Below are positions 1 to 64,000 of a stretch of DNA of 64,000 bases, in pieces. The stretch lies in assembly GCA_044356455.1 (NCBI GenBank), contig JBIKWF010000006.1, positions 4,477-68,476 on the forward strand. The letters are read 5' to 3'. Numbering within the stretch: position 1 is the first letter of the stretch; the number at the start of each line of letters is the position of its first letter. Position numbers and translations under genes: made by a program. Source of the DNA: Bdellovibrionota bacterium. GTDB lineage: Bacteria > Bdellovibrionota_C > UBA2361 > JBGSMV01. The notes below the pieces were generated by a model that ran no database searches, was not told the origin of the DNA, and saw nothing but the letters and a program-made list of their open reading frames with translations.

Positions 1-682
1 CCTTACGAATCGCGCCATAGAGATCGCGCTCCAACCCCTGCGAAATAGCGACGACACCCGAACCTGGGCGTGAAGAGTTTGAATCTCCTTGGCCGCCGCC
101 AGGGGCATCCAGATAGAGCTGCACTTTAATCTGATCGGCGGAGATACCAGGCAGACCTTGAGCGAGCATTGATCGCACGTCTTCCTCTCGCACCGTGCTC
201 CCCTGCCGTACTCGCACAATTCCAGAAACTCCCGCCTGGGCTGCCCCTCCAAAGAGCTCAGACGAGGCTGAATTAAGCCGCACCACCACACGCGCCTGAC
301 TTATTCCAGGGTGATTCTGAAGGGCTTCCTCAAGCTCCGCGGCAAGCGCTCTATCAATACGTAGCGCTTCTACCTCACGAGAATCAGGCATGAGACCACG
401 CTGCGCCACCATCTCGCCAAAGGAACTGCGCGGCGCCGAAGGAAGCCCTAGCTCATGAAGCAAGGCCATGCCTTCAGAGTAGGAAGAGCGGCGTACCTCG
501 ACACGGTACTTCCCTCTCCCTCCGGTCTCCTTCTCTACCACGGCGCTAATTCCGCGGCTCACGAGCTCCGCAACAATCTCCCCTGCTTGGTCCTGCGTGA
601 GATCGTCGCGCAGCGTCACTGTGTTGCACCCACAAAGTGCAAGACACAGGAGAACAATCAGGAGGTAACGCAGAATTCGCAT
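1..682 (-). CDS. sctJ: T3SS inner-membrane ring lipoprotein SctJ/YscJ/EscJ/PrgK family; start ATG at 682, C-terminal end runs off the window start
   Basis: Manual reverse-complement translation gives MRILRYLLIVLLCLALCGC (lipobox) ... GEIVAELVSRGISA ... ELEEALQNHPGISQARVVVRLN, which matches the YscJ family pattern block for block. No stop occurs before position 1, which is why it is absent from the ORF track. Confidence 0.6.
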   Translation of the reverse strand, partial: MRILRYLLIVLLCLALCGCNTVTLRDDLTQDQAGEIVAELVSRGISAVVEKETGGRGKYRVEVRRSSYSEGMALLHELGLPSAPRSSFGEMVAQRGLMPDSREVEALRIDRALAAELEEALQNHPGISQARVVVRLNSASSELFGGAAQAGVSGIVRVRQGSTVREEDVRSMLAQGLPGISADQIKVQLYLDAPGGGQGDSNSSRPGSGVVAISQGLERDLYGAIRK

Positions 683-708
683 CGGGATATCCGTTTCCCT
701 TTTTACGG

Positions 709-2163
709 TTATTTAGCTCCAGGAGCCGTAATGAGGCATACCATAAACTCAATTTCACCAAGGCGCAGCCAGTCACCATGCTCAATCTTCACCGCGTCGG
801 TAACGCGCTGGAAACCTTCTTGTCCCTTGCGCTTAACCCACACGCCGCGATCGCTCATCAAGTCCTGAACTCTGAGCCCCTCTCCTACACCCACTGCGAC
901 GAGGGCATGAGGCGTCGAGATGGAAGGGTCATCCAGGACCACGTCATGCGGCTTTAAAGGCGAGCCAGTGAAGAAAAAGCGTCCCTCACGAAGCTCTGAG
1001 GCAGTCCCTCGAGGATCCGAGTAGCTTACAAGCCAACCAACAAGTCGGCCGGTATGCGCTTGAGCAAACTCAACATTGCCCTGGGATTCACGTCCCTGAC
1101 GCTGATCCCCTTGGCGCTGCTCACGAGGATGCTGTTCACGAGAGTGCTGTTCGCGGGCCTCGGGCCTGCGAGCGCCCTGAGAGGCAGCTGAAACTTGAGG
1201 AGAAGCGGTTGAGCGATCCGGTCGCTGATCGCCGCGAGCCTGTTGACCACGGCCTTCCTCTTGGCGAGAGGAGCTCTGCTGTGGAGATCTTCCCTGCTCG
1301 GAACGACCCTGCTCTTGGCGACTCTGTTCTTGGCGACCCTGCTCGGGTCGTCGCTGATCTTGGCGAGTCTCGGAGCGAGCGGCGCCTCCCGAGGGCGCAC
1401 TATTTCCACGGCTCTGCCGATCACGAGAAGCATTTTCACGCGGGCTTGGAACCTGAGTCCAACCACTTTCTTCACCCGCGGCACTTCCCGCTTTTGGCTC
1501 CTCTTCACGACCACGCCCGCTTCCGAACGAAAGGTTCGAAGGCTTGTTGGCCTTGCGCGGACCTGTCTCAATAATTACTCGAGGCTGAGCTTCCGCACTG
1601 CGCGGCTCCGTTGCTTTGGCCTCTGGAGCTACCGCAGTTGGTTCACGAGGCTTTTCAGCCGCGAGCGGCCGAGCCTCTTCGGCATGCGACGCGGAAGTAC
1701 CGTTACCCGCAGGCTCCTCAGCATCAATTTCTTGAATATAGGCACTGAGAGGATCATCATCTCGCTCTGACGCACTGGAAGAAGCAGCGCCAGAAAAGAG
1801 ACCTGCCTCCGCCCCAGACGAGTCGGCCACAGGAGACTCAGCCGCAGAAGCTGCCTCAAGCAGGGGTTCCGTAGCACCCAACCCCTCAGACTCCGCCGAT
1901 GCCTCAAGAGCACTTGCGCCCGTCTCGCCCGCCATCTCTTGGCGAATAAGACCGGCTGCTGCTGAAAGATCGCTACCTGAAACTGAGGTGGTTCTTTGCC
2001 GCACTCGTCCGCTCTTGGGAGAATCACGCGGCGGTTCGTCAACCTTCTGCGCAGCGGCATCAAGAGTCGCCCCGCACATACGGCAACGAGTAGAAACAGC
2101 CGGGACAAGACTACGGCACGCTGGGCAACGAACAAATGTTAATTCAGTGCTATCGGTTGACAT
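709..2163 (-). CDS. Protein with N-terminal zinc ribbon (CPACRSL...CRMCG), long disordered R/Q/E/S-rich repeat region and C-terminal FHA-like domain
   Basis: ORF track 484 aa. The Cys4 ribbon at the N-terminus, the QEQSRQEQGRSEQGRS-type repeats and the FHA-like C-terminus (GRFFFTGSPLKPHDVVLDD...) were read directly. Nested ORFs in other frames are judged spurious. Confidence 0.5.
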   Translation of the reverse strand: MSTDSTELTFVRCPACRSLVPAVSTRCRMCGATLDAAAQKVDEPPRDSPKSGRVRQRTTSVSGSDLSAAAGLIRQEMAGETGASALEASAESEGLGATEPLLEAASAAESPVADSSGAEAGLFSGAASSSASERDDDPLSAYIQEIDAEEPAGNGTSASHAEEARPLAAEKPREPTAVAPEAKATEPRSAEAQPRVIIETGPRKANKPSNLSFGSGRGREEEPKAGSAAGEESGWTQVPSPRENASRDRQSRGNSAPSGGAARSETRQDQRRPEQGRQEQSRQEQGRSEQGRSPQQSSSRQEEGRGQQARGDQRPDRSTASPQVSAASQGARRPEAREQHSREQHPREQRQGDQRQGRESQGNVEFAQAHTGRLVGWLVSYSDPRGTASELREGRFFFTGSPLKPHDVVLDDPSISTPHALVAVGVGEGLRVQDLMSDRGVWVKRKGQEGFQRVTDAVKIEHGDWLRLGEIEFMVCLITAPGAK

Positions 2164-2311
2164 AACGTCACTCCACCATTTCCTAAAAAAACCTTCTCTA
2201 CATAGGCACTAGAAGGCTTTGCTTCTTTTGCCTACAAACCTATTGCTTCTCAGATCCCTACTCAACTTGAACTTCTTACTACCTCGGGGAGACTCAAAAT
2301 CCCTCTTTCCT

Positions 2312-3655
2312 CTACCGCACCATTCCCCAAATCAAACTAAACAGCACCCCCGTTAAGACCGCAAATATGGCAAACATAAGGACCGCAATGAGGCGCCCCA
2401 CCACGGTAAGATTGCTGTAGTATTCAACCATGTACCCACCAAAGGACCCCTTACTTTCTGAGTCTTCAGGGGGGCGAATTCTACGAGCGCTTGACCCCTC
2501 ATACTTACGCTCCCCAGGTGCCTCAGCGCTTTTGACCGCCCTCTCCCCTGCGGGAGGAGGTTGAAAGGTGAAAAGCGCGCCGGAAGAGGCTGCGAACTCG
2601 CGCTCCTGAGACTCGTTGAAGCAAATTGCCACCGTCACTCCGCCACCGAAGTCGAATACACGCGGCGAGCCTGTAATCTGCATAATCTCGCCTTTGCGCA
2701 GGACACCCTGCTCATGTCCGGTTCCGTTGGTGCTCGTATCTTGAACGGTGAGAGCTCCCGTCTTGGACATGGCGATAGTGCAATGTCGGCGCGATACGTG
2801 AGGAGCTCCTAACCACATGTCACATCCAGGATCACGGCCCACCACGAGTGACATACCAGGAGCGAGTGCCAGACGTGCGGGACGCGCCACCTCTGAGGCT
2901 GAAGTAACTGCCGGATAGCGCCGCTCTGCTGAGGGGGAGCGTTTCGCTGGATCGCTTGTCGGGGTGATCGCCTGCTCAAGCTGCTCATGCGCAGCAACTC
3001 CAATCAGAGTTACCTCGCGCCCCAGAATAATGGGAGTGCCAGGCTGCACATTCATGCGGCCCGATATCTGCTGATGATTGACGAATGTTCCGTTCGTAGA
3101 TCCGAGGTCTTCAATCCAAAATTCTCCGCCCTCGTACCCAAGGCGCGCATGCTTCGCCGAGATATCTGCATTGTCGAGCCGGAGCGGGCACTGTTTTGAA
3201 CGGCCAATAAAGAGAGGTTGATCCGGAACGAAAGATACCACCATCGGAGGGGCCCCGCGTACGACTACGGCAGGAAACACAGGCCCTACGGAGCTGCACG
3301 ATTGCCGCAAGACTCGCACTCCTGCACGATCCGGAGGTTCTGTTTCGCGAAGGAGCAGATCAAAATCGAGCGCAGTTACATGCAAGCGCACCGAACCAAG
3401 ATCAATATCGGCTTCACCATCATAGGTGCCCTCAAGTACTGCAGGAAGCGTGGACTCATCGCCTGAGGAAGTTGGCTTGCAACGAAATTTGCGCCCGAGA
3501 TCGCGCACGAGCCGCAATTGGCAGCCGATCGCCTTCAGGTCCTCAACCACGACATGTGCGTAGTCAGAGGAACCCACCACCCCTTGCGGTCGGCGAATGA
3601 AGATCATCTCAGGCTGAGAGACTCCATCTTGGAAGCTAATCTCTAAGGCGAACAT
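2312..3655 (-). CDS. Multi-FHA-domain protein with C-terminal transmembrane anchor
   Basis: 447 aa. Two clear FHA cores (PLFIGRSKQCPLRLDNADISAKHARL...STNGTFVN and SLVVGRDPGCDMWLGAPHVSRRHCTI...STNGT) are followed by a hydrophobic C-terminal helix (LIAVLMFAIFAVLTGVLFSLIWG). Confidence 0.6.
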   Translation of the reverse strand: MFALEISFQDGVSQPEMIFIRRPQGVVGSSDYAHVVVEDLKAIGCQLRLVRDLGRKFRCKPTSSGDESTLPAVLEGTYDGEADIDLGSVRLHVTALDFDLLLRETEPPDRAGVRVLRQSCSSVGPVFPAVVVRGAPPMVVSFVPDQPLFIGRSKQCPLRLDNADISAKHARLGYEGGEFWIEDLGSTNGTFVNHQQISGRMNVQPGTPIILGREVTLIGVAAHEQLEQAITPTSDPAKRSPSAERRYPAVTSASEVARPARLALAPGMSLVVGRDPGCDMWLGAPHVSRRHCTIAMSKTGALTVQDTSTNGTGHEQGVLRKGEIMQITGSPRVFDFGGGVTVAICFNESQEREFAASSGALFTFQPPPAGERAVKSAEAPGERKYEGSSARRIRPPEDSESKGSFGGYMVEYYSNLTVVGRLIAVLMFAIFAVLTGVLFSLIWGMVR

Positions 3656-3961
3656 TAACCCTCGGTCGAACTAAACCTTCGCAAACTTATCGTGTCGACT
3701 CTATCTATCGGACGAAAACCAATAAAACTACTTCCTTGACCATATTTTAGAGTGAAAAGAAAAAATTCCGATCCACGTATTTACTAAGACACCACGTTTC
3801 AGTAACGCCGTTTCACTAAGTTTGGCATCGCAAATAGAATCCTATCATCGTACATAGTGAATAGAACTGCAGCCCCAAGCGAAGATACTGCATTTGGCAA
3901 ATGTGTTCACGCAGCACAGCTTGTCTTGGGTGGCTTGCCTGTTGCTTTGAGGAGCATCCCT

Positions 3962-4324
3962 GTGTCCAAAAAAATCTTAATTATCGACGACGATGTAACC
4001 GCCCTCGATATTGTTGACTTTCTCTTTGAGGACCAGGGCTTTGAAGTCGTACGCCGTGCGGACGGATTTGCGGCTCTCGAGTGCATTGAGAAGGAGCGCC
4101 CCGACGCGGTGCTGGTTGACTTGATGATGCCCCGCATGAACGGACAAGAGACCGTACGCCATATTCGCGGCAAAGGTATCAAGGTTCCTATTGTTGCGTT
4201 TACCGCCCTGGATGATCCAGAAGTCCACAAAGAAGCACGCGAAGCTGGGTGTGATCTCGTGCTCACCAAGCCCTGCAAACCTGCCGTTCTCGTGAAGCAT
4301 ATCGAAGAGTTACTTGCGCAGTAA
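3962..4324 (+). CDS. Single-domain response regulator (CheY-like receiver)
   Basis: KKILIIDDD...DAVLVDLMMPRMNG...KVPIVAFTA receiver motifs. GTG at 3962 is preceded by GAGGAG at a 7-nt spacing. The track ORF extends to a GTG at 3857 with no RBS. Confidence 0.6.
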   Translation: MSKKILIIDDDVTALDIVDFLFEDQGFEVVRRADGFAALECIEKERPDAVLVDLMMPRMNGQETVRHIRGKGIKVPIVAFTALDDPEVHKEAREAGCDLVLTKPCKPAVLVKHIEELLAQ

Positions 4325-4338
4325 CGCGCTGACTAATG

Positions 4339-4478
4339 CCGAGGGAACCCGTTAAAAACCCCCATTCTTAATAAACCTCTGCGTACCTCCGCGTCCTCTG
4401 TGGTGAATTTCTACATTAAAATTTCACCACAAAGGACACAGAGGTAAACAGAGGTGAATTCTTCAAAGATTCCCTAAG
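4339..4478. repeat. Nested-palindrome MITE-like intergenic element, copy 1 (degenerate left end)
   Basis: Core cctctgtggtgaatttctacattaaaatttcaccacaaagg flanked by ...ctctg / cagagg... arms, ending in tccctaag. It lies between the convergent genes at 4324 and 4474. Confidence 0.7.
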
Positions 4479-4794
4479 CTTCAAAGCGCAGGAAGAGCGC
4501 ACCGACGTTAACCTCATCTCCTTCTTTCAAAGCGAGAGGCTTGCCGCGCTCCACGCGTACAGTTCGATTGAGAAAGGTACCATTGAGGCTACCGAGGTCT
4601 TCCACCGTAACAGCATTTCCCGACACTCGAATCATTGCGTGTTTGCGAGAAATTTTCGCCTCTGTATCTTCCGCTTCGAGATCTATCTCTGGAAATGCCG
4701 CATCCTCGGGGTCCCAGCGACCTATCAGGTTGGTGCCTTCAACGAGTTCAAATTCCCTTCCCTTGGCACTCCCGTTCATAAGAACCAATCGCAT
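4474..4794 (-). CDS. Small FHA-domain protein
   Basis: MRLVLMNGSAKGREFELVEGTNLIGR...ISRKHAMIRVSGNAVTVEDLGSLNGTFLN. ATG at 4794 is preceded by GGAGGA. The track ORF is longer (to 4908). Confidence 0.65.
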   Translation of the reverse strand: MRLVLMNGSAKGREFELVEGTNLIGRWDPEDAAFPEIDLEAEDTEAKISRKHAMIRVSGNAVTVEDLGSLNGTFLNRTVRVERGKPLALKEGDEVNVGALFLRFEA

Positions 4795-5640
4795 GAATTC
4801 CTCCAGTAGAACGGCATTATATAAATAATCGCCTCTTCCACCTAAGATTCGACACAATGCGGCAGAGACTATAGAGGAACTGAACCGAACCGGCGCGCTC
4901 AGAATCAAATAAGAAGGGGGAAAGTTAGGCTACCGCTGGTGAGCCAGGGGCCGCAAAGGCACCTCTCCTAGAATTTTACAACGCTTATGTGCTAGGATTT
5001 GTTATAAATTTACGTCCTCTGGTGGATTGCTTGGCTCAGAAAAGCGCTCTCCTCTGTAGGACCATTTTTAATGATTTACATTTTTACTGGGTCTGCGCGT
5101 AACCTTCTGCCTGAACTTTTTGGTCAGCCGCTTGGTTCCGCAAGACTTCTTTAGGCCACATCAGAAGCGACTGTTTCTGAGCTGGGCCGGACGTTTGATT
5201 TGTAAGGGATAGTGCATCGTGTCGATGCCCACTAAAAACTTAAGAGCCTTAAAGGCACCATCTTCCCAAAGGGAGACGGTGAGTGAGAGCGCTCCTGCGT
5301 TTGAATCTTCTCATGGGTCCTCTTTAACGAGGAACCTGGGACGAATCGTGGGCGAAATTATCTGCCAAACTAGTAGCGGTACTCAGAATCACCTGGCTCG
5401 CACGCAAGATTCACGAGTGCTCATAGTTAGCAGGGACGCGCGTTGCCTTACTTCCCTTACACGCAGCTCTCGCCCTGCGCGAGAACAAGCAGTTCCCTCT
5501 TTCGATGTCCCACCAAGGCATCCAAAGTCGCAACTCTTTAATCATTCGCGTCCGATACTGCCCATGAGCATGCGTTCACGCAGCATGCTGAGCTCAGCTT
5601 CACGCGCCTCTGAGTGGTCCAATCGTGGAGGAAAATCTCG

Positions 5641-7299
5641 ATGGATCGCCGCATGCTCATTAACGCCGTGCACTCTGAGGAGTGCCGGATTGCCATTGTC
5701 GAAGACAATGCTCTCGTAGAACTCGAAATCGAGTCAAACCTTGGGAAGAAGCTCAAGGGGAACATCTATAAAGCTAAAATTTCGCGCGTAGAGCCGAGTC
5801 TCCAAGCCGCCTTCATTGATATCGGCACCTCGCGTAACGGCTTTCTGCAGATTAACGATATCCATCCCTCATTCTTCAGGAATGCGCGGGGTGGACGTGG
5901 GGGCGCCTCTCAGGGCGGCCGACCTCGCATTCAAGAGGTCCTAGAGCCAGGGCAAGAGATTATCGTTCAAGTGGTAAAGGAAGAGCGTGAGATGAAGGGC
6001 GCAACCCTTACCACGTACCTTTCACTTCCGGGACGCTATGTGGTGATTATGCCCGGCAGCGACCGCGGCGGAATTTCCCGCAAGATTAGCGATGGAGACC
6101 AGCGCAAGCGCCTTAAAAGTCTGGCGCAAGAACTCGAGATGCCCCTCGGGATTGGCATGATCGTAAGAACTGCCGGACTCGATCGGTCCCTCAGCGAGCT
6201 CTCACGCGATGTCTCCCTGCAGCTCAAAGTGTGGGAGCGCATTGTGAACGATGCTCAGAAGGCGCGCACTCCCACCTGCCTCTACGAAGAGAGTGACTTA
6301 GCAACCCGCGTCATTCGCGATTACTTCACGCCTGAAGTGCGTGAAATTCTCATCGACGATCCAGACACGTTTGAGCGAGTGAAAGAGTTCGTGGGCCAAG
6401 TAATGCCGCGCTACCGCTCCCGCGTGAAGCTTTACAACGACGAACGCCCCCTGCTCTCCTACTTCAATGTCGAAGACCAAGTCACCGACACGATGAAGCG
6501 TGAGGTTAAGCTTAAATCTGGCGGCGCAATTGTCATTGATACCATTGAGGCCCTCGTCGCGGTCGATGTGAACTCCGGTAAAGCCACTGGCGCCGAGAAC
6601 ATTGAAGAAACCGCCTACCGCACCAACATGGAAGCCGCGGATGAAATTGCGCGGCAACTTCGCCTCCGCGACCTTGGTGGTCTGATTGTAGTCGACTTTA
6701 TCGATATGATGGACCGGCGTCACAAGGCCGCCATCGAGCGCAAAATTCGCGAGGCGGTCAAGAACGACAAAGCTCGTATTGAGATTGGTCGTCTCTCTCG
6801 TTTTGGCTTGCTTGAAATGTCACGCCAAAGGCTAAGAGCCTCACTCAGCAGCCAAAGCCATCTTAAGTGCTCACACTGCCAAGGGATTGGACACGTTCGA
6901 AACCCTGAGCTTGTCGCGCTTGAGATTCTAAGAAAAATCCAATCTGCAGTTTCCGCGGGACACCTCGCGCTGGTAAAGGCGCGCATGGCACCCGTGGCTG
7001 CGATGTTCATTCTCAATAATAAAAAGACTGAGCTGGTGAAGCTTGAACAAGCGCACCAAATGCGAATCTATATACTCGCCGACGGACGCATGAGCCCTGA
7101 CGAATACGAGTTCGAGATAGAGGCTGCCGCAAAATCGGCGGAGATAACGCACGAAGCGCCGCCACCACCACTCCCCGCGGATGAGGACGGAGGCTCTTCC
7201 GAAGAGTCAGAAACTCCTGTGGCGGCGAGCGCCCCGAGCAGCGGGACTGCAGAGGCGGCGCCGCGCTCAACGCAAAGCTCTGAGCCTCAAGACTCGTAA
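5641..7299 (+). CDS. Rne/Rng-family endoribonuclease (RNase E/G) with short acidic/Pro-rich C-terminal tail
   Basis: MDRRMLINA...S1 domain...DVNSGKATG catalytic region. ATG 5641 has GGAGG 10 nt upstream. A roughly 730-bp leader lies upstream. Confidence 0.8.
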   Translation: MDRRMLINAVHSEECRIAIVEDNALVELEIESNLGKKLKGNIYKAKISRVEPSLQAAFIDIGTSRNGFLQINDIHPSFFRNARGGRGGASQGGRPRIQEVLEPGQEIIVQVVKEEREMKGATLTTYLSLPGRYVVIMPGSDRGGISRKISDGDQRKRLKSLAQELEMPLGIGMIVRTAGLDRSLSELSRDVSLQLKVWERIVNDAQKARTPTCLYEESDLATRVIRDYFTPEVREILIDDPDTFERVKEFVGQVMPRYRSRVKLYNDERPLLSYFNVEDQVTDTMKREVKLKSGGAIVIDTIEALVAVDVNSGKATGAENIEETAYRTNMEAADEIARQLRLRDLGGLIVVDFIDMMDRRHKAAIERKIREAVKNDKARIEIGRLSRFGLLEMSRQRLRASLSSQSHLKCSHCQGIGHVRNPELVALEILRKIQSAVSAGHLALVKARMAPVAAMFILNNKKTELVKLEQAHQMRIYILADGRMSPDEYEFEIEAAAKSAEITHEAPPPPLPADEDGGSSEESETPVAASAPSSGTAEAAPRSTQSSEPQDS

Positions 7300-7330
7300 T
7301 CGGTTATTGCAGGAAATCTTTAGGCAGAAT

Positions 7331-7930
7331 TTAGAGAGAAGAGCGCTGCGTCGTAGGCCGACTTGCGCGATTGCCTTGCTCGGCAGCAATCCGGGCAAAG
7401 CGCTCTCCAATCTCAGCGATCAAAGCATCGCTCAGCGGTGCTGCAATCAGCACCTGAAGGCGAATTCGACCAAACGGACCGAGCTTATCCACCTCTCCAC
7501 GAGAAGTGCCCATCACGAGCGCATCCTTTTGTTCATCGGAAAGGGCCGCGGTGAAAGCCGCAGAGCGCCTCCCGGCAATGGGGAGTATGCAGGGCCAGAC
7601 TCGTTCTTTCGTAGAGCCCTCCAGGCACAGCGGCGCCCCCTCCCGCATCGGGAGCAGCTTGTCTGCGAATCGAAAATCAGCGTGAAGAGTTGCGATTTCA
7701 GCATCCATACGTGTGGCAAGTGACTCTAGAACTGGAATCACCGAGGCGCGCCACCATCCTGCTCGCGAGGCATCAGAGCCATCACTGGTGCGGGGATAAA
7801 CATCTCCCGCTGCTATGGAACACCACTCCCCTTTCGCGGTGTAACTCACATGTGAACTCACAAACCCCTCCCTCGGCGCCACGAATATAGAAAGAAGAGC
7901 CAGCGTAGTAAGAAAGATTCGATTCCGCAC
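7331..7930 (-). CDS. Hypothetical secreted protein (signal-peptide-like N-terminus); start uncertain
   Basis: The track ORF 7331..8077 begins inside the MITE copy, giving a repeat-encoded N-terminus (STTEGSEVHRG). A signal-like segment RNRIFLTTLALLSIFVAP suggests the start is near 7930, but the GTG there has poor spacing to its RBS. Confidence 0.35.
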   Translation of the reverse strand: MRNRIFLTTLALLSIFVAPREGFVSSHVSYTAKGEWCSIAAGDVYPRTSDGSDASRAGWWRASVIPVLESLATRMDAEIATLHADFRFADKLLPMREGAPLCLEGSTKERVWPCILPIAGRRSAAFTAALSDEQKDALVMGTSRGEVDKLGPFGRIRLQVLIAAPLSDALIAEIGERFARIAAEQGNRASRPTTQRSSL

Positions 7931-7980
7931 ACTCCCTCTATACTTCTGCCTTGCCGGTGGAAAAAAGCAGCGATCCCCAA

Positions 7981-8122
7981 CTAGGGAACCTCTGAAAAAC
8001 TCACCTCTGTGTACCTCTGAGCCCTCTGTGGTAGAATTTTCATGAAGAAATTCACCACAGAGGACACGGAGGTACACAGAGGTGTCTTCAGAATGAAGGT
8101 TTTTCAGAGGTGCCTTCCCTAG
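7981..8122. repeat. Nested-palindrome MITE-like element, copy 2 (best preserved)
   Basis: ctagggaacctctgaaaaac...cctctgtggtagaattttcatgaagaaattcaccacagagg...gtttttcagaggtgccttccctag. Perfect outer TIRs. The mreB stop lies in its right end. Confidence 0.8.
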
Positions 8123-9195
8123 CCGGCAATGCAGAGAACTCGCATCTCTTTGAGGCTCTCGAGAATTTTCCCCACCCCTCGCACCACGCAGCTTAAAGGA
8201 TCGTGAGCGCGGTGAAACCGGATATGAGTCTCTTGCTCAAGGCGCTGGGCCAGCCCTTTAAGAAGCGAGCCGCCTCCTGCCAAGTAAATCCCACGTGCGG
8301 CAATATCATGCGCCACTTCGGGTCCCGTCTGCTCGAGTGCGGTATGAACAGAGGCGATAATTGCAGAGATAGGCTCTTCAAGCGCTTCGCGTACGAAATG
8401 ATCGTTTATCTCCAAACTCTTGGGTCGCCCGGTCTGAAGATCTCGACCAAACACCGTCGCGGAGCGTGCCTGCCCGAAAGGAGCTGCAGATCCGATAAGG
8501 AGCTTCACCCTCTCAGCTTCAAAAATCCCAACTTGGAGCCCCAGAGATCGCTGAAGATGGCGCTGAATAGCTTCGTCCATCTCATCCCCTGCCACTCGTA
8601 TCGAGTGTGAATAGAGCGTAGAATTCATGCTAATCACCGCCACGTCGGTGGTGCCGCCGCCGATATCGACAACCATGTTGCCGAAAGGCTTATCAACCGG
8701 AAGATCAAGGCCAAGGGCTGCCGCCATCGGCTCCTCCACGAGATGCACTTCGCCGCATCCCGAGGCAAGGGCCGCATCAATTACGGCGCGCTTTTCAACC
8801 TGGGTAATCTCGGGCGGTACTCCTATTACGATGCGAGGTCTTCTGATTGACCAGCCATGTTGCACCTGTGCAAGCATGTGCTTGATCATAAGCGTGGTGA
8901 TTGCAAAATCGGCAATTACCCCGTCCTTCATGGGACGTACGCAACGAACTGCCTGAGAAGTTTTCCCAAACATACGCTTCGCATCAACACCCACGGCCAG
9001 CGGCTTACCAGAATGCTCTTCGATAGCGACCATGGAGGGCTCATTCACCACCACCCCATAACCACGCAGATAAATGAGCGTATTTGCTGTCCCAAGATCC
9101 ATGGCGAGATCGCTCGCGGACCAGAGCGAACGAATGCGCTGCAATATGCCTGCATCTTGCAGACCTGCAGGAAGACTAAGCCCTACGGTAGCCAT
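8119..9195 (-). CDS. mreB: Rod-shape actin homologue MreB
   Basis: DLGTANTLIY...VVDIGGGTTDVAV... typical MreB/actin-fold motifs. 358 aa. Confidence 0.85.
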   Translation of the reverse strand: MATVGLSLPAGLQDAGILQRIRSLWSASDLAMDLGTANTLIYLRGYGVVVNEPSMVAIEEHSGKPLAVGVDAKRMFGKTSQAVRCVRPMKDGVIADFAITTLMIKHMLAQVQHGWSIRRPRIVIGVPPEITQVEKRAVIDAALASGCGEVHLVEEPMAAALGLDLPVDKPFGNMVVDIGGGTTDVAVISMNSTLYSHSIRVAGDEMDEAIQRHLQRSLGLQVGIFEAERVKLLIGSAAPFGQARSATVFGRDLQTGRPKSLEINDHFVREALEEPISAIIASVHTALEQTGPEVAHDIAARGIYLAGGGSLLKGLAQRLEQETHIRFHRAHDPLSCVVRGVGKILESLKEMRVLCIAG

Positions 9196-10687
9196 ATCCT
9201 ACTTCCCTTTCGAGGCGTAGAACCGCAGACGATGTGTTCGCCCCTGCCCCCGCCTGAGAACTTGTACCCACCGCTCCGCCCATAGATCCTGCGGCAGATC
9301 CCGCTGAAGATCCTCTCGCCTGCGCTAGCGAACTCCTAAGCTCAGCGGGTTCCATGCTCGTGAGCTGCACCAGCTCTTCAACCGTCGCAGTCTTACGGCG
9401 CTTATCACGCCCCCCCGCTTTTACAAACTCAAACTGCAGCGCTTCGACACTCGCGGAACCGGAACGCGAAAGATGATGCGCAGAAACCGCTCGAATTCGG
9501 CTCTCATAGAAAGAAATCATCATATTATCGAGCGCAATGACGATATCGCCGTTGGCAAGTCGCACACAGGGAAAGTGCGGAGGTAAAATCTGCTGCACGA
9601 TTCGATACACCTGCTCAACGGCAGTTAAGGCCGCGCTCGTACCCGAAGTTCTCTCGAGCTCATGAAAATTCGTGGGCACAATCCGCGTTATCTCGAGCGA
9701 TTGAATGCCCACTGAGCGAGAAAGCTCAGAGGCTCGCCTGAGGAAAGAATGCCATGCCACATCAGGGTGAGCCCGCCCCTGCTGCTCAACCAGTAGTCCC
9801 ACGGTACTACTTACCTCACGCGCAAGGTCCTCCAGGAGCTTTCCCTGCAGCTTAGAAAAGGCAAATGACTTCTTACTATCGCAGGCAAGCACTCCCGTGA
9901 GGTGCTCCTGCTCGGCGCCCGAGGAGGCCAACATGCCGTAGGTATCATCGAGACGGATGGGGATACCTATGAAGCTCTTGAGTTGCTGATCGGAGGAGTA
10001 AATGCCTAACGTGCGGCTATCGAGTTCAAAGGGTGAGACGTGAATAGACCGCGCGTGTTTCGCTACCCAACCCACAAGACCATTGCCGCGAGACACCTGG
10101 CTGTGAGGAATGACTTCCGGACATAGGGAGTGGAAACCCGCCAGGACCATAGTATCCGGTACGCCCTCTGGACCCACGAGGCTTGGATCGAGAGCTGCAA
10201 TTACGCTGGCGTGAAAAAAAACAAAGCAGCTATGGGCATCAGCGAGATTCGCCCCGAAGCGCGCCAGTCGACAAAGATCGGCGTAGCCACGCTGAGAAGG
10301 AGTACCTGAAAGGGGATTGGTAGAGGACGCAGCTTGAAAATGAGGCGCTGAAAAAGCTGCGCGGTTTTCAAAAAGTGCAGAGTCTTTGCTTGGAGCAGCG
10401 TCTTCTCTTGGAGCAGCATCTTCTCTTGGAGCAAAGCCAGGACTTCGAGATGCAGGGCCACTCGCGCGCGCAGCAGCGGAACTTGCCGCGGGAGCTTCGA
10501 GGCGAGATTTCAACTCTTGCTTGGCATTCGAAGCGTGGGGAGAAGCAGCGCTGCGGGTGTTCCCGCCAAAGGCCCCCACTCCCGTGGTAACAGAGGTGCG
10601 AGAAACAGGACTGCCTATGGGGGTGCTCCGCGGTGAATTACCCGCTTCCGCCAAGAGGCGCTCTCTCGCAGCAGCATCTTTGCTCAT
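9176..10687 (-). CDS. GAF-like domain protein with S/A-rich disordered termini, overlapping the mreB start
   Basis: The central region (CFVFFHASVIAAL...GWVAKHARSIHVSPFELDS...GIPIRLDDTYGMLAS) is GAF-like. ATG at 10687 has a weak AAGAGA RBS. The track TTG at 10753 has none. Confidence 0.4.
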   Translation of the reverse strand: MSKDAAARERLLAEAGNSPRSTPIGSPVSRTSVTTGVGAFGGNTRSAASPHASNAKQELKSRLEAPAASSAAARASGPASRSPGFAPREDAAPREDAAPSKDSALFENRAAFSAPHFQAASSTNPLSGTPSQRGYADLCRLARFGANLADAHSCFVFFHASVIAALDPSLVGPEGVPDTMVLAGFHSLCPEVIPHSQVSRGNGLVGWVAKHARSIHVSPFELDSRTLGIYSSDQQLKSFIGIPIRLDDTYGMLASSGAEQEHLTGVLACDSKKSFAFSKLQGKLLEDLAREVSSTVGLLVEQQGRAHPDVAWHSFLRRASELSRSVGIQSLEITRIVPTNFHELERTSGTSAALTAVEQVYRIVQQILPPHFPCVRLANGDIVIALDNMMISFYESRIRAVSAHHLSRSGSASVEALQFEFVKAGGRDKRRKTATVEELVQLTSMEPAELRSSLAQARGSSAGSAAGSMGGAVGTSSQAGAGANTSSAVLRLEREVGYGYRRA

Positions 10688-10965
10688 GAAATTCTCTTTG
10701 TCGTCGCCCTTAGAGGGTCCCTCGAGAGGCGCTACGACTTTATTGAAACCCAATAAAACAGGTGCTCAATAAAAAACGTAACAGAGTGAAGGACTTCCGA
10801 CAATGTGCTTTCTTTTAATCCGCTCTCGCGGAGAGATAGGAACCCGAGAGGAACTAGTCCTTCACGCGCGGGAGGGGGACGCGGAAATCCAGACCTATGG
10901 CTTGGGCGATCCTGACGTCACTGCATTGAGGCAAGGCTAGAAACTTGCGCGCAAATAAACTCCGA

Positions 10966-11325
10966 TTACCGGCTACGCACTGGCGCAAAGCTGCAGGAAA
11001 CGCAAAACCCTTCTTCATGCATGCGGCCAAGGCGCTTAAGACCAAGCTCATAGGTCTCACTCACACCAAGCTGCTGGAACACCTCAAGCATGAGGTTTTC
11101 AACGACAGGCCGAGTGACCGCATCAAGGGAGGTCGAAATATCGAACTGGTCGATGCGAGCAAGGTTGTCTCCTTCTCGGACAAAGATAGTAATCCCAAGG
11201 GGAGAGCCGCGGTGCAAGGCACGACGCAGTTTTACACGCCGAGAAGAGTTTGCGCCTGTGGCAAACTCAAAGCCCTGAGGCATGGAATGAGAACCACTAT
11301 TATTGGCAAGACGAACTGCTGACAT
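10966..11325 (-). CDS. Hypothetical protein; strand ambiguous, since an overlapping plus-strand ORF at 10945..11322 is equally possible
   Basis: Only ORF-level evidence. The minus strand was chosen because flanking genes are on the minus strand. Confidence 0.2.
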   Translation of the reverse strand: MSAVRLANNSGSHSMPQGFEFATGANSSRRVKLRRALHRGSPLGITIFVREGDNLARIDQFDISTSLDAVTRPVVENLMLEVFQQLGVSETYELGLKRLGRMHEEGFCVSCSFAPVRSR

Positions 11326-11434
11326 ACCACCCCCCGGAGGAAATCGCTCAAAAACGTAAGATCAAGGGTTGTTATGAAACGCCGCGGGGTTCGTGTGTGC
11401 CCTAGCTAGGGAAGCTAGAATACTTGTTCCTAGG

Positions 11435-13030
11435 TTAGGCATTCCGATTAGCGGGTGAATGATGCATAAAATTCAGTGCCTTAAGTCTATTTTGGCAAAT
11501 ACCCCTCGCCCTAAGGCCGACAAGAATCGCGACCAATCCAAGTATCAGGGCCCCCTCCCAAGGACCGCATTCGACATACACCCCAGGGAGGCGCGCGCAC
11601 TGCACCACCAGTTCACGAAGAAGAGTGAGCGCGTGCGCTACGACATCTAGGAGGAAGCCCGGCCGATCCAGGCCCCCTGCGCTAAGAACAAGCGCACCCC
11701 CACCGACTAGTGTACCTGAGACACTGAGCACAGGAGCAAGCGCAGGATTAAGCAAAAGCCCCCCAAGGGAGACAGCTCCGAACCAAACTGCCGCGAGCGC
11801 GAGGGGAATGAGAGTTGCCCAGAAAGACACACTCAAGAACGTTTCCACCTTCCCCTTGCCTCCTTCCGCCCCTAACGCAATGCCCGCAAGAGCCCCATAC
11901 GTGAGCTGCACTCCCGGCTCAAAGAGGGCACCGGGATAAAGCAGCAGAAGAATACAAAGTGAACCAAGAATAGACGTCCAAAGAGAACTCGATCGTTCAG
12001 AAAGCCTCCCGGCTACCACAAGAACCATCGCAATCGCTGCGCGCAAACTTGAACTATCAAAACCTACCAGCGCGACAAAAGCCGTGGTGAAAAGAAAAGA
12101 TGCAAGAGCTGGCAGACGCACCCACCAAGCACCACGAAGGCCACTCAAACGCAGCACTACTCGCATCGCCCCAAAGAGGAGCGCATAGACTAGTGATACC
12201 TGATACCCCGACAGCACAAGGAGATGCGACAACCCAGCCGCTCGAAACCCCGCTTCGGTTCGAAGGCTTAAAGAATCATGCTCACCAAGAGTAAGCGCGA
12301 GCACGAGCCCAGCTCTTTCGTGATTTCCAAGCACCGCAATGGCCTGATCCTTTATTCTTTCGCGCACGCGCTCAAAAAATCCAGGAACTCCGCGCGCAAG
12401 CCGCGCAGCGTAACGCACGCGGCACTCACCCGAAACTCCATGCCGGAGCAAAGTAGCCTCGTAACTAAACGGGTTCGAATTCCATGACACTGGCTGCACA
12501 TGGGCGAGAAAAACAAAGGTGTCTCCACGCACCATGCCATCTACTTCGCGCCAGGGAAGGTCCACGGCGCGGCACCGAAGGATTCGGGACCGAAGAAGAG
12601 ACTCACCCTCGGAAAATTCGCGCAGTACCTGAACCTCGAACTGGACACCACCTGGAACTCGGCGACGGGGGCCCTCCACGATCTCCCCAGCAAAACGCCT
12701 TTCACCTGGGACCAAGGGCTCAGATAAACCGGCCACAAGAAGTCCTAAACTGAGACACCCAGCAGCGACGCCAAGAACAAACGGAGCGCCCAGTGCTGAC
12801 CGAGACCACCTACTGAAGAAGCAAATCACTACGGCAAGTCCCACATAAGCAAATCCGAGCCAAGCCAGCATCTGCCCTACTACTAGTCCCAAAGTGACGG
12901 GGACAAGGGGGCAAGACGCACGTACCCGAGCGAACGCGCGCCTCGAAACTGACGTTCGAATTCCAGCAAGAAAAGAAAAATGAATCATGCGAGATTGCAC
13001 CATGCGATACGAGAGAAACGCCCCCCACAC
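11435..13030 (-). CDS. comEC: ComEC/Rec2-family competence membrane channel (competence domain only, no beta-lactamase domain)
   Basis: Polytopic membrane protein with the GLSHLLVLSGYQVSLV motif typical of ComEC. Confidence 0.65.
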   Translation of the reverse strand: MWGAFLSYRMVQSRMIHFSFLAGIRTSVSRRAFARVRASCPLVPVTLGLVVGQMLAWLGFAYVGLAVVICFFSRWSRSALGAPFVLGVAAGCLSLGLLVAGLSEPLVPGERRFAGEIVEGPRRRVPGGVQFEVQVLREFSEGESLLRSRILRCRAVDLPWREVDGMVRGDTFVFLAHVQPVSWNSNPFSYEATLLRHGVSGECRVRYAARLARGVPGFFERVRERIKDQAIAVLGNHERAGLVLALTLGEHDSLSLRTEAGFRAAGLSHLLVLSGYQVSLVYALLFGAMRVVLRLSGLRGAWWVRLPALASFLFTTAFVALVGFDSSSLRAAIAMVLVVAGRLSERSSSLWTSILGSLCILLLLYPGALFEPGVQLTYGALAGIALGAEGGKGKVETFLSVSFWATLIPLALAAVWFGAVSLGGLLLNPALAPVLSVSGTLVGGGALVLSAGGLDRPGFLLDVVAHALTLLRELVVQCARLPGVYVECGPWEGALILGLVAILVGLRARGICQNRLKALNFMHHSPANRNA

Positions 13031-13422
13031 TATCGAGGCTGATGCAGGAATGTTTCGTCTTAGGGCAAATCTTATTTCGCTAGCAATTTCGGCAGCTTAA
13101 GCCGAGAGCCTCGGTGATTCGCTTATGCGCAAGAGTGTTCTCCCGATGAAATCGCTGTGCTAGGATCCAGCGGTAAGACTCTTCAGAGAGCTCCTACATT
13201 ATTTCCCAGAGCGGCAGCACCGCTTTGGGCCCCCCACTGCGATAGCGTTCTAAACAGATTGGGGGGTGGTGTGTTGCTGGAGGCATAGGAGCCGACAGCA
13301 ATCGGAACGTAACATTGAATAAACGCGAAAGGGCTTTCCCAACTCACGCCTCGAATAACACCGAACATCGGTAAAAAGAGACCGGAGGGAAGGACAACTT
13401 TTCACGCACAAGGAGACCCAGC

Positions 13423-14760
13423 ATGGGCCAGGCCGCAAAAAAGGTTGAAACATCTTCTATGACGAGCAAATTTACCGACTACAAAGTAAAAGACATCGGT
13501 CTTGCTGAATGGGGCCGTAAGGAAATCACCATCGCCGAGAAGGAAATGCCAGGACTTATGGCTCTCCGCGAAGAATACGGCGCCTCGAGGCCTCTAAAGG
13601 GCGCGCGCATCGCCGGGTGTCTCCACATGACCACGCAAACCGCGGTCCTTATCGAGACGCTCATCGTTCTCGGCGCTGAGGTTCGTTGGTCAAGCTGCAA
13701 TATTTACTCGACTCAGGACGAAGCAGCGGCTGCCATCGCGGCTGCCGGAATTCCCGTATTTGCGTGGAAGGGTGAGACTCTTGAAGAGTACGATTGGTGT
13801 ATCGAGCAGACCCTGAAATTCGGCGACAAGAATCTCAATATGATTCTTGATGACGGCGGCGACCTCACGATGCTGATCCATAACAAGTATCCTGAAATGC
13901 TTAAGGACTGCTTCGGAATTTCCGAGGAAACCACCACCGGGGTGCACCGCCTGTATCAAATGATGGCAGAAGGAAAGCTCAAGCTCCCTGCTTTCAATGT
14001 GAACGACTCCGTCACCAAGTCAAAGTTCGACAACCTCTACGGCTGCCGCGAATCTCTCGCAGACGGCCTCAAGCGCGCCACAGGCGTCATGCTTGCTGGT
14101 AAGGTAGTCGTCGTTGCTGGTTACGGCGACGTAGGTAAGGGCTGCGCTCATTCGATGTCGAGCTACGGTGCTCGAGTACTCATCACCGAGATTGACCCTA
14201 TCTGCGCGCTTCAGGCATCGATGGAAGGCTACCAAGTGGTGACCATGGAGCAGGCTGCTCCTATTGCTGACATCTTCGTTACCGCTACTGGCAACGTCGA
14301 CATCATCAACGAGAAGCACTTCACGGCGATGAAGGACCAGGCAATTCTTTGCAATATCGGACACTTCGATAATGAGATCGACATCTCGTGGCTCGAGAAG
14401 AACTGCAAGGAAGAGTTCAATATCAAGCCTCAGGTCGATAAGTTTGTGATGAAGTCAGGTCGTGAGCTCATCGTCCTGGCACGTGGTCGATTGGTCAACC
14501 TTGGCTGCGCGAGTGGTCATCCGAGCTTCGTCATGTCGAGCTCTTTCACCAACCAAACCTTGGCTCAAATTGAGCTCTTCACCAAGAAGGGTCAGTACAA
14601 GGTGGGAGTCCACACCTTGCCTAAGGTCCTGGATGAAAAGGTGGCTCGTTTGCACCTTGGAAAGCTTGGCGTAAATCTTACTGAGCTCAGCAAGAAGCAG
14701 GCTGACTACCTTGGTATCAAGGTTGAAGGTCCCTTCAAGCCCGAGCACTATCGTTACTAG
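13423..14760 (+). CDS. ahcY: Adenosylhomocysteinase
   Basis: [17 protein letters not shown]...NAD-binding GYGDVGKG...[20 protein letters not shown] lies 7 nt upstream of the ATG. Confidence 0.9.
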
Positions 14761-14825
14761 TGCTATCGCTCCCGGCACCTTCGGATCGCTCGCATGGTAG
14801 CGATAGAAGAAGCGGAGAGCATGGT

Positions 14826-14870
14826 AAAAAAGAGGCGGAGTCAGGTGAAAACCTGGCTCCGCTTTTTTTA
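14826..14870. terminator. Bidirectional intrinsic terminator after ahcY
   Basis: aaaaaagaggcggagtcaggtgaaaacctggctccgcttttttta: a GC stem flanked by an A-run and a T-run. Confidence 0.6.
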
Positions 14871-15239
14871 CTGGGGCTCGTGTTCATAAGACCGCGAGAT
14901 GCGCCATAGCCAAAGCTAGGAGTGTGTCCCGTGGAAACAAAAATCTTCGGTATGGACAAAATCCGTAGATGAGCTGCCCCTGCCACCTCAACTTGTAGCG
15001 GCAAGAATTTTAGCCGGAACAGACTCTAAGCGAAGCCGTCTCGGTTCATTCTGAAACTGCATTCGAAAAATAATCGCTCCGTAAGTGACAGGTTCTGTGA
15101 TATTGAATTAACAAGTGATCGAGTTGGGTAGATGGGAATGGCGCCGCAGTCCAAGCGAATCCCCTTGAAATGCGCCTTTTAAGGGCTTTTTAGGGGACTC
15201 TCTTGGATTGCGACGACCGAGCGTAAATGGTTGCTTGGT

Positions 15240-15570
15240 TATATTAACTTGATCTCTCTCTCCTCCCTTGCCCCGGAACCGACAGGTTCCCGGGGTGAGT
15301 TGACTCCTCTCATGTCATGCACGGGTCCGGCGACGTCTCTACGGTAGCGACGTCAGTGGGACTCATACGGCGGGACTCAACCGGCGGGACTCAAACCGCA
15401 AGGGGCTACGACCCTTTCGTCTGGCTCCCTCCGGACCCGTGCATGATTTTTGTATTTATTCTGTAAACTTGCCCCCTCTCTCTCTTGGCGACTGGCAACA
15501 TGCTGGTCGCCAAGGATTCTCCCTCTCTCCGGCACGGCAGACCTCGCGGGGTCTGCTGTGCTTTTGGCTC
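15240..15570 (+). other. Highly structured non-coding region (candidate sRNA(s) and terminators) in a 1.4-kb gene-free convergent gap
   Basis: A 15-bp perfect long-range stem (catgcacgggtccgg at 15315 pairs with ccggacccgtgcatg at 15431) is followed by ttttt. It encloses a GACGTC hairpin and 3x GGGACTCA(A/T)ACCGGC repeats. A second hairpin plus T-run lies at 15532..15566. No ORF exceeds 90 aa. Confidence 0.3.
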
Positions 15571-16020
15571 ACCGGAATCCGTCCCGAACCCTCGGTGACG
15601 GTGGGCCAGTTTTGGGAACTGCGGAATAGAAATTAGTTTGCGACGCTGAACGCACGTCGCTTACAAAATCCTATTCTGTGGTCTCTCAGGTGTGATTGGA
15701 CGATCATGTGCGGTAGGCGTTATGGTGTTGAGCAGACTTGAGGTGAGAAACACTCCCCTCCTCCCTGCACTCACCTTGCAGCGCTCCACGTGATGCCAGG
15801 TGATGCTTACTTCCCCGTGGTGCCCTCCGGCCACGAAAGCGTCACTTACCGCGCCTGCTCCTAGAGGTTCTCTGGTTTTCCTCAACCGGTTTTCCTTTAG
15901 GTCGCTCGGTCGTCCAATCACGCTTTTATTTTTCTTAGAAAGAATTGGTTTATCAAAACAACCACTAAGACCACAGAGACCACAAAGAAAGGAGAATACT
16001 CCACTTGCCTCAGGGCATTT

Positions 16021-16178
16021 CTAAGGAACCTCTAAAAACCTTCATTCTTAAGACACCTCTGTGTACCTCTGAGTCCTCTGTGGTGAAATTTTCATGAAGA
16101 AATTCACCACAGAGGACACAGAGGTACACAGAGGTACACAGAGGTACACAGAGGTAAATTTTTCAGAGGTTCCCTAAG
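16021..16178. repeat. MITE-like element copy 3, with internal 4x tandem tacacagagg expansion
   Basis: ctaaggaacctctaaaaacc...cctctgtggtgaaattttcatgaagaaattcaccacagagg (acacagaggt)x4 ...tttttcagaggttccctaag. Confidence 0.8.
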
Positions 16179-16204
16179 TTTGCCTCAGATATTCCAAGGG
16201 AATC

Positions 16205-17134
16205 TTAGCGAGGCGGGCTTGAGGTCGCCTCGAAATAACTTTGCTCAAGGCTTCTCTGACTCTCGACTCCCAGAACTCCAACCTTGTGCCTAAAAAGCCA
16301 AAAGAGCACGCGGCTATTAACCTCGGGGATTTGAAATTCGCCAGGGTTGAACTGCACAAACAAGAGCCGTGCCTCCGGGCGGGTGAACCTGAACTCGGGA
16401 AAATGTCCCTCAAGCTCCTGCAAATCAAGATTTCCCTCATCAAGGCGAAACGTAATACGCGAACTTTGCGCGAGGAGCGACTTGATGGGTCCTTCACGCA
16501 CCACCTGCCCATGGTCTACCATCACGACATAATCACACATGAGCTGGAGCTGGCTTAAATCGTGGGAACTAATCACAAGCGTCGTGGTTCCCCTCAGACT
16601 ATCAACACAGTTCCTAAAGGCCATCACCATCTTGGGATCGAGCCCCTGGGTCGGTTCATCAAGTAGTACTACGGGGGGATTCCCCACCAACGCCTGTGCC
16701 ACGCCTAAGCGCACGCGCATGCCGTGAGAAAGCGTAGCAACTAAATCCGAAGCTCGGTCTTCAAGCGCGACAAGCTTTAAAACCCGGCGCACCTCCTCCC
16801 ACACTTCGCGTCCGCTGAGGCCCGCAAGCTTGGCAAAGAGAACCAAGTGCCGCTCGACGGATCGGTTTTCAAAATACATCACGTCCTGTGGGAGTACCCC
16901 TACAATCCCTCCCTGCGCTCGAAATTGCGCAAGGGGCATGCCCTCTACTTCGATCGTCCCCGAATTGGGTTTAAAAAATCCGCCTATAAGCGAAAAGGTT
17001 GTCGTTTTACCCGCCCCATTCGAACCAACAAAGGCAGCAATTGAAAGCTTAGGGATGGAAAAAGAAATCCCACGCAAGGCCTCACGCTTTCCGAAGCGCT
17101 TCACGAGGCCCGTGACACGCAGCGCCGCTTCCAT
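16205..17134 (-). CDS. ABC transporter ATP-binding protein
   Basis: Walker A GSNGAGKTT, signature and Walker B LLDEPT. Confidence 0.85.
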   Translation of the reverse strand: MEAALRVTGLVKRFGKREALRGISFSIPKLSIAAFVGSNGAGKTTTFSLIGGFFKPNSGTIEVEGMPLAQFRAQGGIVGVLPQDVMYFENRSVERHLVLFAKLAGLSGREVWEEVRRVLKLVALEDRASDLVATLSHGMRVRLGVAQALVGNPPVVLLDEPTQGLDPKMVMAFRNCVDSLRGTTTLVISSHDLSQLQLMCDYVVMVDHGQVVREGPIKSLLAQSSRITFRLDEGNLDLQELEGHFPEFRFTRPEARLLFVQFNPGEFQIPEVNSRVLFWLFRHKVGVLGVESQRSLEQSYFEATSSPPR

Positions 17135-18010
17135 TTACAGAGCCCTCCGCAGGAAGAGCGAAAGGCCCCCCACGCATGAAATTGCGGTCCATACGAGCAT
17201 CCCCACTACGGAACGCCATTCGTGTCCAAATACCGGGGCAACGAGGCCCGTTGAAATGGGGGACCAAAAAGGAGACGCCCAAGGAGCAATAAAGAGCATA
17301 CCAATAAAGGCAATCCATAGCAGATGAAGCCGAACCACCGCATTCATCGGTTTTGCGCTCCAGCAAGAAACAAACTGCGTGCTTGCCACAAGAAAGAGCA
17401 GAAAGGCCACGAGCACCATGGCATTAAGGGCCATCGGACGAGCATAGAGGGCCATGCTGAAAAAGGGGTCGCGTGCCGCCGAGACCACAATAAGAGCCAC
17501 AACCGTAATGGCGTAGAGGATTAGATAGAGAATGAAATGCGCCAGTAACTTAGAAAAATAGTAGGCAAGCCGAGACGTGCGAAGAAGCAAGAATCGAAGC
17601 GTTCCCCGATACACATCGATAGCAACCATGTCGCAGCTGACAAGCGCGACTAGAGTTGGGAACCAGAGAAGAAATAGCAGCTGGGAGATTACCACCGATG
17701 ACGGCCAGCCTCCGAGCTCACCAATAATACGTGCGAGTTCTCCGAAGCCGTTTTCGTTCGCCCAATCAAGCGCTTGATTTCTTGCGCCGGCATCATTTCG
17801 GAAGAAGCCGATGCTGGGCCTGAGCCGCTCCTCAACATAGACCAGCCCAAGAACGACAAATCCAATTACCCAGACATAGGCAAACAGCGAAAGCATTGCT
17901 CGCTTACGCATGACAAGATCGCGCAGTTCTTCCTGAGTCAAAATGAAAACGTGGCGTACGAAACGGTGCAATCTCACTACCATGCCGCGAACCTTTGCCC
18001 CATTGCTCAC
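17135..18010 (-). CDS. ABC-2 family transporter permease
   Basis: Six or more predicted TM helices. Directly abuts the ATPase gene (stop/start adjacent). Confidence 0.65.
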   Translation of the reverse strand: MSNGAKVRGMVVRLHRFVRHVFILTQEELRDLVMRKRAMLSLFAYVWVIGFVVLGLVYVEERLRPSIGFFRNDAGARNQALDWANENGFGELARIIGELGGWPSSVVISQLLFLLWFPTLVALVSCDMVAIDVYRGTLRFLLLRTSRLAYYFSKLLAHFILYLILYAITVVALIVVSAARDPFFSMALYARPMALNAMVLVAFLLFLVASTQFVSCWSAKPMNAVVRLHLLWIAFIGMLFIAPWASPFWSPISTGLVAPVFGHEWRSVVGMLVWTAISCVGGLSLFLRRAL

Positions 18011-18098
18011 TCAAGCCCAACCAAATTGAATGCCGGTTAGTGCCTTGAATAGTGGATCTCGTTTTTCGGAAAAGAACCTTGAAGATGACTGCGCATGG

Positions 18099-18512
18099 CT
18101 AGTGGATAATTACCGGATATAGCAAATCAAAACGTGGGATAGCCACCTCAAAGAAACTTCCCTCAGCGGATCGGAAGGTATAGGAACCTTGCATCGATCC
18201 ATAAGGCTCATGAATCACGGCCCCGCTCGTATAGGTAAATTTTTGTCCCTTGGCGAGAGTTGGCTGTTTTCCGACAACCCCGGGCCCGACTACTTCAGCA
18301 AGCTGCTTTTCACCTGAAAAGATAATCCAGTGCCGCTCCATAAGCTGAGCCGTATCACTTCCTAGATTCTCTAGGGTGATGGTGTAGGAAAAGGCATACA
18401 CATTCTTGGCAGGGTCGGATTCCTCGACTAAGGCCGAAGGAACTGCAGAGACCCGAATATCGCGGGTCACCTGGGAATACCCCATGCCGGCCGGATTTGG
18501 AGTTGTTGACAT
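18099..18512 (-). CDS. apaG: ApaG (DUF525) protein
   Basis: ...YAFSYTITLENLGSDTAQLMERHWIIFSGEKQ...GVVGKQPTLAKGQKFTYTSG typical ApaG fold sequence. Confidence 0.75.
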   Translation of the reverse strand: MSTTPNPAGMGYSQVTRDIRVSAVPSALVEESDPAKNVYAFSYTITLENLGSDTAQLMERHWIIFSGEKQLAEVVGPGVVGKQPTLAKGQKFTYTSGAVIHEPYGSMQGSYTFRSAEGSFFEVAIPRFDLLYPVIIH

Positions 18513-18850
18513 ATCTGGCGGCTCCCCTTGGCATCAATGCAAAAATAGCCTGATAACCTGACTTTCTAGGATGTTGGGCTGTGAGGCAAGTGTTCTCTTT
18601 CGGCTGAGGCCCTTCGCGGACCTTGTAAGGGCGAATTTTGGTCGAACGGCGAGCCGAACGCCCCTTTTCAGCACTTTAAGGCACACAATTAGCACTAAGT
18701 TATTGCAATGACGGGCCCATCCCTTGGATCTCAGCACAAAGGTTTGCTATAGAGTCCTGCACGATGGCTAAGCTTAGGTTAGCCCCTGAAGCCCACCCCC
18801 CTGCCAAAGGGTCGTAAGGCAGCTTGTATCGGTAGTAGTCGTTTTCAATT

Positions 18851-18926
<76 letters not shown>

Positions 18927-18928
18927 TA

Positions 18929-19185
18929 TTTCCCGCTCGGCGCTCTGCCCAGGGACTCCGCCCCTCGCTTCGCTAATCGCTCGCACACCCCGTCCTCTTC
19001 GCTGGGCTTCGCCCTTCGAAGCTTTATTTACTTTGGCGACCCCATGCATTTCCCGCTCGGCGCTCTGCCCAGGGACTCCGCCCCTCGCTTCGCTAATCGC
19101 TCGCACACCCCGTCCTCTTCGCTGGGCTTCGCCCTTCGAAGCTTTATTTACTTTGACGACCCCATGCATTTCCCGCTCGGCGCTC
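18929..19185. repeat. 120-bp direct tandem repeat, 2 full copies plus about 15 bp, starting 2 nt after the tRNA-Thr CCA
   Basis: tcccgctcggcgctctgcccagggactccgcccc... recurs at 18931, 19051 and 19171. The unit end (gaccccatgc) resembles the tRNA 3' end (cccatgggcggctcca). Confidence 0.85.
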
Positions 19186-19383
19186 CGGTCCCCTTGCCCT
19201 TGGGACTCGAGCCCCGTCGAATCGAGACCGATTGGTAGGGCGCCATGTCCTCATGGCGCCGAAGATCCTTCGACCTGCGTCCATGCCCCTCCCCTGCCGC
19301 CACCAGAAGAACCTCTATATTCCATTTTTTCTCTCTGTACTTTCGGTGCCCTCTCTGATCTATCAGCACTTTAATCATCTACT

Positions 19384-19430
19384 TGAGGACACAGAGTTCA
19401 CAGAGAATGTCTTTTCAGAGACTCCCTAAG
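19384..19430. repeat. Partial (right-half) MITE-like element
   Basis: gaggacacagagttcacagagaatgtcttttcagagactccctaag. Confidence 0.55.
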
Positions 19431-19491
19431 GAAACTTTCCCCCGAAATCTCCGATTACTGACTTCGTCTAGTATTTAGTAGGAGATAATTT

Positions 19492-19689
19492 ATGGCATTT
19501 GCAACCCCTAAGGCCCTCGCGATACTCGAGGTGCCATTTAAGGAAAAGGACGAAGCAAAACAACTTGGTGCGTGGTGGGACCCCACCATAAAGAAATGGT
19601 TTGTTCCGCTGGGACGCGACGTAGATCTCTTTAAAAAATGGATTCCTGAGGAGGAAACGGACTCTCAAGAAAGAACAGGAAATAGGTAG
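19492..19689 (+). CDS. Small stand-alone DUF5710-like protein (a domain otherwise found at primase/topoisomerase C-termini)
   Basis: VPFKEKDEAKQLGAWWDPTIKKWFVP matches the conserved DUF5710 motif. AGGAGA lies 7 nt upstream of the ATG. Confidence 0.5.
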   Translation: MAFATPKALAILEVPFKEKDEAKQLGAWWDPTIKKWFVPLGRDVDLFKKWIPEEETDSQERTGNR

Positions 19690-19751
19690 GGCGCGCCGTC
19701 CTCGGCGTGCCGGATATTTTGCGGCGCCCTGAGGACAGGGCGCCCTACCTG
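19684..19751. terminator. GC-rich imperfect palindrome (family-2 repeat) between convergent stops of the DUF5710 gene and fabH; probable bidirectional terminator
   Basis: taggtagggcgcgccgtcctcggcgtgccggatattttgcggcgccctgaggacagggcgccctacctg. Both stop codons lie inside the arms. Confidence 0.55.
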
Positions 19752-20767
19752 GCACGAAACACGGCCGCTCCCCAGGTGAACCCACCTCCAAAAGCCGCAC
19801 TGAGAATCACTTGCCCAGGTTGGATGCGACCAGTTTCATAGGCTTTGGTAATACCAATGGGAATAGTCGCGGCAGTCGTATTTCCAAAAGTTTGGATGGT
19901 ACTCACTACTTGCTCATCTTTAAGCCCAAGGTGCCCTGCAACCGCAGAATTAATTCTAAGATTAGCCTGATGTGGAATAAAAAGACTTACCTCTGAAGTG
20001 CTGATTCCAAGGCGCTTAAGAAGGGAAAGAGATACTTCGGTCATCGATCGCACCGCACTTTCAAAAACTTTGCGCCCATTCATGCGCGGGAAAAGCTTCC
20101 CTTCCAAAAACAAGTCCTCTGTGACCCGTGTCGGAAAATGCGCGCTACCCGGATGTTCGCACCACAACTCTTTCACATGTGCTCCATCAGAGTGAAGCTC
20201 AGAACCAAGAATTTCAAGCGAGCCCTCATGGTTGGATGCCTCGCTCATCGAAACCAGGCAGCTCCCCGCACCATCCCCGAAGAGCACCGCCAGATCTCTT
20301 CCTCGGGTAGAAACATCGAGACCCGTAGAATGAACCTCTGCTCCCACCACGAGAACATTTCGGTATTTCCCGGACAGAACCAAGCTTTCGGCAAGCTCAA
20401 TGCTGTACAAGAACCCCGTGCATTGATTGCGCACATCAAACGCCGGAACCTTGGAAAGGCCAAGTTTATGTTGAACTGAGACGCCAATCCCAGGGAACGA
20501 GAAGTCTGGAGAAAGCGTCGCGGCAATAACCGCATCCACTGCTTCAAGTGAAGTACCTCGCAGCGTCTGCCGTGCCGAGGCCACCGCAAGATCGCTCGTC
20601 GTCGTTGGTGCATCTACCCAATAACGAGTCTTAATTCCTGAACGCTGCGTAATCCATTCATCGCTCGTATCCATTACCGTGGACAATTCTTGATTGGTCA
20701 CGCAACGAGGCGGGACATACATGGCAAATGAATGGGCACAGGCGCGCATTGCAGAATCTGGCGGCAT
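19745..20767 (-). CDS. fabH: 3-oxoacyl-ACP synthase III
   Basis: TNQELSTVMDTSDEWITQRSGI..., active-site Cys context NQCTGFLYSI and C-terminal HQANLRI...GNTTAATIP motifs. Confidence 0.85.
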   Translation of the reverse strand: MPPDSAMRACAHSFAMYVPPRCVTNQELSTVMDTSDEWITQRSGIKTRYWVDAPTTTSDLAVASARQTLRGTSLEAVDAVIAATLSPDFSFPGIGVSVQHKLGLSKVPAFDVRNQCTGFLYSIELAESLVLSGKYRNVLVVGAEVHSTGLDVSTRGRDLAVLFGDGAGSCLVSMSEASNHEGSLEILGSELHSDGAHVKELWCEHPGSAHFPTRVTEDLFLEGKLFPRMNGRKVFESAVRSMTEVSLSLLKRLGISTSEVSLFIPHQANLRINSAVAGHLGLKDEQVVSTIQTFGNTTAATIPIGITKAYETGRIQPGQVILSAAFGGGFTWGAAVFRAR

Positions 20768-21056
20768 AGAGGCTCAACCGTTTCTCGAGACAATTACAGG
20801 CACGAATCCTGCCTCGGGGCTTCCAGAAAATGGAGATTCCCTCAACCACGAATAATGCACCCTCTCGCCCCAGAACGTGAAACTTTTCGAGTGCCCGTTC
20901 TTAGGCTAACCAGCTGATCCTGCTCAGCAAACCAAACTCCCAAGGCGGCGACTAGATTTGATTGGGAGCACTTCCCCTTCCCCCGGCGAAATGAGGTCAG
21001 TGCGAGGGGCCCACATCTTAAGTGGGAATTTCCTCTCTCAACGAGGCGAGGTCACT

Positions 21057-21383
21057 ATGAAAGAACATCGATGTCCGAAGTGTGGAAGCGAATCTCACAT
21101 CCAGGAACACCTTACGGTGCTTGTCGGAATCGAAGACTGGCCTACGGCTACTCTTTTTACTGCCGTGGTGGTTGTGATGGGTAACTTCCTGGCAGTTCAA
21201 TCTCAAGCAGTTGCGGTTGCAATACTGATTGCAATTGCGCCCCTTTTTCTAAACTTTTTCAAAAAGTATTACTGCGATGCGTGTGAAATTGATTTCCGAG
21301 AAAACGAGGAAGAGATCAAAGGGACGGCTTCAGGTGCGATAAAGCCCTCCGAGATAAAGCAACTACGCCCTCCGAAGCTTTAA
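21057..21383 (+). CDS. Small membrane protein with N- and C-terminal zinc-ribbon-like Cys pairs
   Basis: MKEHRCPKCGSE...two TM helices...YYCDACEID. The ATG is preceded by GAGGCGAGG. Confidence 0.4.
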   Translation: MKEHRCPKCGSESHIQEHLTVLVGIEDWPTATLFTAVVVVMGNFLAVQSQAVAVAILIAIAPLFLNFFKKYYCDACEIDFRENEEEIKGTASGAIKPSEIKQLRPPKL

Positions 21384-21394
21384 TCAAGAAATGA

Positions 21395-21727
21395 CTACTT
21401 AATCGCCTCTCCACCAGAAGCGAGGCACACAGAATCCACCGAGAAGGATGAGGTAAGATAACCTCCGAGAAGCGCATGAAACACGTTTTCTGGCTTCTGT
21501 GATGTTCTCACTTTAAGAAGTCGCTGCGATGGGCACAGCGAGGTTGCATCAAGATTCTCACGTGTGGGAACTAGACCAAACAAGAAGTAATTTAGTGTGC
21601 GCTCATCACTTTCCGTAGCTCCTGAGCGCTCTGCAATTCGGTAGCTAATTCTATAACAAGAAGTAAGAGCAACCAGGCTAAGCAGGAGCATTCCGGCTTT
21701 AAGAGTTCGAAAGATTAACGTGCGCAT
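21395..21727 (-). CDS. Bor/Iss-family-like lipoprotein (paralogue 2)
   Basis: Lipobox LVALTSC. NYFLFGLVP...SLCPSQ...LLGGYLTSSFSVDSVC parallels the Bor pattern FFVSGIGQ...ICGG...LGIYTP...YC. Confidence 0.45.
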   Translation of the reverse strand: MRTLIFRTLKAGMLLLSLVALTSCYRISYRIAERSGATESDERTLNYFLFGLVPTRENLDATSLCPSQRLLKVRTSQKPENVFHALLGGYLTSSFSVDSVCLASGGEAIK

Positions 21728-22080
21728 TCGACCACCACGGTTCGAGGAGCGTAAATTCCAAGTGTTCCAAGAGTAAACAAAAGATCGAGCGGGCTTATCA
21801 TATCGCCAAATGAGGCAGTACCCCGTGGGCAGCGCTTGGTGAGATCTACGTCATGGTCTCCAATGAGGCCGAGGACATAGAAGTCCTGCCGCTCTTCAAT
21901 TCTCGTTCCTACGCTTCTATCCTTACCAATCACAACGCGGTGACACCCGGTAAGGAGCGTTCCCGAAAGAAGCGCCAGCGTCAGCACCGCTACGATAGAG
22001 GATGGCAGAAAACGCCGTGGGGCCCGAAAATTCAGCATAGTAGAGTTTGAATTCTGCGAAGGATTACTAGAGATAATCAC
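21715..22080 (-). CDS. Bor/Iss-family lipoprotein (paralogue 1)
   Basis: Lipobox LLTGC. FYVLGLIGDHDVDLTKRCPRGTA...LFTLGTLGIYAPRTVVVEC closely follows lambda Bor (FFVSGIGQKKTVDAAKICGG...GFITLGIYTPLEARVYC). Confidence 0.55.
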   Translation of the reverse strand: MIISSNPSQNSNSTMLNFRAPRRFLPSSIVAVLTLALLSGTLLTGCHRVVIGKDRSVGTRIEERQDFYVLGLIGDHDVDLTKRCPRGTASFGDMISPLDLLFTLGTLGIYAPRTVVVECAR

Positions 22081-22233
22081 CCGAAAAGCTTAACGAATCC
22101 GTAGCCTCTCAGCAACGGAGTATTCTCAAGGATAAAGACATTAGTGGCGCCATTTATCAAGAAAGCTGTTTTACAGGTCGATCACCTATTCAGGACGGGG
22201 AAGCCCTCCAGCATTGAAGGGAGATAGAGAACC

Positions 22234-22443
22234 ATGGCCGATGAAAATTCAAATCCAGAGTCGAAACCCCGCAAGCGCGGGTTGACCTCAGTGATGCTTG
22301 GCTGGCTTGCCGAGCGTGTACGGCGAGCTGAGAATATAAAACTTCAGATCGAATCAGGTACCTATCAGGTAGATTCGGAGAAGATTGCAGCTTCGCTTGT
22401 TACCCCGCCTGCAGGATCCACAAATGGCTCGGGGCATAAATAA
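22234..22443 (+). CDS. flgM: FlgM-family anti-sigma-28 factor-like protein
   Basis: The C-terminal ENIKLQIESGTYQVDSEKIAASLV matches the FlgM signature (AI..G.Y.VD..KIA..L). Confidence 0.5.
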   Translation: MADENSNPESKPRKRGLTSVMLGWLAERVRRAENIKLQIESGTYQVDSEKIAASLVTPPAGSTNGSGHK

Positions 22444-22465
22444 GGAAGCTCTTAGGAAGTGCCCG

Positions 22466-22894
22466 CTACTGCAAAAGCGCGAGCGCATTCGTCGACGAAG
22501 TTAGCTCTCGAATAAGAGTAAGCAGGACATCGTGATGAAACGGCTTCCTAAGTACAGGGAATGCCGGGAAGCGCTCTTTCGCCAACTTGACGACTGCTTC
22601 GGGAAGGGCCGTCATTGCGATCACTGGAACGCCCTCAAAAACCCAAGCCAGCTCTTCAATAGACTGAAGCCCCACCTCGTAAGAATACTTGTACTTGAAG
22701 AATTGATTAGAGAGCGTGAAGGGCATCTCGAGATCGCTCAAGATCAAATCGGGAGCGCCCCCCTCGGAGCGAAGAGTCTTAAAGGCATCGTCCGGGCATC
22801 TCGCAGAAATGACATCGAACCCCTCATCAAGAAGCATGGTGGCGAGGAATTCGCGAAATTCTTTGTGATCTTCGATTAGGAGAACTGTTTTCAT
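22466..22894 (-). CDS. Single-domain response regulator with an atypical about 30-aa insertion
   Basis: MKTVLLIEDH...DLILSDLEMP...VIAMTA...LRKPF. An insertion FTLSNQFFKYKYSYEVGLQSIEELAWVFEG follows the phospho-acceptor Asp region. Confidence 0.55.
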   Translation of the reverse strand: MKTVLLIEDHKEFREFLATMLLDEGFDVISARCPDDAFKTLRSEGGAPDLILSDLEMPFTLSNQFFKYKYSYEVGLQSIEELAWVFEGVPVIAMTALPEAVVKLAKERFPAFPVLRKPFHHDVLLTLIRELTSSTNALALLQ

Positions 22895-23072
22895 ATGACC
22901 TAGCGATGAGATCGGCAGATCTCGCATGCAGCTAGACCAAAAATTTAGCCTCTCTTACGATGCGAAAAACAGATGAGTATCAGTAAGATAGGCACTGGGG
23001 TCGATGATTAGAACAGTGAGCTACGCTGAACAAAGCAGAGCAAATTAGCCACGGCGAAACAAGTTACCGCCT

Positions 23073-23624
23073 CTAATCCCGATTTAACTTCTCAGTCGAA
23101 GAGCCGCTACTTCGAGCTGAACGCAACTTTTCCATAAGCGTGCGAAGCTCATGAGGAGAGGGAGCCCCCTTGAGGATCATCTCAACGCCTTCCGTTGCGG
23201 AGGTGCCAATTGAAACATCACCAAAATCACAAAAACGACCGAAGAGCGATTGGTCGATGCGAATCTCCCGAATATCGGAGTAATCAATCACAGGAACAGT
23301 ATAAGACATCGAAAGCTTACCTTGATGGTGTTCAATAACGTTAGCTTTCACTACAACCCGGTCATCAAAGTGCCGCCGCACCATTTCTAAGAATACCAAA
23401 AGGGGAAGAAAAGATACGAGCCTGAGCCATAAGGCGGGAGAACCTTCCACCGGCACGTACTTCGCATTGAGGATAACGACGAGGACAAGCAAGCCTAGAA
23501 ATACACCAATGATATCGATCGATGAGAGCTTTGCTCGATGAAACGAGACAATTACCTCATCGTCGGGAAGTCGGCCTTCCGAGATAAGGGCAAGAACTGC
23601 ATCTGGGTCAGGGTAGGTAGCCAT
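23073..23624 (-). CDS. Bacterial PH-domain (bPH_2/DUF304) membrane protein
   Basis: Two TM helices followed by a PH-like beta-rich domain (...LFGRFCDFGDVSIGTS...). Confidence 0.5.
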   Translation of the reverse strand: MATYPDPDAVLALISEGRLPDDEVIVSFHRAKLSSIDIIGVFLGLLVLVVILNAKYVPVEGSPALWLRLVSFLPLLVFLEMVRRHFDDRVVVKANVIEHHQGKLSMSYTVPVIDYSDIREIRIDQSLFGRFCDFGDVSIGTSATEGVEMILKGAPSPHELRTLMEKLRSARSSGSSTEKLNRD

Positions 23625-23679
23625 TTGCTGATTTCTCTACCACGTTGTCGGAAGTTACTAAATCTCCTACCCTAAGCCC

Positions 23680-23922
23680 ATGATACGGCAGATTTTGCTA
23701 GCTTTTGTCCTGACCCTTCTCTTCCTGTTATCTGGCTGCAGCAGCTCAGCCTTGGGCGCACGCTTTACCTGCCTTGAATGGAAGGCTCAGGGGCTGATGT
23801 TTTCAACTCTCGACAGCTGCACAAAGTGTATGCAAGCCCACGGCCCCGCCAGCCTAGAGCAAGTACAGGGCTGTGCCCTTGGAATGGATGCCTCAGTGCT
23901 ACTTGACCTCCCCAACAGCTAA
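23680..23922 (+). CDS. Small Cys-rich lipoprotein
   Basis: Lipobox LLSGC. 80 aa with six further Cys. The stop lies in the left end of the MITE copy. Confidence 0.4.
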   Translation: MIRQILLAFVLTLLFLLSGCSSSALGARFTCLEWKAQGLMFSTLDSCTKCMQAHGPASLEQVQGCALGMDASVLLDLPNS

Positions 23923-24056
23923 GGAACCTCTGAAAAACTCACCTCCGTGACCTCCGCGCCCTCTGTGGTTAAATTTTCATGAAGAAATTCACCACAGAGG
24001 AAACGGAGGTGCACAGAGGTGTATTAAGATTGGAGGTTTTTCAGAAGCTCCCTAAG
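23919..24056. repeat. MITE-like element copy 4
   Basis: ctaaggaacctctgaaaaactcacctccgtgacctccgcgccctctgtggttaaattttcatgaagaaattcaccacagagg...ggtttttcagaagctccctaag. Confidence 0.8.
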
Positions 24057-24615
24057 AAGCCTCTCCGGTGTGAATCAGGCAAAGCGAATTGATACAAAAG
24101 CGCTTCCCTGAGGGAGGAGGGCCATCGTCGAAAACATGCCCCAAATGCGCTCCGCAGCGCGCACAAAGCACCTCAGTCCGAACCATTCCATGCGAGGTGT
24201 CCGTCCTTAGCTCAAGCACACCATCCTTGGTTGCCTTGGTAAAGCTTGGCCAACCAGTCCCAGACTCAAACTTACTGTCTGAAGAAAACAAAAGCTGGCC
24301 ACAACACGCACAAACGAACGTGCCGCTCTCCTTAAACATGCAGTACTTGCCGCTGAACGGTCTCTCAGTACCGGCACCACGGCACACTTTGTACTGTTCA
24401 GGGGAAAGCACTTGCTGCCAATACTCCGGGCCCTTGGATTTCCAGTCCACGGTATCCGGGTCTACTTCCAGAAGGTGTTTAGGAAGAGCTGCCCTTGCGG
24501 CGCTCCCCTCTTTCGCCTTTTCCGCGTGCAGTAAATTTCCCGAGGCCCATTTCCCTAAGGCCATAACTGATCCCCCAACGGCTAATGTAATTAAAGAACG
24601 GCGGTTAAAAATCAA
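24052..24615 (-). CDS. msrB: Peptide-methionine (R)-S-oxide reductase MsrB with twin-arginine/Sec signal (periplasmic)
   Basis: N-terminal NRRSLITLAVGGSVMALG signal; CxxC zinc sites; catalytic GTGWPSF...RTEVLCARCGAHLGHVF. Confidence 0.8.
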   Translation of the reverse strand: MIFNRRSLITLAVGGSVMALGKWASGNLLHAEKAKEGSAARAALPKHLLEVDPDTVDWKSKGPEYWQQVLSPEQYKVCRGAGTERPFSGKYCMFKESGTFVCACCGQLLFSSDSKFESGTGWPSFTKATKDGVLELRTDTSHGMVRTEVLCARCGAHLGHVFDDGPPPSGKRFCINSLCLIHTGEAS

Positions 24616-25000
24616 AGTAAGTACTCCTGTACCATTTTCTCCGAATTAGTCGCCTGAATCACGAATATGTTTCACGCATGCCAAAGCAAAAGCGATGAAA
24701 TATTAAGGAGTTACATTCTTACGCCAAGCGGCTCATTTGACCAGCGCCCTTAAGGCCGGTACTCTAAACCCCAGTCGCTTGAGAAATCTCCGCCCTGGGT
24801 ACCTAGATATCGCAGGTGCGGTGGTTTCCCCTGCTGGGCGATGTGAGATGCTAGCAGAACTTCTGGTTAGCGGTAACTTGTATGCGGTAACTGGCAGGTG
24901 AATTTCCTCACTGGCGTCGGGTTACCTTTAATTTAAGCACCTCTCTACAGGTGATACTCTCGGAAGATACAATTCCTCCCAGTACCCTCGCAAAATTACT

Positions 25001-26590
25001 ATGACTGAATCACTCGTTGCGGAGACCGCACCAGCCTCTCCCGAAATTCTTCCCACCGGAACCCCTCCTCAAGCTCCAAGCCCCGTTTCGTTTCGAGACC
25101 TCACGGACGATGCCGCGGTGCTCGCGGCTCTTGATGCCGTAGGTTTTACTAAAGCAACTCCGGTACAAGCCTCTTCGCTACCGCTCGCGCTGAAAGGGCG
25201 TGACCTCATGTTGCAGGCGAAAACCGGTAGCGGAAAGACTCTCACCTTTGTCTTACCCATGCTTTCACTCCTCGCGTCGACCACCAACGCGAGCGAAACG
25301 GTCGCTCTGATTCTTACTCCGACTCGCGAGCTTGCTTCTCAAATCTGCGTGGTCATTCGTTCTCTCACTAAAAATGTCGAGCCCGTACTCGTCATTGGAG
25401 GCATGAGTATTGGCGGCCAAATTCGTGAACTTGCGAATGATAGACGAATTGTGGTGGGCACCCCGGGACGCATTCTCGATCTATTGCGCCAGAAGGAGAT
25501 TTCATTCCGAACCGCCAAGTTCTTTGCGGTCGATGAAGTCGACGAAATGTTCTCCATGGATTTTGCCGAAGATGTCCGCGCGATTCTCTCAAGACTTCCC
25601 GCTGAGCGTCAGGGTATTTTTGTAAGTGCCACCATCTCGCCCAAAGTTGAGATGCTCGCAAACAACTTCCTAACGAACCCGGAAAAGATTGTCATTTCAA
25701 CCCCTGGCGAAGCGTTGCCCCCGGTTGAGCACTTGTATTACGAGGTTAAGGGCGAAGTTACCGCAAAGGCTAATGCGCTTTGCGATATCATCGAAACCTA
25801 CAGCCCACGATCTGCCATTATTTTCTGCAATACAAAGTCTGATACAGAACTCGTTCAGGCCTTTCTTGCTCGGAGAGGGTATGACGCCGAGTTTCTCAAT
25901 TCCGACCTCAATCAACGTCAACGCGATCATATCATGACCATGATGCGTGAGGGCAAATTGAGACTCCTCGTCGGAACCGATTTAGCCGCGCGCGGTCTCG
26001 ACATCGCAGAGCTCGATCTGGTTGTAAACTACGCACTTCCTGATCAACCTGAAGTCTACGTTCACCGGACTGGAAGAACAGGGCGAGCAGGACGAAGTGG
26101 ACGAGCAATAAGTTTAATCGGCCCGCAAGATTTTATGGCCTGGGTTCAAATACGGCGTGTAGCAATTATGGAAATTACCAAACAAGAACTTCCAACCGAA
26201 GAAGAAATAACAACCGCCCGCGTCTCGCATCTTCATAGTCTGCTTCGCGAGCAGGCCGGAGCACTGCAGCCTAAGGACCTGCAACTCGCTACCAAATTCC
26301 TCAAGGATGCGGGAGTTGAGGCGCCTACCGAAGATTTGACCGCGCTCGTCGGAAAACTTTGCACGTTTTTTATTGAGCAAAGTGCATCCACTCACCGCAA
26401 AAAGATGGACGCCGCCAGACCTGCCGGAGCTGAGCAGGATGCAAATGAAGGGCACTCACAGGGGCGTGATGATGGCGCTCGGCGCCACGGCAGTTCTGAC
26501 AGACAAGGCCCTTCGCGCTCGCGCGGCTCCGACAGAGGCAATTCTCGCAGCGGGGGAAGAGGCGGTGGATACGGGGACAGGCGCAGATAG
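25001..26590 (+). CDS. DEAD-box ATP-dependent RNA helicase with C-terminal RGG-rich tail
   Basis: Q-motif, [33 protein letters not shown]. The tail reads [11 protein letters not shown]. Confidence 0.85.
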
Positions 26591-26686
26591 TCCGGTTCAA
26601 TTGCGGCTTCCAGGCCGAACACCACTTCCGCCCTCGAACCCATTGGAAAGAAACGACCGAACTTCACGAGTCCCTTAAAGATAAAA

Positions 26687-26851
26687 TGTCCGCAGCAAGT
26701 GCAATTCTTCTTTCCGGAATAGCCGGTCTCGTGACGGGAGCAATGTTGATGGCAGCGGGAGAGTATGTCTCAGTCCAGTCGCAAGCGGACACTGAGAATG
26801 CAGATCTCTCGCGCGAGCGCAAAGAACTAAGGACAACCTTGCTGCGCTGAA
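26687..26851 (+). pseudogene. Truncated fragment (54 codons) of a VIT1/CCC1-family transporter gene
   Basis: [48 protein letters not shown], then a stop. Full-length family members exceed 200 aa. No continuation was found in any frame. Confidence 0.45.
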
Positions 26852-27221
26852 GGCATCAAGACTAGTGGCCTCTGCAAAGCATCGATACGTACTCCGAGCA
26901 ATTGAAACTGGTTCCCGAAACGCCGTGACGAGCTTCAGTTATCGTCCCCTTCTGGAGCTTGAGCTGTTCATAAGTAGATCAACTCGTCAGGCGAACTCCT
27001 TCCTGTTGAGTAATTCTGCGCAACTTCTCCTTCACTCGCTACGCAAAACTGCGATGAATCAGGTCAAATGTTACCGACCGAGTTAGTTCCCGTTCCCAGT
27101 TAATACTCTGTGAGGAATTGGCAAAAGGCTTGCTACGTCAAGCGTTGGGATGTCTACGAATCTTGCAGGGTGCCGCAGTGAATTTCAGCGACTCGTAAGA
27201 TTCGTAGTTCCCTAGGGAGGC

Positions 27222-29840
27222 ATGATGGGCATCTTAAACTTCACCACTCGATTTCTCTTCGTCATTGCCTCGGCGTTCAGCCGGATAAGAGGAAAACTTG
27301 CTTTTTCTTCTCTGCTCCTTTTTGCCCTCTCTACAACGGCGAGTGCTCAACCAAGAATTTCATTCACCCTCGACTCAAGCTCACTCCATCATGTTCATCT
27401 CTTCAGCCTTCGCGGTGGATATGCATGCCTGGTGAGGCGTCCCGCTCAGCGAGCCAACCTGTTTGGCAGACTATCCCCTCCTCGCCTCGAAGTTGGCGCT
27501 CGCTTTAGACAAGTAGTGCAGCTCTCGAGCGCAAGCAAGACCGCCAAGAGGATTCGTGCTGCAAGGAAAGCTTGCCAAGCTATGAGCCGCTCTCCGTCGA
27601 CACCGACTCCGACTCCGACTCCGACTCCGACTCCGACAAAAACAGCCTCCCCAACTCCGACACAAGGATCAACTCCAATCCCAGCCCCCCCGCCTCCCGT
27701 GGCTATTTCTCACGTCGGCGACGCACCATCGACCGTTCTCGCCGGAAGCGCTCTTACCATACACGCTGAACTTCTCGACGAATCGGGTACTCGAACGCGC
27801 TTCCAGCCTGCGATCAGCACCGCTCTTGAGGTATTTGACAATGCTGGGATTCGCCTATCTTCGTCTCAACGCCAAGTAACTGATGGGCACACCAAGTTCA
27901 CCCTTAATGCTCCGCAGCATAGCGGAAGGTACCTCTTAAGACTCTCCTCCCGATCGCCCGACCTACTCCTCGAAACGGCTCTGGTGGTAAACCCCTTGCC
28001 CCTCCAGCGGATCATCGTAGCGGACGCTCTTGTTAGGTCCGTAGCCCTTCACGTGCCCTTTGAGGTTCAAGTGAGGGCTGAGGACCGCTACGGGAACCTA
28101 GTTACGGATGACATGCTTCGAATTCGTGTCGGCTCCGGCGATGCTCTCCTTGAGGGAGAGACCAGCGCCACACTTCATAACGGTAGTGCCGTTTTTCAAG
28201 GACTTAGATTCATCAAAGGTAGCGAGGCCCATCTTGTCATTGAGAATGCAGATCGCTCAGTCTCAACGAACGTCCCGCCTCTTACCATCGTATCGGGACA
28301 TACGACCGCATTAGCCTGGGACCCTCTGCCTACTGCTCCCCTGGGCAACTTGGCTCCCTGGTATCGACTACGTGAATGGACGAGCACGACCAATCCCCTT
28401 GCCTGCCAGACAAGTGCCTTCGATGCCGCCATTAAAGTGCGAGCTCAGGCGGCCAAGTTGCACACTGAGCAAATGCCCGAGGGCTTCCGAACTATTCTCT
28501 TTTTCTGGGAAATGACCCCAAGCTGGGAGGACCCGCGTGATACGGTACGAAACGCAGCAGGTGAGGTTCAGGGCTTTCGGGACGCTCACGGAACGTTTCG
28601 GCCTTACCTTAGCCCGTGGTGGGACAACGGGGCACTCGAGTCTCGCTGCCGTGTGGTGAAGTTCCTCGATGAGTTTCATCGACTTGGGGGAGTCCTTGAT
28701 TACGCTATCTTGGACACCGAGCGCTCCATGAGTAATTGGCACATGGATCTATTGGCAAGCGAACGTTACGGGGCGAACACCAGCCAGGTTTCCTCTCAGG
28801 TGGCCGAAGATCTCCGGCTTGCCTACTACGCCGCCATGGAGGCCGATCCGCGCATGGACCAGGTCGACTCGACTTCGTTTGGGTTCACCGACCTACGCCC
28901 CCTTCGAACCCAACTTAGTCAGGGCAGTCTCACGCAGCATGTCGCTCGTTGGAATTCGAGTGCCGTTCGTGACGGGCCACACCGCAACGCCTATCTGCAG
29001 TGGAATCAACTCATGCAGCAGCGTGCCACACGCTATAAGAATTTCGCCCTCTTTGAGCCACTTCGGGCGCGCTATCCAAACATTAAGTTGAGTGAATACG
29101 AGTCGTACCTCTCGATGCCGGAACACAACCTTCCTGACAGCAACGGCCATCAGGTTTCACTCTTTTCTGGCCCTGATCAAGAGGTAGTGGGAAACCTGCA
29201 GACAAAACCGCTCTACGGGGTACTCCGTGACTATGTCTTTTTCAACGTGCGCACCCCGCGTCTCATCTATCAAGGGACACCTTTTAATGCCATTCGTCTG
29301 AACCTGAACCATGTTCGAAGCGCAACCTTGACGCGTCCCGACATACCCTTTCAGCCCTGGTTTGCTTACCGAAGCTTTGGCTCGCAGCCCGCGGTTGACG
29401 CTTGTGCCAACTGCCGACTTGATGACAGCGATTACTACTTCGAGCTCGTCTATCACACCCTCCTCACCAGCACCGCCCCACCGCTCTTTTGGAACCCGGT
29501 CGGACTATCCACTGCCCCCGATGTTGAGGTCATGAGCGAGCTTCTGGTCGAGTATGATCGTGTCGCACGCCACTCAGTGAATCGAGAGCCAGCAGTGACA
29601 GACCTGATTGGTTGGGAGAAAGATTATGCTCTTAGCGCCGAGGAAACAGACTACGGGACGATCTATCGCTATACGCCGAAACTGGAGGAGAGTGCCTCGA
29701 TAGACACTCTAATTGAGTCCTACGAACCTGCCACACTCCGAACTCCCTCAGGCGAGCGTCTTCATTTCCCTCGCGGTCGCGTTGAACGCGATGCTCTTTC
29801 AGGGAAAGGAGCGTGGATTGTTGAGCGTCGCTACGACTGA
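27222..29840 (+). CDS. Large secreted protein: signal peptide, (PT)n linker, Ig-like region and C-terminal domain of about 500 aa of unknown function
   Basis: 872 aa. N-terminal hydrophobic signal ...STTASAQ. PSTPTPTPTPTPTPTKTASPTPTQGSTPIPAPPPP is encoded by a (CCGACT)6 tract at about 27598-27640. Confidence 0.55.
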   Translation: MMGILNFTTRFLFVIASAFSRIRGKLAFSSLLLFALSTTASAQPRISFTLDSSSLHHVHLFSLRGGYACLVRRPAQRANLFGRLSPPRLEVGARFRQVVQLSSASKTAKRIRAARKACQAMSRSPSTPTPTPTPTPTPTKTASPTPTQGSTPIPAPPPPVAISHVGDAPSTVLAGSALTIHAELLDESGTRTRFQPAISTALEVFDNAGIRLSSSQRQVTDGHTKFTLNAPQHSGRYLLRLSSRSPDLLLETALVVNPLPLQRIIVADALVRSVALHVPFEVQVRAEDRYGNLVTDDMLRIRVGSGDALLEGETSATLHNGSAVFQGLRFIKGSEAHLVIENADRSVSTNVPPLTIVSGHTTALAWDPLPTAPLGNLAPWYRLREWTSTTNPLACQTSAFDAAIKVRAQAAKLHTEQMPEGFRTILFFWEMTPSWEDPRDTVRNAAGEVQGFRDAHGTFRPYLSPWWDNGALESRCRVVKFLDEFHRLGGVLDYAILDTERSMSNWHMDLLASERYGANTSQVSSQVAEDLRLAYYAAMEADPRMDQVDSTSFGFTDLRPLRTQLSQGSLTQHVARWNSSAVRDGPHRNAYLQWNQLMQQRATRYKNFALFEPLRARYPNIKLSEYESYLSMPEHNLPDSNGHQVSLFSGPDQEVVGNLQTKPLYGVLRDYVFFNVRTPRLIYQGTPFNAIRLNLNHVRSATLTRPDIPFQPWFAYRSFGSQPAVDACANCRLDDSDYYFELVYHTLLTSTAPPLFWNPVGLSTAPDVEVMSELLVEYDRVARHSVNREPAVTDLIGWEKDYALSAEETDYGTIYRYTPKLEESASIDTLIESYEPATLRTPSGERLHFPRGRVERDALSGKGAWIVERRYD

Positions 29841-39498: not shown

Positions 39499-40527
39499 TT
39501 AGAAATCGGTACTATTGGACCGGCTTACCAAGTCGTTATAGTTTTTAACAACTTCCGCGGGGTGTCCCTTAACTAGCTCTGGGCTTGAGGCCGAGAAGAA
39601 CTCAGTATTAAAATCTCGGTTCTCTTTCTTGCGGCGCAGAAGCTCTTTTGCTGATTTCTGAAAATTCTGCAGGGCGCTAAAGAGAAAAACATATCCGCTA
39701 ACCTTTGAAATCTCTTGCGGATGCGCCGTGCTATATTCATCAAGCGCACCTACTGAACTATTGTAATTCGCGAGCACTGCTCCATACGACTCGGTGTCAA
39801 GCTCCTTTAGTTTGCTGACACTTGCTTCTTTGACCAACTTTTTCGCATCGAACATTACCTTTTCGGCCAAGTAGCGCAGCCGTGCGCTCTCATCGCCCGC
39901 GAGCCTCTCAAGTCTTCGGCTCGTAAGTTCGTCGTTCAAGCTACCTATCTTTTTACCAAGAACCTTGTTGGCCTGCTCAAATTTCGAGAAGGCAGCGAGA
40001 AGTGGCTGATGCATCTTCTTACCTTCAGCCATCCCATCGTCTTTATAGTCCTCTTGGTCGTAATAGGTATCCGCTTTTTTTAGCAGCGGCACGATCTCTT
40101 GGAGCGCCTGTAAATAATGCTCGCCTGCTGATTCAAGCTCTGAAGCAGCAGGAGACATCCCCCGAGCTGCCTCAACTGACCTTGTGCAAGTATCCGCATC
40201 GGTCGTGTAGAGGCCGTAAATATTCTTCTCTTTGCCGGTAGGCCCCCGAGCCTCATCTGCCCAACTCAGGTATCGTCTCTTGCTATCAAGAACCCGGTTC
40301 GTTGCTGAATTGAAACAGGTAACGTACTGACTGAGCTTTCTGCTCAGGGCGGCATCATCACTCGATTTATCCGATCGTCCTTCGGCATAGACTGGCCCCG
40401 CAAGCATGGTTACTGCAAGCACGGTTCCAATAAGCAAAAATTTGGCAAAGCCAAGAATGATACTCCTGCAAGGTGAGGGCTTAACTGGCATTAGAAACTC
40501 CACGCTAAGAATAGTTGCTGACGACAA
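39499..40527 (-). CDS. Secreted coiled-coil protein of unknown function
   Basis: Signal peptide FAKFLLIGTVLAVTMLAGPVYA. Charged helical remainder. Confidence 0.45.
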   Translation of the reverse strand: MSSATILSVEFLMPVKPSPCRSIILGFAKFLLIGTVLAVTMLAGPVYAEGRSDKSSDDAALSRKLSQYVTCFNSATNRVLDSKRRYLSWADEARGPTGKEKNIYGLYTTDADTCTRSVEAARGMSPAASELESAGEHYLQALQEIVPLLKKADTYYDQEDYKDDGMAEGKKMHQPLLAAFSKFEQANKVLGKKIGSLNDELTSRRLERLAGDESARLRYLAEKVMFDAKKLVKEASVSKLKELDTESYGAVLANYNSSVGALDEYSTAHPQEISKVSGYVFLFSALQNFQKSAKELLRRKKENRDFNTEFFSASSPELVKGHPAEVVKNYNDLVSRSNSTDF

Positions 40528-40576
40528 CTATAAAACTACAACCCATAGCCGAATTCGCACAATCAAGGATAAAAAG

Positions 40577-41140
40577 TCACTCGACTAGAATCTTTCGACG
40601 AACTCGAGCAGTGGCAGCGAGGTCAGACCCGGCTTCGGTAACGCGCACATCAAGAATCCAAAGCCCCGAGGCAAGAAGGAGCTGAGGCGCTACATAAGCT
40701 CCCGGGCCCCGCGCTTCGAGCGCGACTTTTCGGTCTAATCTGCTATCTCCTGGGCGCATAGCATAGAGGTCGATGGCTTGGTTTGAGACTGGAGCGCCAT
40801 CCTTGCTTGTGATCGTAAGCGCCAACTCTTTTCCAGAGGTGGCCTGAAACTCAAGGGTCCAGCCGCGCTCGGCAAAGCGAGATTCCTCTTCAATTACTTC
40901 CTGATACTTGAGACCGTCTTCGTAGGCATTCCCCTTAAGAAGCTCCGAGGGCGAAGAATTCGCAATGAGATAGAGCGCGATCCCACCGATAAAAAGTAAG
41001 ATAAAAATTGAGATTATCGCGTAGGGCCAGGGAGAGCGGCTTCCGCTCCCTGAAGCTCTATTCTCTGAAGCACCATTCTCTGAACCACTTCGCTCAGAAC
41101 TCTCCATACCAGAAACCCTCGTTGCAGAAACACTATCCAT
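40577..41140 (-). CDS. ccoH: cbb3 oxidase assembly protein CcoH/FixH-like
   Basis: Single N-terminal TM (YAIISIFILLFIGGIALYLI) plus a periplasmic domain. Position is between ccoG and the cluster end. Confidence 0.55.
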   Translation of the reverse strand: MDSVSATRVSGMESSERSGSENGASENRASGSGSRSPWPYAIISIFILLFIGGIALYLIANSSPSELLKGNAYEDGLKYQEVIEEESRFAERGWTLEFQATSGKELALTITSKDGAPVSNQAIDLYAMRPGDSRLDRKVALEARGPGAYVAPQLLLASGLWILDVRVTEAGSDLAATARVRRKILVE

Positions 41141-41142
41141 CT

Positions 41143-42696
41143 CTATTTTTCCTCGGTTTGAGGGCCAAGCAACGTAATTGCAGCGGTTTTAGTTGACCCG
41201 TCTGATGCTTTAAGCTCGATATGAGCATGACCAATCCCTGAGGGCAACGCAGCTTGAGGAAACATCACAAAAAGCGGAAGTGTTTTCTCCTCCCCTGGCC
41301 CAACGGGATATGGGCTCTGAGGGACCGTAAGGGTTCCTTGTGAAAACCCAAGCAGCTTGGCTTCGTAAGTTTCAGTCTTCTTAGACTTATTGCCGATACG
41401 GGCGTGCAGGTGATTTACAATCATACCATGCTCAAGCGCGGAGAATGGTACATCTGCACCGCCGCGCACGACTTTAAAATCAGTCAATGAGCGAGAACTA
41501 AGCAGCGCAATAAACGAGATTCCTAACGCCAAAAGAAAACCAGCGTAAACCACTACCCGCGGCCTAACCCACGTGAGCCCCTCTCTGCGAAGTAAGTTTC
41601 TCTCGCTATCATATCGAATAAGACCAGGCGCACGTCCAACCTTCTCCATGACTGAGTCGCAGGCATCGATGCATTGGCTACACTGAATACACTCAAGCTG
41701 CAGCCCATTTCGAATGTCTATTCCTGTAGGACAGACCCTCACGCACAGTCCGCAATCTATGCAGTCCCCTGTTGTTTCTGCGCTATTCTGCTTTCCTCTT
41801 GGCTCTCCTCTCACCGGGTCATAGCCAACGATGAGTGAATTCGAATCAAGCAGTACAGACTGAAAACGCGCATAGGGACAAAGCACGGTGCAGAACTGCT
41901 CACGGAACCAGCCGAACTCAAAAAGCAGCACCGCCATGAGCACTAATGTAAGAGCAAACGGGAAGAAGTTCTGCTCCGGAGAATGCTGCATCATTCCGAT
42001 TAAGTTATCCCTACCCCAGAAATAGGCGAGGGCTGTGCTTGCGAGAAGCCAGGCAACTACTGCATAGAGTGTCCACTTCAGGCCTTTCTTGAGTACCCAC
42101 TCACTGGAAAATGGCTTTGAATCCAGTCGCAGGCGCTGTGCCGGTCCACCCTCAATGAAGCGCTCAATAGGCCGGAAAACGAACTCCAAGAAGACCGTCT
42201 GAGGGCACGCCCATCCGCACCACATTCGGCCAAGAAGAGCCGAAGCAAGAAACATAGTGAGCGCGAGGCCAGCGATGATAATAAAAAGAAGGACCGTATC
42301 AGTGGGATAGAAAGTAGTTCCAAAGAAGGTGAATTTGCGCTCCATGATGCTGAGCAGCACAGCCTGGTCCCCATGCACAGTAACCCAAGGGAGGCCAAGA
42401 TATATAAGAAGCAGCGCGCAGACGACGAGCACCCTTCTCTGGAACAGACGCCCTTTCACCAGGGCATTATATACCCAGTGGCGCTTTCCATCCTTCCCGA
42501 TGGTGTAAAGTGTCTCGCGAAAATCAAAATCGGTCGGAGACGGCGAACTCTGTTTCTTTGAGCTGTTAATTGAGACCGCAGTCTTATTTTTACAGCCACC
42601 GCTTCCACACGAGCCGTCTCCCTTGCAGCCCAGAGAAGAGGGGTGCTGAGAGGATGAGCTCGAAGAAGCGTGTTTTACGTCATGACCATCGCACAT
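41143..42696 (-). CDS. ccoG: cbb3 oxidase accessory 4Fe-4S protein CcoG/FixG with Cys-rich N-terminal extension
   Basis: CIDCGLCVRVCPTGIDIRNGLQLECIQCSQCIDAC ferredoxin motifs. FDFRETLYTIGKDGKRHWVY. ATG 42696 is preceded by GAGGGA. The track ORF start at 42912 lies in the MITE copy. Confidence 0.8.
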   Translation of the reverse strand: MCDGHDVKHASSSSSSQHPSSLGCKGDGSCGSGGCKNKTAVSINSSKKQSSPSPTDFDFRETLYTIGKDGKRHWVYNALVKGRLFQRRVLVVCALLLIYLGLPWVTVHGDQAVLLSIMERKFTFFGTTFYPTDTVLLFIIIAGLALTMFLASALLGRMWCGWACPQTVFLEFVFRPIERFIEGGPAQRLRLDSKPFSSEWVLKKGLKWTLYAVVAWLLASTALAYFWGRDNLIGMMQHSPEQNFFPFALTLVLMAVLLFEFGWFREQFCTVLCPYARFQSVLLDSNSLIVGYDPVRGEPRGKQNSAETTGDCIDCGLCVRVCPTGIDIRNGLQLECIQCSQCIDACDSVMEKVGRAPGLIRYDSERNLLRREGLTWVRPRVVVYAGFLLALGISFIALLSSRSLTDFKVVRGGADVPFSALEHGMIVNHLHARIGNKSKKTETYEAKLLGFSQGTLTVPQSPYPVGPGEEKTLPLFVMFPQAALPSGIGHAHIELKASDGSTKTAAITLLGPQTEEK

Positions 42697-42777
42697 AAAA
42701 GGTCCCTCGCGAAGTTGCCGCGCTACGTTCGCGACAGTCACCGCAATAAACTTGTCCCCCCCTCTTTGGAGCCTTAG

Positions 42778-42909
42778 CTTAGGGAACCTCTGGAAAACCT
42801 CTATTCTTAATACACCTCTGTGTACCTCTGAGCCCTCTGTGGTGAATTTCTTAACGAAAATTTCGCCATAGAGGGCCCACAGTGGGTTATTCAGAGTAGA
42901 CTCCTTAGG
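42778..42909. repeat. MITE-like element copy 6 (degenerate right half) inside the ccoP-ccoG intergenic space
   Basis: cttagggaacctctggaaaacc...cctctgtggtgaatttcttaacgaaaatttcgccatagaggg...cagagtagactccttagg. Confidence 0.7.
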
Positions 42910-42950
42910 CACCCACCAAAGAGCGAGATTATAAATGCCAGAGCGCCCTA

Positions 42951-43529
42951 CTACGCTGCAGGTGGGCCCTCGGGCGCTTTGCCTGGAACATTGGTATTAC
43001 GAATTGACCAAACGAAAGAAAGCACGTCACTTATTTGATCAGCAGGCAAAAGCTCCTTCCACGCCAACATGCCCTTGGCAGGAACACCAACCTCAATCAC
43101 CGTCTTTATCTCAGTGACCTTTCCACCATGAATCCACTGAGCATCGGTTAAATTCGGCCCTACAAGCCCCTCCCCCTTGGTGCCGTGACAAACCATGCAC
43201 TTTTCGGCGTAGACCTTTGCGCCCCTTTCTACCCGTGAAAGGTCAGACACCAAAGCGAGCAAGGACTCTTCCGTCATGGGAGCACCGCCCTGCATTTTCG
43301 CCGCATATTGGCTGCGAATTTCTTCAAGTTCCTTCATATCAACCGCGAGTTCTTCGCTTGGCTGAAGGCCAGGACCAAAATGATAATAGCCCACGTAAAT
43401 CGGAGCGATAATGATGGTGATGTAGAATAGCCATAGCCACCAACGTGGGAGATCGTTGTCATACTCCTCAATTCCGTCGTAGTAGCTCTCAAGTAACTGG
43501 TCTTCTTTTTTATTCTCGCTCATAACCAT
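42951..43529 (-). CDS. ccoP: cbb3 oxidase subunit III CcoP, monohaem variant
   Basis: N-terminal DNDLPRWWLWLFYITIIIAPIY. A single CMVCHG haem-c site. 192 aa. Confidence 0.7.
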   Translation of the reverse strand: MVMSENKKEDQLLESYYDGIEEYDNDLPRWWLWLFYITIIIAPIYVGYYHFGPGLQPSEELAVDMKELEEIRSQYAAKMQGGAPMTEESLLALVSDLSRVERGAKVYAEKCMVCHGTKGEGLVGPNLTDAQWIHGGKVTEIKTVIEVGVPAKGMLAWKELLPADQISDVLSFVWSIRNTNVPGKAPEGPPAA

Positions 43530-43594
43530 TCCTTTTTTGAAGGGAGCTCTTGAAGGAAGCCCTCAAAAGAAGCCTCGCCCTTCATCAAGTCGCC

Positions 43595-43759
43595 TCAATC
43601 ATTCTTTTCATTTAGCGGCAGCTGCGAAGCCTCCTCGTAAGCTCGTCGCCGCGCGGGCCAATACACCCAGGCAACTACCGCAACAAAAAACACAAGGAAG
43701 AAGACAAGAGCAAATTGAGCCCATACGGGATCAACGAGCCCCTGTATAAACCTACCCAT
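43595..43759 (-). CDS. ccoQ: Small membrane subunit CcoQ/FixQ-like (54 aa), not in the ORF track
   Basis: Manual translation gives [60 protein letters not shown] lies 5 nt upstream. It overlaps the ccoNO stop by 8 bp. Confidence 0.5.
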
Positions 43760-45959
43760 TTGATCCTCCCCCTACTCCTTGAGCAACTTGCTGCGAGGCA
43801 CCCGACTTAATGTCGGTGCCAAGGCGCTGCATATAGGCAATAAGCGCAATAATTTCCATGCCACTCTTGCCCTTCGCATCGCTCATCCCCTGGGCGCTGA
43901 GACCATCGGCTATGGCTTGAGCTTGGGTCTCAAGGTCAGCTACCGCATTCTTGATTTGCTCATCGCTATAAGGAACTCCAAGCAACTTCATGGCAGCAAG
44001 CTTTGAGGAGGTAAGCGAAGTGCTCAGCTCGTTCTCATAGAGCCATGGATACGCGGGCATAATGGAACCAGGACTCGTGGAACGAGGATCCATCATATGT
44101 CTCCAGTGCCACAGGTCTGGGTACTTGCGACCTACACGGTGTAGATCAGGCCCTGTACGCTTCGAGCCGAACTGGAACGGATGGTCATACACAAACTCAC
44201 CTGGCTTCGAATACTCCCCGTAGCGCACGAGCTCATCTCTAAAGGGCCTTACCATCTGCGAGTGACAGTTATAACAGCCTTCTCGGAGATAGAGATCGCG
44301 GCCCTCAAGCTCGAGCGCCGTATAAGGATGGACCGAAGCAATTGAGGGAACATTACTCTGCACGGCCACCATAGGCACGATTTCGACAATTCCTCCCACG
44401 AGAACTGCAAGCATCGTGAGTACCGAGAAGAGCACTGGCCGAGCTTCAAGGTTATGATGGAAGGTATTGAGCCAGCCACGATTCCCGCCGGTAGCATTGG
44501 GACTCTTCGTTTGCTGGATTGCACGCGGAACTTCAACCGCAACGTCAGAGAGAGAATGTCCCGCCGCCTTGGAGGCCTGAATCGTCTTGGCGACGTTATA
44601 GACCATCAAGAAAAGCCCCATAACGTAGAGCGTTCCTCCGAAGAGGCGAATCCAGTAGAAGGGAATAAGCTGCGTAACGGTTTCGATAAACTCGGGATAT
44701 TTAAGGAGGCCTTCAGGAGTGAACGCGCGCCACATAAGACCTTGAGTAATCCCACCGGTCCACATGGAGGTCATGTAAATTACAATTCCAAGTGTGCCCA
44801 TCCAGAGGTGCGCCGCCATGAGCTTCTTGCTCCAGACAGGAACCTTCCAGAGTTGTGGAAGAAGCCAGTAGAACATTCCAAAAGTAAGGAAGCCGTTCCA
44901 CCCAAGCGCACCACCGTGCACATGTCCGATGGTCCAGTCCGTGTAGTGAGAGAGAGCATTAACACTCTTAATTGACATCATCGGCCCCTCAAAGGTCGAC
45001 ATGCCGTAGAAAGTGATACCCACTACGAAAAACTTGAGAATCGGGTCATCACGAAGCTTATCCCACGCTCCGCGAAGCGTAAGGAGGCCGTTAATCATAC
45101 CACCCCACGAGGGAGCGATGAGCATTATGGAGAAGAGCGCTCCCGTGGTCTGTGCCCAATCAGGCAGCGAAGTGTTGAGAAGGTGATGGGGACCTGCCCA
45201 GATATAGAGGAAAATGAGGGACCAGAAATGGATAATCGAAAGGCGATATGAATATACGGGCCGCCCAGCTGCCTTAGGCATGAAATAATACATGAGACCT
45301 AGGAACGGCGTCGTGAGGAAGAAGGCTACAGCATTGTGGCCATACCACCACTGAACGAGAGCGTCCTGAACTCCTGCAAATACCGGATAGCTCTTAAAGA
45401 GCGCCACGGGAAGCGCCAAGGAGTTTACGATGTGAAGCATGGCCACGGTAAGAATCGTGGCGATATAGAACCAAATCGAAACATATATATGCTTCTCGCG
45501 GCGCTTAATGATCGTACCGAAAAGATTGGCACCAAAAACCACCCACACTAATGCGATGGCGATATCAATCGGCCACTCAAGCTCGGCGTATTCCTTGCCA
45601 ACAGTAATTCCGAGAGCCAGGGTAACCGCAGCTGATACGATAATGAGCTGCCATCCCCAGAAGTGGATCTTGCTGAGAAGGTCTGAAAACATCCTAGCGC
45701 GCAGAAGTCTCTGAGCTGAGTAGTAAACCGCGGCGAATATGGCGTTACCAGCGAAAGCGAAAATTACCGCATTGGTATGTATTGGCCTTAAGCGGCCAAA
45801 GGTGAGGAAGGAAATCCCCATGTTAAGCGGCCAATACGCGAGCTGGGCCGCAATAATAACCCCCACCAACATGCCCACTACGCCCCACACTATAGAGGCC
45901 AAAAGGAACATGCGGACTGACTTATCGTCGTATCGAATGGTTTCAGTTTGTGCGTTCAT
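43752..45959 (-). CDS. ccoNO: Fused cbb3 oxidase subunits I+II (CcoN-CcoO)
   Basis: 735 aa. Twelve or more TM helices with His ligands. The C-terminal CcoO part carries CYNCHSQ haem-c. Confidence 0.85.
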
Positions 45960-46255
45960 GACTAATCTTGAATGTTATACTCAAGTTAACTTACTGATCT
46001 GACTAGATTTTTTTATCATGGCTTATAACCCCCGTGAAGGGGCCAGAGTGAATAATCTTTGAAATAAGGAGCACGAACCGCCTCCTCAGGCGTCAAAGCA
46101 AGAAAAAATGCGCAGTATTTTCCTCATAGAACTGAGCAAAAGAGTCCGACCTAAAAAATCAGATGTGCGACAGGAGTTCATCCAGCAGCAGCAACAGGAT
46201 GCCTTTCTATGGGATGTGCCCCGAAAGAAGATTTACACTTATTCGGGGCAGACAC

Positions 46256-46960
46256 TTACGGCGTGCAGAGAACTTGACTGCGACCAGAGTGCCCCTCGTG
46301 CAGAAAAGGCATTCCGAATACATGCCCTGAGAGCGCGGCTAAACCAGCGAGAAGAACCAAGGCAGCAGAGATGCGAGGGATTACCGCTCGAACCTGAGCA
46401 GAGGCCAGGTGAGCAAAAAGTCCGACAGAGGTAAGAGCCGGAAGCGATCCAAGCCAAAAAGCAGCCATACTCCCTGCCCCCCACCACATGCTCGAACTTG
46501 CTACTGCGACAGCGACAAACCCATATAGCCAGCCACAGGGAAGCAGCCCAGTGCCAAGCCCAAGAAAAAGAGCACGCCATTCGACAGACTGACGCCCCGA
46601 CTGCATAAGAAAACGCGAGGGAGCTCCAAGGACTCCATACACACGAGGGCCAAAAAGCTGCTTTATTCTGCCTGGTCCGAGAAGCGCAAAGAGTCCCCAA
46701 ACGGTGAGCAGAGTACCCATGATCATTGGGGCAAGCGCTCGAACCCCAAGCGGCTCAGCGATTAGATTCACTCGTTCGCCAAGCGCGCCCGCCAAGGCAC
46801 CAATCACCACATAAGAGAGTAAGCGCCCTAGATGATACGCGAAATGCGCTCGGTGCGGCTTACTAGTCAGACCGGAATACGCGAGGACCACCCCACCACA
46901 CATCGCTGCACAGTGCATGCTACCAAGCAGACTCGCTATAAATATGGCCATGAAGGACAT
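46256..46960 (-). CDS. DsbD_2/TauE-like polytopic membrane protein with HCxxMCGG motif (cbb3-cluster associated)
   Basis: MSFMAIFIASLLGSMHCAAMCGGVVLAYSG. About six TM helices. Confidence 0.5.
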   Translation of the reverse strand: MSFMAIFIASLLGSMHCAAMCGGVVLAYSGLTSKPHRAHFAYHLGRLLSYVVIGALAGALGERVNLIAEPLGVRALAPMIMGTLLTVWGLFALLGPGRIKQLFGPRVYGVLGAPSRFLMQSGRQSVEWRALFLGLGTGLLPCGWLYGFVAVAVASSSMWWGAGSMAAFWLGSLPALTSVGLFAHLASAQVRAVIPRISAALVLLAGLAALSGHVFGMPFLHEGHSGRSQVLCTP

Positions 46961-47080
46961 GTAGCTGCCTTACGACATGCTCACGAGGAGCACAGAAAGA
47001 AGTATTCCTTAGCACGAGGACTTTGCAACCTCTGTTAGTTACCGTTATGTTGGCCTCATCGTAATAATTGTTCAACTCTC

Positions 47081-49561
47081 ATGACGTCATCGGTTGCTCT
47101 TGCTATCCCTCAAGAAGCCCTTCAAGGCGCCTGCGCACACTGTGGAGGCCCAGTGTACCTTTCTCTGGAGCAGGAGGGAAAAGCATTTTGCTGCCCAGGC
47201 TGCGCAGTTACTTTTCGAACCTTGCACGAACTTGGCCTGGCCAATTACTACTCGCTGAGAAGTGCTGCGGGCACCCCTGGAAAAAAGGTAGCATCTGCCC
47301 AAGTTGACTCCTCTCTCTTTGACTCAAAGTCATTTTGGGAGGCTCACGTAAGGACTAGCTCCCCCGATCGTTTGAGCGTGCGCCTTCTCCTCGCGGGGGT
47401 ACACTGCGTAGGCTGCGTCTGGGTGCTTGAGCAGCTTCCTGCCCTCTGCAAAGGAGTCCTCCGCTCGGAACTCGCCTTCTCCGAAGGTGTTCTTAGTATC
47501 GATTTTAGTCCTGCCGAAACGAAACTCTCAGAGGTAGCAGAGAAACTGCTCCTGCTAGGATACGCCCCCTCTCCCTACAGTGCGGCCGAGCGCCGAGCTC
47601 TCGAGGAGCGGGAGCAGCGCGACTTTCTGGTGCGCATTGGAGTAGCGGGATTCGGCTTCATGAATACGATGCTGATCGCAGTCTCCCTCTACCAAGGTTA
47701 CTTTTCTGGCATCGATCCCGGAGTCCGAACCTTTCTGCATTGGGCTTCGCTCATCATCGCCTTCCCTGTCATTCTATTCTCGGCAAAACCGTTCTTTCAG
47801 AGCTTTGTCTCTTCGATGGTAGCGCGCCAGCTTCATATGGACGTGCCTATCGCGGCTGGGATCACCGTGACCATGCTTTATAGCATGTGGAATACCTTTA
47901 CTGGCGCCGACCGCGTGTATTTCGACTCCGTGTGCGCGCTCGTCTTTTTGCTTCTTCTTGGCCGCTATGGACAACAGCAAGCGCTTTTGAAAGCGAGGCA
48001 ATCTACCGCGAGTAAAGTAGCGTTACTCCCGCTTTCTGCATCGGTGCGGCGGGAGGGCAAGGACCTCTCAATTCCTCTCGTCGAAATTCGTAGCACCGAT
48101 ACCGTGCTCATTTCCGCTGGCAGCCGCGTCCCCGTAGATGGGCTCATCGCCAAAGGAGCCTCTTCTTTCAACACGTCAGTGATGACAGGAGAGCCCTTGC
48201 CTCGCTCATTCAAGGAAGGCGAGGAGGTATTTGCGGGTTATCTAAACTTAGAATCTCCGATTGAGCTCCGTCCTCTTGAGGGGGATCAAACCTCTCGACT
48301 CACCAAACTCCTTGCGATGCTCGACGAAGGCGCGCTCCAAAAATCTCCTCTCGTAGAAAGTGCGCAGCGCATGCTCGGAAGCTTTGTAGCCGTGTTGTTG
48401 GTGCTTGCGGCGGGGACATTCATCTATTGGATCCCGCATGGATTCCAGAATGCTTTGGACGCTACTGTCTCACTACTGGTCATATGCTGCCCCTGTGCAT
48501 TGGCTCTTGCAACGCCGCTTGCTCTTGCGACCGGCGTGCGCCGCGCCGCTGCGGAAGGGATTCTCATCAGGAAAGCAGAAGTCATAGAGCGAACCGCTCG
48601 CGTGAAAACCGTTTATTTTGATAAAACAGGAACTCTCACTCAAGGTACCTTCACTGTCACTGCGTGTTCATTTTTAGAACATCCAGGAGTTACCAAAGAG
48701 AGCGCTCTTCGCATAGCAGCAGAGCTTGCTGAAGTAGGCTCTGCCCATCCTCTTTCCCGTGCCATCCTCGAGTTTTGTAACAAACAAGCTCCTCAGCCCT
48801 CGAAAGCCACGTTTCTCGAAGATATTGCATGGCGCACAGGACTGGGCGTTGAGGGCCTGCAACCCGAGCGAGGCAACTGGCGCCTTGGCAGCGTGGCCTT
48901 CGCGCTCGCCGCGCCGAAGGACCACTTACACTCGGCCCTATCGACGGTTTTCCTGAGCTGTGAGGGCTCGCCAATCCTACGTTTCGAACTAGAAGATGTG
49001 ATAGCGCCCGCGAGCGCTCCGACCCTTGCACACCTTCGCAGCAAGGGCATACAGGTACGAATGCTCTCAGGCGATCACTCTGAAACGGTAGCCGCACTCG
49101 GCTGCGCGCTTGGATTTTCAAAGAGTGACAGCCTCGGCGAATGTTCCCCTGAAGACAAGCAGCGCACGCTTGAAAACGAAGGCACCGGCGCCATGATGGT
49201 CGGTGATGGAGTAAATGATGCCACGGCTCTCGCCGCCGCCGATGTCGGTGTTGCGGTGCACGGGGACGCGCTGCGATGCTTTGAAAGTGCCGATGTGGCG
49301 CTCATTGACCGAGACCTCCGTGCAATCCCAGACCTTCTGGAGGGAGCGAAGAGAACCGTACGAGTGGTGCGCGAGAACCTCGCGCTTTCACTTGTCTATA
49401 ATGTAGTCGGTGCCGTTGCCGCAATTGCAGGCAAGGTGGATCCGCTCGTTGCCGCGCTTCTTATGCCGCTCTCTTCTTTAACCGTGCTTGCCAATTCGCA
49501 GTTTTCACGTACCTTTCGACCCGCCGAAGAGAAACCGCTCGCGAGAGCTCAGAAAGAGTAG
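47081..49561 (+). CDS. ccoI: Copper-translocating P1B-type ATPase CcoI/FixI
   Basis: N-terminal CAHCGG...CCPGCA. CPC (ICCPCALA). DKTGTLT. GDGVNDA. Confidence 0.85.
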   Translation: MTSSVALAIPQEALQGACAHCGGPVYLSLEQEGKAFCCPGCAVTFRTLHELGLANYYSLRSAAGTPGKKVASAQVDSSLFDSKSFWEAHVRTSSPDRLSVRLLLAGVHCVGCVWVLEQLPALCKGVLRSELAFSEGVLSIDFSPAETKLSEVAEKLLLLGYAPSPYSAAERRALEEREQRDFLVRIGVAGFGFMNTMLIAVSLYQGYFSGIDPGVRTFLHWASLIIAFPVILFSAKPFFQSFVSSMVARQLHMDVPIAAGITVTMLYSMWNTFTGADRVYFDSVCALVFLLLLGRYGQQQALLKARQSTASKVALLPLSASVRREGKDLSIPLVEIRSTDTVLISAGSRVPVDGLIAKGASSFNTSVMTGEPLPRSFKEGEEVFAGYLNLESPIELRPLEGDQTSRLTKLLAMLDEGALQKSPLVESAQRMLGSFVAVLLVLAAGTFIYWIPHGFQNALDATVSLLVICCPCALALATPLALATGVRRAAAEGILIRKAEVIERTARVKTVYFDKTGTLTQGTFTVTACSFLEHPGVTKESALRIAAELAEVGSAHPLSRAILEFCNKQAPQPSKATFLEDIAWRTGLGVEGLQPERGNWRLGSVAFALAAPKDHLHSALSTVFLSCEGSPILRFELEDVIAPASAPTLAHLRSKGIQVRMLSGDHSETVAALGCALGFSKSDSLGECSPEDKQRTLENEGTGAMMVGDGVNDATALAAADVGVAVHGDALRCFESADVALIDRDLRAIPDLLEGAKRTVRVVRENLALSLVYNVVGAVAAIAGKVDPLVAALLMPLSSLTVLANSQFSRTFRPAEEKPLARAQKE

Positions 49562-49563
49562 TT

Positions 49564-49767
49564 ATGGGAATTATTATTGTTCTCTTGCCACTTTCCGTGC
49601 TGCTGGGTTTCACCGGACTCATGGCCTACCTTTGGTCAGTTCGCTCAGGGCAGTTTAAGGATCTCGACACGCCGGCAATGCGCATTTTGCTCGATGGGGA
49701 AAAGCAAGCCTCTGGACAAATCGAAGAGACTTCTCAGAAGGCGAAGACCGATACGCATGCCCAATGA
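49564..49767 (+). CDS. ccoS: cbb3 oxidase maturation protein CcoS/FixS
   Basis: MGIIIVLLPLSVLLGFTGLMAYLWSVRSGQFKDLD. The start is 3 nt after the ccoI stop. Confidence 0.7.
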   Translation: MGIIIVLLPLSVLLGFTGLMAYLWSVRSGQFKDLDTPAMRILLDGEKQASGQIEETSQKAKTDTHAQ

Positions 49768-49916
49768 ATGTGCCCCCAACGGGGAACTTACCTTTGAGAA
49801 GCTCCCCTCCACGTCCTTCCTATAAAACTACACTATAGGTCCTAACCGTCATGTCTCACAGGATCCCTGACGGGTCCGTGAGACTGCGTTGGAAATCCGC
49901 CTTCCAGGCGTTAGTT

Positions 49917-49971
49917 AGCCGCGATTGCTCACTGCCCGTATGGGCTGTGAGCAATCGCGGCTAAAAGCTTT
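49917..49971. terminator. Intrinsic terminator after ccoS
   Basis: agccgcgattgctcac...gtgagcaatcgcggct followed by aaaagctttt. Confidence 0.6.
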
Positions 49972-50004
49972 TGGTAGAGTTCGGAAGGGAGGTGCTCCCT
50001 TTCC

Positions 50005-51438
50005 ATGTTTTCTGTGCCATGCCAGAAAGCACGTATGCCTACGAAAAAAAATCTCTCCTTCCTAAGTCGATTGCTTTTTGGATTCTCGCTCCCCGTGAAT
50101 CAAGGCACCTACGTGGTAAGTGGATTCGCTCTCATGGCCCTCAAATTTAGCGTGGAATGGCTAGTCGCGAATCTCTACTTCTCTAAGCCCTTTCCGCTTC
50201 AGGCATTTTTATTGCCGGCATTCTCAGTAAAGGAACACTATCTCGGTGCCGCTTCAACCTCTTTTCTCTTCTTTCAGATTCTCTGGAGCCTGCCCTTCAT
50301 GTGGATTGGGGTCAGCATGTCTGTCCGGAGAGCGGTAGACGCCGGGCAATCAGCACTAGGGGGACTGCTTTTTCTCTGCCCAGGATTAAATTACCTAATA
50401 ATCCTTCTCTACTCGCTTTTGCCCTCCTCGTCGTCAGAGCTCTCCCAGGGCTATCAGCATACAGGAAGAACAAATGTGGAGCTCTCACCTCATGGAAAAG
50501 CGAGATTACTGGCGATGCTCACCGCAATTGTCGCGGGTGGGATCATCTGCCTCCCCGTCGTGTTTCTCAGCACCAGCCCCCAATCTGCCTACTCAAGCGC
50601 TCTCTTTCTTGGACTACCGACCATTATGGGAAGCGTTGCGTCTTGGATGTGGAACCGGGACTACAAGCGCAGTATGGGAAGCTCGACCTCTGTAGCGGTG
50701 AGCGCGGTGCTTCTTGGCAGTGCCTTCGTCTTGCTCTTCGCCATCGAAGGATTGTTATGCATGATCATGGCTGCGCCTTTTGCGGCTATAGGCGCCGTGC
50801 TCGGAGCACCACTTGGACGTTACCTTGCCCAGACGATGCGCTCCCGAGATGGCGTCGCGATAAGGTGTTGCGGAGTCGTGGCGCTCCTTCTCGTTGCAAG
50901 CCCGCTTGAGAAACAGCTCGCCGAGTCTACGGCTCTCCGAGAAGTTACTACTGAGATAGTAGTATCTGCCCCGCCCTCTGCGGTTTGGAAGCACGTGGTG
51001 GAATTTTCCGAAATTGCGCCGCCTACGCAACTTCTATTTCGAAGTGGCATTGCCTACCCGATTCGCGCGCGCATTGATGGTACTGGTGTTGGAGCAATTC
51101 GCCATTGTGAGTTTTCGACCGGCGCATTTGTGGAGCCCATTACGGTTTGGGAGCCCCCTTACAAACTTGGATTTTCTGTGACCTCTCAGCCACCAACCAT
51201 GACTGAGCTATCGCTCTACCGAAACCTTGAGCCCCGGCACCTTCGTGAAACCTTCGTGAGCCATCGAGGCCAGTTTGAATTAATTCCTATCGAGAATGGC
51301 ACGCGTACCCTGCTTAAAGGCACCACGTGGTACAGCTTAGCCATGTCACCACAGGCATACTGGATACTTTGGACAGATTTTTTCATTCATGAGATTCATG
51401 GAAGGGTCCTTGAGCACATCAAGCTCTCAGCCGAATAG
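50005..51438 (+). CDS. Polytopic membrane domain fused to C-terminal SRPBCC (START/Bet v1-like) domain
   Basis: The N-terminal about 300 aa has multiple TM helices. The C-terminal EIVVSAPPSAVWKHVVEF...IRHCEF...ITVWEPPYKLGF resembles Polyketide_cyc2/SRPBCC. Confidence 0.5.
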   Translation: MFSVPCQKARMPTKKNLSFLSRLLFGFSLPVNQGTYVVSGFALMALKFSVEWLVANLYFSKPFPLQAFLLPAFSVKEHYLGAASTSFLFFQILWSLPFMWIGVSMSVRRAVDAGQSALGGLLFLCPGLNYLIILLYSLLPSSSSELSQGYQHTGRTNVELSPHGKARLLAMLTAIVAGGIICLPVVFLSTSPQSAYSSALFLGLPTIMGSVASWMWNRDYKRSMGSSTSVAVSAVLLGSAFVLLFAIEGLLCMIMAAPFAAIGAVLGAPLGRYLAQTMRSRDGVAIRCCGVVALLLVASPLEKQLAESTALREVTTEIVVSAPPSAVWKHVVEFSEIAPPTQLLFRSGIAYPIRARIDGTGVGAIRHCEFSTGAFVEPITVWEPPYKLGFSVTSQPPTMTELSLYRNLEPRHLRETFVSHRGQFELIPIENGTRTLLKGTTWYSLAMSPQAYWILWTDFFIHEIHGRVLEHIKLSAE

Positions 51439-51450
51439 CCTTAAATTCTC

Positions 51451-51873
51451 TCAAAGTAGCAACTTTTCCCGCAAGAACTCCGCCAGCTCTCGCTCCTTGG
51501 GATTAAGATATCCATCTGCTTGGGCGACCTTGAGGATCATATCAAAGAGATGCTCTTTCTGGGCGGTATCAAAATGTCGATTTACCTCCCCGATAAATCG
51601 ATCAAGGTGCTTACCCTCGTGAGCTAAGAAGGCTCCTACCTCTGAGAGTTCCGCGGTCTCTTCGTCAATCGCATGAAACTCGATATCGAGTTCTCTAATA
51701 ATCTCTTCAAATTCGAAGTGATTGATCGCCCCGTCAGCTTCTGCCATCTGATAGAGCAAAACTGCGACGCAAGTTTTTAGGCGCTTATCAGACGGCACTC
51801 CATGAAAATCAACTTCAAGAAACGTTTTGGCCGTCGCTAGATCTCGGTATCGACTATACATAGAAAGCTCCAA
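51451..51873 (-). CDS. TerB-like (tellurite-resistance TerB/DjlA N-terminal family) protein
   Basis: CVAVLLYQMAEADGAINHFEFEEIIREL...ILKVAQADGYLNPKEREL. Confidence 0.5.
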   Translation of the reverse strand: MELSMYSRYRDLATAKTFLEVDFHGVPSDKRLKTCVAVLLYQMAEADGAINHFEFEEIIRELDIEFHAIDEETAELSEVGAFLAHEGKHLDRFIGEVNRHFDTAQKEHLFDMILKVAQADGYLNPKERELAEFLREKLLL

Positions 51874-52660
51874 TGGACTCGCCCACCCGTACTACCGAAG
51901 ATGCGGTTACGCACAGCGCTAATTGTAGCGCTGCAAATTGGAAACCTATAGCAATTTCTAAGAGCCCTACGGGTCGGTATTCAGATCTTATAGTTGAACT
52001 TACCGTTCTTGATTGATTGTACCTCTGCTACCGAGAGAAAGTATCAAACGACTTGCGACAAGTGCGAGAGAGGTCCTTATGGTGCTCGAATAAGCACGCA
52101 AGGGAAAATGTATTAGGGCCTGATGAGGAACGTTAGCTTACGCCTCAAGCTTAGTGAGCTCCCCGCGAATGAAAGGAGCTAGAGTCCCGTAGAGCAAATT
52201 CACTACGCACTCCTTCCAAGATAAGAATTCAGACTATGAAGTACCCGATAGCTCTGCCAGGCGAGCCACGACGAAGAATGACGACGTGCTAGCCCTCTAG
52301 GCAGGGTGTGGGTCGCCTCACCTCAGGGGAGAAGACACGAGGCATCGGCAGGTCCAAAAGGATCTCTGAGCCATACCGAGAGGCTCCAAACTGTACTCAG
52401 CTAAACAAATCGAGCCTCCCACCGACTTAGACACTGGGCACAGGCAAAGCCAGCAAAAAAACAAACACCGTACCAAACCTACCCTCCTGCTATTTTCCTC
52501 TCACCCAAATAGAGCTACCGTTCATGCGCACTCACTGCAATCTAGGAGTCTGCCCATTATCACCAACGCAAATTTTGGTGGAGATTACCTTGGGGCAGAT
52601 ATCTAACGCCCATCCTGCACCTTGGTGTGGCGGGCAGCAGCGAATGTATAGCTAAGAGCG

Positions 52661-53464
52661 ATGACCGAGGAGACACTCATGAGCAAAACCAATTCCCGCA
52701 TTCTGAAGCATCAAGCTCCAGCCTGCGAGGACGCGGGACAAGTTAAACTTGGGCGACGTGAGTTTATTGGTTCCTCCGCAGCACTCATAGCACTCGCAAC
52801 AACTTTATCACCTTTTAATGAGGCAACTATTTGTATGGCAAACGCAGCACCTTTTACTCTTCCAGCTCTTCCCTACGCACCAGAAGCACTGGAGCCAACA
52901 ATTGATACAGAGACCATGAAAATTCATCATGGCAAACACCACCAGGCGTATGTTGATAAGCTAAACGAACAAGCCGCTAAACTCCCCGAGCTCGGCGATA
53001 TGCCCCTTGAGCGTATGATGGCTCAAATTTCTAAGTATCCCGCTCCCGTGCGTAATAATGGTGGCGGCCATTTCAACCACTCCCTTTTTTGGAATCTGAT
53101 GGCACCCGCAGGGAAAGGGGGCGCCCCTTCTAAGGCCCTCAGCGACAAGATTACGAGTGATCTAGGCGGCGTTGATGCGATGAAAGAAGCGCTAAACAAT
53201 GCAGCCATCGCGCGGTTTGGATCGGGCTGGGGCTGGCTCATCGTTACCGCTGACAAGAAGCTTGCAATCACGTCAACTCCGAATCAAGACAATCCCCTTA
53301 TGGACGTAGCTGAGACAAAGGGTACGCCTATTATCGGAATCGATGTATGGGAACACGCCTACTACCTCAAATACCAGAACAAGCGCGCGGACTACCTAAA
53401 GAGTTGGTGGGCGGTCGCGAATTGGAACGAGATTAATCAGCGTTTCGAGCAAGCATCAAAGTAA
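52661..53464 (+). CDS. sod: Fe/Mn superoxide dismutase with N-terminal twin-arginine signal
   Basis: LGRREFIGSSAALIALATT, then the SOD core HHGKHHQAYV...DVWEHAYY. Confidence 0.85.
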   Translation: MTEETLMSKTNSRILKHQAPACEDAGQVKLGRREFIGSSAALIALATTLSPFNEATICMANAAPFTLPALPYAPEALEPTIDTETMKIHHGKHHQAYVDKLNEQAAKLPELGDMPLERMMAQISKYPAPVRNNGGGHFNHSLFWNLMAPAGKGGAPSKALSDKITSDLGGVDAMKEALNNAAIARFGSGWGWLIVTADKKLAITSTPNQDNPLMDVAETKGTPIIGIDVWEHAYYLKYQNKRADYLKSWWAVANWNEINQRFEQASK

Positions 53465-53490
53465 TATTAGTTGGTTTTGTTCAAGAGAGA

Positions 53491-53532
53491 GGGGCTGCAA
53501 CAGGAGGCTGTTGCAGCCCCTCGTTTTGTTTT
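53491..53532. terminator. Intrinsic terminator after sod
   Basis: ggggctgcaacaggaggctgttgcagcccc followed by tcgttttgtttt. Confidence 0.65.
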
Positions 53533-53589
53533 GAAGTAGCGCTCTTCACGTTAAGGAAGAGAGAAAGGTACGCGGGGTCGAAAGATCAC

Positions 53590-53700
53590 ACGGCGCTTTG
53601 AGGACGGCGCGCCCCACCGAGTGGTGTGGCATCTCGGTAGGGCGCCGCGTCCTCGCGGTGCCGCAAGATCTCTCGCCCCGGCACGTGACAGGTATTTTTT
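53590..53700. repeat. GC-rich palindrome family-2 copy
   Basis: ...gaggacggcgcgcc...ggtagggcgccgcgtcctcgcggtgccgc... Confidence 0.4.
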
Positions 53701-53770
53701 CCACCTCGCTGATTGCCTAATCGCGACTCCATCATAGACGCCCCGTGAAATTTGATTCGGCACACCCTAC

Positions 53771-53906
53771 CTAGGGAATCTCTGAACAAGTCCGCTCAGT
53801 GAGCTCTGTGTCCTCTGTGGTTGATTTAAATTGTTGAAAAACCACAGAGGACACAGAGCTCACTGAGAGAAAAAATAAAATAGCGATGTTTTTAGAGGTT
53901 ACCTAG
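53771..53906. repeat. MITE-like element copy 7
   Basis: ctagggaatctctgaacaag...gtcctctgtggttgatttaaattgttgaaaaaccacagaggac...tttttagaggttacctag. Confidence 0.7.
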
Positions 53907-53907
53907 A

Positions 53908-54837
53908 CTAATCCTCTCCTTCCGACAGCAAATCAGCACCCAAAGCCGCATAAGCAATTACCAAAAGGTCTGCCACCAGAAGGTGCAAAAGCTTGATCAG
54001 CACGGGCCCGCCGACCAAAAGAGTTATGAGGCCAAGAGCCAGCTGCCCAAACACAATATTACGCACTAACCGCGCCCGCCGGGCGAGCGACGCGCCCGCA
54101 TAGTTACTCATAACGAGATTTGTAAGCCAATAAAGATATGACGCGGCAATGAGGGATAGCATGGGGTGAAAAATGCGCAGCCTAATGAGAAGTGGCGACT
54201 CACGCGAGAAATCTGCCTCAAGACCCGCAAGAAGCGACTCCGTAGGATGGAGCATATTCGCCAAGGCGGCGACGACCCCTAGCATTCCAGATACCGCAAG
54301 AAGGACAAATCCCAACGCAAGCAACCCCCTCCACGCTCCGACTCGAGACAAGGAAAGATTTCGCTCGCGCGCAGCAAAAAAAACGGTGCACGCTTGCGCA
54401 GAGAGTAGCAGGAACGTATTGACCAAATGCGCGCCTAGAGAAACCACGCGGGCATAAGAGGTGCTCTGGTCTACCCAGCCGTAGAGGACAAGAATCGCCC
54501 CTAAAAGCGCCTCCGTGATCATCAAAACGAACGCGGCAAACGCGCAACTCCTCGCCAGATGACCTGGAGCGAATATTCTCCTTGCAAAAAATACGACCAA
54601 CGCTGACAGAAGAAAGACGACGCCTGACGTTAAGCGGTGGAGAAACTCAATAACAATCTCCATTCCGACGAACTGAGGAACGAGAACTCCCTTACATAAG
54701 GGCCAACTCTCTCCGCAGCCATCTCCCGAACCGCTAAGCCGAGTAAACGCGCCCCAAAGCACGACCAGCACAGTGAGACGCACGGTCCAGACTGCAAGTG
54801 AAACAAACTGTGTCTTTGAAAGAGAGGGCTTATTCAC
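53908..54837 (-). CDS. ctaA: Haem A synthase CtaA/COX15 family
   Basis: LVVLWGAFTRLSGSGDGCGESWPLCKG matches the CtaA N-terminal Cys-pair signature. Eight TM helices. Confidence 0.7.
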   Translation of the reverse strand: MNKPSLSKTQFVSLAVWTVRLTVLVVLWGAFTRLSGSGDGCGESWPLCKGVLVPQFVGMEIVIEFLHRLTSGVVFLLSALVVFFARRIFAPGHLARSCAFAAFVLMITEALLGAILVLYGWVDQSTSYARVVSLGAHLVNTFLLLSAQACTVFFAARERNLSLSRVGAWRGLLALGFVLLAVSGMLGVVAALANMLHPTESLLAGLEADFSRESPLLIRLRIFHPMLSLIAASYLYWLTNLVMSNYAGASLARRARLVRNIVFGQLALGLITLLVGGPVLIKLLHLLVADLLVIAYAALGADLLSEGED

Positions 54838-54850
54838 CAGAGAAGTGTAG

Positions 54851-55001
54851 CCCTAAGCGTGGTTTAGAATCCAGATCTCACGCTCCTGGGCACCGCCTAT
54901 GAAACTCACTTCTGTGCGCCTCAGAGTCCTCCGAGGTGAATTTCTTCATGAAAATTTCACCTCGGAGAACACGGAGGTCAGTTTTTCAGAGTCTCCTTAG
55001 G
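54851..55001. repeat. MITE-like element copy 8 (degenerate)
   Basis: ...cctccgaggtgaatttcttcatgaaaatttcacctcggagaacacggagg...tttttcagagtctccttagg. Confidence 0.6.
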
Positions 55002-55821
55002 AAGCCTTGCTCTCCTCTAGAGAGCTTACCAAGGATCCTGTGGGGTAGGCGCCTGGCTTTTCAGTAGGCTTCTCAACGGCCCCCTCATTCCCCTGTTGGC
55101 TCGAACGCTTGAAGGCTTCGTTCAATAATTTCAAATCACTCTCATCCACTATCCCGTTCTTATCGAGATCTCCGGCGCTATCATCTGTTCCAAACTTACC
55201 AAGCAGAATCGCTAAATCAGCTCCATCAACGCCCGAGTTGCCGTCGAGATCTCCAAAGGTCCCCTTCTTCTCTTCGGGAACTCCAGGAGCATTCTTCTCT
55301 GTTGAACGTTTAAAGGCTTCGTTTAGAAGCTTCAGATCGCTCTCGTCTACCTTTCCGTTCTTATCAAGATCGCCTGCGCTATCTTCGGTTCCGAATTTCC
55401 CCAGAAGAATTCCAAGGTCGGCGCCATCAACTGTTGAATTTCCGTCCAAGTCTCCGAAGACCCCCTCTCTCTCTTTTGTGACTTCTGGCTTGCTGGAATT
55501 GCCACCGCTCACTCCAAGAGTAGGATCTTGCTCGCTTACAAGTCGCCTGCGGCGGTCATAGGTAGGTTTCGCTTCTTCGCTAAGGCGAATTCTTACAGGG
55601 TCTGATTTGGTTTCAGCTTCTGACCCAATCTTTGACTCGAGCCGCTTTGAAATACCCTCCGAAGTGAGCTTTGCCTCGGTAGTACGCTCTCGCAGACGCG
55701 CAAATGGTGAATTGCTGAGTTCTATTTTCATTCGGGTTCCCTCCCAAAGTAGTTTATTCCGTGAGATAGCCTCCGGTGGGCGACGGCGGCAGCGCTCCTT
55801 GCAAATGTGGTAACGACACAT
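54997..55821 (-). CDS. Protein with two tandem dockerin-type-I-like Ca-binding repeat modules
   Basis: GDLDGNS(T/G)VDGADL(G/A)ILLGKFGT(E/D)DSAGDLDKNG(K/I)VDESDLKLLNEAFKRS occurs twice, about 73 aa per unit. Confidence 0.5.
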   Translation of the reverse strand: MCRYHICKERCRRRPPEAISRNKLLWEGTRMKIELSNSPFARLRERTTEAKLTSEGISKRLESKIGSEAETKSDPVRIRLSEEAKPTYDRRRRLVSEQDPTLGVSGGNSSKPEVTKEREGVFGDLDGNSTVDGADLGILLGKFGTEDSAGDLDKNGKVDESDLKLLNEAFKRSTEKNAPGVPEEKKGTFGDLDGNSGVDGADLAILLGKFGTDDSAGDLDKNGIVDESDLKLLNEAFKRSSQQGNEGAVEKPTEKPGAYPTGSLVSSLEESKAS

Positions 55822-55908
55822 TTTAGATGACCTTGAGACCTCTTTGGGCTCACCAAAGCAAGTGACTCAATTTACTGACCTTTTTTATTGAGAGGACGGG
55901 TGGGGATT

Positions 55909-57819
55909 TTAGGCAAAGCAGCCCCTAATGCGCGGGGATAAGGTAATGGTCACATCAACGCTGAGATGTCTTATGTAGAGATTCGCGACTAAGTTCCCAT
56001 CGACTTCCTGTGAGGAAACTGGGAGATTTTCAAAGATAGGGGGCAATTTCTCAGGCAGATCACCCCGCCTTCGGATTGCCGAAAGGAGGCGATCAGCGAA
56101 CTTCATTCTTTCCGCTTTTTCGGCAGGTGACGGACCCTCTTCTTCCAACTCAGGCCACTCAATATTTATCTCCATACGATCGGGATACAAAATTTCCGAT
56201 TCAATAAGACCCGCGTTGGTGATGGTTGGGTCTTCTACTTCAAAATCAGGACTAGTATCGTACTCTTCCAAGGGATCTATCGGCTCATCGGAAGTTGGTT
56301 TGCCCTCATCGACTAAGGATTCCTCTTCTCCACTAAGGTCGGGGAAATCTGCGGCAACACCATAAAGTCTTAGAATCGGCCCGCCTCCACCTTTGGGAAG
56401 AATCTCAAGGTAGCGACTCAACTGCGCTTCCTGACCTGCATTTGAGACAAGAGTGGTTCCATGTTCAATCTTCCTCGAACCCTTAGCGCCAAGCACAAGC
56501 AGCGCTTCCTCGGAAAGCTCATCTCCCCGCAGAAGAAATCCGGCGATGTTAAGGCTGATTTTCTCGCTCTCTGAGACTCCAAAAACTGAGAGCGTCTTTT
56601 CAATATGCCTTGCGCGGGCGGCCTGGACTCTAAGGCCTAGAAGCTCAGCACTATCACGTCTCAAGTATTCTGATTCTCGCTCAGCCTTAATTCTCATCAG
56701 CAGATCATAATCTGCTTGAAGGGCATCAAGCGTCGTCTTAGGACCAACCGGGATCAGTAAGTCAGAGATTTCAATGAACGCCAGTTCTATTCCACTGTCA
56801 GGAGCATCAAAAACCTGCCTCGCCTCCTGAAGGAGTCCTTCGAGTTCTTCCCGCGTCCTGCCCTCAAGATCGAGGCTGGCGACCTCACAATGTCCGAATA
56901 GCTTCTTAAGAATGCTGATACGGTTGGATTCCAGCTCCTCAATCGAGCGAGTAATACAATACGAGAGCAGATCTGGCCGAGCGGCAAGGTGCTCATCGTA
57001 TAGATTAGATAAGGCACTCGGTTTTTCTGGCCCAAGATGAACCCAGATCTTGCCCTCAAGCAGCTCTATCCTGCTTCCCTGAGAGATTCCCTTTCGAGGC
57101 ACCTCGAGATCTAAATGTAGATCCTCTTGCGCCTCAAAGAGCACCTCAGTTACCGCGCCCAGTTCTTCCCACCTGTCAGGCTCAGATTTCAAGTGACGGG
57201 CAAGCTCCTCCTCCCAGACCAGTCTCACCTCGAAAAGATTTTCACTGTCTCCAATCGAGCACAAGATTCGCAGAGGAACAGAACTCGAATTAGCTCCAAA
57301 TCTAAATCCCTGACGAGTAATGAGTAAGTCTCTCCCGGAAGTAACGACCGCTGAAGCGCAGTACGCGGAAAGACTGATATCGGGCGCACATGGGTAGCTA
57401 AGCAGCACCTCGACTGGGTCGAGGGCTTCGCGCTTTTGGAGTTCCGAAAGAGTCCCATCAATAAGATTTCTCAGCTGCTCTGCATGCTCATCACTCAACT
57501 CGCCATGCTCCTGGGTCCCATACTGCAGGGCAGCATAAATTATGTTGATTGCCTCAATCTGGCTGCATGCCTCGAAGAGAACCTCATGCAAGGCAAAAGA
57601 GGCAGGTGAAAGCGCGAGGTTGGGATCCAGCTTATTCTGGCGTGGGGCCTGCCCATTCCTTGGAAGCGAAGTCCCGGAATCAGCGGAGGAGCGGCTCTCA
57701 GGTGCGGAACCATCTTTTGACGCAGGAGTATCCCTAGGAGAAGGCTCCGACGATTCTTCTGGATTCACTACAACCACCAGATCCAAGACGACAAATGGGA
57801 GGAGAATCCCTACCGCCAC
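55909..57819 (-). CDS. Large hypothetical protein (636 aa) with N-terminal hydrophobic segment
   Basis: Long clean ORF. No motif recognised. Confidence 0.5.
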   Translation of the reverse strand: MAVGILLPFVVLDLVVVVNPEESSEPSPRDTPASKDGSAPESRSSADSGTSLPRNGQAPRQNKLDPNLALSPASFALHEVLFEACSQIEAINIIYAALQYGTQEHGELSDEHAEQLRNLIDGTLSELQKREALDPVEVLLSYPCAPDISLSAYCASAVVTSGRDLLITRQGFRFGANSSSVPLRILCSIGDSENLFEVRLVWEEELARHLKSEPDRWEELGAVTEVLFEAQEDLHLDLEVPRKGISQGSRIELLEGKIWVHLGPEKPSALSNLYDEHLAARPDLLSYCITRSIEELESNRISILKKLFGHCEVASLDLEGRTREELEGLLQEARQVFDAPDSGIELAFIEISDLLIPVGPKTTLDALQADYDLLMRIKAERESEYLRRDSAELLGLRVQAARARHIEKTLSVFGVSESEKISLNIAGFLLRGDELSEEALLVLGAKGSRKIEHGTTLVSNAGQEAQLSRYLEILPKGGGGPILRLYGVAADFPDLSGEEESLVDEGKPTSDEPIDPLEEYDTSPDFEVEDPTITNAGLIESEILYPDRMEINIEWPELEEEGPSPAEKAERMKFADRLLSAIRRRGDLPEKLPPIFENLPVSSQEVDGNLVANLYIRHLSVDVTITLSPRIRGCFA

Positions 57820-57968
57820 GCGGCATATTAGTCAAAGAATTATGAAGAATCTGTAGCGAGGAGACTTTTAGAAAAGCCCCTGCCCCCACCTGAATTCAGG
57901 CCCCGCCCCAGGCTGGAACATGTGCGGTTTGCTACGGCCCCCTCTTTTGTGCATAATTCCAATGATCT

Positions 57969-58469
57969 ATGGAAGCGCGCGTTAGGTCAATGCAAATAGA
58001 AGATCTCCCGTCAGTGCTAGGAGTTCAATCTTCCTGCTATTTTGAGGTTGAGCCTGAGTCCGAGGCGTCACTCAGGGCGAAACTCCTCGCTTCCCCAACC
58101 ACCTGCTTTATCGCTGAGCATAAGGGAAAAGTAGTCGGATACTTGATTGCAGTCCCCTCACGATTTGAGAGCCCGCCAGAATTTGACGCGCCCTACTACG
58201 ATGTACCCCCTTACCCGAATGCCCTTTATCTTCATGACTTGGCCGTGGCTCCCGAGGGACGCGGCTCGGGTGCGGGAAAGATGCTCGTGACAGAGTTTAT
58301 AAGCCGTTTTCGCGCATCCGAACTCCCCCGCGCCTGTCTGATTGCTATTCAAGACTCAGCCTCGTATTGGGAGCGCTATGGGTTTCATATTGTTATGCCC
58401 TCCGAATCCCCTCAGGCGAAGATTGAAAGCTACGGAAACAATGCCAAGTACATGGAGCTGCTACAATGA
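57969..58469 (+). CDS. GNAT-family N-acetyltransferase
   Basis: LYLHDLAVAPEGRGSGAGKMLV acetyl-CoA binding motif. Confidence 0.7.
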   Translation: MEARVRSMQIEDLPSVLGVQSSCYFEVEPESEASLRAKLLASPTTCFIAEHKGKVVGYLIAVPSRFESPPEFDAPYYDVPPYPNALYLHDLAVAPEGRGSGAGKMLVTEFISRFRASELPRACLIAIQDSASYWERYGFHIVMPSESPQAKIESYGNNAKYMELLQ

Positions 58470-59554
58470 AACTTCTCTGCTCGGTTCTCCTTTCGTTGCT
58501 TCTTCTCACTGCCACCCCTGCCCCAGCCGAGACGCCCCCCGCGAAACAAATGGTCATAGGAGTGCCCACGCTTCTTTCAGGCGACTGGGCTGAACTTGGT
58601 GGAAATATTGAAAAGACTATACGAACGTACCAGAAGCACTATCTGCGGCATCCGGTAGAGTTTACGTTCGAAGACGCAAAAATATCTGGGATTGATGGGC
58701 TCAAGGCCTATCAAAATTTGATAAATGTCAAACATGTTGATCTGCTCATTGGGGCGACTTCTTCTAATGGTACGATGGCAGGAGCTCCTCTCATCAACAG
58801 CTCGCGCACGCTTATGATTTCACCCGTTACCGGCGGAAGTAACGTGGATAATGCCGGGGAATGGATCTTTCGGCTGGGAAATAGCGATGTGCTAAACGGG
58901 AAACTCCAGGCAGAAATCTTGAAAAAGCGCGGGCTTAACAAAGTCGCGGTTCTCACAGAAGAAACAGAGTACACACTCGACATTGCCAAAGTATTTGAAG
59001 CTGCGTTTCGTGAGGGAGGTGGGGAGATATCTTACTCCAACACTTTTCAGCCAAGCACCACTGACTTTCGTTCTCAGCTCACGCTTCTACTAAGGTCCAA
59101 ACCTGCTGCCATCTTCATTCCCACTCAGACGGGAAGTGCGCTTGCGCTTATTCTCAATCAGCTCTCACAACTGGGCACCTTTGATGGAGAGATTCACACC
59201 ACCTTCACTGCGGCAGACAACCCTGACGCGAATGCCCTCGCGCGAGGAAAGTTCAAAGGACTCCATTATCTTGCGCCCGCATACGCCAAAGATCATCCGC
59301 GACTTAAAGAATTCCTTGAGTTCTATAGAAGTGAGCACAAACGGGAACCTCTTATTTTGTTTCACAGCGCCGCCGTGATTGATGCCCTAGACATTCTTCA
59401 AGCCTTTCTCGATAAGGCCGGTCACTATAATTCCGACAAATTTCGCACCCACCTCCTTACGAGCGTGAAGAATTATTCTGGGCTCCTTGGCCATTTCTCA
59501 TTCGACGAAGCGGGGAATGCAAACACGAGCTTTGTGCCCGCTCGAATTGAGTAG
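58466..59554 (+). CDS. Periplasmic substrate-binding protein, LivK/type-1 PBP-like (branched-chain amino acid ABC family)
   Basis: Signal peptide LLLLTATPAPA. GVPTLLSGDWAELGGNIEK. ATGA overlap with the GNAT stop. Confidence 0.7.
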   Translation: MKLLCSVLLSLLLLTATPAPAETPPAKQMVIGVPTLLSGDWAELGGNIEKTIRTYQKHYLRHPVEFTFEDAKISGIDGLKAYQNLINVKHVDLLIGATSSNGTMAGAPLINSSRTLMISPVTGGSNVDNAGEWIFRLGNSDVLNGKLQAEILKKRGLNKVAVLTEETEYTLDIAKVFEAAFREGGGEISYSNTFQPSTTDFRSQLTLLLRSKPAAIFIPTQTGSALALILNQLSQLGTFDGEIHTTFTAADNPDANALARGKFKGLHYLAPAYAKDHPRLKEFLEFYRSEHKREPLILFHSAAVIDALDILQAFLDKAGHYNSDKFRTHLLTSVKNYSGLLGHFSFDEAGNANTSFVPARIE

Positions 59555-59572
59555 CGTTTACGTGGGGGCACT

Positions 59573-60844
59573 TTGGACTCGAAGAATGGTACCGTTTTTG
59601 CCCCCTCTCGCACTGAGGGCCTCTCACGTCTTGAGCGCTTTTCAATCTCGATGGGAGAGGCGTATGCCCGAAATCGGAATTTCGACCTGGGCCCCGATGA
59701 TCGCTCAAACGTTTCTCTCCTTTCCCCGTATGTCCGTAGTCGACTCGTGCTTGAAGAGGAGCTCATTGAAAGAGCACTGCACAAAAGGTCCCTGCAAGAA
59801 GTGGAAAAGTTTGTCCAAGAGGTATTTTGGCGTGCCTATTGGAAGGGCTGGCTCGAACTGAGGCCTCACGTTTGGGATGAGTATCAGAAGAACCTCAAAA
59901 TTCATCTGGGCGACGCAATGATTCTTGAGCGGTACCACGCAGCCTGCTCGGGGAATACCCCTTACGAGTGTTTTAATTCCTGGGGCCAAGAGCTGAATGA
60001 AACCGGATATCTCCACAATCATGCTCGCATGTGGTTTGCCAGCATTTGGATATTTTATCTTGGTCTTCCCTGGGAACTAGGCGCAGATTACTTCTACCAG
60101 CGCCTACTTGATGGAGATGCGGCAAGCAACACGCTCAGCTGGCGCTGGGTTGCGGGACTCCAGACGGTGGGTAAGCAGTATGTCGCAGATAGCGCGAATA
60201 TTGAAAAGTATACGGTAAATCGCTTTAGTGTAAAAGGTTTGAACGCAAGCGAAATTCAGCCACTGAAAGCGGTCCCGCCGTCATCTCACAGTCCTGCTGC
60301 ATACGAATATCTTACCGGTGAGGCAGATGATGCAAAGCGACCAAGCATACTCCTTCTCACCGATGAGGATTTACTAATTGAAAAATCTCTCTTCTCTACG
60401 TGGAATATCCAAAGAGTAATAGGACTAAGTCCCCAGCTCATACAAAATGAGCAGCAGCTCTCAGACCTCGTGCTCAATTTTCGAAGCGAAGCCTTGAAGG
60501 ATGGAATGGCGAGGGCCAAAGCTCACTTTGGAGTTGAGGCAACTACAGTACTCTCAGCGAGTGAACTCTCTGAACTGCTCCGCGCGGCAGCTAAAGAGAG
60601 AGCAGTGCTCGCACTCATGCGCCCTCGAGTTGGTTATTGGAAGGATTTCCTTGGAGCGGCCGGAATTGGAAAGCAGTCAGCAACCTTTCCTATCGTCACC
60701 ATGCGAGAACGGGCATGGGATAGTCTGCTATACCCGCGAGCGGTCCATGGATTCTTTAAGTTTAAAGATCTTATCCCTCTCGCAATACGCGACTTAGGAA
60801 AAACACCCGACCTACAAGAAACTAGTAGAGGTGCAGCTTCGTAA
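59573..60844 (+). CDS. Photolyase/cryptochrome FAD-binding-domain protein lacking the N-terminal alpha/beta domain, with about 170-aa C-terminal extension
   Basis: SLLSPYVRSRLV..., TGYLHNHARMWFASIW, LLDGDAASNTLSWRWVAGL match photolyase C-terminal (FAD) domain motifs. The protein starts directly in that domain. Confidence 0.55.
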   Translation: MDSKNGTVFAPSRTEGLSRLERFSISMGEAYARNRNFDLGPDDRSNVSLLSPYVRSRLVLEEELIERALHKRSLQEVEKFVQEVFWRAYWKGWLELRPHVWDEYQKNLKIHLGDAMILERYHAACSGNTPYECFNSWGQELNETGYLHNHARMWFASIWIFYLGLPWELGADYFYQRLLDGDAASNTLSWRWVAGLQTVGKQYVADSANIEKYTVNRFSVKGLNASEIQPLKAVPPSSHSPAAYEYLTGEADDAKRPSILLLTDEDLLIEKSLFSTWNIQRVIGLSPQLIQNEQQLSDLVLNFRSEALKDGMARAKAHFGVEATTVLSASELSELLRAAAKERAVLALMRPRVGYWKDFLGAAGIGKQSATFPIVTMRERAWDSLLYPRAVHGFFKFKDLIPLAIRDLGKTPDLQETSRGAAS

Positions 60845-61139
60845 CATTGCGCTCAATTCTTGGAGCAAAAAGGCCGAAGATATCCTTGGTAACGGAGTAC
60901 CCTCGCCTGCGCACTCATGCGACTGCGAGAATTACAAGGAGTGGTGTATGGCTGGAGACGATCTTAGTATTTCAGGAATCTCCTCGCGTAAGCTCGAAGC
61001 CACTGCGGAGAAATTTCAAGTGGCGGTGCTGAAGAAAGCCGTTGATTCTCAGGGCGAAGTTGCCAAACAACTCATAGAAGCATCTACCGCATCCGCGCTC
61101 CCTGATGGAGTTGGTCGAAGACTCAATACCGTGGCGTAA
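60831..61139 (+). CDS. Hypothetical small protein
   Basis: ORF only. 14-bp overlap with the upstream gene. Confidence 0.25.
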   Translation: MQLRNIALNSWSKKAEDILGNGVPSPAHSCDCENYKEWCMAGDDLSISGISSRKLEATAEKFQVAVLKKAVDSQGEVAKQLIEASTASALPDGVGRRLNTVA

Positions 61140-61165
61140 GAGATCTCGAGCATTCTATAGCTAAG

Positions 61166-61203
61166 CACCGCACGGCACCCTGAGGACAGGGCGCCCTACC
61201 TGA
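61166..61203. repeat. GC-rich palindrome family-2 copy (near-identical 25-mer to 19722-19751)
   Basis: caccctgaggacagggcgccctacctg. Confidence 0.5.
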
Positions 61204-61470
61204 GAACGCTGCGCGAATGAGGAATCGCTCACTCTACACCTACTTTTATTGCTCGCTGTTCCATTACACCATTGCATCACGAAGTGCTAAGAGTTTTCCG
61301 GGGCGTCTCCTTCTCCCCCCCCAAAAAATGGTTCCGGCCCGTATCTCTTCGTCAAAATCTGCGGCACACAGTTTGCATAAGTAAATCAAAGATTGGTTCC
61401 CACCCTTTCATAACACCCCCTAATTACCTGGCGCTATTTTTGCTCCACCTTTTATTGCCGTGCGCAGCAA

Positions 61471-62577
61471 ATGCGCGCGGCATTGGGAATGTTATTTGGT
61501 GGGGAACATATGAGGTTGTATTTTGGGTTGCTTTTACCTGGGTGCCTTGCCGCTGCGCTAAGTTCTGGAATAGCCGGTGGGGTCGCCAACGCTCAATTAA
61601 ATCAAGCGATCACGGGGCCAACGTGTCAAGAAGTAGGTAGGTTTCGGCCTATCGACATGAACGAATCAGGCCAAGTGCTTGGTACCGATGAGATTGCAGA
61701 AATAGTAGTAACCAAAGGGAGAACGACGCGATTCTCCCTGCCACGTTCCTCTGGTGTGAACATCCCGATGTTCCTCGATACTCAAGGACGTATTGTATAT
61801 AGCCAGCTCCCGGGCGCCGACGCTGACCTCGAATATATGACGCTAGTAACTGACCCTGCACGGCGCTCAGTGCAGCGGCGAATTCAAATGCATGTCTTAG
61901 GCTACCCGAGCCTCTCAGGCGATGTGGTGGGATTTCGGCCACCTTCTGCTGACCCCAGCGCTGGAAATACTCCGCTTCTAGGTTCACTTCTTACGGGTGC
62001 CACTCTGGAAATGCAGGAAGCTGGCCTTCCGGCTGAATCCTGGGCTGCTGCAATTAGCGCTGGAGGCCTCATTCTGGCCTACTCTCCGGCCCATGGCGGA
62101 CGCCCCTCCGGATACATAACCTTCAATCGTCGTACCCTACAGACTCAAAGTTTGGCGATCCCAGGCCATTGCGTGCCGCGGGGTGTGAATGACTTTGGCG
62201 ATGTTGTTGGTGAGTGCAATGATGGCGCGACCAGCTTCCCCTTTGCTTCGATTCATGGACGAGTAACCAACCTTCGTGATGTCTTTGGATCGGGGCTCGG
62301 AAGTACGCAGATAAACAATCAGAGGATGGTGCTTAATTCGAGTCGGTCCAGCAGTGGGAACTTTTACCGTTCAGCACTCTGGAACGCTGACTTAGGCATG
62401 GTAATCGACCTAAACCGTGAAATTCCCTGTTTGGGAAATCTGACCCAATCGGTTCGCGCAGTGCGAATAACTGAGAAGGGAGATATTTTAGTTGAGGCCA
62501 GGGGAGTTCCCAACGAACTACCCCGTGCCGTTATTATCCGAAACGCTGGTAGCGTATTGACTGCAAGGCTCGAGTAA
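61471..62577 (+). CDS. Secreted hypothetical protein (start possibly ATG 61510)
   Basis: Signal MRLYFGLLLPGCLAAALSSGIAGGVANA. 368-aa ORF. Confidence 0.5.
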   Translation: MRAALGMLFGGEHMRLYFGLLLPGCLAAALSSGIAGGVANAQLNQAITGPTCQEVGRFRPIDMNESGQVLGTDEIAEIVVTKGRTTRFSLPRSSGVNIPMFLDTQGRIVYSQLPGADADLEYMTLVTDPARRSVQRRIQMHVLGYPSLSGDVVGFRPPSADPSAGNTPLLGSLLTGATLEMQEAGLPAESWAAAISAGGLILAYSPAHGGRPSGYITFNRRTLQTQSLAIPGHCVPRGVNDFGDVVGECNDGATSFPFASIHGRVTNLRDVFGSGLGSTQINNQRMVLNSSRSSSGNFYRSALWNADLGMVIDLNREIPCLGNLTQSVRAVRITEKGDILVEARGVPNELPRAVIIRNAGSVLTARLE

Positions 62578-62662
62578 AATCAACTACGAATTACGAGGGG
62601 TGCGCCGAGGTACTACCAAGGCGCACCTCTCACTCCCGATGGCGGAGACGTTGAATCGCTCC

Positions 62663-64000
62663 CTACCAGAACTCTCGCAACATCCCATCTTTTGTCACGA
62701 CGGTGAGCAACGAACCTTCCTCTGAGAACCACGCACTCACAAGAGGACTCGGGAAATCTATCGAAGCGACTACTGCGGTACGGGCAAATCTATCCTTCGC
62801 CCGCAGTGAGAGAAGTTCTAAACGATGGGTATTCACGGCCGAGGTCGCACACAAGACCGTATCAGAATCTGGAGAGAAAATGGCTCGCGGGCTATTGTGC
62901 GGCAGCAACTCAGAGCTTAACGAATACTGAAGGCTATTGTCTCCCGGTTTCTCTGCGAGGCTGAAGTGGTACACGCTTCTGTTGATTGCCAACAAATCAC
63001 CTTGGGAATTAAAACCAGCAAGGCCTCGGCCATGATGCAGCAGACCGAGATTGTACGTTCGCCATAATTCACTAAGCTCAGGCCTTGCGACTCCATTCGC
63101 CATAGAAAAGAGCTGAGCACAGACGACATATCCTTCAATGTTTGAGAGCAAGGCATGAGTACCATTTGGGTGGCGAACGGCGCGAGAAAGGCGCGACGAC
63201 CGCCGCAGCCGTGCCACAGAGTCAGGCTCGGCGCCTTCTTTGGAGTCCTTCAGTTCTGCAAGGTTGAAATATTCGACTCGGCCTGAATCAAGCACCACCG
63301 CAAGCCATTTTCCATCGGCAGAGAAAAGAGAGGAAGCTACCGCATCCTTAACCACCCCAGTCCCGCCATATGCCCGGTCGAGAGCCGACCTTTGCGTATA
63401 ATTGGCGTAATTTTTAGCAAAGGCGACACTTCCATCGTTCGTCTTCAGCACCAGGACATCTTCGTGGCCGAAAATAACAACCTGCGAGTCGTCCGGCGAA
63501 AACTCTGAGCCTGCTGACCGAGGCAGCGTGAAAGGAAGAAGCTGGTCATCCCAATATCCAAATTCTGTCCGCTTACAAAGCTTTACTGCACCACTGTCCG
63601 CGCTTATGAGCAGCAGCTTTTCGTTATGAGAGAGAAGAGCTGAGGAAGGCTGCAGTTGCAGGTCTATTTTCAAATCTGCATCTTGCAGGTGCAGCCGGCC
63701 TGTCGGACGAAAGCCGGCGCTAGAAGGGGCATTGCCTCCAAAGAGGGTATCCATGGTCTGAGCATCCACGAGCGACATCTCAAGACCCTTCGCTCTTCCG
63801 CCAATGATGAGTTCTTCGACATAGGTCGCCTCAGGTCTTACATCTGAAGTGGAGTTCGACGTATGGTGCGAAAAGAAGATAGTGGAAGTGCTTCCAAACA
63901 AAACAGTCCCGGGCTCAGTTCCTGGATATGCGCTCAGGCAAAGTTCTGGCTCACAGGTTCCGTCTTTCACCGTCAGCACTGAGAGATTTAGATTTTTTGT
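62663..64000 (-). CDS. Beta-propeller-like hypothetical protein; the 5' end probably lies beyond the window
   Basis: The frame stays open upstream of the track start (GTG 63979) to position 64000. The sequence is beta-rich and repetitive. Confidence 0.45.
   Translation of the reverse strand, partial: TKNLNLSVLTVKDGTCEPELCLSAYPGTEPGTVLFGSTSTIFFSHHTSNSTSDVRPEATYVEELIIGGRAKGLEMSLVDAQTMDTLFGGNAPSSAGFRPTGRLHLQDADLKIDLQLQPSSALLSHNEKLLLISADSGAVKLCKRTEFGYWDDQLLPFTLPRSAGSEFSPDDSQVVIFGHEDVLVLKTNDGSVAFAKNYANYTQRSALDRAYGGTGVVKDAVASSLFSADGKWLAVVLDSGRVEYFNLAELKDSKEGAEPDSVARLRRSSRLSRAVRHPNGTHALLSNIEGYVVCAQLFSMANGVARPELSELWRTYNLGLLHHGRGLAGFNSQGDLLAINRSVYHFSLAEKPGDNSLQYSLSSELLPHNSPRAIFSPDSDTVLCATSAVNTHRLELLSLRAKDRFARTAVVASIDFPSPLVSAWFSEEGSLLTVVTKDGMLREFW

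Follow-up and report, generated by a model that had tools for sequence, protein, structure and literature searches.

Genes at the left end of the window

Five genes occupy positions 1-4794 of the window, by which we mean the whole 64-kb stretch of DNA that was analysed: a partial gene for an SctJ-type lipoprotein, the genes for two FHA-domain proteins referred to here as F0 and F3, a lone receiver and a 106-aa FHA protein. The initial annotation had described three FHA-domain proteins and a CheY-like receiver behind a YscJ/EscJ-family lipoprotein gene, and all were verified at the places given. The observation itself is confirmed, and the interpretation built on it is partly supported. The FHA genes do lie upstream of the lipoprotein gene in transcription, on the minus strand; the receiver, counted in the same series, is encoded on the plus strand, divergent from the F3 gene and convergent with the 106-aa FHA gene, and because of this orientation the five genes are not a single transcription unit. 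The best explanation, which we hold to be somewhat more probable than its negation, is that this stretch is the promoter-proximal end of a conserved Bdellovibrionota cluster for a reduced relative of the T3SS.

The SctJ-like lipoprotein

The gene for the SctJ-like inner-membrane ring lipoprotein (1-682, minus strand) has its start codon at 682 and continues past the left end of the window, so that the N-terminal 227 of its 309 residues are encoded inside the window (PF01514, E = 1e-14, 54 bits). This part includes a signal peptide, the lipobox Cys19, which is invariant in the family alignment, and YscJ/PrgK-type periplasmic domains, while the remainder, beyond the window start, carries a conserved FLWFWRVP motif, a transmembrane helix and a basic cytoplasmic tail. 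PF01514 and TIGR02544 both match the protein over its full length, the latter at 90 bits, which is under its equivalog cutoff of 162. A flagellar identity was considered and rejected, as the family profile finds PrgK/MxiJ at E = 2.5e-23 and FliF at only 5e-4. Judged by these profiles, the lipoprotein is of the SctJ type found in non-flagellar T3SSs, in agreement with the family named initially.

F3, a tail-anchored triple-FHA protein

F3 (2312-3655, minus strand) is 447 aa long. It has two Pfam FHA matches (105 bits), and its AlphaFold model contains three FHA-type β-sandwiches and a C-terminal transmembrane helix, which settles the earlier description of two or three FHA domains with a membrane anchor in favour of three. 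Domain 1 (residues 1-95, positions 3371-3655; delimited by AlphaFold secondary structure, pLDDT ~81-90, and by alignments) is a β-sandwich missed by the Pfam FHA model, without the Gly-Arg pair and with a nearly invariant His34. The other two domains are canonical. In domain 2 (residues 129-220, positions 2996-3271), G151-R152, S166...H169 and S186-T187-N188-G189-T190 are invariant or nearly so, and in domain 3 (residues 249-345, positions 2621-2911), G273-R274, S288-R289...H291 and S308...N310-G311 are invariant. Both therefore appear to retain all the phosphothreonine-contact residues (Gly-Arg, Ser-x-x-His and Asn-Gly) and are putative phosphopeptide binders.

The tail anchor (residues ~418-446, positions 2318-2404) is modelled by AlphaFold as a helix spanning residues 418-446 with pLDDT > 90. 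It is preceded by a disordered linker of about 50 residues in the window copy and of up to about 300 in relatives. A hydrophobic C-terminus is present in all 14 aligned members, and the tail anchor also in the eight longer members inspected (8/8). Because the helix stands at the extreme C-terminus, F3 has no periplasmic ring-building domain; indeed, no periplasmic domain was found in the window copy, the 14 aligned members or the eight longer representatives. The family is large, with at least 539 homologues (252 clusters at 50% identity, E < 1e-30), and of the 150 representatives listed about 140 are family members, full-length or fragmentary. The full-length members match from profile position 1 through all three FHA domains. 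In the F3 alignments the mean column identity is 57-58%, with many invariant functional residues.

The affinities of F3 are mostly those of FHA proteins in general. Pfam Yop-YscD_cpl matches it at 63 bits, and the cytoplasmic FHA fold and single transmembrane helix are those of the SctD family, but the periplasmic part of that family is missing. The initial annotation had drawn an analogy with chlamydial T3SS FHA proteins; the FHA domain of chlamydial CdsD is indeed the top structural match, but only marginally above other FHA domains. No sequence or structure comparison puts F3 nearer to SctD than to generic FHA proteins, and it is nearer to regulatory FHA proteins (e.g., GarA/OdhI and FhaA). 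An identity as a T6SS-associated Fha/TagH protein was rejected: TIGR03354 (TagH) gives a partial match that covers only the generic FHA domain (62.6 bits, cutoff 120), and no T6SS genes occur in the window or the related loci, so that the suggested analogy with T6SS Fha has no backing in gene content.

F0, a zinc-ribbon protein with a degenerate FHA domain

F0 (709-2163, minus strand) is a 484-aa cytoplasmic protein in which a zinc ribbon, a disordered region and a degenerate FHA domain follow one another. The zinc ribbon (residues 8-35, CPxC...CRxC, positions 2059-2142) corresponds to invariant alignment columns and is modelled by AlphaFold at pLDDT ~85-88. After it comes a conserved GRVRQ(K/R)T motif whose Thr58 is invariant in two alignments and is a candidate phospho-acceptor; the long disordered stretch is rich in Ser/Thr, Gln and Arg. 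The C-terminal FHA-fold domain (residues 372-480, positions 724-1050) retains Ser-x-x-His (S416, H419) but has Thr-Gly-Ser in place of Gly-Arg and Arg-Gly in place of Asn-Gly, which leaves its phosphothreonine-contact set incomplete, with the Arg missing. The three parts first described for this protein are all there, and the conserved Gly-Arg of the FHA domain is not. The same architecture recurs in all of the top 120 homologues, and F0 was found in every related locus covering the position. Its mean column identity is 28-36%, with many invariant functional residues, although fewer than in F3.

The receiver and the 106-aa FHA protein

The 120-aa receiver (3962-4324, plus strand; the longest ORF starts at 3857) matches PF00072 at 92 bits, and its acidic pocket, D9-D11, D53, T81 and K103, is invariant in seven orthologues. 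By its residues it is a CheY-like single-domain response regulator with all phospho-acceptor residues kept; no histidine kinase was found as its partner. The stand-alone FHA protein (4474-4794, minus strand), as proposed initially, is a canonical FHA domain of 106 aa (PF00498, 55 bits), in the alignment of which G25-R26, S49-R50-K51-H52 and S69...N71-G72-T73 are invariant, so that the canonical contact residues are kept.

Both genes are accessory. The receiver gene is present in about 10 of the 16 related loci covering its position, i.e., in part of the clade only, and the 106-aa FHA gene in about five of 14 (L001, L002, L007, L026 and L027), which makes it subclade-specific. F3 and F0, on the other hand, always lie directly before sctJ, and the F3-F0-SctJ adjacency is kept in every locus seen that covers the position. 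The proposal of an FHA module attached to a secretion system is borne out by F3 and F0, which are a fixed part of the cluster.

The cluster beyond the window

Leftward of sctJ, only three more genes of the cluster are present on the matching contig, for a 73-aa protein, a coiled-coil protein and an SctQ-like protein, and the contig ends 1.9 kb past sctQ in insertion-sequence-like debris. The SctQ-like protein (L001, 341 aa, just outside the window) has two SpoA/FliMN_C stretches, a weak TIGR02551 match and a match to YscQ-C in the PDB at E = 4.8e-5, features that point to an SctQ-like cytoplasmic ring protein with SpoA domains. Neither sctR/S/T/U nor sctV or sctN was found in the data for the window's own genome (the window plus the 3.7-kb contig extension).

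The rest of the cluster is known from relatives, with ~25 loci of the window's type, all from uncultured Bdellovibrionota; 21 loci were taken from genome representatives, all titled as Bdellovibrionota/Bdellovibrionales, Deltaproteobacteria, Pseudomonadota or unclassified 'bacterium' MAGs. The constant core runs F3, F0, SctJ, a 73/74-aa protein, a short coiled-coil protein and SctQ, and usually continues with SctR, SctS, an SctT-like protein, the membrane domain of SctU, a small protein and, at the end of the locus, a TPR protein whose resemblance to LcrH/SctY is very weak; the full 14-gene locus is present in a closed 2.28-Mb genome (CP129486.1). SctR (72 bits, cutoff 208) and SctS (22 bits) were detected in most related loci, and the presumed SctT is short and has no HMM match at all. 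SctR, SctS and SctU-N match the Sct models of NCBIfam/Pfam slightly better than the Fli models, although all Sct matches are far under the equivalog cutoffs. T3SS genes do extend leftward, as had been predicted, in the form of an SctQ-like gene on the matching contig and of SctR, SctS, SctT-like and SctU-N genes in relatives, but no full injectisome cluster is adjacent: the expected sctC, sctN and sctV were not found to the left, and SctV, SctN, a secretin, a needle and a true SctD are all absent within 10 kb in the ~25 loci of the window's type.

The SctU proteins are 190-230 aa long, align with TIGR01404 (341 positions) from position 3 to position 223 only and end at the MTREE linker, so that they are predicted to lack the autocleaving cytoplasmic domain of a full-length SctU. 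The ends were read in two orthologues (L002 and L026), the others being judged by their uniform length; the identical cut in the former and the uniform lengths elsewhere suggest a fixed design rather than random decay.

In sister lineages, the block from F3 to SctQ is immediately preceded by Tad pilus genes and by the genes for a full-length SctV and for a membrane pseudokinase-like protein. The complete Tad, SctV, pseudokinase and F3 linkage is shown by L028, L030/31, L033 and L037; L032 and L034 start at SctV and show the SctV-pseudokinase-F3 part only, while L011 shows the C-terminus of the pseudokinase. The SctV is a full-length FHIPEP protein (565-599 bits) encoded two genes upstream of F3, with the kinase-like gene in between, and the linked gene is located inside the Tad operon, not in an injectisome cluster; in L028 it is a weak partial match only. 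The kinase-like protein has neither the β3 Lys nor the DFG Asp. In one metagenome contig (L036) the arrangement is split, with Tad, SctV and pseudokinase but no FHA block. FHIPEP/SctV was not found in the 64-kb window, and the search for Hanks-type kinases proposed at the outset found none encoded there; the cluster has neither an active kinase nor a phosphatase linked to it. No SctN, SctC secretin or SctF needle was found in the ~35 loci of the two types, with ~10 kb covered to either side.

That the cluster is a decaying T3SS remnant from which no machine is built is very improbable. The missing nearby core genes, the truncated SctU and short SctT-like protein, the insertion-sequence-like debris after the cluster in the window's genome and the weak SctV of L028 would all suit such a reading, but the ORFs are intact and identically arranged in lineages with no more than ~30-50% identity between their SctJ proteins, the SctU truncation is shared by the two orthologues read and fits the uniform length of the others, the families have hundreds of members, and F3 and, less so, F0 show many invariant functional residues.

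It is also quite unlikely that the loci are pieces of an ordinary injectisome distributed over the genome as in Chlamydia, with sctC, sctD, sctF, sctN, sctV and the translocators elsewhere and with eukaryotic hosts as targets. SctJ, SctQ, SctR, SctS and SctU-N are all of Sct type, the terminal TPR protein recalls LcrH/SctY, CdsD provides the top structural match for the FHA domain, and SctV and the FHA block are apart in at least one related contig from a metagenome. Against this stand the cut of SctU exactly where its cytoplasmic switch domain would begin (L002 and L026), the low scores of the Sct matches, the location of the linked SctV in a Tad operon, the lack of a secretin, needle, SctD or SctN in the ~35 loci, and the carriers themselves, which are Bdellovibrionota.

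A proposed role for the FHA pair

The reading that we slightly favour is that the cluster encodes a reduced, apparently needle-less and secretin-less T3SS relative, of which F3 and F0 are built-in platform and regulatory parts; its function and its completeness are what we infer. It is best read as a new reduced variant of the needle-less T3SS. SctJ would form the inner-membrane ring around the SctR/S/T/U-N gate. F3 would assume the cytoplasmic role of the missing SctD, with the tail anchor keeping its three FHA domains beneath the ring as a docking site for the SctQ platform; this surrogate role is suggested by where the gene lies, by the tail anchor and by the lack of a real SctD. As the canonical FHA domains retain all phosphothreonine contacts, docking is probably switched by Ser/Thr phosphorylation, and the most likely target of F3 would be F0, through Thr58 in GRVRQKT or through the long Ser/Thr-rich disordered region. 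The 106-aa FHA protein and the CheY-like receiver would be lineage-specific extra inputs. The machine probably partners a Tad/Kil-like pilus in contact-dependent attack on prey cells; this predatory role is suggested by analogy only, with Myxococcus, and all carriers are uncultured.

Alternatively, and with a lower though appreciable probability, the FHA proteins might be pure signalling adaptors, comparable to T6SS Fha1 in the PpkA/PppA pathway or to those of Myxococcus Kil, and not structural stand-ins for SctD. A Ser/Thr-phosphorylation signal, e.g., prey contact, would then switch the assembly of the Tad-like and/or T3SS-like machinery, and the SctJ ring would do without any equivalent of SctD. 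The intact phosphothreonine-binding residues, as in the regulatory GarA/OdhI and FhaA, agree with this idea, as does the position of the FHA pair between the kinase-like/Tad genes and sctJ in sister loci; the Kil cluster likewise has FHA and kinase-like proteins beside Tad platform genes. The long disordered region of F0 and the flexible F3 linker suit adaptors, and a disordered linker of 50 to 300 residues is easier to reconcile with a tethered adaptor than with a rigid part of a ring. However, wherever the two blocks are apart (every locus of the window's type, and L036), F3 and F0 remain attached to sctJ-sctQ and not to the Tad/SctV/kinase-like block, and the membrane anchor and invariant order beside sctJ suggest a stoichiometric partner. 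The two readings overlap, since regulation and docking are compatible.

A bolder version of the reduced-T3SS reading, offered tentatively and rather doubtful at present, is that the type III family has, besides flagellum and injectisome, a third and hybrid design, where a minimal inner-membrane gate derived from a T3SS and a Tad-type pilus machine act as one unit. Such a gate would be made up of the SctJ ring, SctR/S/T, an SctU without switch domain and the SctV of the Tad operon, with no SctD, dedicated ATPase, secretin or needle; its cytoplasmic platform would be recruited by tail-anchored phosphothreonine-binding FHA proteins under the control of the membrane pseudokinase, and the whole would be used in contact-dependent prey killing. 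If true, this design would amount to genetic proof of the Kil-T3SS* coupling that is only suspected in Myxococcus.

Comparison with known systems

Like the CheY/FliM-FliN pair of the flagellar C-ring, the cluster combines a single-domain receiver with a neighbouring FliM/FliN-family (SctQ) gene. However, visual inspection of the SctQ-like protein revealed no evident FliM-type N-terminal CheY-binding motif, the receiver is missing from about a third of the loci, and no chemotaxis genes are found nearby. T6SS Fha1/TagH with PpkA/PppA offers a different likeness, that of an FHA protein gating the contact-responsive assembly of a secretion machine.

SctD (YscD/PrgH/MxiG/EscD) shares with F3 the cytoplasmic FHA fold, one transmembrane helix and a gene near sctJ; the position of F3 upstream of sctJ is that of sctD in several injectisome clusters. 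The FHA folds of SctD are generally degenerate, whereas F3 has three such domains, two of them with intact phosphothreonine pockets, and is without the periplasmic ring-building domain. Chlamydial CdsD (CT664) likewise carries canonical FHA domains on a T3SS membrane component, but keeps a YscD-like periplasmic C-terminal part. PknD phosphorylates CdsD, which gives the control of a T3SS basal body by a Ser/Thr kinase a precedent (PMC2765968), while the cluster described here has no linked kinase whose catalytic residues are intact.

By analogy, the cluster resembles the needle-less T3SS* of Myxococcus and its Kil (Tad-like) predation machinery more closely than either the injectisome or T6SS Fha. 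T3SS* is without secretin and needle and cooperates with Kil; it was reported with SctD, SctI, SctL, SctN, SctV and a full SctU in one cluster (PMC10433427). Kil clusters are rich in FHA proteins, with a PrgH-like FHA protein and a kinase-like protein beside Tad platform genes, and Kil-like systems are present in Bdellovibrionales (PMC8460266). Unlike T3SS*, the loci described here (~10 kb on each side) contain no SctD, SctN, SctL or SctI, their SctU is without the cytoplasmic domain, and SctV, where linked, lies inside a Tad operon. What the two have in common are T3SS-type parts of the inner membrane and cytoplasm with neither secretin nor needle, a TPR (LcrH-like) protein in the cluster, the association with a Tad-like pilus (here in the sister lineages), many FHA proteins and hosts that are predatory former Deltaproteobacteria. 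Kil and T3SS* are encoded at separate places in the Myxococcus genome, whereas their counterparts are contiguous in the sister lineages described here.

Gene layout at the window start and beyond

The initial annotation placed a sctJ gene, three FHA-domain proteins and a lone receiver at the start of the window, and all five genes are present there. The minus strand carries the first 227 residues of a SctJ-like lipoprotein (1-682; PF01514, YscJ/FliF family, E = 1e-14), F0, a 484-aa protein in which a zinc ribbon and a lengthy low-complexity stretch accompany a weak match to FHA (2163..709, minus strand), and F3, a 447-aa protein that matches FHA strongly at two places and whose C-terminus is hydrophobic (3655..2312, minus strand), with spacers of 148 bases between F3 and F0 and of 26 bases between F0 and sctJ. 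The receiver was called on the plus strand (3962-4324) and the 106-aa FHA protein on the minus strand (4794..4474), and the canonical residues are complete in both. Since the receiver is transcribed away from F3 and towards the small FHA gene, the set as a whole is not one operon. Promoter/terminator and Rfam scans of the region gave no signal over background. About 800 bases without genes separate the small FHA gene from that of RNase G (4795-5613), a gap with no Rfam match and no reported promoter-like or terminator-like site; the sole RNA gene that the Rfam scan found in the window is a tRNA-Thr.

A public contig of 11.7 kb, found via F0 and here called L001, overlaps the window and reaches 3,665 bases beyond its start; looking up the identical F3 protein for a copy on a longer contig returned this same contig only. 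On L001 the full sctJ encodes 309 aa; the product contains the conserved motif FLWFWRVP and a single transmembrane helix, and its tail is basic. Behind sctJ come genes for a 73-aa protein, a coiled-coil protein of 104 aa and a protein of 341 aa; the last carries two SpoA (FliMN_C) domains and matches SctQ models and YscQ-C. After the SctQ-like gene come a 136-aa membrane protein and short ORFs that by eye resemble transposase fragments, up to the contig end (L001 9828-11675); the export-gate genes SctR/S/T/U, expected after SctQ in this genome, are missing or displaced on L001. Searches by tblastn with SctR/S/T/U, SctV, Tad and kinase-like queries gave no match in the window or L001, and neither sctN (the ATPase) nor a secretin was present among the scanned ORFs of both. 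The leftward continuation of T3SS genes that had been expected is borne out by the SctQ-like gene here and by SctR, SctS, a SctT-like protein and SctU-N in relatives, and not as regards sctC, sctN and sctV.

The remainder of the 64-kb window was scanned with Pfam (ORFs of 150 aa or more, except those nested within a longer one) and encodes housekeeping functions, among them RNase G, MreB, ComEC, SAH hydrolase and cbb3 oxidase; the possibility of other T3SS genes inside the window was rejected on this basis. The same scan found no Hanks kinase encoded in the 64-kb window. Among the other genes are a 544-aa protein with a calpain-family cysteine protease domain and an EF-hand (35490-37124, minus strand), a pairing that to our knowledge is unusual in bacteria, a 274-aa protein with a type I dockerin domain (54997-55821, minus strand), and a CcoN-CcoO fusion of the cbb3 oxidase in one 735-aa ORF (43752-45959, minus strand), adjoined by FixG/FixH-type assembly genes. 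Several large ORFs (368-872 aa) had no Pfam match at E <= 0.001, at 27222-29840 (plus strand), 31260-33850 and 55909-57819 (both minus strand), and 61471-63979.

A recurring gene order in related genomes

Scanning the SctJ-like family against one genome per species gave 21 loci, all from uncultured metagenome genomes, with titles naming Bdellovibrionota, Bdellovibrionales or Deltaproteobacteria, besides two Pseudomonadota and three entered only as "bacterium". Gene maps, made by clustering and family HMMs, revealed one recurring order across the related loci, termed type A. It runs from MreB, a GAF protein and RNase G across the cluster boundary to the 106-aa FHA gene (about 5 of 14 loci), the receiver (about 10 of 16), and then F3, F0, SctJ, a 74-aa protein, the coiled-coil protein and SctQ, followed in some loci by a DUF3313 lipoprotein, and finally by SctR, SctS, a membrane protein of about 185 aa (presumed SctT), SctU-N (a SctU-like protein restricted to the membrane domain), an 85-100-aa protein and a 145-aa TPR protein. 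Exactly this locus is found in CP129486.1, a closed genome of 2.28 Mb. The SctR-to-SctU block directly adjoins in most loci and is displaced or unseen in L001, L003/L012, L007, L020 and L022; no SctV, SctN, secretin or needle genes were found within 10 kb in any of these loci.

Nearly every type A locus encodes the GAF-domain protein (window 9176-10753, minus strand) between the genes for MreB and RNase G, and therefore the MreB-GAF-RNase G block always borders the cluster. A few kb past the TPR gene, L010, L015 and L019 encode a sigma factor that resembles FliA/WhiG by a weak NCBIfam match, along with two conserved proteins of about 200 and 350 aa with no family match, possibly a regulator and substrates. 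In L012, an insert between sctQ and sctR (13418-17969) encodes a GH3/SpoIID-domain protein, a candidate cell-wall hydrolase, together with an AmiA-like protein and a pentapeptide-repeat AAA+ ATPase.

The T3SS components

Over its entire length, the profile of the SctJ family aligns with PrgK and MxiJ (E = 2.5e-23, versus only 5e-4 for FliF), and SctJ is therefore of the injectisome type, in agreement with the initial assignment of the lipoprotein to a T3SS rather than a flagellum. All scores fall far below the NCBI equivalog cutoffs (90 bits against 162 for SctJ, 72 against 208 for SctR and 22 against 76.5 for SctS), and the Sct models slightly outscore the Fli models. The SctU-like proteins match positions 3-223 of the 341-position model and end at the MTREE linker, without the autocleaving switch domain; this end was seen in the sequences from L002 and L026, and the remaining proteins, at 190-230 aa, are of a consistent length. 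Such a loss would fit a system without a needle-to-effector substrate switch.

The presumed SctT has no HMM support. The 74-aa protein, suspected from a motif to resemble the FliG N-terminal domain, gave nothing significant in a PDB profile search and has no Pfam or NCBIfam match. Nor did the searches support the coiled-coil protein as SctL or SctO (generic coiled-coil matches only) or the TPR protein as an LcrH-type chaperone (NCBIfam E of about 0.07-0.09 only, and generic TPR proteins in the PDB profile search). The small protein after SctU-N was rejected as a detached SctU C-domain, since on inspection it lacks the NPTH motif.

The FHA proteins F3 and F0

The AlphaFold model of F3, built from 45 sequences (mean pLDDT 83), consists of beta-sandwich domains at 1-95, 129-220 and 249-345, a disordered linker and a terminal helix at 418-446, from which a tail-anchored topology is predicted. 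Domains 2 and 3 retain the phosphothreonine-contact residues Gly-Arg, Ser-x-x-His and Ser/Thr-Asn-Gly as invariant columns, which domain 1 has lost. In longer family members (500-693 aa) the extra length is disordered linker only and the transmembrane helix is terminal in all; no periplasmic SctD-type domains, as in the ring protein SctD, were found among the F3 members inspected. Homologues of F3 number at least 539, of which the 120 best are all about 445 aa long, and 252 clusters at 50% identity have E < 1e-30; F0 has 332 homologues. The whole cluster may also be a decaying remnant, a reading disfavoured by the deep conservation of its gene order and residues.

Linkage to Tad genes, SctV and a kinase-like protein

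Distant F3 relatives and a metagenome scan with the neighbouring kinase-like protein led to a second order in sister lineages, type B. Here RcpC, TadA, TadB and TadC precede a full-length FHIPEP protein, SctV (565-599 bits), then a membrane protein of 830-884 aa, kinase-like in its N-terminal domain and with HEAT repeats towards the C-terminus, and then F3, F0, SctJ, the 74-aa protein, the coiled-coil protein and SctQ. L028, L030/31, L033 and L037 show this order, which in L028 only opens with a TadZ-like ATPase and a Flp pilin, and L032 and L034 start at SctV. In all of these loci the 830-884-aa protein lies between SctV and the triple-FHA gene, and its C-terminus was also seen in L011; it is probably specific to this system. 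Neither the beta3 Lys nor the DFG Asp is present in its kinase-like domain (alignment A10), and the protein is therefore probably a pseudokinase.

On L036 (JGI contig Ga0163144_10000460, 94 kb), a TadZ-RcpC-TadA-TadB-TadC-SctV-pseudokinase operon, again with a TadZ-like gene before RcpC, has no FHA/SctJ block and is followed directly by the housekeeping genes ahpC, prolyl oligopeptidase and tig-clpP-clpX-lon. The Tad/SctV half can therefore be encoded apart from the FHA/SctJ/SctQ half, which makes it plausible that type A genomes, including that of the window, keep SctV at a second locus. Such a division might also be expected of an ordinary injectisome that has been split; however, the truncation of SctU, the placement of SctV in a Tad operon, and the lack of any secretin, needle or SctD in about 35 loci (about 10 kb on each side) disfavour this explanation.

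A proposed mechanism

In the arrangement favoured here, a SctJ ring would surround a SctR/S/T/U-N gate, and F3 would tether its FHA domains below the ring, replacing the cytoplasmic function of SctD. F0 would bridge to the SctQ platform through phospho-Thr58 or the disordered region, and assembly might be gated by a Ser/Thr kinase encoded elsewhere, with the receiver and the small FHA protein as added inputs in one subclade. By analogy with Myxococcus, the machine would work with a Tad-like pilus in prey attack. Alternatively, the FHA pair may be purely regulatory, a possibility that overlaps with this model and is hard to tell apart from it without experiments.

With F3, predicted to be tail-anchored and bearing FHA domains of the phosphothreonine-binding type, in the place of SctD, whose FHA fold is generally degenerate, the cluster suggests that assembly may be gated by phosphorylation, in an ancestral or alternative mode, and would represent a new way to attach the sorting platform. 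The set of SctJ, SctQ, SctR, SctS, SctT-like and SctU-N without SctD is a tractable natural minimal system, and its recognition would aid annotation in Bdellovibrionota metagenome genomes, where entries that read "FHA domain-containing protein" run to hundreds.

Comparison with known systems

The papers searched contain no description of a T3SS or injectisome in Bdellovibrionota, nor any mention of the genome accessions. Prey lysis by M. xanthus requires its T3SS*, which has neither secretin nor needle and gathers together with the Tad-like Kil system where cells touch prey; the reported parts of T3SS* are SctD, SctJ, SctI, SctQ, SctRSTUV, SctN, SctL and LcrH-like chaperones (PMC10433427). One question in bacterial predation is how such a machine moves anything and how it cooperates with Kil. 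Kil clusters are FHA-rich and encode, next to the genes of the Tad platform, an FHA protein resembling PrgH and an FHA/TPR protein resembling kinase G, and Kil-like systems occur in Bdellovibrionales (PMC8460266). In several of the lineages studied here, the Kil-like (Tad) and T3SS gene sets are contiguous, and SctV is co-oriented and contiguous with the Tad platform genes, which supports, from independent genomic data, a coupling of the two, physical or functional. An FHA-bearing T3SS ring protein, CdsD, is phosphorylated by PknD in Chlamydia (PMC2765968).

Follow-up and report, generated by a model that had tools for sequence, protein, structure and literature searches.

The Correia (NEMIS) elements of Neisseria and the ERIC elements of enterobacteria are abundant intergenic palindromes of ~100-150 nt that are co-transcribed with their neighbours, and Correia elements are bounded by 26-nt terminal inverted repeats (TIRs) with a TA duplication. 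Other short, non-coding intergenic elements, namely MITEPgRS/MITE464 and BrickBuilt in Porphyromonas gingivalis and ATR in N. meningitidis (the latter with ISNme1-type ends), carry TIRs that match those of IS5-family ISs, and BrickBuilt also displays internal tandem repeats and long stem-loops (PMC4596501). Regarding IS5 itself, insertion takes place at 5'-YTAR-3', a four-base target (PMC5009759).

The repeats here presented were found in a window of 64 kb, this term referring to the whole stretch of 64,000 nucleotides analysed, and were compared with these described systems. They resemble Correia and ERIC elements in being abundant, intergenic, palindromic and of ~100-150 nt, but they have no sequence similarity to them, reside in another host lineage, and combine a 16-nt IS5-type TIR with a 4-nt duplication. 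The Correia/ERIC resemblance proposed in the preliminary description is, in this way, a generic one that holds for small palindromic intergenic repeats at large, while ends, duplication length and target assign the family to the IS5 group. With the Porphyromonas and Neisseria elements the family shares its short, non-coding and intergenic nature as well as TIRs matching IS5-family ISs, and with BrickBuilt also the internal tandem repeats and the long stem-loops (PMC4596501). On the contrary, those elements have a different TIR (GAGACC...) from another IS5 subgroup and duplications that are variable or unclear, whereas the window family shows a clean 4-nt YTAR duplication and 10-nt units arranged as a palindrome.

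The likeness to IS5 of E. coli comprises a 16-nt TIR starting with GGAA and ending in AA(C/G), a 4-bp duplication on YTAR (PMC5009759), and TIR-sharing autonomous partners of ~1.2 kb with a single DDE transposase gene, the differences being that the window elements are only 110-149 nt long, non-coding, and with an interior unrelated to that of IS5. Since ends, duplication length and target match those of IS5, the elements are very probably non-autonomous MITEs of the IS5 group of the IS5 family. The family, although undescribed, is in no way exceptional among mobile DNA of this already known type.

A profile built from the eight copies of the preliminary description recovered the same eight (E 1e-42 to 1e-26) and a weak copy ending near 19430 (E 1e-6), with no match in the 64 kb beyond these eight strong and one weak copies. 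Similarly, the 20-mer CTAGGGAACCTCTGAAAAAC gave 10 matches in the window at ≤3 mismatches versus 0.01 expected from shuffles. The presence of at least eight full copies, far above chance, is thereby confirmed, and the window family numbers eight full copies, plus a decayed one, of a palindromic element of 110-149 nt. Coordinates for the full copies also stood, except that the one placed at 54851-55001 starts at ~54887, its left end being decayed. What had been taken for a partial copy at 19384-19430 is really a decayed full-length one extending over ~19308-19425. The copies, with their flanks, are as follows.

7981-8122, focal copy with both target-site duplications: CTAG 7981-7984; left TIR 7985-8000; three 10-nt units 8003-8032; loop region 8033-8053; three units 8054-8083; 15-nt spacer 8084-8098; right TIR 8099-8118, with a 4-nt insertion; CTAG 8119-8122; 8119-8121, read on the opposite strand, form the mreB stop codon
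4340-4477, copy in the opposite orientation, element 4344-4473: left TIR decayed (GGAACCCGTTAAAAAC) with left flank CGAG; the right flank, CTAA 4474-4477, contains the stop of an FHA-domain gene (4474-4908, minus strand)
16021-16177, copy, element 16025-16173: CTAA on both flanks; one arm enlarged to five 10-nt units; located 27 nt past the stop (16205) of an ABC-transporter ATPase gene
19308-19429, decayed full-length copy: right TIR GGAGTCTCTGAAAAGA (reverse complement) ending at 19425, then CTAA 19426-19429
23919-24055, copy, element 23923-24051: CTAA on both flanks, the right one (24052-24055) containing the msrB stop
37171-37308, copy, element 37175-37304: both TIRs perfect, CTAA on both flanks; between divergent genes for a calpain-like protease (35490-37124, minus strand) and an RNB-domain protein (37452-39497, plus strand)
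42779-42908, copy, element 42783-42904: TTAG on both flanks; in the ccoP-ccoG spacer of the cbb3 oxidase cluster
53771-53906, divergent copy, element 53775-53902: CTAG on both flanks; the ctaA stop (53908-53910) lies 1 nt beyond the duplication
54887-55000, copy with decayed left end, element 54887-54996: right flank TTAG 54997-55000, which contains the TAA stop of a 274-aa dockerin-domain gene

The eight full copies can be aligned end to end, with copy-to-copy identities of 60-87% (median 71%), and in the decayed copy at 19308 the left half is hardly recognisable. Because of this range of identities, the several decayed ends and the lack of a transposase in the window, the copies are regarded as an old, partly decayed family and not as a recent burst. 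Two of them stand apart: the copy at 53771 carries a private variant, GCTCAGTGAGCTCTG, in both arms, and that at 54887 shows compensatory changes in its central hairpin (CCTCCGAGG / CCTCGGAG). The private changes of the 53775 and 54887 elements, each present in both arms, suggest that these copies may derive from distinct source lineages. The elements, of 110-149 nt, have no coding capacity, and ORFs running through them are gene-caller artefacts.

Termini were then inspected at the nucleotide level. The inverted termini, originally put at about 20 bp, are real, but their outer 4 nt are a direct target-site duplication and the TIR proper is 16 nt long, GGAACCTCTGAAAAAC. It is perfect at both ends of the 37175-37304 element and shows 0-3 differences at most other ends; the right ends at 8118 and 42904 contain short insertions, decay affects the left ends at 54887 and 19308, and every recognisable window copy has IS5-type ends or remnants of them. 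Inspection for target-site duplications, outward from a conserved GGAACC, revealed perfect 4-nt direct repeats of the YTAR type in six of the eight copies (CTAG at 7981; CTAA at 16021, 23919 and 37171; TTAG at 42779; CTAG at 53771), the left end being decayed in the remaining two. Ends falling on CTAG and CTAA, as reported at the outset, were thus found, together with TTAG, but the tetramer is the duplicated YTAR target and does not belong to the TIR.

Scanning of public metagenome contigs with the 19-nt end TARGGAACCTCTGAAAAAC yielded at least 120 loci. Across all loci, and among the matches listed, the 4-nt flanks of TIR pairs were identical in 40/64 and differed by one base in 21/64, the flanking tetramers being nearly all CTAA, TTAA, TTAG or CTAG. 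When the identical tetramers among these listed matches were sorted by orientation, 26 were direct repeats and none was inverted, while 17 were palindromic and uninformative. This duplication result is not built into the search, given that the scan pattern demanded TAR at just one side and played no part in the choice of the window copies. The elements had first been read as a MITE of the IS630/Tc1-mariner type, with a TA duplication and a longer TIR starting with R, a reading for which speaks the presence of TA within all ends, CTAG being the classic IS630 target. It was rejected as having next to no probability, on account of (i) the non-palindromic CTAA and TTAG, directly repeated in 26 cases and inverted in none among the matches listed, and (ii) the autonomous partners, which encode IS5-family and not IS630-family transposases.

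These partners emerged from the sizes of the inverted TIR pairs, which form two classes, mostly short ones of 39-277 nt and at least 10 pairs lying 1147-1270 bp apart. Each of the latter elements contains one ORF of ~315-340 aa. The ORF products match the NCBIfam IS5-family transposase NF033581 with 312-355 bits (cut-off 140; two proteins scanned), as well as the Pfam domains DDE_Tnp_1 (PF01609) and DUF772 (PF05598) (three proteins scanned). The seven that were compared with InsH of E. coli IS5 share 43-53% identity with it. Among the matches listed, a transposase gene is present in 24/120 of the TIR-selected loci, and two contigs carry the IS and MITEs together. Regarding the ends themselves, that of IS5 is GGAAGGTGCGAATAAG, and an IS5-family copy from Marinobacter, which has CTAA on either side, ends in GGAAGGTCTGAATAAC; the window TIR, GGAACCTCTGAAAAAC, is a variant of the IS5 end, matching IS5 at 9/16 positions and the Marinobacter copy at 13/16. 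The initial view of an abundant MITE-like family is therefore upheld by the TIRs, by the 4-nt target-site duplications and by autonomous partners with the same ends.

None of the ten sampled ISs shares its interior with the elements, only the TIR being in common, so that the element is not a simple deletion derivative of any of them. By tblastn, no IS5-like transposase was detected in the window or in ~90 kb from relatives and family-carrying MAGs. From the comparison of ends and targets we infer mobilisation in trans by an IS5-group transposase in this organism: an IS5-like DDE enzyme, encoded elsewhere, would bind the 16-bp TIRs and insert the element at 5'-YTAR-3', whereby the four target bases would become duplicated.

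Between the TIRs, each arm consists of three to five tandem 10-nt units (ACCTCTGTGT, ACCTCTGAGT, CCTCTGTGGT), usually three and five in one arm of the 16021 copy, and the arms flank a central hairpin of the form CCTCTGTGGTGAA-loop-TTCACCACAGAGG. Most copies have an extra spacer of 13-15 nt in one arm, which gives those copies an orientation. Folding energies of the elements range from -75 to -87 kcal/mol, with z values of -11 to -13.6 relative to dinucleotide shuffles on either strand, decayed copies being weaker, and a hairpin of ~60 bp is expected in any transcript that crosses an element, whichever its strand. The nested-palindrome architecture of the preliminary description is accordingly real; the central palindrome, described there as perfect, is so in some copies but not in others. 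Compensatory changes affect only 5/37 pairs, which makes covariation weak, and arm-arm identity within a copy (0.80-0.95) is no higher than that between copies (median 0.83). Neither covariation nor the arm comparison thus provides evidence, among the window copies, of selection on hairpin structure. At the gathering score of Rfam only tRNA-Thr passes in the window, and a permissive Rfam search returned only sub-threshold miRNA-precursor matches, as produced by generic long hairpins, and nothing specific.

Their intergenic and palindromic character, together with their location at gene ends, would also agree with REP/REPIN repeats moved by a RAYT tyrosine transposase, or with unrelated ordinary terminators. 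Nonetheless, the window family has common 16-nt ends and 4-nt duplications, which REPs lack; its arms are tandem 10-nt units and not individual REP hairpins; no GTAG motif is present; and a separate GTAG-containing REP-like family occurs in the same window. Ordinary terminators without shared termini are excluded by the conservation of both termini and interior, and this whole proposal was rejected as scarcely credible.

The second repeat family of the window is a GC-rich hairpin, GGTAGGGCGCCnTGTCCTCAnGGCGCC, with a GTAG-type head that resembles REP/REPIN and with two inverted doublets; its pattern gives 3 matches in the window versus 0 expected by chance. Its hairpins are located as follows.

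19234-19260, plus strand, REP-like hairpin
19685-19711, plus strand, REP-like hairpin
19723-19749, minus strand, REP-like hairpin
53592-53618, minus strand, REP-like hairpin
from 53636, plus strand, REP-like hairpin
61173-61200, minus strand, REP-like hairpin

Regarding gene context, two of the eight copies of the MITE-like family lie between convergent genes, one between divergent genes and five in tandem pairs, with one copy inside the ccoNOQP-ccoGH cluster and another 50 nt upstream of ctaA. Stop codons had been reported inside the element termini. This is the case for the FHA gene (4474), mreB (8119), msrB (24052) and the 274-aa dockerin-domain gene (54997), all four within the duplicated YTAR tetramer, but the ctaA stop falls 1 nt outside. 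Pre-insertion sequences were reconstructed across all loci to obtain insertion-site statistics, for which gene calling was crude. Among the matches listed, insertions are rarer in coding sequence than YTAR sites are (15/69 vs 60%, p = 1e-10), and non-coding insertions are commoner at stop codons than expected (13/54 vs 7.9%, p = 2e-4). The simplest reading of the gene-end position combines the YTAR target preference with purifying selection. YTAR includes TAA and TAG, and any such stop codon with a preceding pyrimidine would thus be a target; the gene-side copy of the tetramer would keep the stop intact, making an insertion at a gene end harmless and likely to be retained, while insertions within genes would be purged. 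The apparently precise occupation of gene ends reduces in this manner to a simple mechanism, a YTAR target plus a stop-preserving duplication.

A different account of the same position is that the family has been domesticated as a host-selected 3'-end module, whose long hairpin, with the U-run of the TIR (GUUUUUC) behind it, would terminate transcription or would stabilise or process mRNA. Consistent with it, the hairpins are very stable on both strands, UUUUU stands within 2-3 nt downstream of the stem when read from mreB and from msrB, four of the eight copies abut a stop codon, and stop-codon sites are used ~threefold above their availability. Contexts are, however, mixed (two convergent, one divergent, five tandem), orientation relative to the upstream gene is inconsistent, arms are no more alike within than between copies with covariation being weak, and the U-run is part of the TIR common to all the families and to the ISs, so that selection for termination is not needed. 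We regard this module as quite unlikely. A terminator scan of the first 20 kb, which contain three copies, found no hairpin formed by an element's own arms and a total no higher than in shuffles, and the one terminator-like match that reaches into a copy (7990-7972) is formed between flanking DNA and the left edge of the copy at 7981. By analogy with other MITEs, roles as terminator, stabiliser or RNase III site are plausible (review PMC10969869), and the elements, taken as IS5-group MITEs, may have an effect on mRNA 3' ends.

The copy described as sitting inside the ccoP-ccoG operon is indeed there, in a spacer of 254 nt that measures 14 nt in two relatives (CcoP 59-61% identical), where the element is absent; the 20-kb loci of these two relatives contain no IS5-type TIR. 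Neither empty sites nor polymorphic insertions were encountered: the exact CcoP protein led only to one other sample of the population, which is identical, and the relatives used for comparison have only ~60% protein identity. At window 42696-42912, the gene call of JGI sample 3300059473 makes ccoG 589 aa long from a GTG and reads through the element. The same DNA in another sample gives 517 aa from the ATG at 42696, which is probably the true start, the element adding a false N-terminal extension of 72 aa. An ORF at 7331-8077 is similarly extended through the mreB-proximal copy. In the same cluster CcoN and CcoO are fused in one ORF of 735 aa with COX1 and FixO domains (window 43752-45959, minus strand), a fusion also present in the relatives L129 and L132.

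Features resembling the interior of the elements were also found in other phyla, and the core may have its own history. When a window copy was compared by blastn with plasmid records, it matched only repeats of Bacteroides finegoldii, and the same units occur in two Gemmatirosa megaplasmids, at 18 and 13 places (31). The B. finegoldii repeats have termini of ~30 nt, TTCACCACAGAGG(ACACAGAGG)2, in which the two arms of the window core have changed places. Both they and those of Gemmatirosa kalamazoonensis share with the window family TTCACCACAGAGG followed by tandem ACACAGAGG units in inverted arrangement, and an intergenic location, often beside stop codons. They differ in that the CAGAGG arm comes first, units are of 9 nt (10 nt in the window family), the interior is variable (40-150 nt), and neither IS5-type TIRs nor a clear duplication are present. 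Elements with swapped arms were located in L134, L136, L137 and L141 (B. finegoldii) and at 3001-3083 of L138 (G. kalamazoonensis plasmid 1), and the literature searched holds no description of CAGAGG-unit repeats.

Such similarities would be expected of a composite element, that is, of a CCTCTG/CAGAGG core which is an independent cross-phylum foldback repeat, with its own mobiliser or host function, captured by IS5-type ends, and this is compatible with the elements being IS5-group MITEs. To the repeats of the other phyla can be added (i) the TIR-less cores in relatives, at 12748-12874 of L132, upstream of an integrase gene, at 5733-5841 of L003 and as a variant in L130, and (ii) the restriction of inverted unit arrays to this family and L132 when ~870 kb of other DNA were surveyed. 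Nonetheless, the matches between phyla involve short, repetitive stretches (22-36 nt, E ~2e-3) and may reflect chance or convergence; neither a mobiliser nor a target-site duplication came to light for the Bacteroides and Gemmatirosa elements; and every recognisable window copy bears IS5-type ends or their remnants. Homology of the window core with the Bacteroides and Gemmatirosa repeats is suggested by the shared units, and would be putative, while a composite origin is considered unlikely. Stated in its fullest form, the core would be a foldback module, a TTCACC...GGTGAA hairpin enclosed by an inverted array of tandem CCTCTG/CAGAGG units of 9-10 nt, occurring across a Bdellovibrionota-like lineage, Bacteroides and Gemmatirosa, having a putative mobiliser of its own or a role in binding a host factor, and captured in this lineage by IS5-type ends, a proposal that we hold to be rather improbable. 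Within this proposal, the CCTCTG units, being repeats of the TIR core, might serve as candidate extra transposase-binding sites.

The TIR-less, core-like hairpins of L132 (12748-12874) and L130 (~12990-13070) immediately precede a phage-type integrase gene, behind which come higB/HTH toxin-antitoxin genes. They are preceded by a conserved TTAGAAAACCAGAACTAGAAAACTGGTTTCC, and may mark the border of an integrative element.

The distribution of the elements was explored separately for the TIR and for the interior. Short elements bounded by the same 16-nt TIR comprise at least 13 interior families, one of them having 34 members among the matches listed, and the contigs carrying this TIR span 25-68% G+C, their transposases being 39-61% identical to each other (among the matches listed). 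One same-TIR family of ~140 nt accounts for 34/57 short elements (L007-L126, among the matches listed), with several copies per contig in metagenome Ga0153956 and weaker relatives in Halomonas and Pseudomonas plasmid records. On the side of the interior, a search with TIR plus core pattern in a genome collection without the host genome found real copies of the window family in only two MAGs, labelled "delta proteobacterium" and "Bdellovibrionales", with related copies at loci L002 and L003. The shared 16-nt end, GGAACCTCTGAAAAAC, points to a large TIR-defined superfamily, on which the literature searched holds nothing and which could be catalogued; its breadth, along with the cross-phylum CCTCTG/CAGAGG core, constitutes the remaining interest of the family. 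Searches for MITEs in Bdellovibrio or Bacteroides retrieved no description in the literature covered, and exact-sequence matches led only to unrelated papers.

Regarding the host, the nearest CcoP homologue beyond the window's own protein is only 61% identical, which places the host in a poorly sampled lineage, and the NCBI names of homologues of 48-53% identity point to MAGs of Bdellovibrionales, Oligoflexia or Deltaproteobacteria. The population represented by the window is present in JGI samples 3300059473 and 3300042518 and in SRR11646531; a search for empty sites by way of the 274-aa dockerin-domain protein found no record of it. In SRR11646531, the contig with an identical mreB (L001) has its 3' end 60 nt into the mreB-proximal copy, consistent with a multi-copy repeat breaking the assembly. 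As illustrated by L001 and by ccoG, the elements break short-read assemblies and mislead gene callers.

Some other repeats were observed in the window. At 18926-19186 a 120-nt unit is repeated ~2.3 times in tandem with 99% identity, starting at the 3' end of tRNA-Thr(CGT) (18851-18926). Each unit displays a terminator-like hairpin, GGGCTTCGCCCTTCGAAGCTT, and then a T-rich tail, and the array may have arisen as an integration scar or through slippage. The dockerin-domain gene contains, at 55103-55488, two copies of a 185-nt repeat spaced 201 nt, and two other ORFs have tandem repeats with units of 18 nt (10367-10450) and 15 nt (1289-1363), these in-ORF tandem repeats probably encoding repeated protein segments.

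Follow-up and report, generated by a model that had tools for sequence, protein, structure and literature searches.

Regulatory RNAs are almost wholly uncharted in the Bdellovibrionota and their uncultured relatives. In a 64,000-nt stretch of DNA from a Bdellovibrionota bacterium (contig JBIKWF010000006.1), analysed here in full and referred to as the window, ahcY and the gene of an ABC ATPase converge, and their stops (14760 and 16205, respectively) bound a gene-free gap of ∼1.4 kb. Does this gap encode structured RNA, or is it a collection of repeated DNA? An initial annotation had described positions 14880-16020 as packed with long hairpins and as a candidate sRNA locus. Bacterial genomes also carry palindromic repeats of the MITE/REP type, among them Correia/NEMIS, ERIC, BOX and RUP. 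The long hairpins of the present gap mix dispersed palindromic repeats with RNA that appears to be under selection, and telling the two apart takes comparison from relative to relative together with strand tests.

Origin of the gap

In a more distant relative (L176-L178), ahcY and the ATPase gene converge directly, with a spacer of only ∼60 nt, and the 1.4-kb gap therefore arose by insertions. Most likely it is a lineage-specific insertion mosaic, composed of a terminator, an inverted-repeat element, a plus-strand core of ∼720 nt and a palindromic repeat, and as such it offers a clean example of a convergent 60-nt spacer grown to 1.4 kb by way of repeat elements and RNA modules. The bidirectional intrinsic terminator, read from the sequence at 14826-14869, consists of an A-run, a 12-bp stem (14835-14846/14851-14862) with a GAAA loop, and a T7 run. 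It sits 70-110 nt past the ahcY stop, upstream of every structured module, and reaches z-scores of -6 to -8 in a local fold scan that stays near 0 to -2 in flanking coding sequence.

Scans of genomes and metagenomes with AhcY returned 160 loci (best 80-81% amino acid identity), none with similarity to the gap, and a scan of the genome collection with the ABC permease found no relatives. AhcY relatives at 97% and 95% amino acid identity lie on short contigs, two of which (L161 and L162) extend only to the inverted element. Neighbouring genes differ from those of the window in L163-L165 (AhcY 86%); tblastn with the downstream proteins of L165 detected no remnants in the gap, which is thus not composed of decayed genes.

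Inverted and dispersed repeats

The inverted element (14910-15027, 118 nt) has a counterpart in L161 and L162 (AhcY 97%), where it lies just after ahcY in the opposite orientation. Its terminal inverted repeats are degenerate in the window (CTAGGAGTGTGTCCC...GGAACAGACTCTAAG) and near-perfect over 23 nt in the relatives, whose contigs both stop within or at the far repeat. In the window the element is single-copy and weakly structured (z -1 to -2).

At the other end of the gap, a palindromic dispersed repeat of ∼150 nt (16020-16180, MITE/REP-like) is present in at least six copies in the window. It is built from 10-nt ACCTCTGTGT / ACACAGAGGT units between outer inverted ends CTAAGGAACCTCTGAAAAAC, and three 9-nt ACCACAGAG-type repeats at 15961-15988 are kin to its sub-repeats. 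The repeat is missing at the orthologous place in L167, and same-species contigs end at it, so it evidently breaks assemblies. The source sample of the window is JGI 3300059473, and its species was also encountered in 3300042518, SRR11646531, SRR27426704 and ERZ27272050. It also contains the strongest hairpin of the gap (16055-16135), beyond the 14880-16020 interval of the initial annotation.

Predicted folding and known RNA families

Minimum free energies were compared with those of dinucleotide shuffles. Folding far beyond chance was found at 15300-15460 (z -5.0), 15245-15570 (z -7.9) and 15670-15935 (z -6.5). For the core as a whole (15198-15932) the plus strand, which is the direction of ahcY, reached -327.6 kcal/mol (z -14.6, from 20 shuffles only) vs -293.4 kcal/mol (z -6.2) for the minus strand, and the plus strand was consistently the stabler. 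The description of a region packed with hairpins thus holds for the core, but 14880-15100 is ordinary (z about 0). Six terminator-like sites, each a hairpin followed by a U-run, were found where 1.8 were expected; the one at 15532-15565 is canonical. No convincing plus-strand sigma-70 consensus was found upstream of any module. A single consensus match, as many as chance would give, was located on the opposite strand (15956-15928, minus); a TTGCGA-N18-TACAAA read at 15638-15667 is not kept in L167.

RNase P, SRP, tmRNA and 6S signatures had not been recognised by eye, and Rfam 15 agrees: at gathering score the whole window yielded tRNA-Thr only, with these four families, Y RNA, ROOL, GOLLD, OLE, raiA, HEARO, sX13, LhrC and AbcR all unmatched. 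Between 14700 and 16300, relaxing the threshold to E <= 10 added just noise and long-hairpin 'miRNA' artefacts on the palindromic repeat, the latter being the only sub-gathering matches with E < 0.01. Within the core sX13 scored best, reaching 15.8 bits where its gathering score is 50. Searches of L167, L168 and L170 returned tRNAs only. The resemblance of GGGACTCAAACC to the complement of a tRNA T-arm was no better than chance. A riboswitch or leader was ruled out, there being no downstream plus-strand gene, and integron attC, retron, CRISPR and type I toxin were dismissed from sequence and context.

A conserved structured domain at the 3' end of the core

The best-supported part of the core is its 3' module, domain B (15686-15926, plus strand), which we interpret as an RNA of ∼240 nt held under selection for its fold. 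Homologues lie downstream of the orthologous ABC ATPase gene in L167 (3055-3293, minus strand) and L168 (2948-3134, minus strand). A covariance model of the domain, run over 39 loci from the closest relatives, matched only these two and the window, so that the comparison comprises two lineages and a partial third. Nucleotide identity between the window and L167/L168 is ∼70%, about equal to that of the ATPase gene (72.6%). Indels relative to L167 measure 1, 2, 1, 1 and 3 nt; as these are not multiples of three, the domain is not coding.

The consensus fold has nine helices, enclosed by a closing helix of 18-22 bp. The latter includes the third long-range complementarity of the initial annotation, which is perfect between 15692-15703 and 15910-15921 and part of an 18-bp closing stem in the fold. 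Helix 3 bears a large C/U-rich loop (∼15750-15771), and a nested hairpin towards the 3' end presents a UUUUCCUC loop; both loops are kept in all three sequences. An invariant 3' arm follows, and then TTTTATTTTT (15924-15933), although this U-run is weak in L167 (CCAUUU). The folding z-score, -6.5 in the window, is -5.4 in L167.

A lack of covariation in homologous regions had been named at the outset as refuting the sRNA proposal, and this domain withstands that check. Of 68 consensus pairs between the window and L167, 28 vary and none is broken; full pairing is partly built in, since the structure was derived from the same sequences. Nine of the variable pairs changed on both sides, a number that column shuffles also reach (mean 5.3, maximum 10), and 19 changed through G-U. 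The alignment folds to -79.3 kcal/mol on the plus strand vs -42.3 kcal/mol on the minus strand (column-shuffle z -9.8 vs -2.9). Domain B therefore behaves as a generic conserved structured RNA on one strand only, as judged from 2.5 sequences that are also the source of the structure. The closing helix is far better conserved than the rest, 16 of its 22 pairs being invariant at an overall divergence of ∼30%.

L168 and L167 are conspecific, with 97.5% identity across 3.2 kb (gaps included) and 20 mismatches. Three deletions (13, 11 and 9 nt) have taken out helix segments of domain B in L168. Supplied with the 5' arm of L167, the sequence still folds into the closing helix and the three conserved hairpins; that many losses between strains so nearly identical are also compatible with relaxed constraint in part of the domain.

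The 5' part of the core

Complementary 19-nt arms bracket the core (15205-15926, plus strand). The distal 5' arm GGATTGCGACGACCGAGCG (15205-15223) pairs with the 3' arm (15903-15921) over 12 perfect bp, or over 18 pairs and one bulge in a hand alignment. The duplex is worth -31.6 kcal/mol (-32.4 kcal/mol for the best scan window), and the distal arm ranks second among the partners of the 3' arm across the whole window. It is followed by C/U tract 1 (15253-15269) and a GC hairpin (15270-15296).

Domain A (15315-15451) comes next. Its long-range stem, first put at 15 bp, is perfect over 16 bp (15315-15330 with 15431-15446), and we calculate that ∼3e-4 such pairs would arise by chance in 1.6 kb. 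Inside lie the GACGTC/GACGTC hairpin and the three 14-nt GGGACTCA-type repeats (15358-15399) that had been reported, then a further hairpin, and TTTTT follows the stem at 15447-15451. Both strands of domain A fold equally well, and no homologue of 15224-15685, which includes domain A and the GC hairpin, was found among the relatives' loci; domain A could on both grounds be a DNA palindrome.

A putative sRNA-like module (15472-15565, plus strand) follows. It contains C/U tract 2 (15472-15486), a hairpin (15484-15514), C/U tract 3 (15517-15530) and, as its end, a terminator hairpin (15532-15561) with TTTT, the second GC hairpin and T-run of the initial annotation. The plus strand is the stabler (-52.2 vs -41.8 kcal/mol), and on the 5' side of the module 15459-15482 is 75% identical to 15239-15262.

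Four plus-strand pyrimidine runs of at least 14 nt (14-17 nt) occur within 520 nt (15253-15766). The 64 kb hold 34 runs of at least 12 nt, from which we calculate about 0.28 expected per 520 nt and a Poisson P of about 2e-4. The predicted folds leave all four either single-stranded or within a loop, and thus display the exposed C/U-rich motif that characterises anti-Shine-Dalgarno sRNAs.

A candidate anti-Shine-Dalgarno RNA locus

We propose, at a probability of roughly one in two, that the core (∼15205-15926) encodes structured non-coding RNA of a lineage-restricted family, acting in trans by pairing with ribosome-binding sites. Two or three sRNA-like modules, each made up of a single-stranded C/U tract, then GC hairpins, then a U-run, would precede the domain B RNA. 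Through exposed C/U-rich tracts and loops such as CUCCCCUCCUCCCU and UUUUCCUC, these RNAs may bind purine-rich Shine-Dalgarno sequence in mRNAs and so block translation initiation, as sibling sRNAs with redundant C/U-rich loops do in other bacteria. Transcription, the transcript ends and the anti-Shine-Dalgarno mechanism are what we infer here from folds and motifs. Genes in the window have ribosome-binding sites of the AAGGAG/GGGAGG type, with which the tracts form predicted duplexes of up to -22 kcal/mol; these energies are not specific, because C/U tracts pair with almost any Shine-Dalgarno sequence. The candidate sRNA locus of the initial annotation narrows: 15686-15926 keeps its fold in a second lineage, but 14910-15027 and 16020-16180 are inverted-repeat or repeat DNA elements. 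Should the proposal hold, the core would represent a new structured RNA family with a testable mechanism, that of multivalent anti-Shine-Dalgarno loops.

Alternative explanations

The strongest rival, which we regard as somewhat unlikely, extends the repeat interpretation to the whole gap. It would then be an accumulation of MITE/REP-like DNA elements, non-autonomous and bounded by inverted repeats, in a 'safe' spacer between convergent genes, its hairpins being terminal inverted repeats and internal palindromes and its RNA structure a functionless by-product. Given the ∼60-nt ancestral junction in L176-L178, all gap content was indeed inserted, into an orthologous site that is empty in these relatives. 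The gap resembles such elements in its terminal inverted repeats, modular palindromes, accumulation in a convergent spacer and presence or absence between relatives. This likeness is clear for 16020-16180, a genuine dispersed palindromic repeat, and probable for 14910-15027, whose inverted-repeat ends are flipped in L161/L162 and at which two independent assemblies break. The inverted 19-nt arms around the 720-nt core (15205-15223 with 15903-15921) add a third set of terminal inverted repeats. At another genomic place, L170 carries the 5' arm (27/29 nt kept) and, ∼550 nt off, a complementary 3' arm; the interior is not alignable, a pattern of conserved ends and variable cargo. In L174, which shares its sample with L167, the sequence 3' of ahcY bears no relation to the gap and contains palindromic repeats of another family. 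Domain A and the 150-nt repeat, moreover, fold equally on both strands.

The core departs from this picture in several respects. Domain A, domain B and the arms each occur once within the 64 kb, as does 14910-15027, vs at least six copies of the 150-nt repeat. Inspection by eye of the arm boundaries, in the window and in L170, revealed no target-site duplication, the exact element ends being uncertain. Blastn of the gap against plasmids and phages gave no match. Viral contigs, scanned with patterns for the 3' arm, the repeat core, the end of the 14910 element and the 5' arm, yielded a single hit, a 19-nt match ascribed to chance within a GC-rich coding region of a phage (L175). Domain B shows strand-specific, RNA-type conservation: all its one-sided changes pass through G-U, so that the complementary strand would have A-C mismatches, and a neutrally decaying DNA palindrome is not expected to show such a pattern. 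The closing helix conserved beyond the rest also speaks against the repeat interpretation.

Rather than three sRNAs, 15205-15926 could be one large RNA of ∼0.72 kb with paired ends, a lineage-restricted 'ornate' scaffold or sponge whose cargo might be mRNA ribosome-binding sites or a pyrimidine-binding protein; we consider this doubtful, and more so than the repeat interpretation. In its fuller form it posits a single undescribed RNA of ∼0.6-0.7 kb in an uncultured Bdellovibrionota-like clade, with the terminal helix GGAUUGCGAYGACCGAGCG / CGCUCGGUC... as conserved hallmark and a fast-evolving interior array of hairpins with many anti-Shine-Dalgarno-like pyrimidine loops. Such an RNA could be a mobile gene cassette that moves between loci and serves as a multivalent sponge or scaffold for the same ligands. 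Proximal and distal 5' arms would compete for one 3' arm, possibly as a conformational switch. The pairing energies are consistent with this: distal pairing (-31.6 kcal/mol) comes near proximal pairing (-33.3 kcal/mol), and when the proximal arm is kept from pairing, the entire unit folds end-paired at a cost of only 9 kcal/mol. Left unconstrained, however, the window's 3' arm pairs with the proximal arm, and its next-best chance partners reach -29.9 kcal/mol, so distal pairing alone is not decisive.

L170 likewise cuts both ways. In its minimum-free-energy structure the homologous arms pair and enclose ∼560 nt (z -7.8), and its parts look alike by eye (C/U tracts, a stem closed by 26 bp, a GC hairpin with U-run), but only the arms align with the window and the locus shows no strand asymmetry. 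A U-tract 3' of the 3' arm in all three lineages, and the z-score of -14.6 (20 shuffles) for the whole unit, also favour one large RNA; two internal terminator-like sites (15447-15451 and the canonical 15532-15565) should halt its transcription. ROOL, GOLLD, OLE, raiA and HEARO share with the core a length of hundreds of nucleotides, many helices, extreme stability, a narrow taxonomic range and the lack of an explanatory neighbouring gene. Their covariance models are unmatched even at E <= 10, unlike them the core has internal terminator-like sites, and with only two to three lineages known the single-RNA reading is tentative.

We think it improbable that the structures are part of extended 3' untranslated regions of the converging transcripts of ahcY and the ABC transporter, serving as terminators, insulators or stabilisers against collision or read-through. 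Convergence itself, the bidirectional terminator at 14826-14869, the repeat hairpin just past the ATPase stop and the several plus-strand hairpin and U-run sites would suit such a role. Yet a strong ahcY terminator already precedes all structured modules, a relative copes with a 60-nt spacer, and a multi-helix domain of 240 nt with conserved loops far exceeds what termination needs. Hidden small protein-coding genes are the least probable explanation, for although ORFs of 42-89 codons occur on both strands (the longest 89, 86 and 74, in keeping with the earlier report of none above 90) and one of 86 (15661-15921, minus strand) overlies domain B, the ORFs are not common to the window and L167, between which indels break the frame, the gap ORFs have no Pfam match, the exact 86-residue product is not on record, the JGI annotation of a sister contig has no gene in the 1.3 kb after ahcY, a 1-nt indel separates the 29-nt arms of the window and L170, in which no shared open frame could be read, and a concatenated six-frame query returned nothing at E <= 10, weak evidence in that this long query probably swamped the word filter and missed ORFs called on L167/L168.

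Comparison with known RNAs

Sibling-type sRNAs with C/U-rich anti-Shine-Dalgarno loops reportedly include RsaE/RoxS of Staphylococcus and Bacillus and the tandem AbcR1/2 of alpha-proteobacteria. Our preferred reading, trans-acting anti-Shine-Dalgarno RNA, has its closest point of reference in Listeria, where LhrC4 binds Shine-Dalgarno sites through C/U-rich exposed regions (PMC5880928). As with LhrC1-5, several modules stand in tandem in one intergenic region, and C/U-rich sequence is exposed in a hairpin loop and in single-stranded stretches beside a terminator hairpin. Domain B is larger, at ∼240 nt with a terminal closing helix of 18-22 bp vs ∼100 nt for LhrC and AbcR. The core further differs from LhrC, RsaE and AbcR in its Bdellovibrionota-like phylum, in resembling no Rfam family by sequence or covariance model, and in that pairing is here predicted. 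6S RNA and bacterial Y RNA/YrlA differ in their interior architecture and have no Rfam match here, and no Ro/TROVE-type gene was found among the scanned ORFs of the window; in them, as here, a long and conserved terminal helix is formed by the pairing of the two ends, and the interior is more variable.

Composition of the intergenic region

The 1.4-kb gene-free stretch between the convergent genes ahcY (13423-14760, plus strand) and an ABC-type ATPase gene (16205-17134, minus strand) of this uncultured bacterium holds at least one strand-specific structured element that is conserved at the RNA level and represents a family new to Rfam. Its pyrimidine-rich motif recurs in sRNA-like modules within the gap. 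The initial annotation of 14880-16020 as a candidate sRNA locus is sustained to that extent, but two repeat-type DNA elements in the same region are not sRNA genes. The gap has a mosaic structure made up of a bidirectional intrinsic terminator of ahcY (14826-14869), a 118-nt element with degenerate inverted-repeat ends (14910-15027), a core of ∼720 nt (15205-15926), three 9-nt repeats (15961-15988), and a ∼150-nt palindromic repeat of 10-nt ACCTCTGTGT/ACACAGAGGT units (16020-16180). An ABC-2 permease and ApaG are encoded beyond the ATPase gene, and the wider surroundings are housekeeping in character (ComEC, RNase E/G family, MreB, FabH, and a DEAD-box helicase). AhcY is nearest (80-81% amino acid identity) to proteins from metagenome-assembled Bdellovibrionota and unclassified proteobacterial genomes. 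In the flanking sequence, a 120-nt unit is repeated 2.2 times at 99% identity (18928-19185) directly following tRNA-Thr (18851-18926); an integration event at that tRNA may have left it behind.

As first noted, no ORF in the gap exceeds 90 aa; the longest is 89 aa, and Pfam recognises none of them. Fold energies compared with dinucleotide shuffles gave z-scores of -5.0, -7.9, and -6.5, and -14.6 for 15198-15932, while a fold scan of the coding sequence beside the gap stayed near zero. The strong structure ascribed to 14880-16020 was recovered, except in the first 220 nt (14880-15100), which are not unusually structured. At gathering score, Rfam 15 reports only a tRNA within the window, in line with the earlier failure to fit RNase P, SRP, tmRNA, or 6S by eye. 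With permissive filters over 14700-16300, the only matches at E < 0.01 were 'miRNA' models fitting a long hairpin at 16055-16135. Since neither search gave a true match in the gap, the region lies outside every curated Rfam family, these four included. Upstream of ahcY, the divergent 390-nt spacer (13031-13422) contains neither a SAH riboswitch nor any other Rfam match at gathering score.

A probable conserved plus-strand RNA

The main candidate is domain B, a structured module at 15686-15926. The third complementarity seen initially lies here and is perfect (15692-15703 with 15910-15921) within an 18-bp stem. In two contigs of a related species, L167 and L168, whose ATPase is 84% identical, a homologue of 15692-15927 is located ∼160 nt downstream of the ATPase stop, at a locus from which the 150-nt repeat is missing. 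Domain B is ∼70% identical between the window and L167 over 243 nt, about equal to the ATPase gene (72.6% at the nucleotide level), and is not coding, because its indels measure 1, 2, 1, 1, and 3 nt. The L167 copy alone adopts the same architecture (z -5.4).

The consensus fold of the two sequences has 68 pairs in 9 helices. Twenty-eight of these pairs differ and all remain standard, 9 by two-sided changes and 19 via G-U; the two-sided changes alone are not significant (column-shuffle mean 5.3, maximum 10). As the consensus was derived from the very two sequences scored, a control was added in which the alignment was folded on each strand and compared with 200 column shuffles preserving the conservation pattern. 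The plus strand reached -79.3 kcal/mol against -32.7 ± 4.7 for the shuffles (z -9.8), and the minus strand -42.3 kcal/mol (z -2.9). This asymmetry is as predicted by a plus-strand RNA and not by a DNA palindrome.

L168 differs from L167 by 20 mismatches in 3.2 kb, and its domain B carries three deletions of 13, 11, and 9 nt, which, read on the L167 minimum-free-energy model, would take out opposite strands of inner helices. When L168 is supplied with the 5' arm of L167, the predicted fold keeps the closing helix and three conserved hairpins. All three copies share the closing helix, with an invariant 22-nt GGTCGCTCGGTCGTCCAATCAC across its 3' arm, and three hairpins: one with a C/U-rich loop of 18-24 nt, which reads ACACUCCCCUCCUCCCUGCA in the window, one of the form CCRUGGUG...CCAYG, and a nested 3' one whose loop is UUUUCC(UC). 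We put the chance of domain B being a functional RNA of the plus strand at roughly three in four. The sole sigma-70 consensus match in the gap (15956-15928, minus strand, TTGATA-17-AAAAAT) points antisense into domain B; a count of one equals chance expectation, and the match is not conserved in L167.

Upstream pyrimidine-tract modules

Domain B is preceded, on its own strand, by three pyrimidine tracts (15253-15269, 15472-15486, and 15517-15530). Together the region holds four pyrimidine runs of ≥14 nt in 520 nt, where the window-wide density predicts ∼0.28. A GC hairpin comes after each upstream tract, the third of these hairpins being a canonical terminator; the GC hairpin with a T-run reported initially was located at 15532-15561, followed by TTTT. 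The long-range stem described as 15 bp is perfect and in fact spans 16 bp (15315-15330 with 15431-15446). Within it are the GACGTC hairpin and three 14-nt GGGACTCA repeats, and it ends in TTTTT; the resulting domain (15315-15446) folds equally well on either strand. Duplication is suggested by the 75% identity that the first two modules share on their 5' sides (repeat family D4). No homologue of 15224-15685 was found among the relatives, so the upstream modules are known from the window sequence.

Genes in the window have AAGGAG/GGGAGG-type ribosome-binding sites that are predicted to be able to pair with the pyrimidine tracts. LhrC RNAs are C/U-rich sibling sRNAs (PMC5880928), and by analogy the most likely function here would be pairing of the C/U-rich motifs with Shine-Dalgarno regions. 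We regard this candidate anti-Shine-Dalgarno mechanism as tentative and somewhat less likely than not; for the combined statement on the locus, the odds appear about even.

A possible larger end-paired unit

The invariant 3' arm of domain B (15903-15921) has a second complement at 15205-15223 (GGATTGCGACGACCGAGCG), here called the distal 5' arm. Their duplex has 12 bp perfect, or 18 pairs around a single bulge in a hand alignment, and an energy of -31.6 kcal/mol. For the proximal 5' arm, which is the 5' strand of the domain B closing helix, the energy is -33.3 kcal/mol. These are the 3' arm's two best partners window-wide; chance partners reach -29.9 kcal/mol. In a third lineage (L170, ATPase 71% identical at the amino acid level) the same 5' arm (27/29 nt) occurs 5.7 kb from the ATPase, in a 2.5-kb gene-poor stretch (6850-9378) between ribonucleotide reductase and methyltransferase genes. 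A complementary 3' arm (CGCTCGGTCTCGCGTCC) follows ∼550 nt further on, and then CCCUUUU. The minimum-free-energy fold of this unit (7082-7648) pairs its ends (z -7.8). By eye, its interior repeats the inventory of C/U tracts, a closed stem (26 bp here), and a GC hairpin with a U-run, yet cannot be aligned with that of the window. The stretch has no Rfam match.

Conserved ends, a variable interior, and a different locus in L170 fit equally well a large RNA with paired ends, whose terminal helix would be its functional hallmark, and an inverted-repeat-bounded mobile element. Further searches bearing on this choice, among viral contigs, plasmids, phages, and the fetched loci, found nothing.

Insertion and repeat elements beside the core

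In a more distant relative (L176-L178, ATPase 59% identical at the amino acid level) only ∼60 nt separate the convergent ATPase gene and ahcY (L176 10924-10984). This is presumed to be the ancestral junction state, and the 1.44 kb present in the window was therefore inserted. Decayed genes were rejected as an origin, as tblastn with the proteins encoded after ahcY in another relative (L165) left no trace in the gap. A relative with 95% AhcY identity (L174) has a different palindromic repeat family after ahcY, and the downstream side of this gene seems to be a repeat-insertion hot spot in the clade. The L174 repeat is of the GCTAGCC...CTCACGG type, present in three copies (1150-1652) and unrelated to the window's gap.

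The 118-nt element is found directly after ahcY in the closest relative (AhcY 97% identical in amino acids, 84% in nucleotides), in the orientation opposite to that in the window (L161 2139-2255; L162 1778-1889). There it has near-perfect 23-mer inverted repeats and fold z-scores of -5 to -7, and both contigs, from two independent assemblies, terminate in or at its far repeat. A small invertible segment or two insertions of a MITE could account for the two orientations. The inner repeat of the element (TTTCTAAGGGAC) is similar to one end of the 150-nt repeat (TTTCTAAGGAACC).

The ∼150-nt palindromic repeat, with outer inverted ends CTAAGGAACCTCTGAAAAAC, is present in at least 6 copies in the 64-kb window, about one per 10 kb (∼4340-4480, ∼7975-8110, 16020-16180, ∼23925-24050, ∼37170-37300, and ∼42790-42900), with partial matches near 53804-53858 and 54926-54961. 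It had no match among viral contigs, phages, or plasmids, and same-species contigs from other samples, which are short-read assemblies, break at it. L167 (2975-3060) and L168 (∼2905-2955) carry a 12-nt tandem repeat (CACCCATTTCGG) in the interval separating domain B from the ATPase stop, in ∼7 and ∼4 copies, respectively, although just 20 mismatches distinguish the two strains over 3.2 kb.
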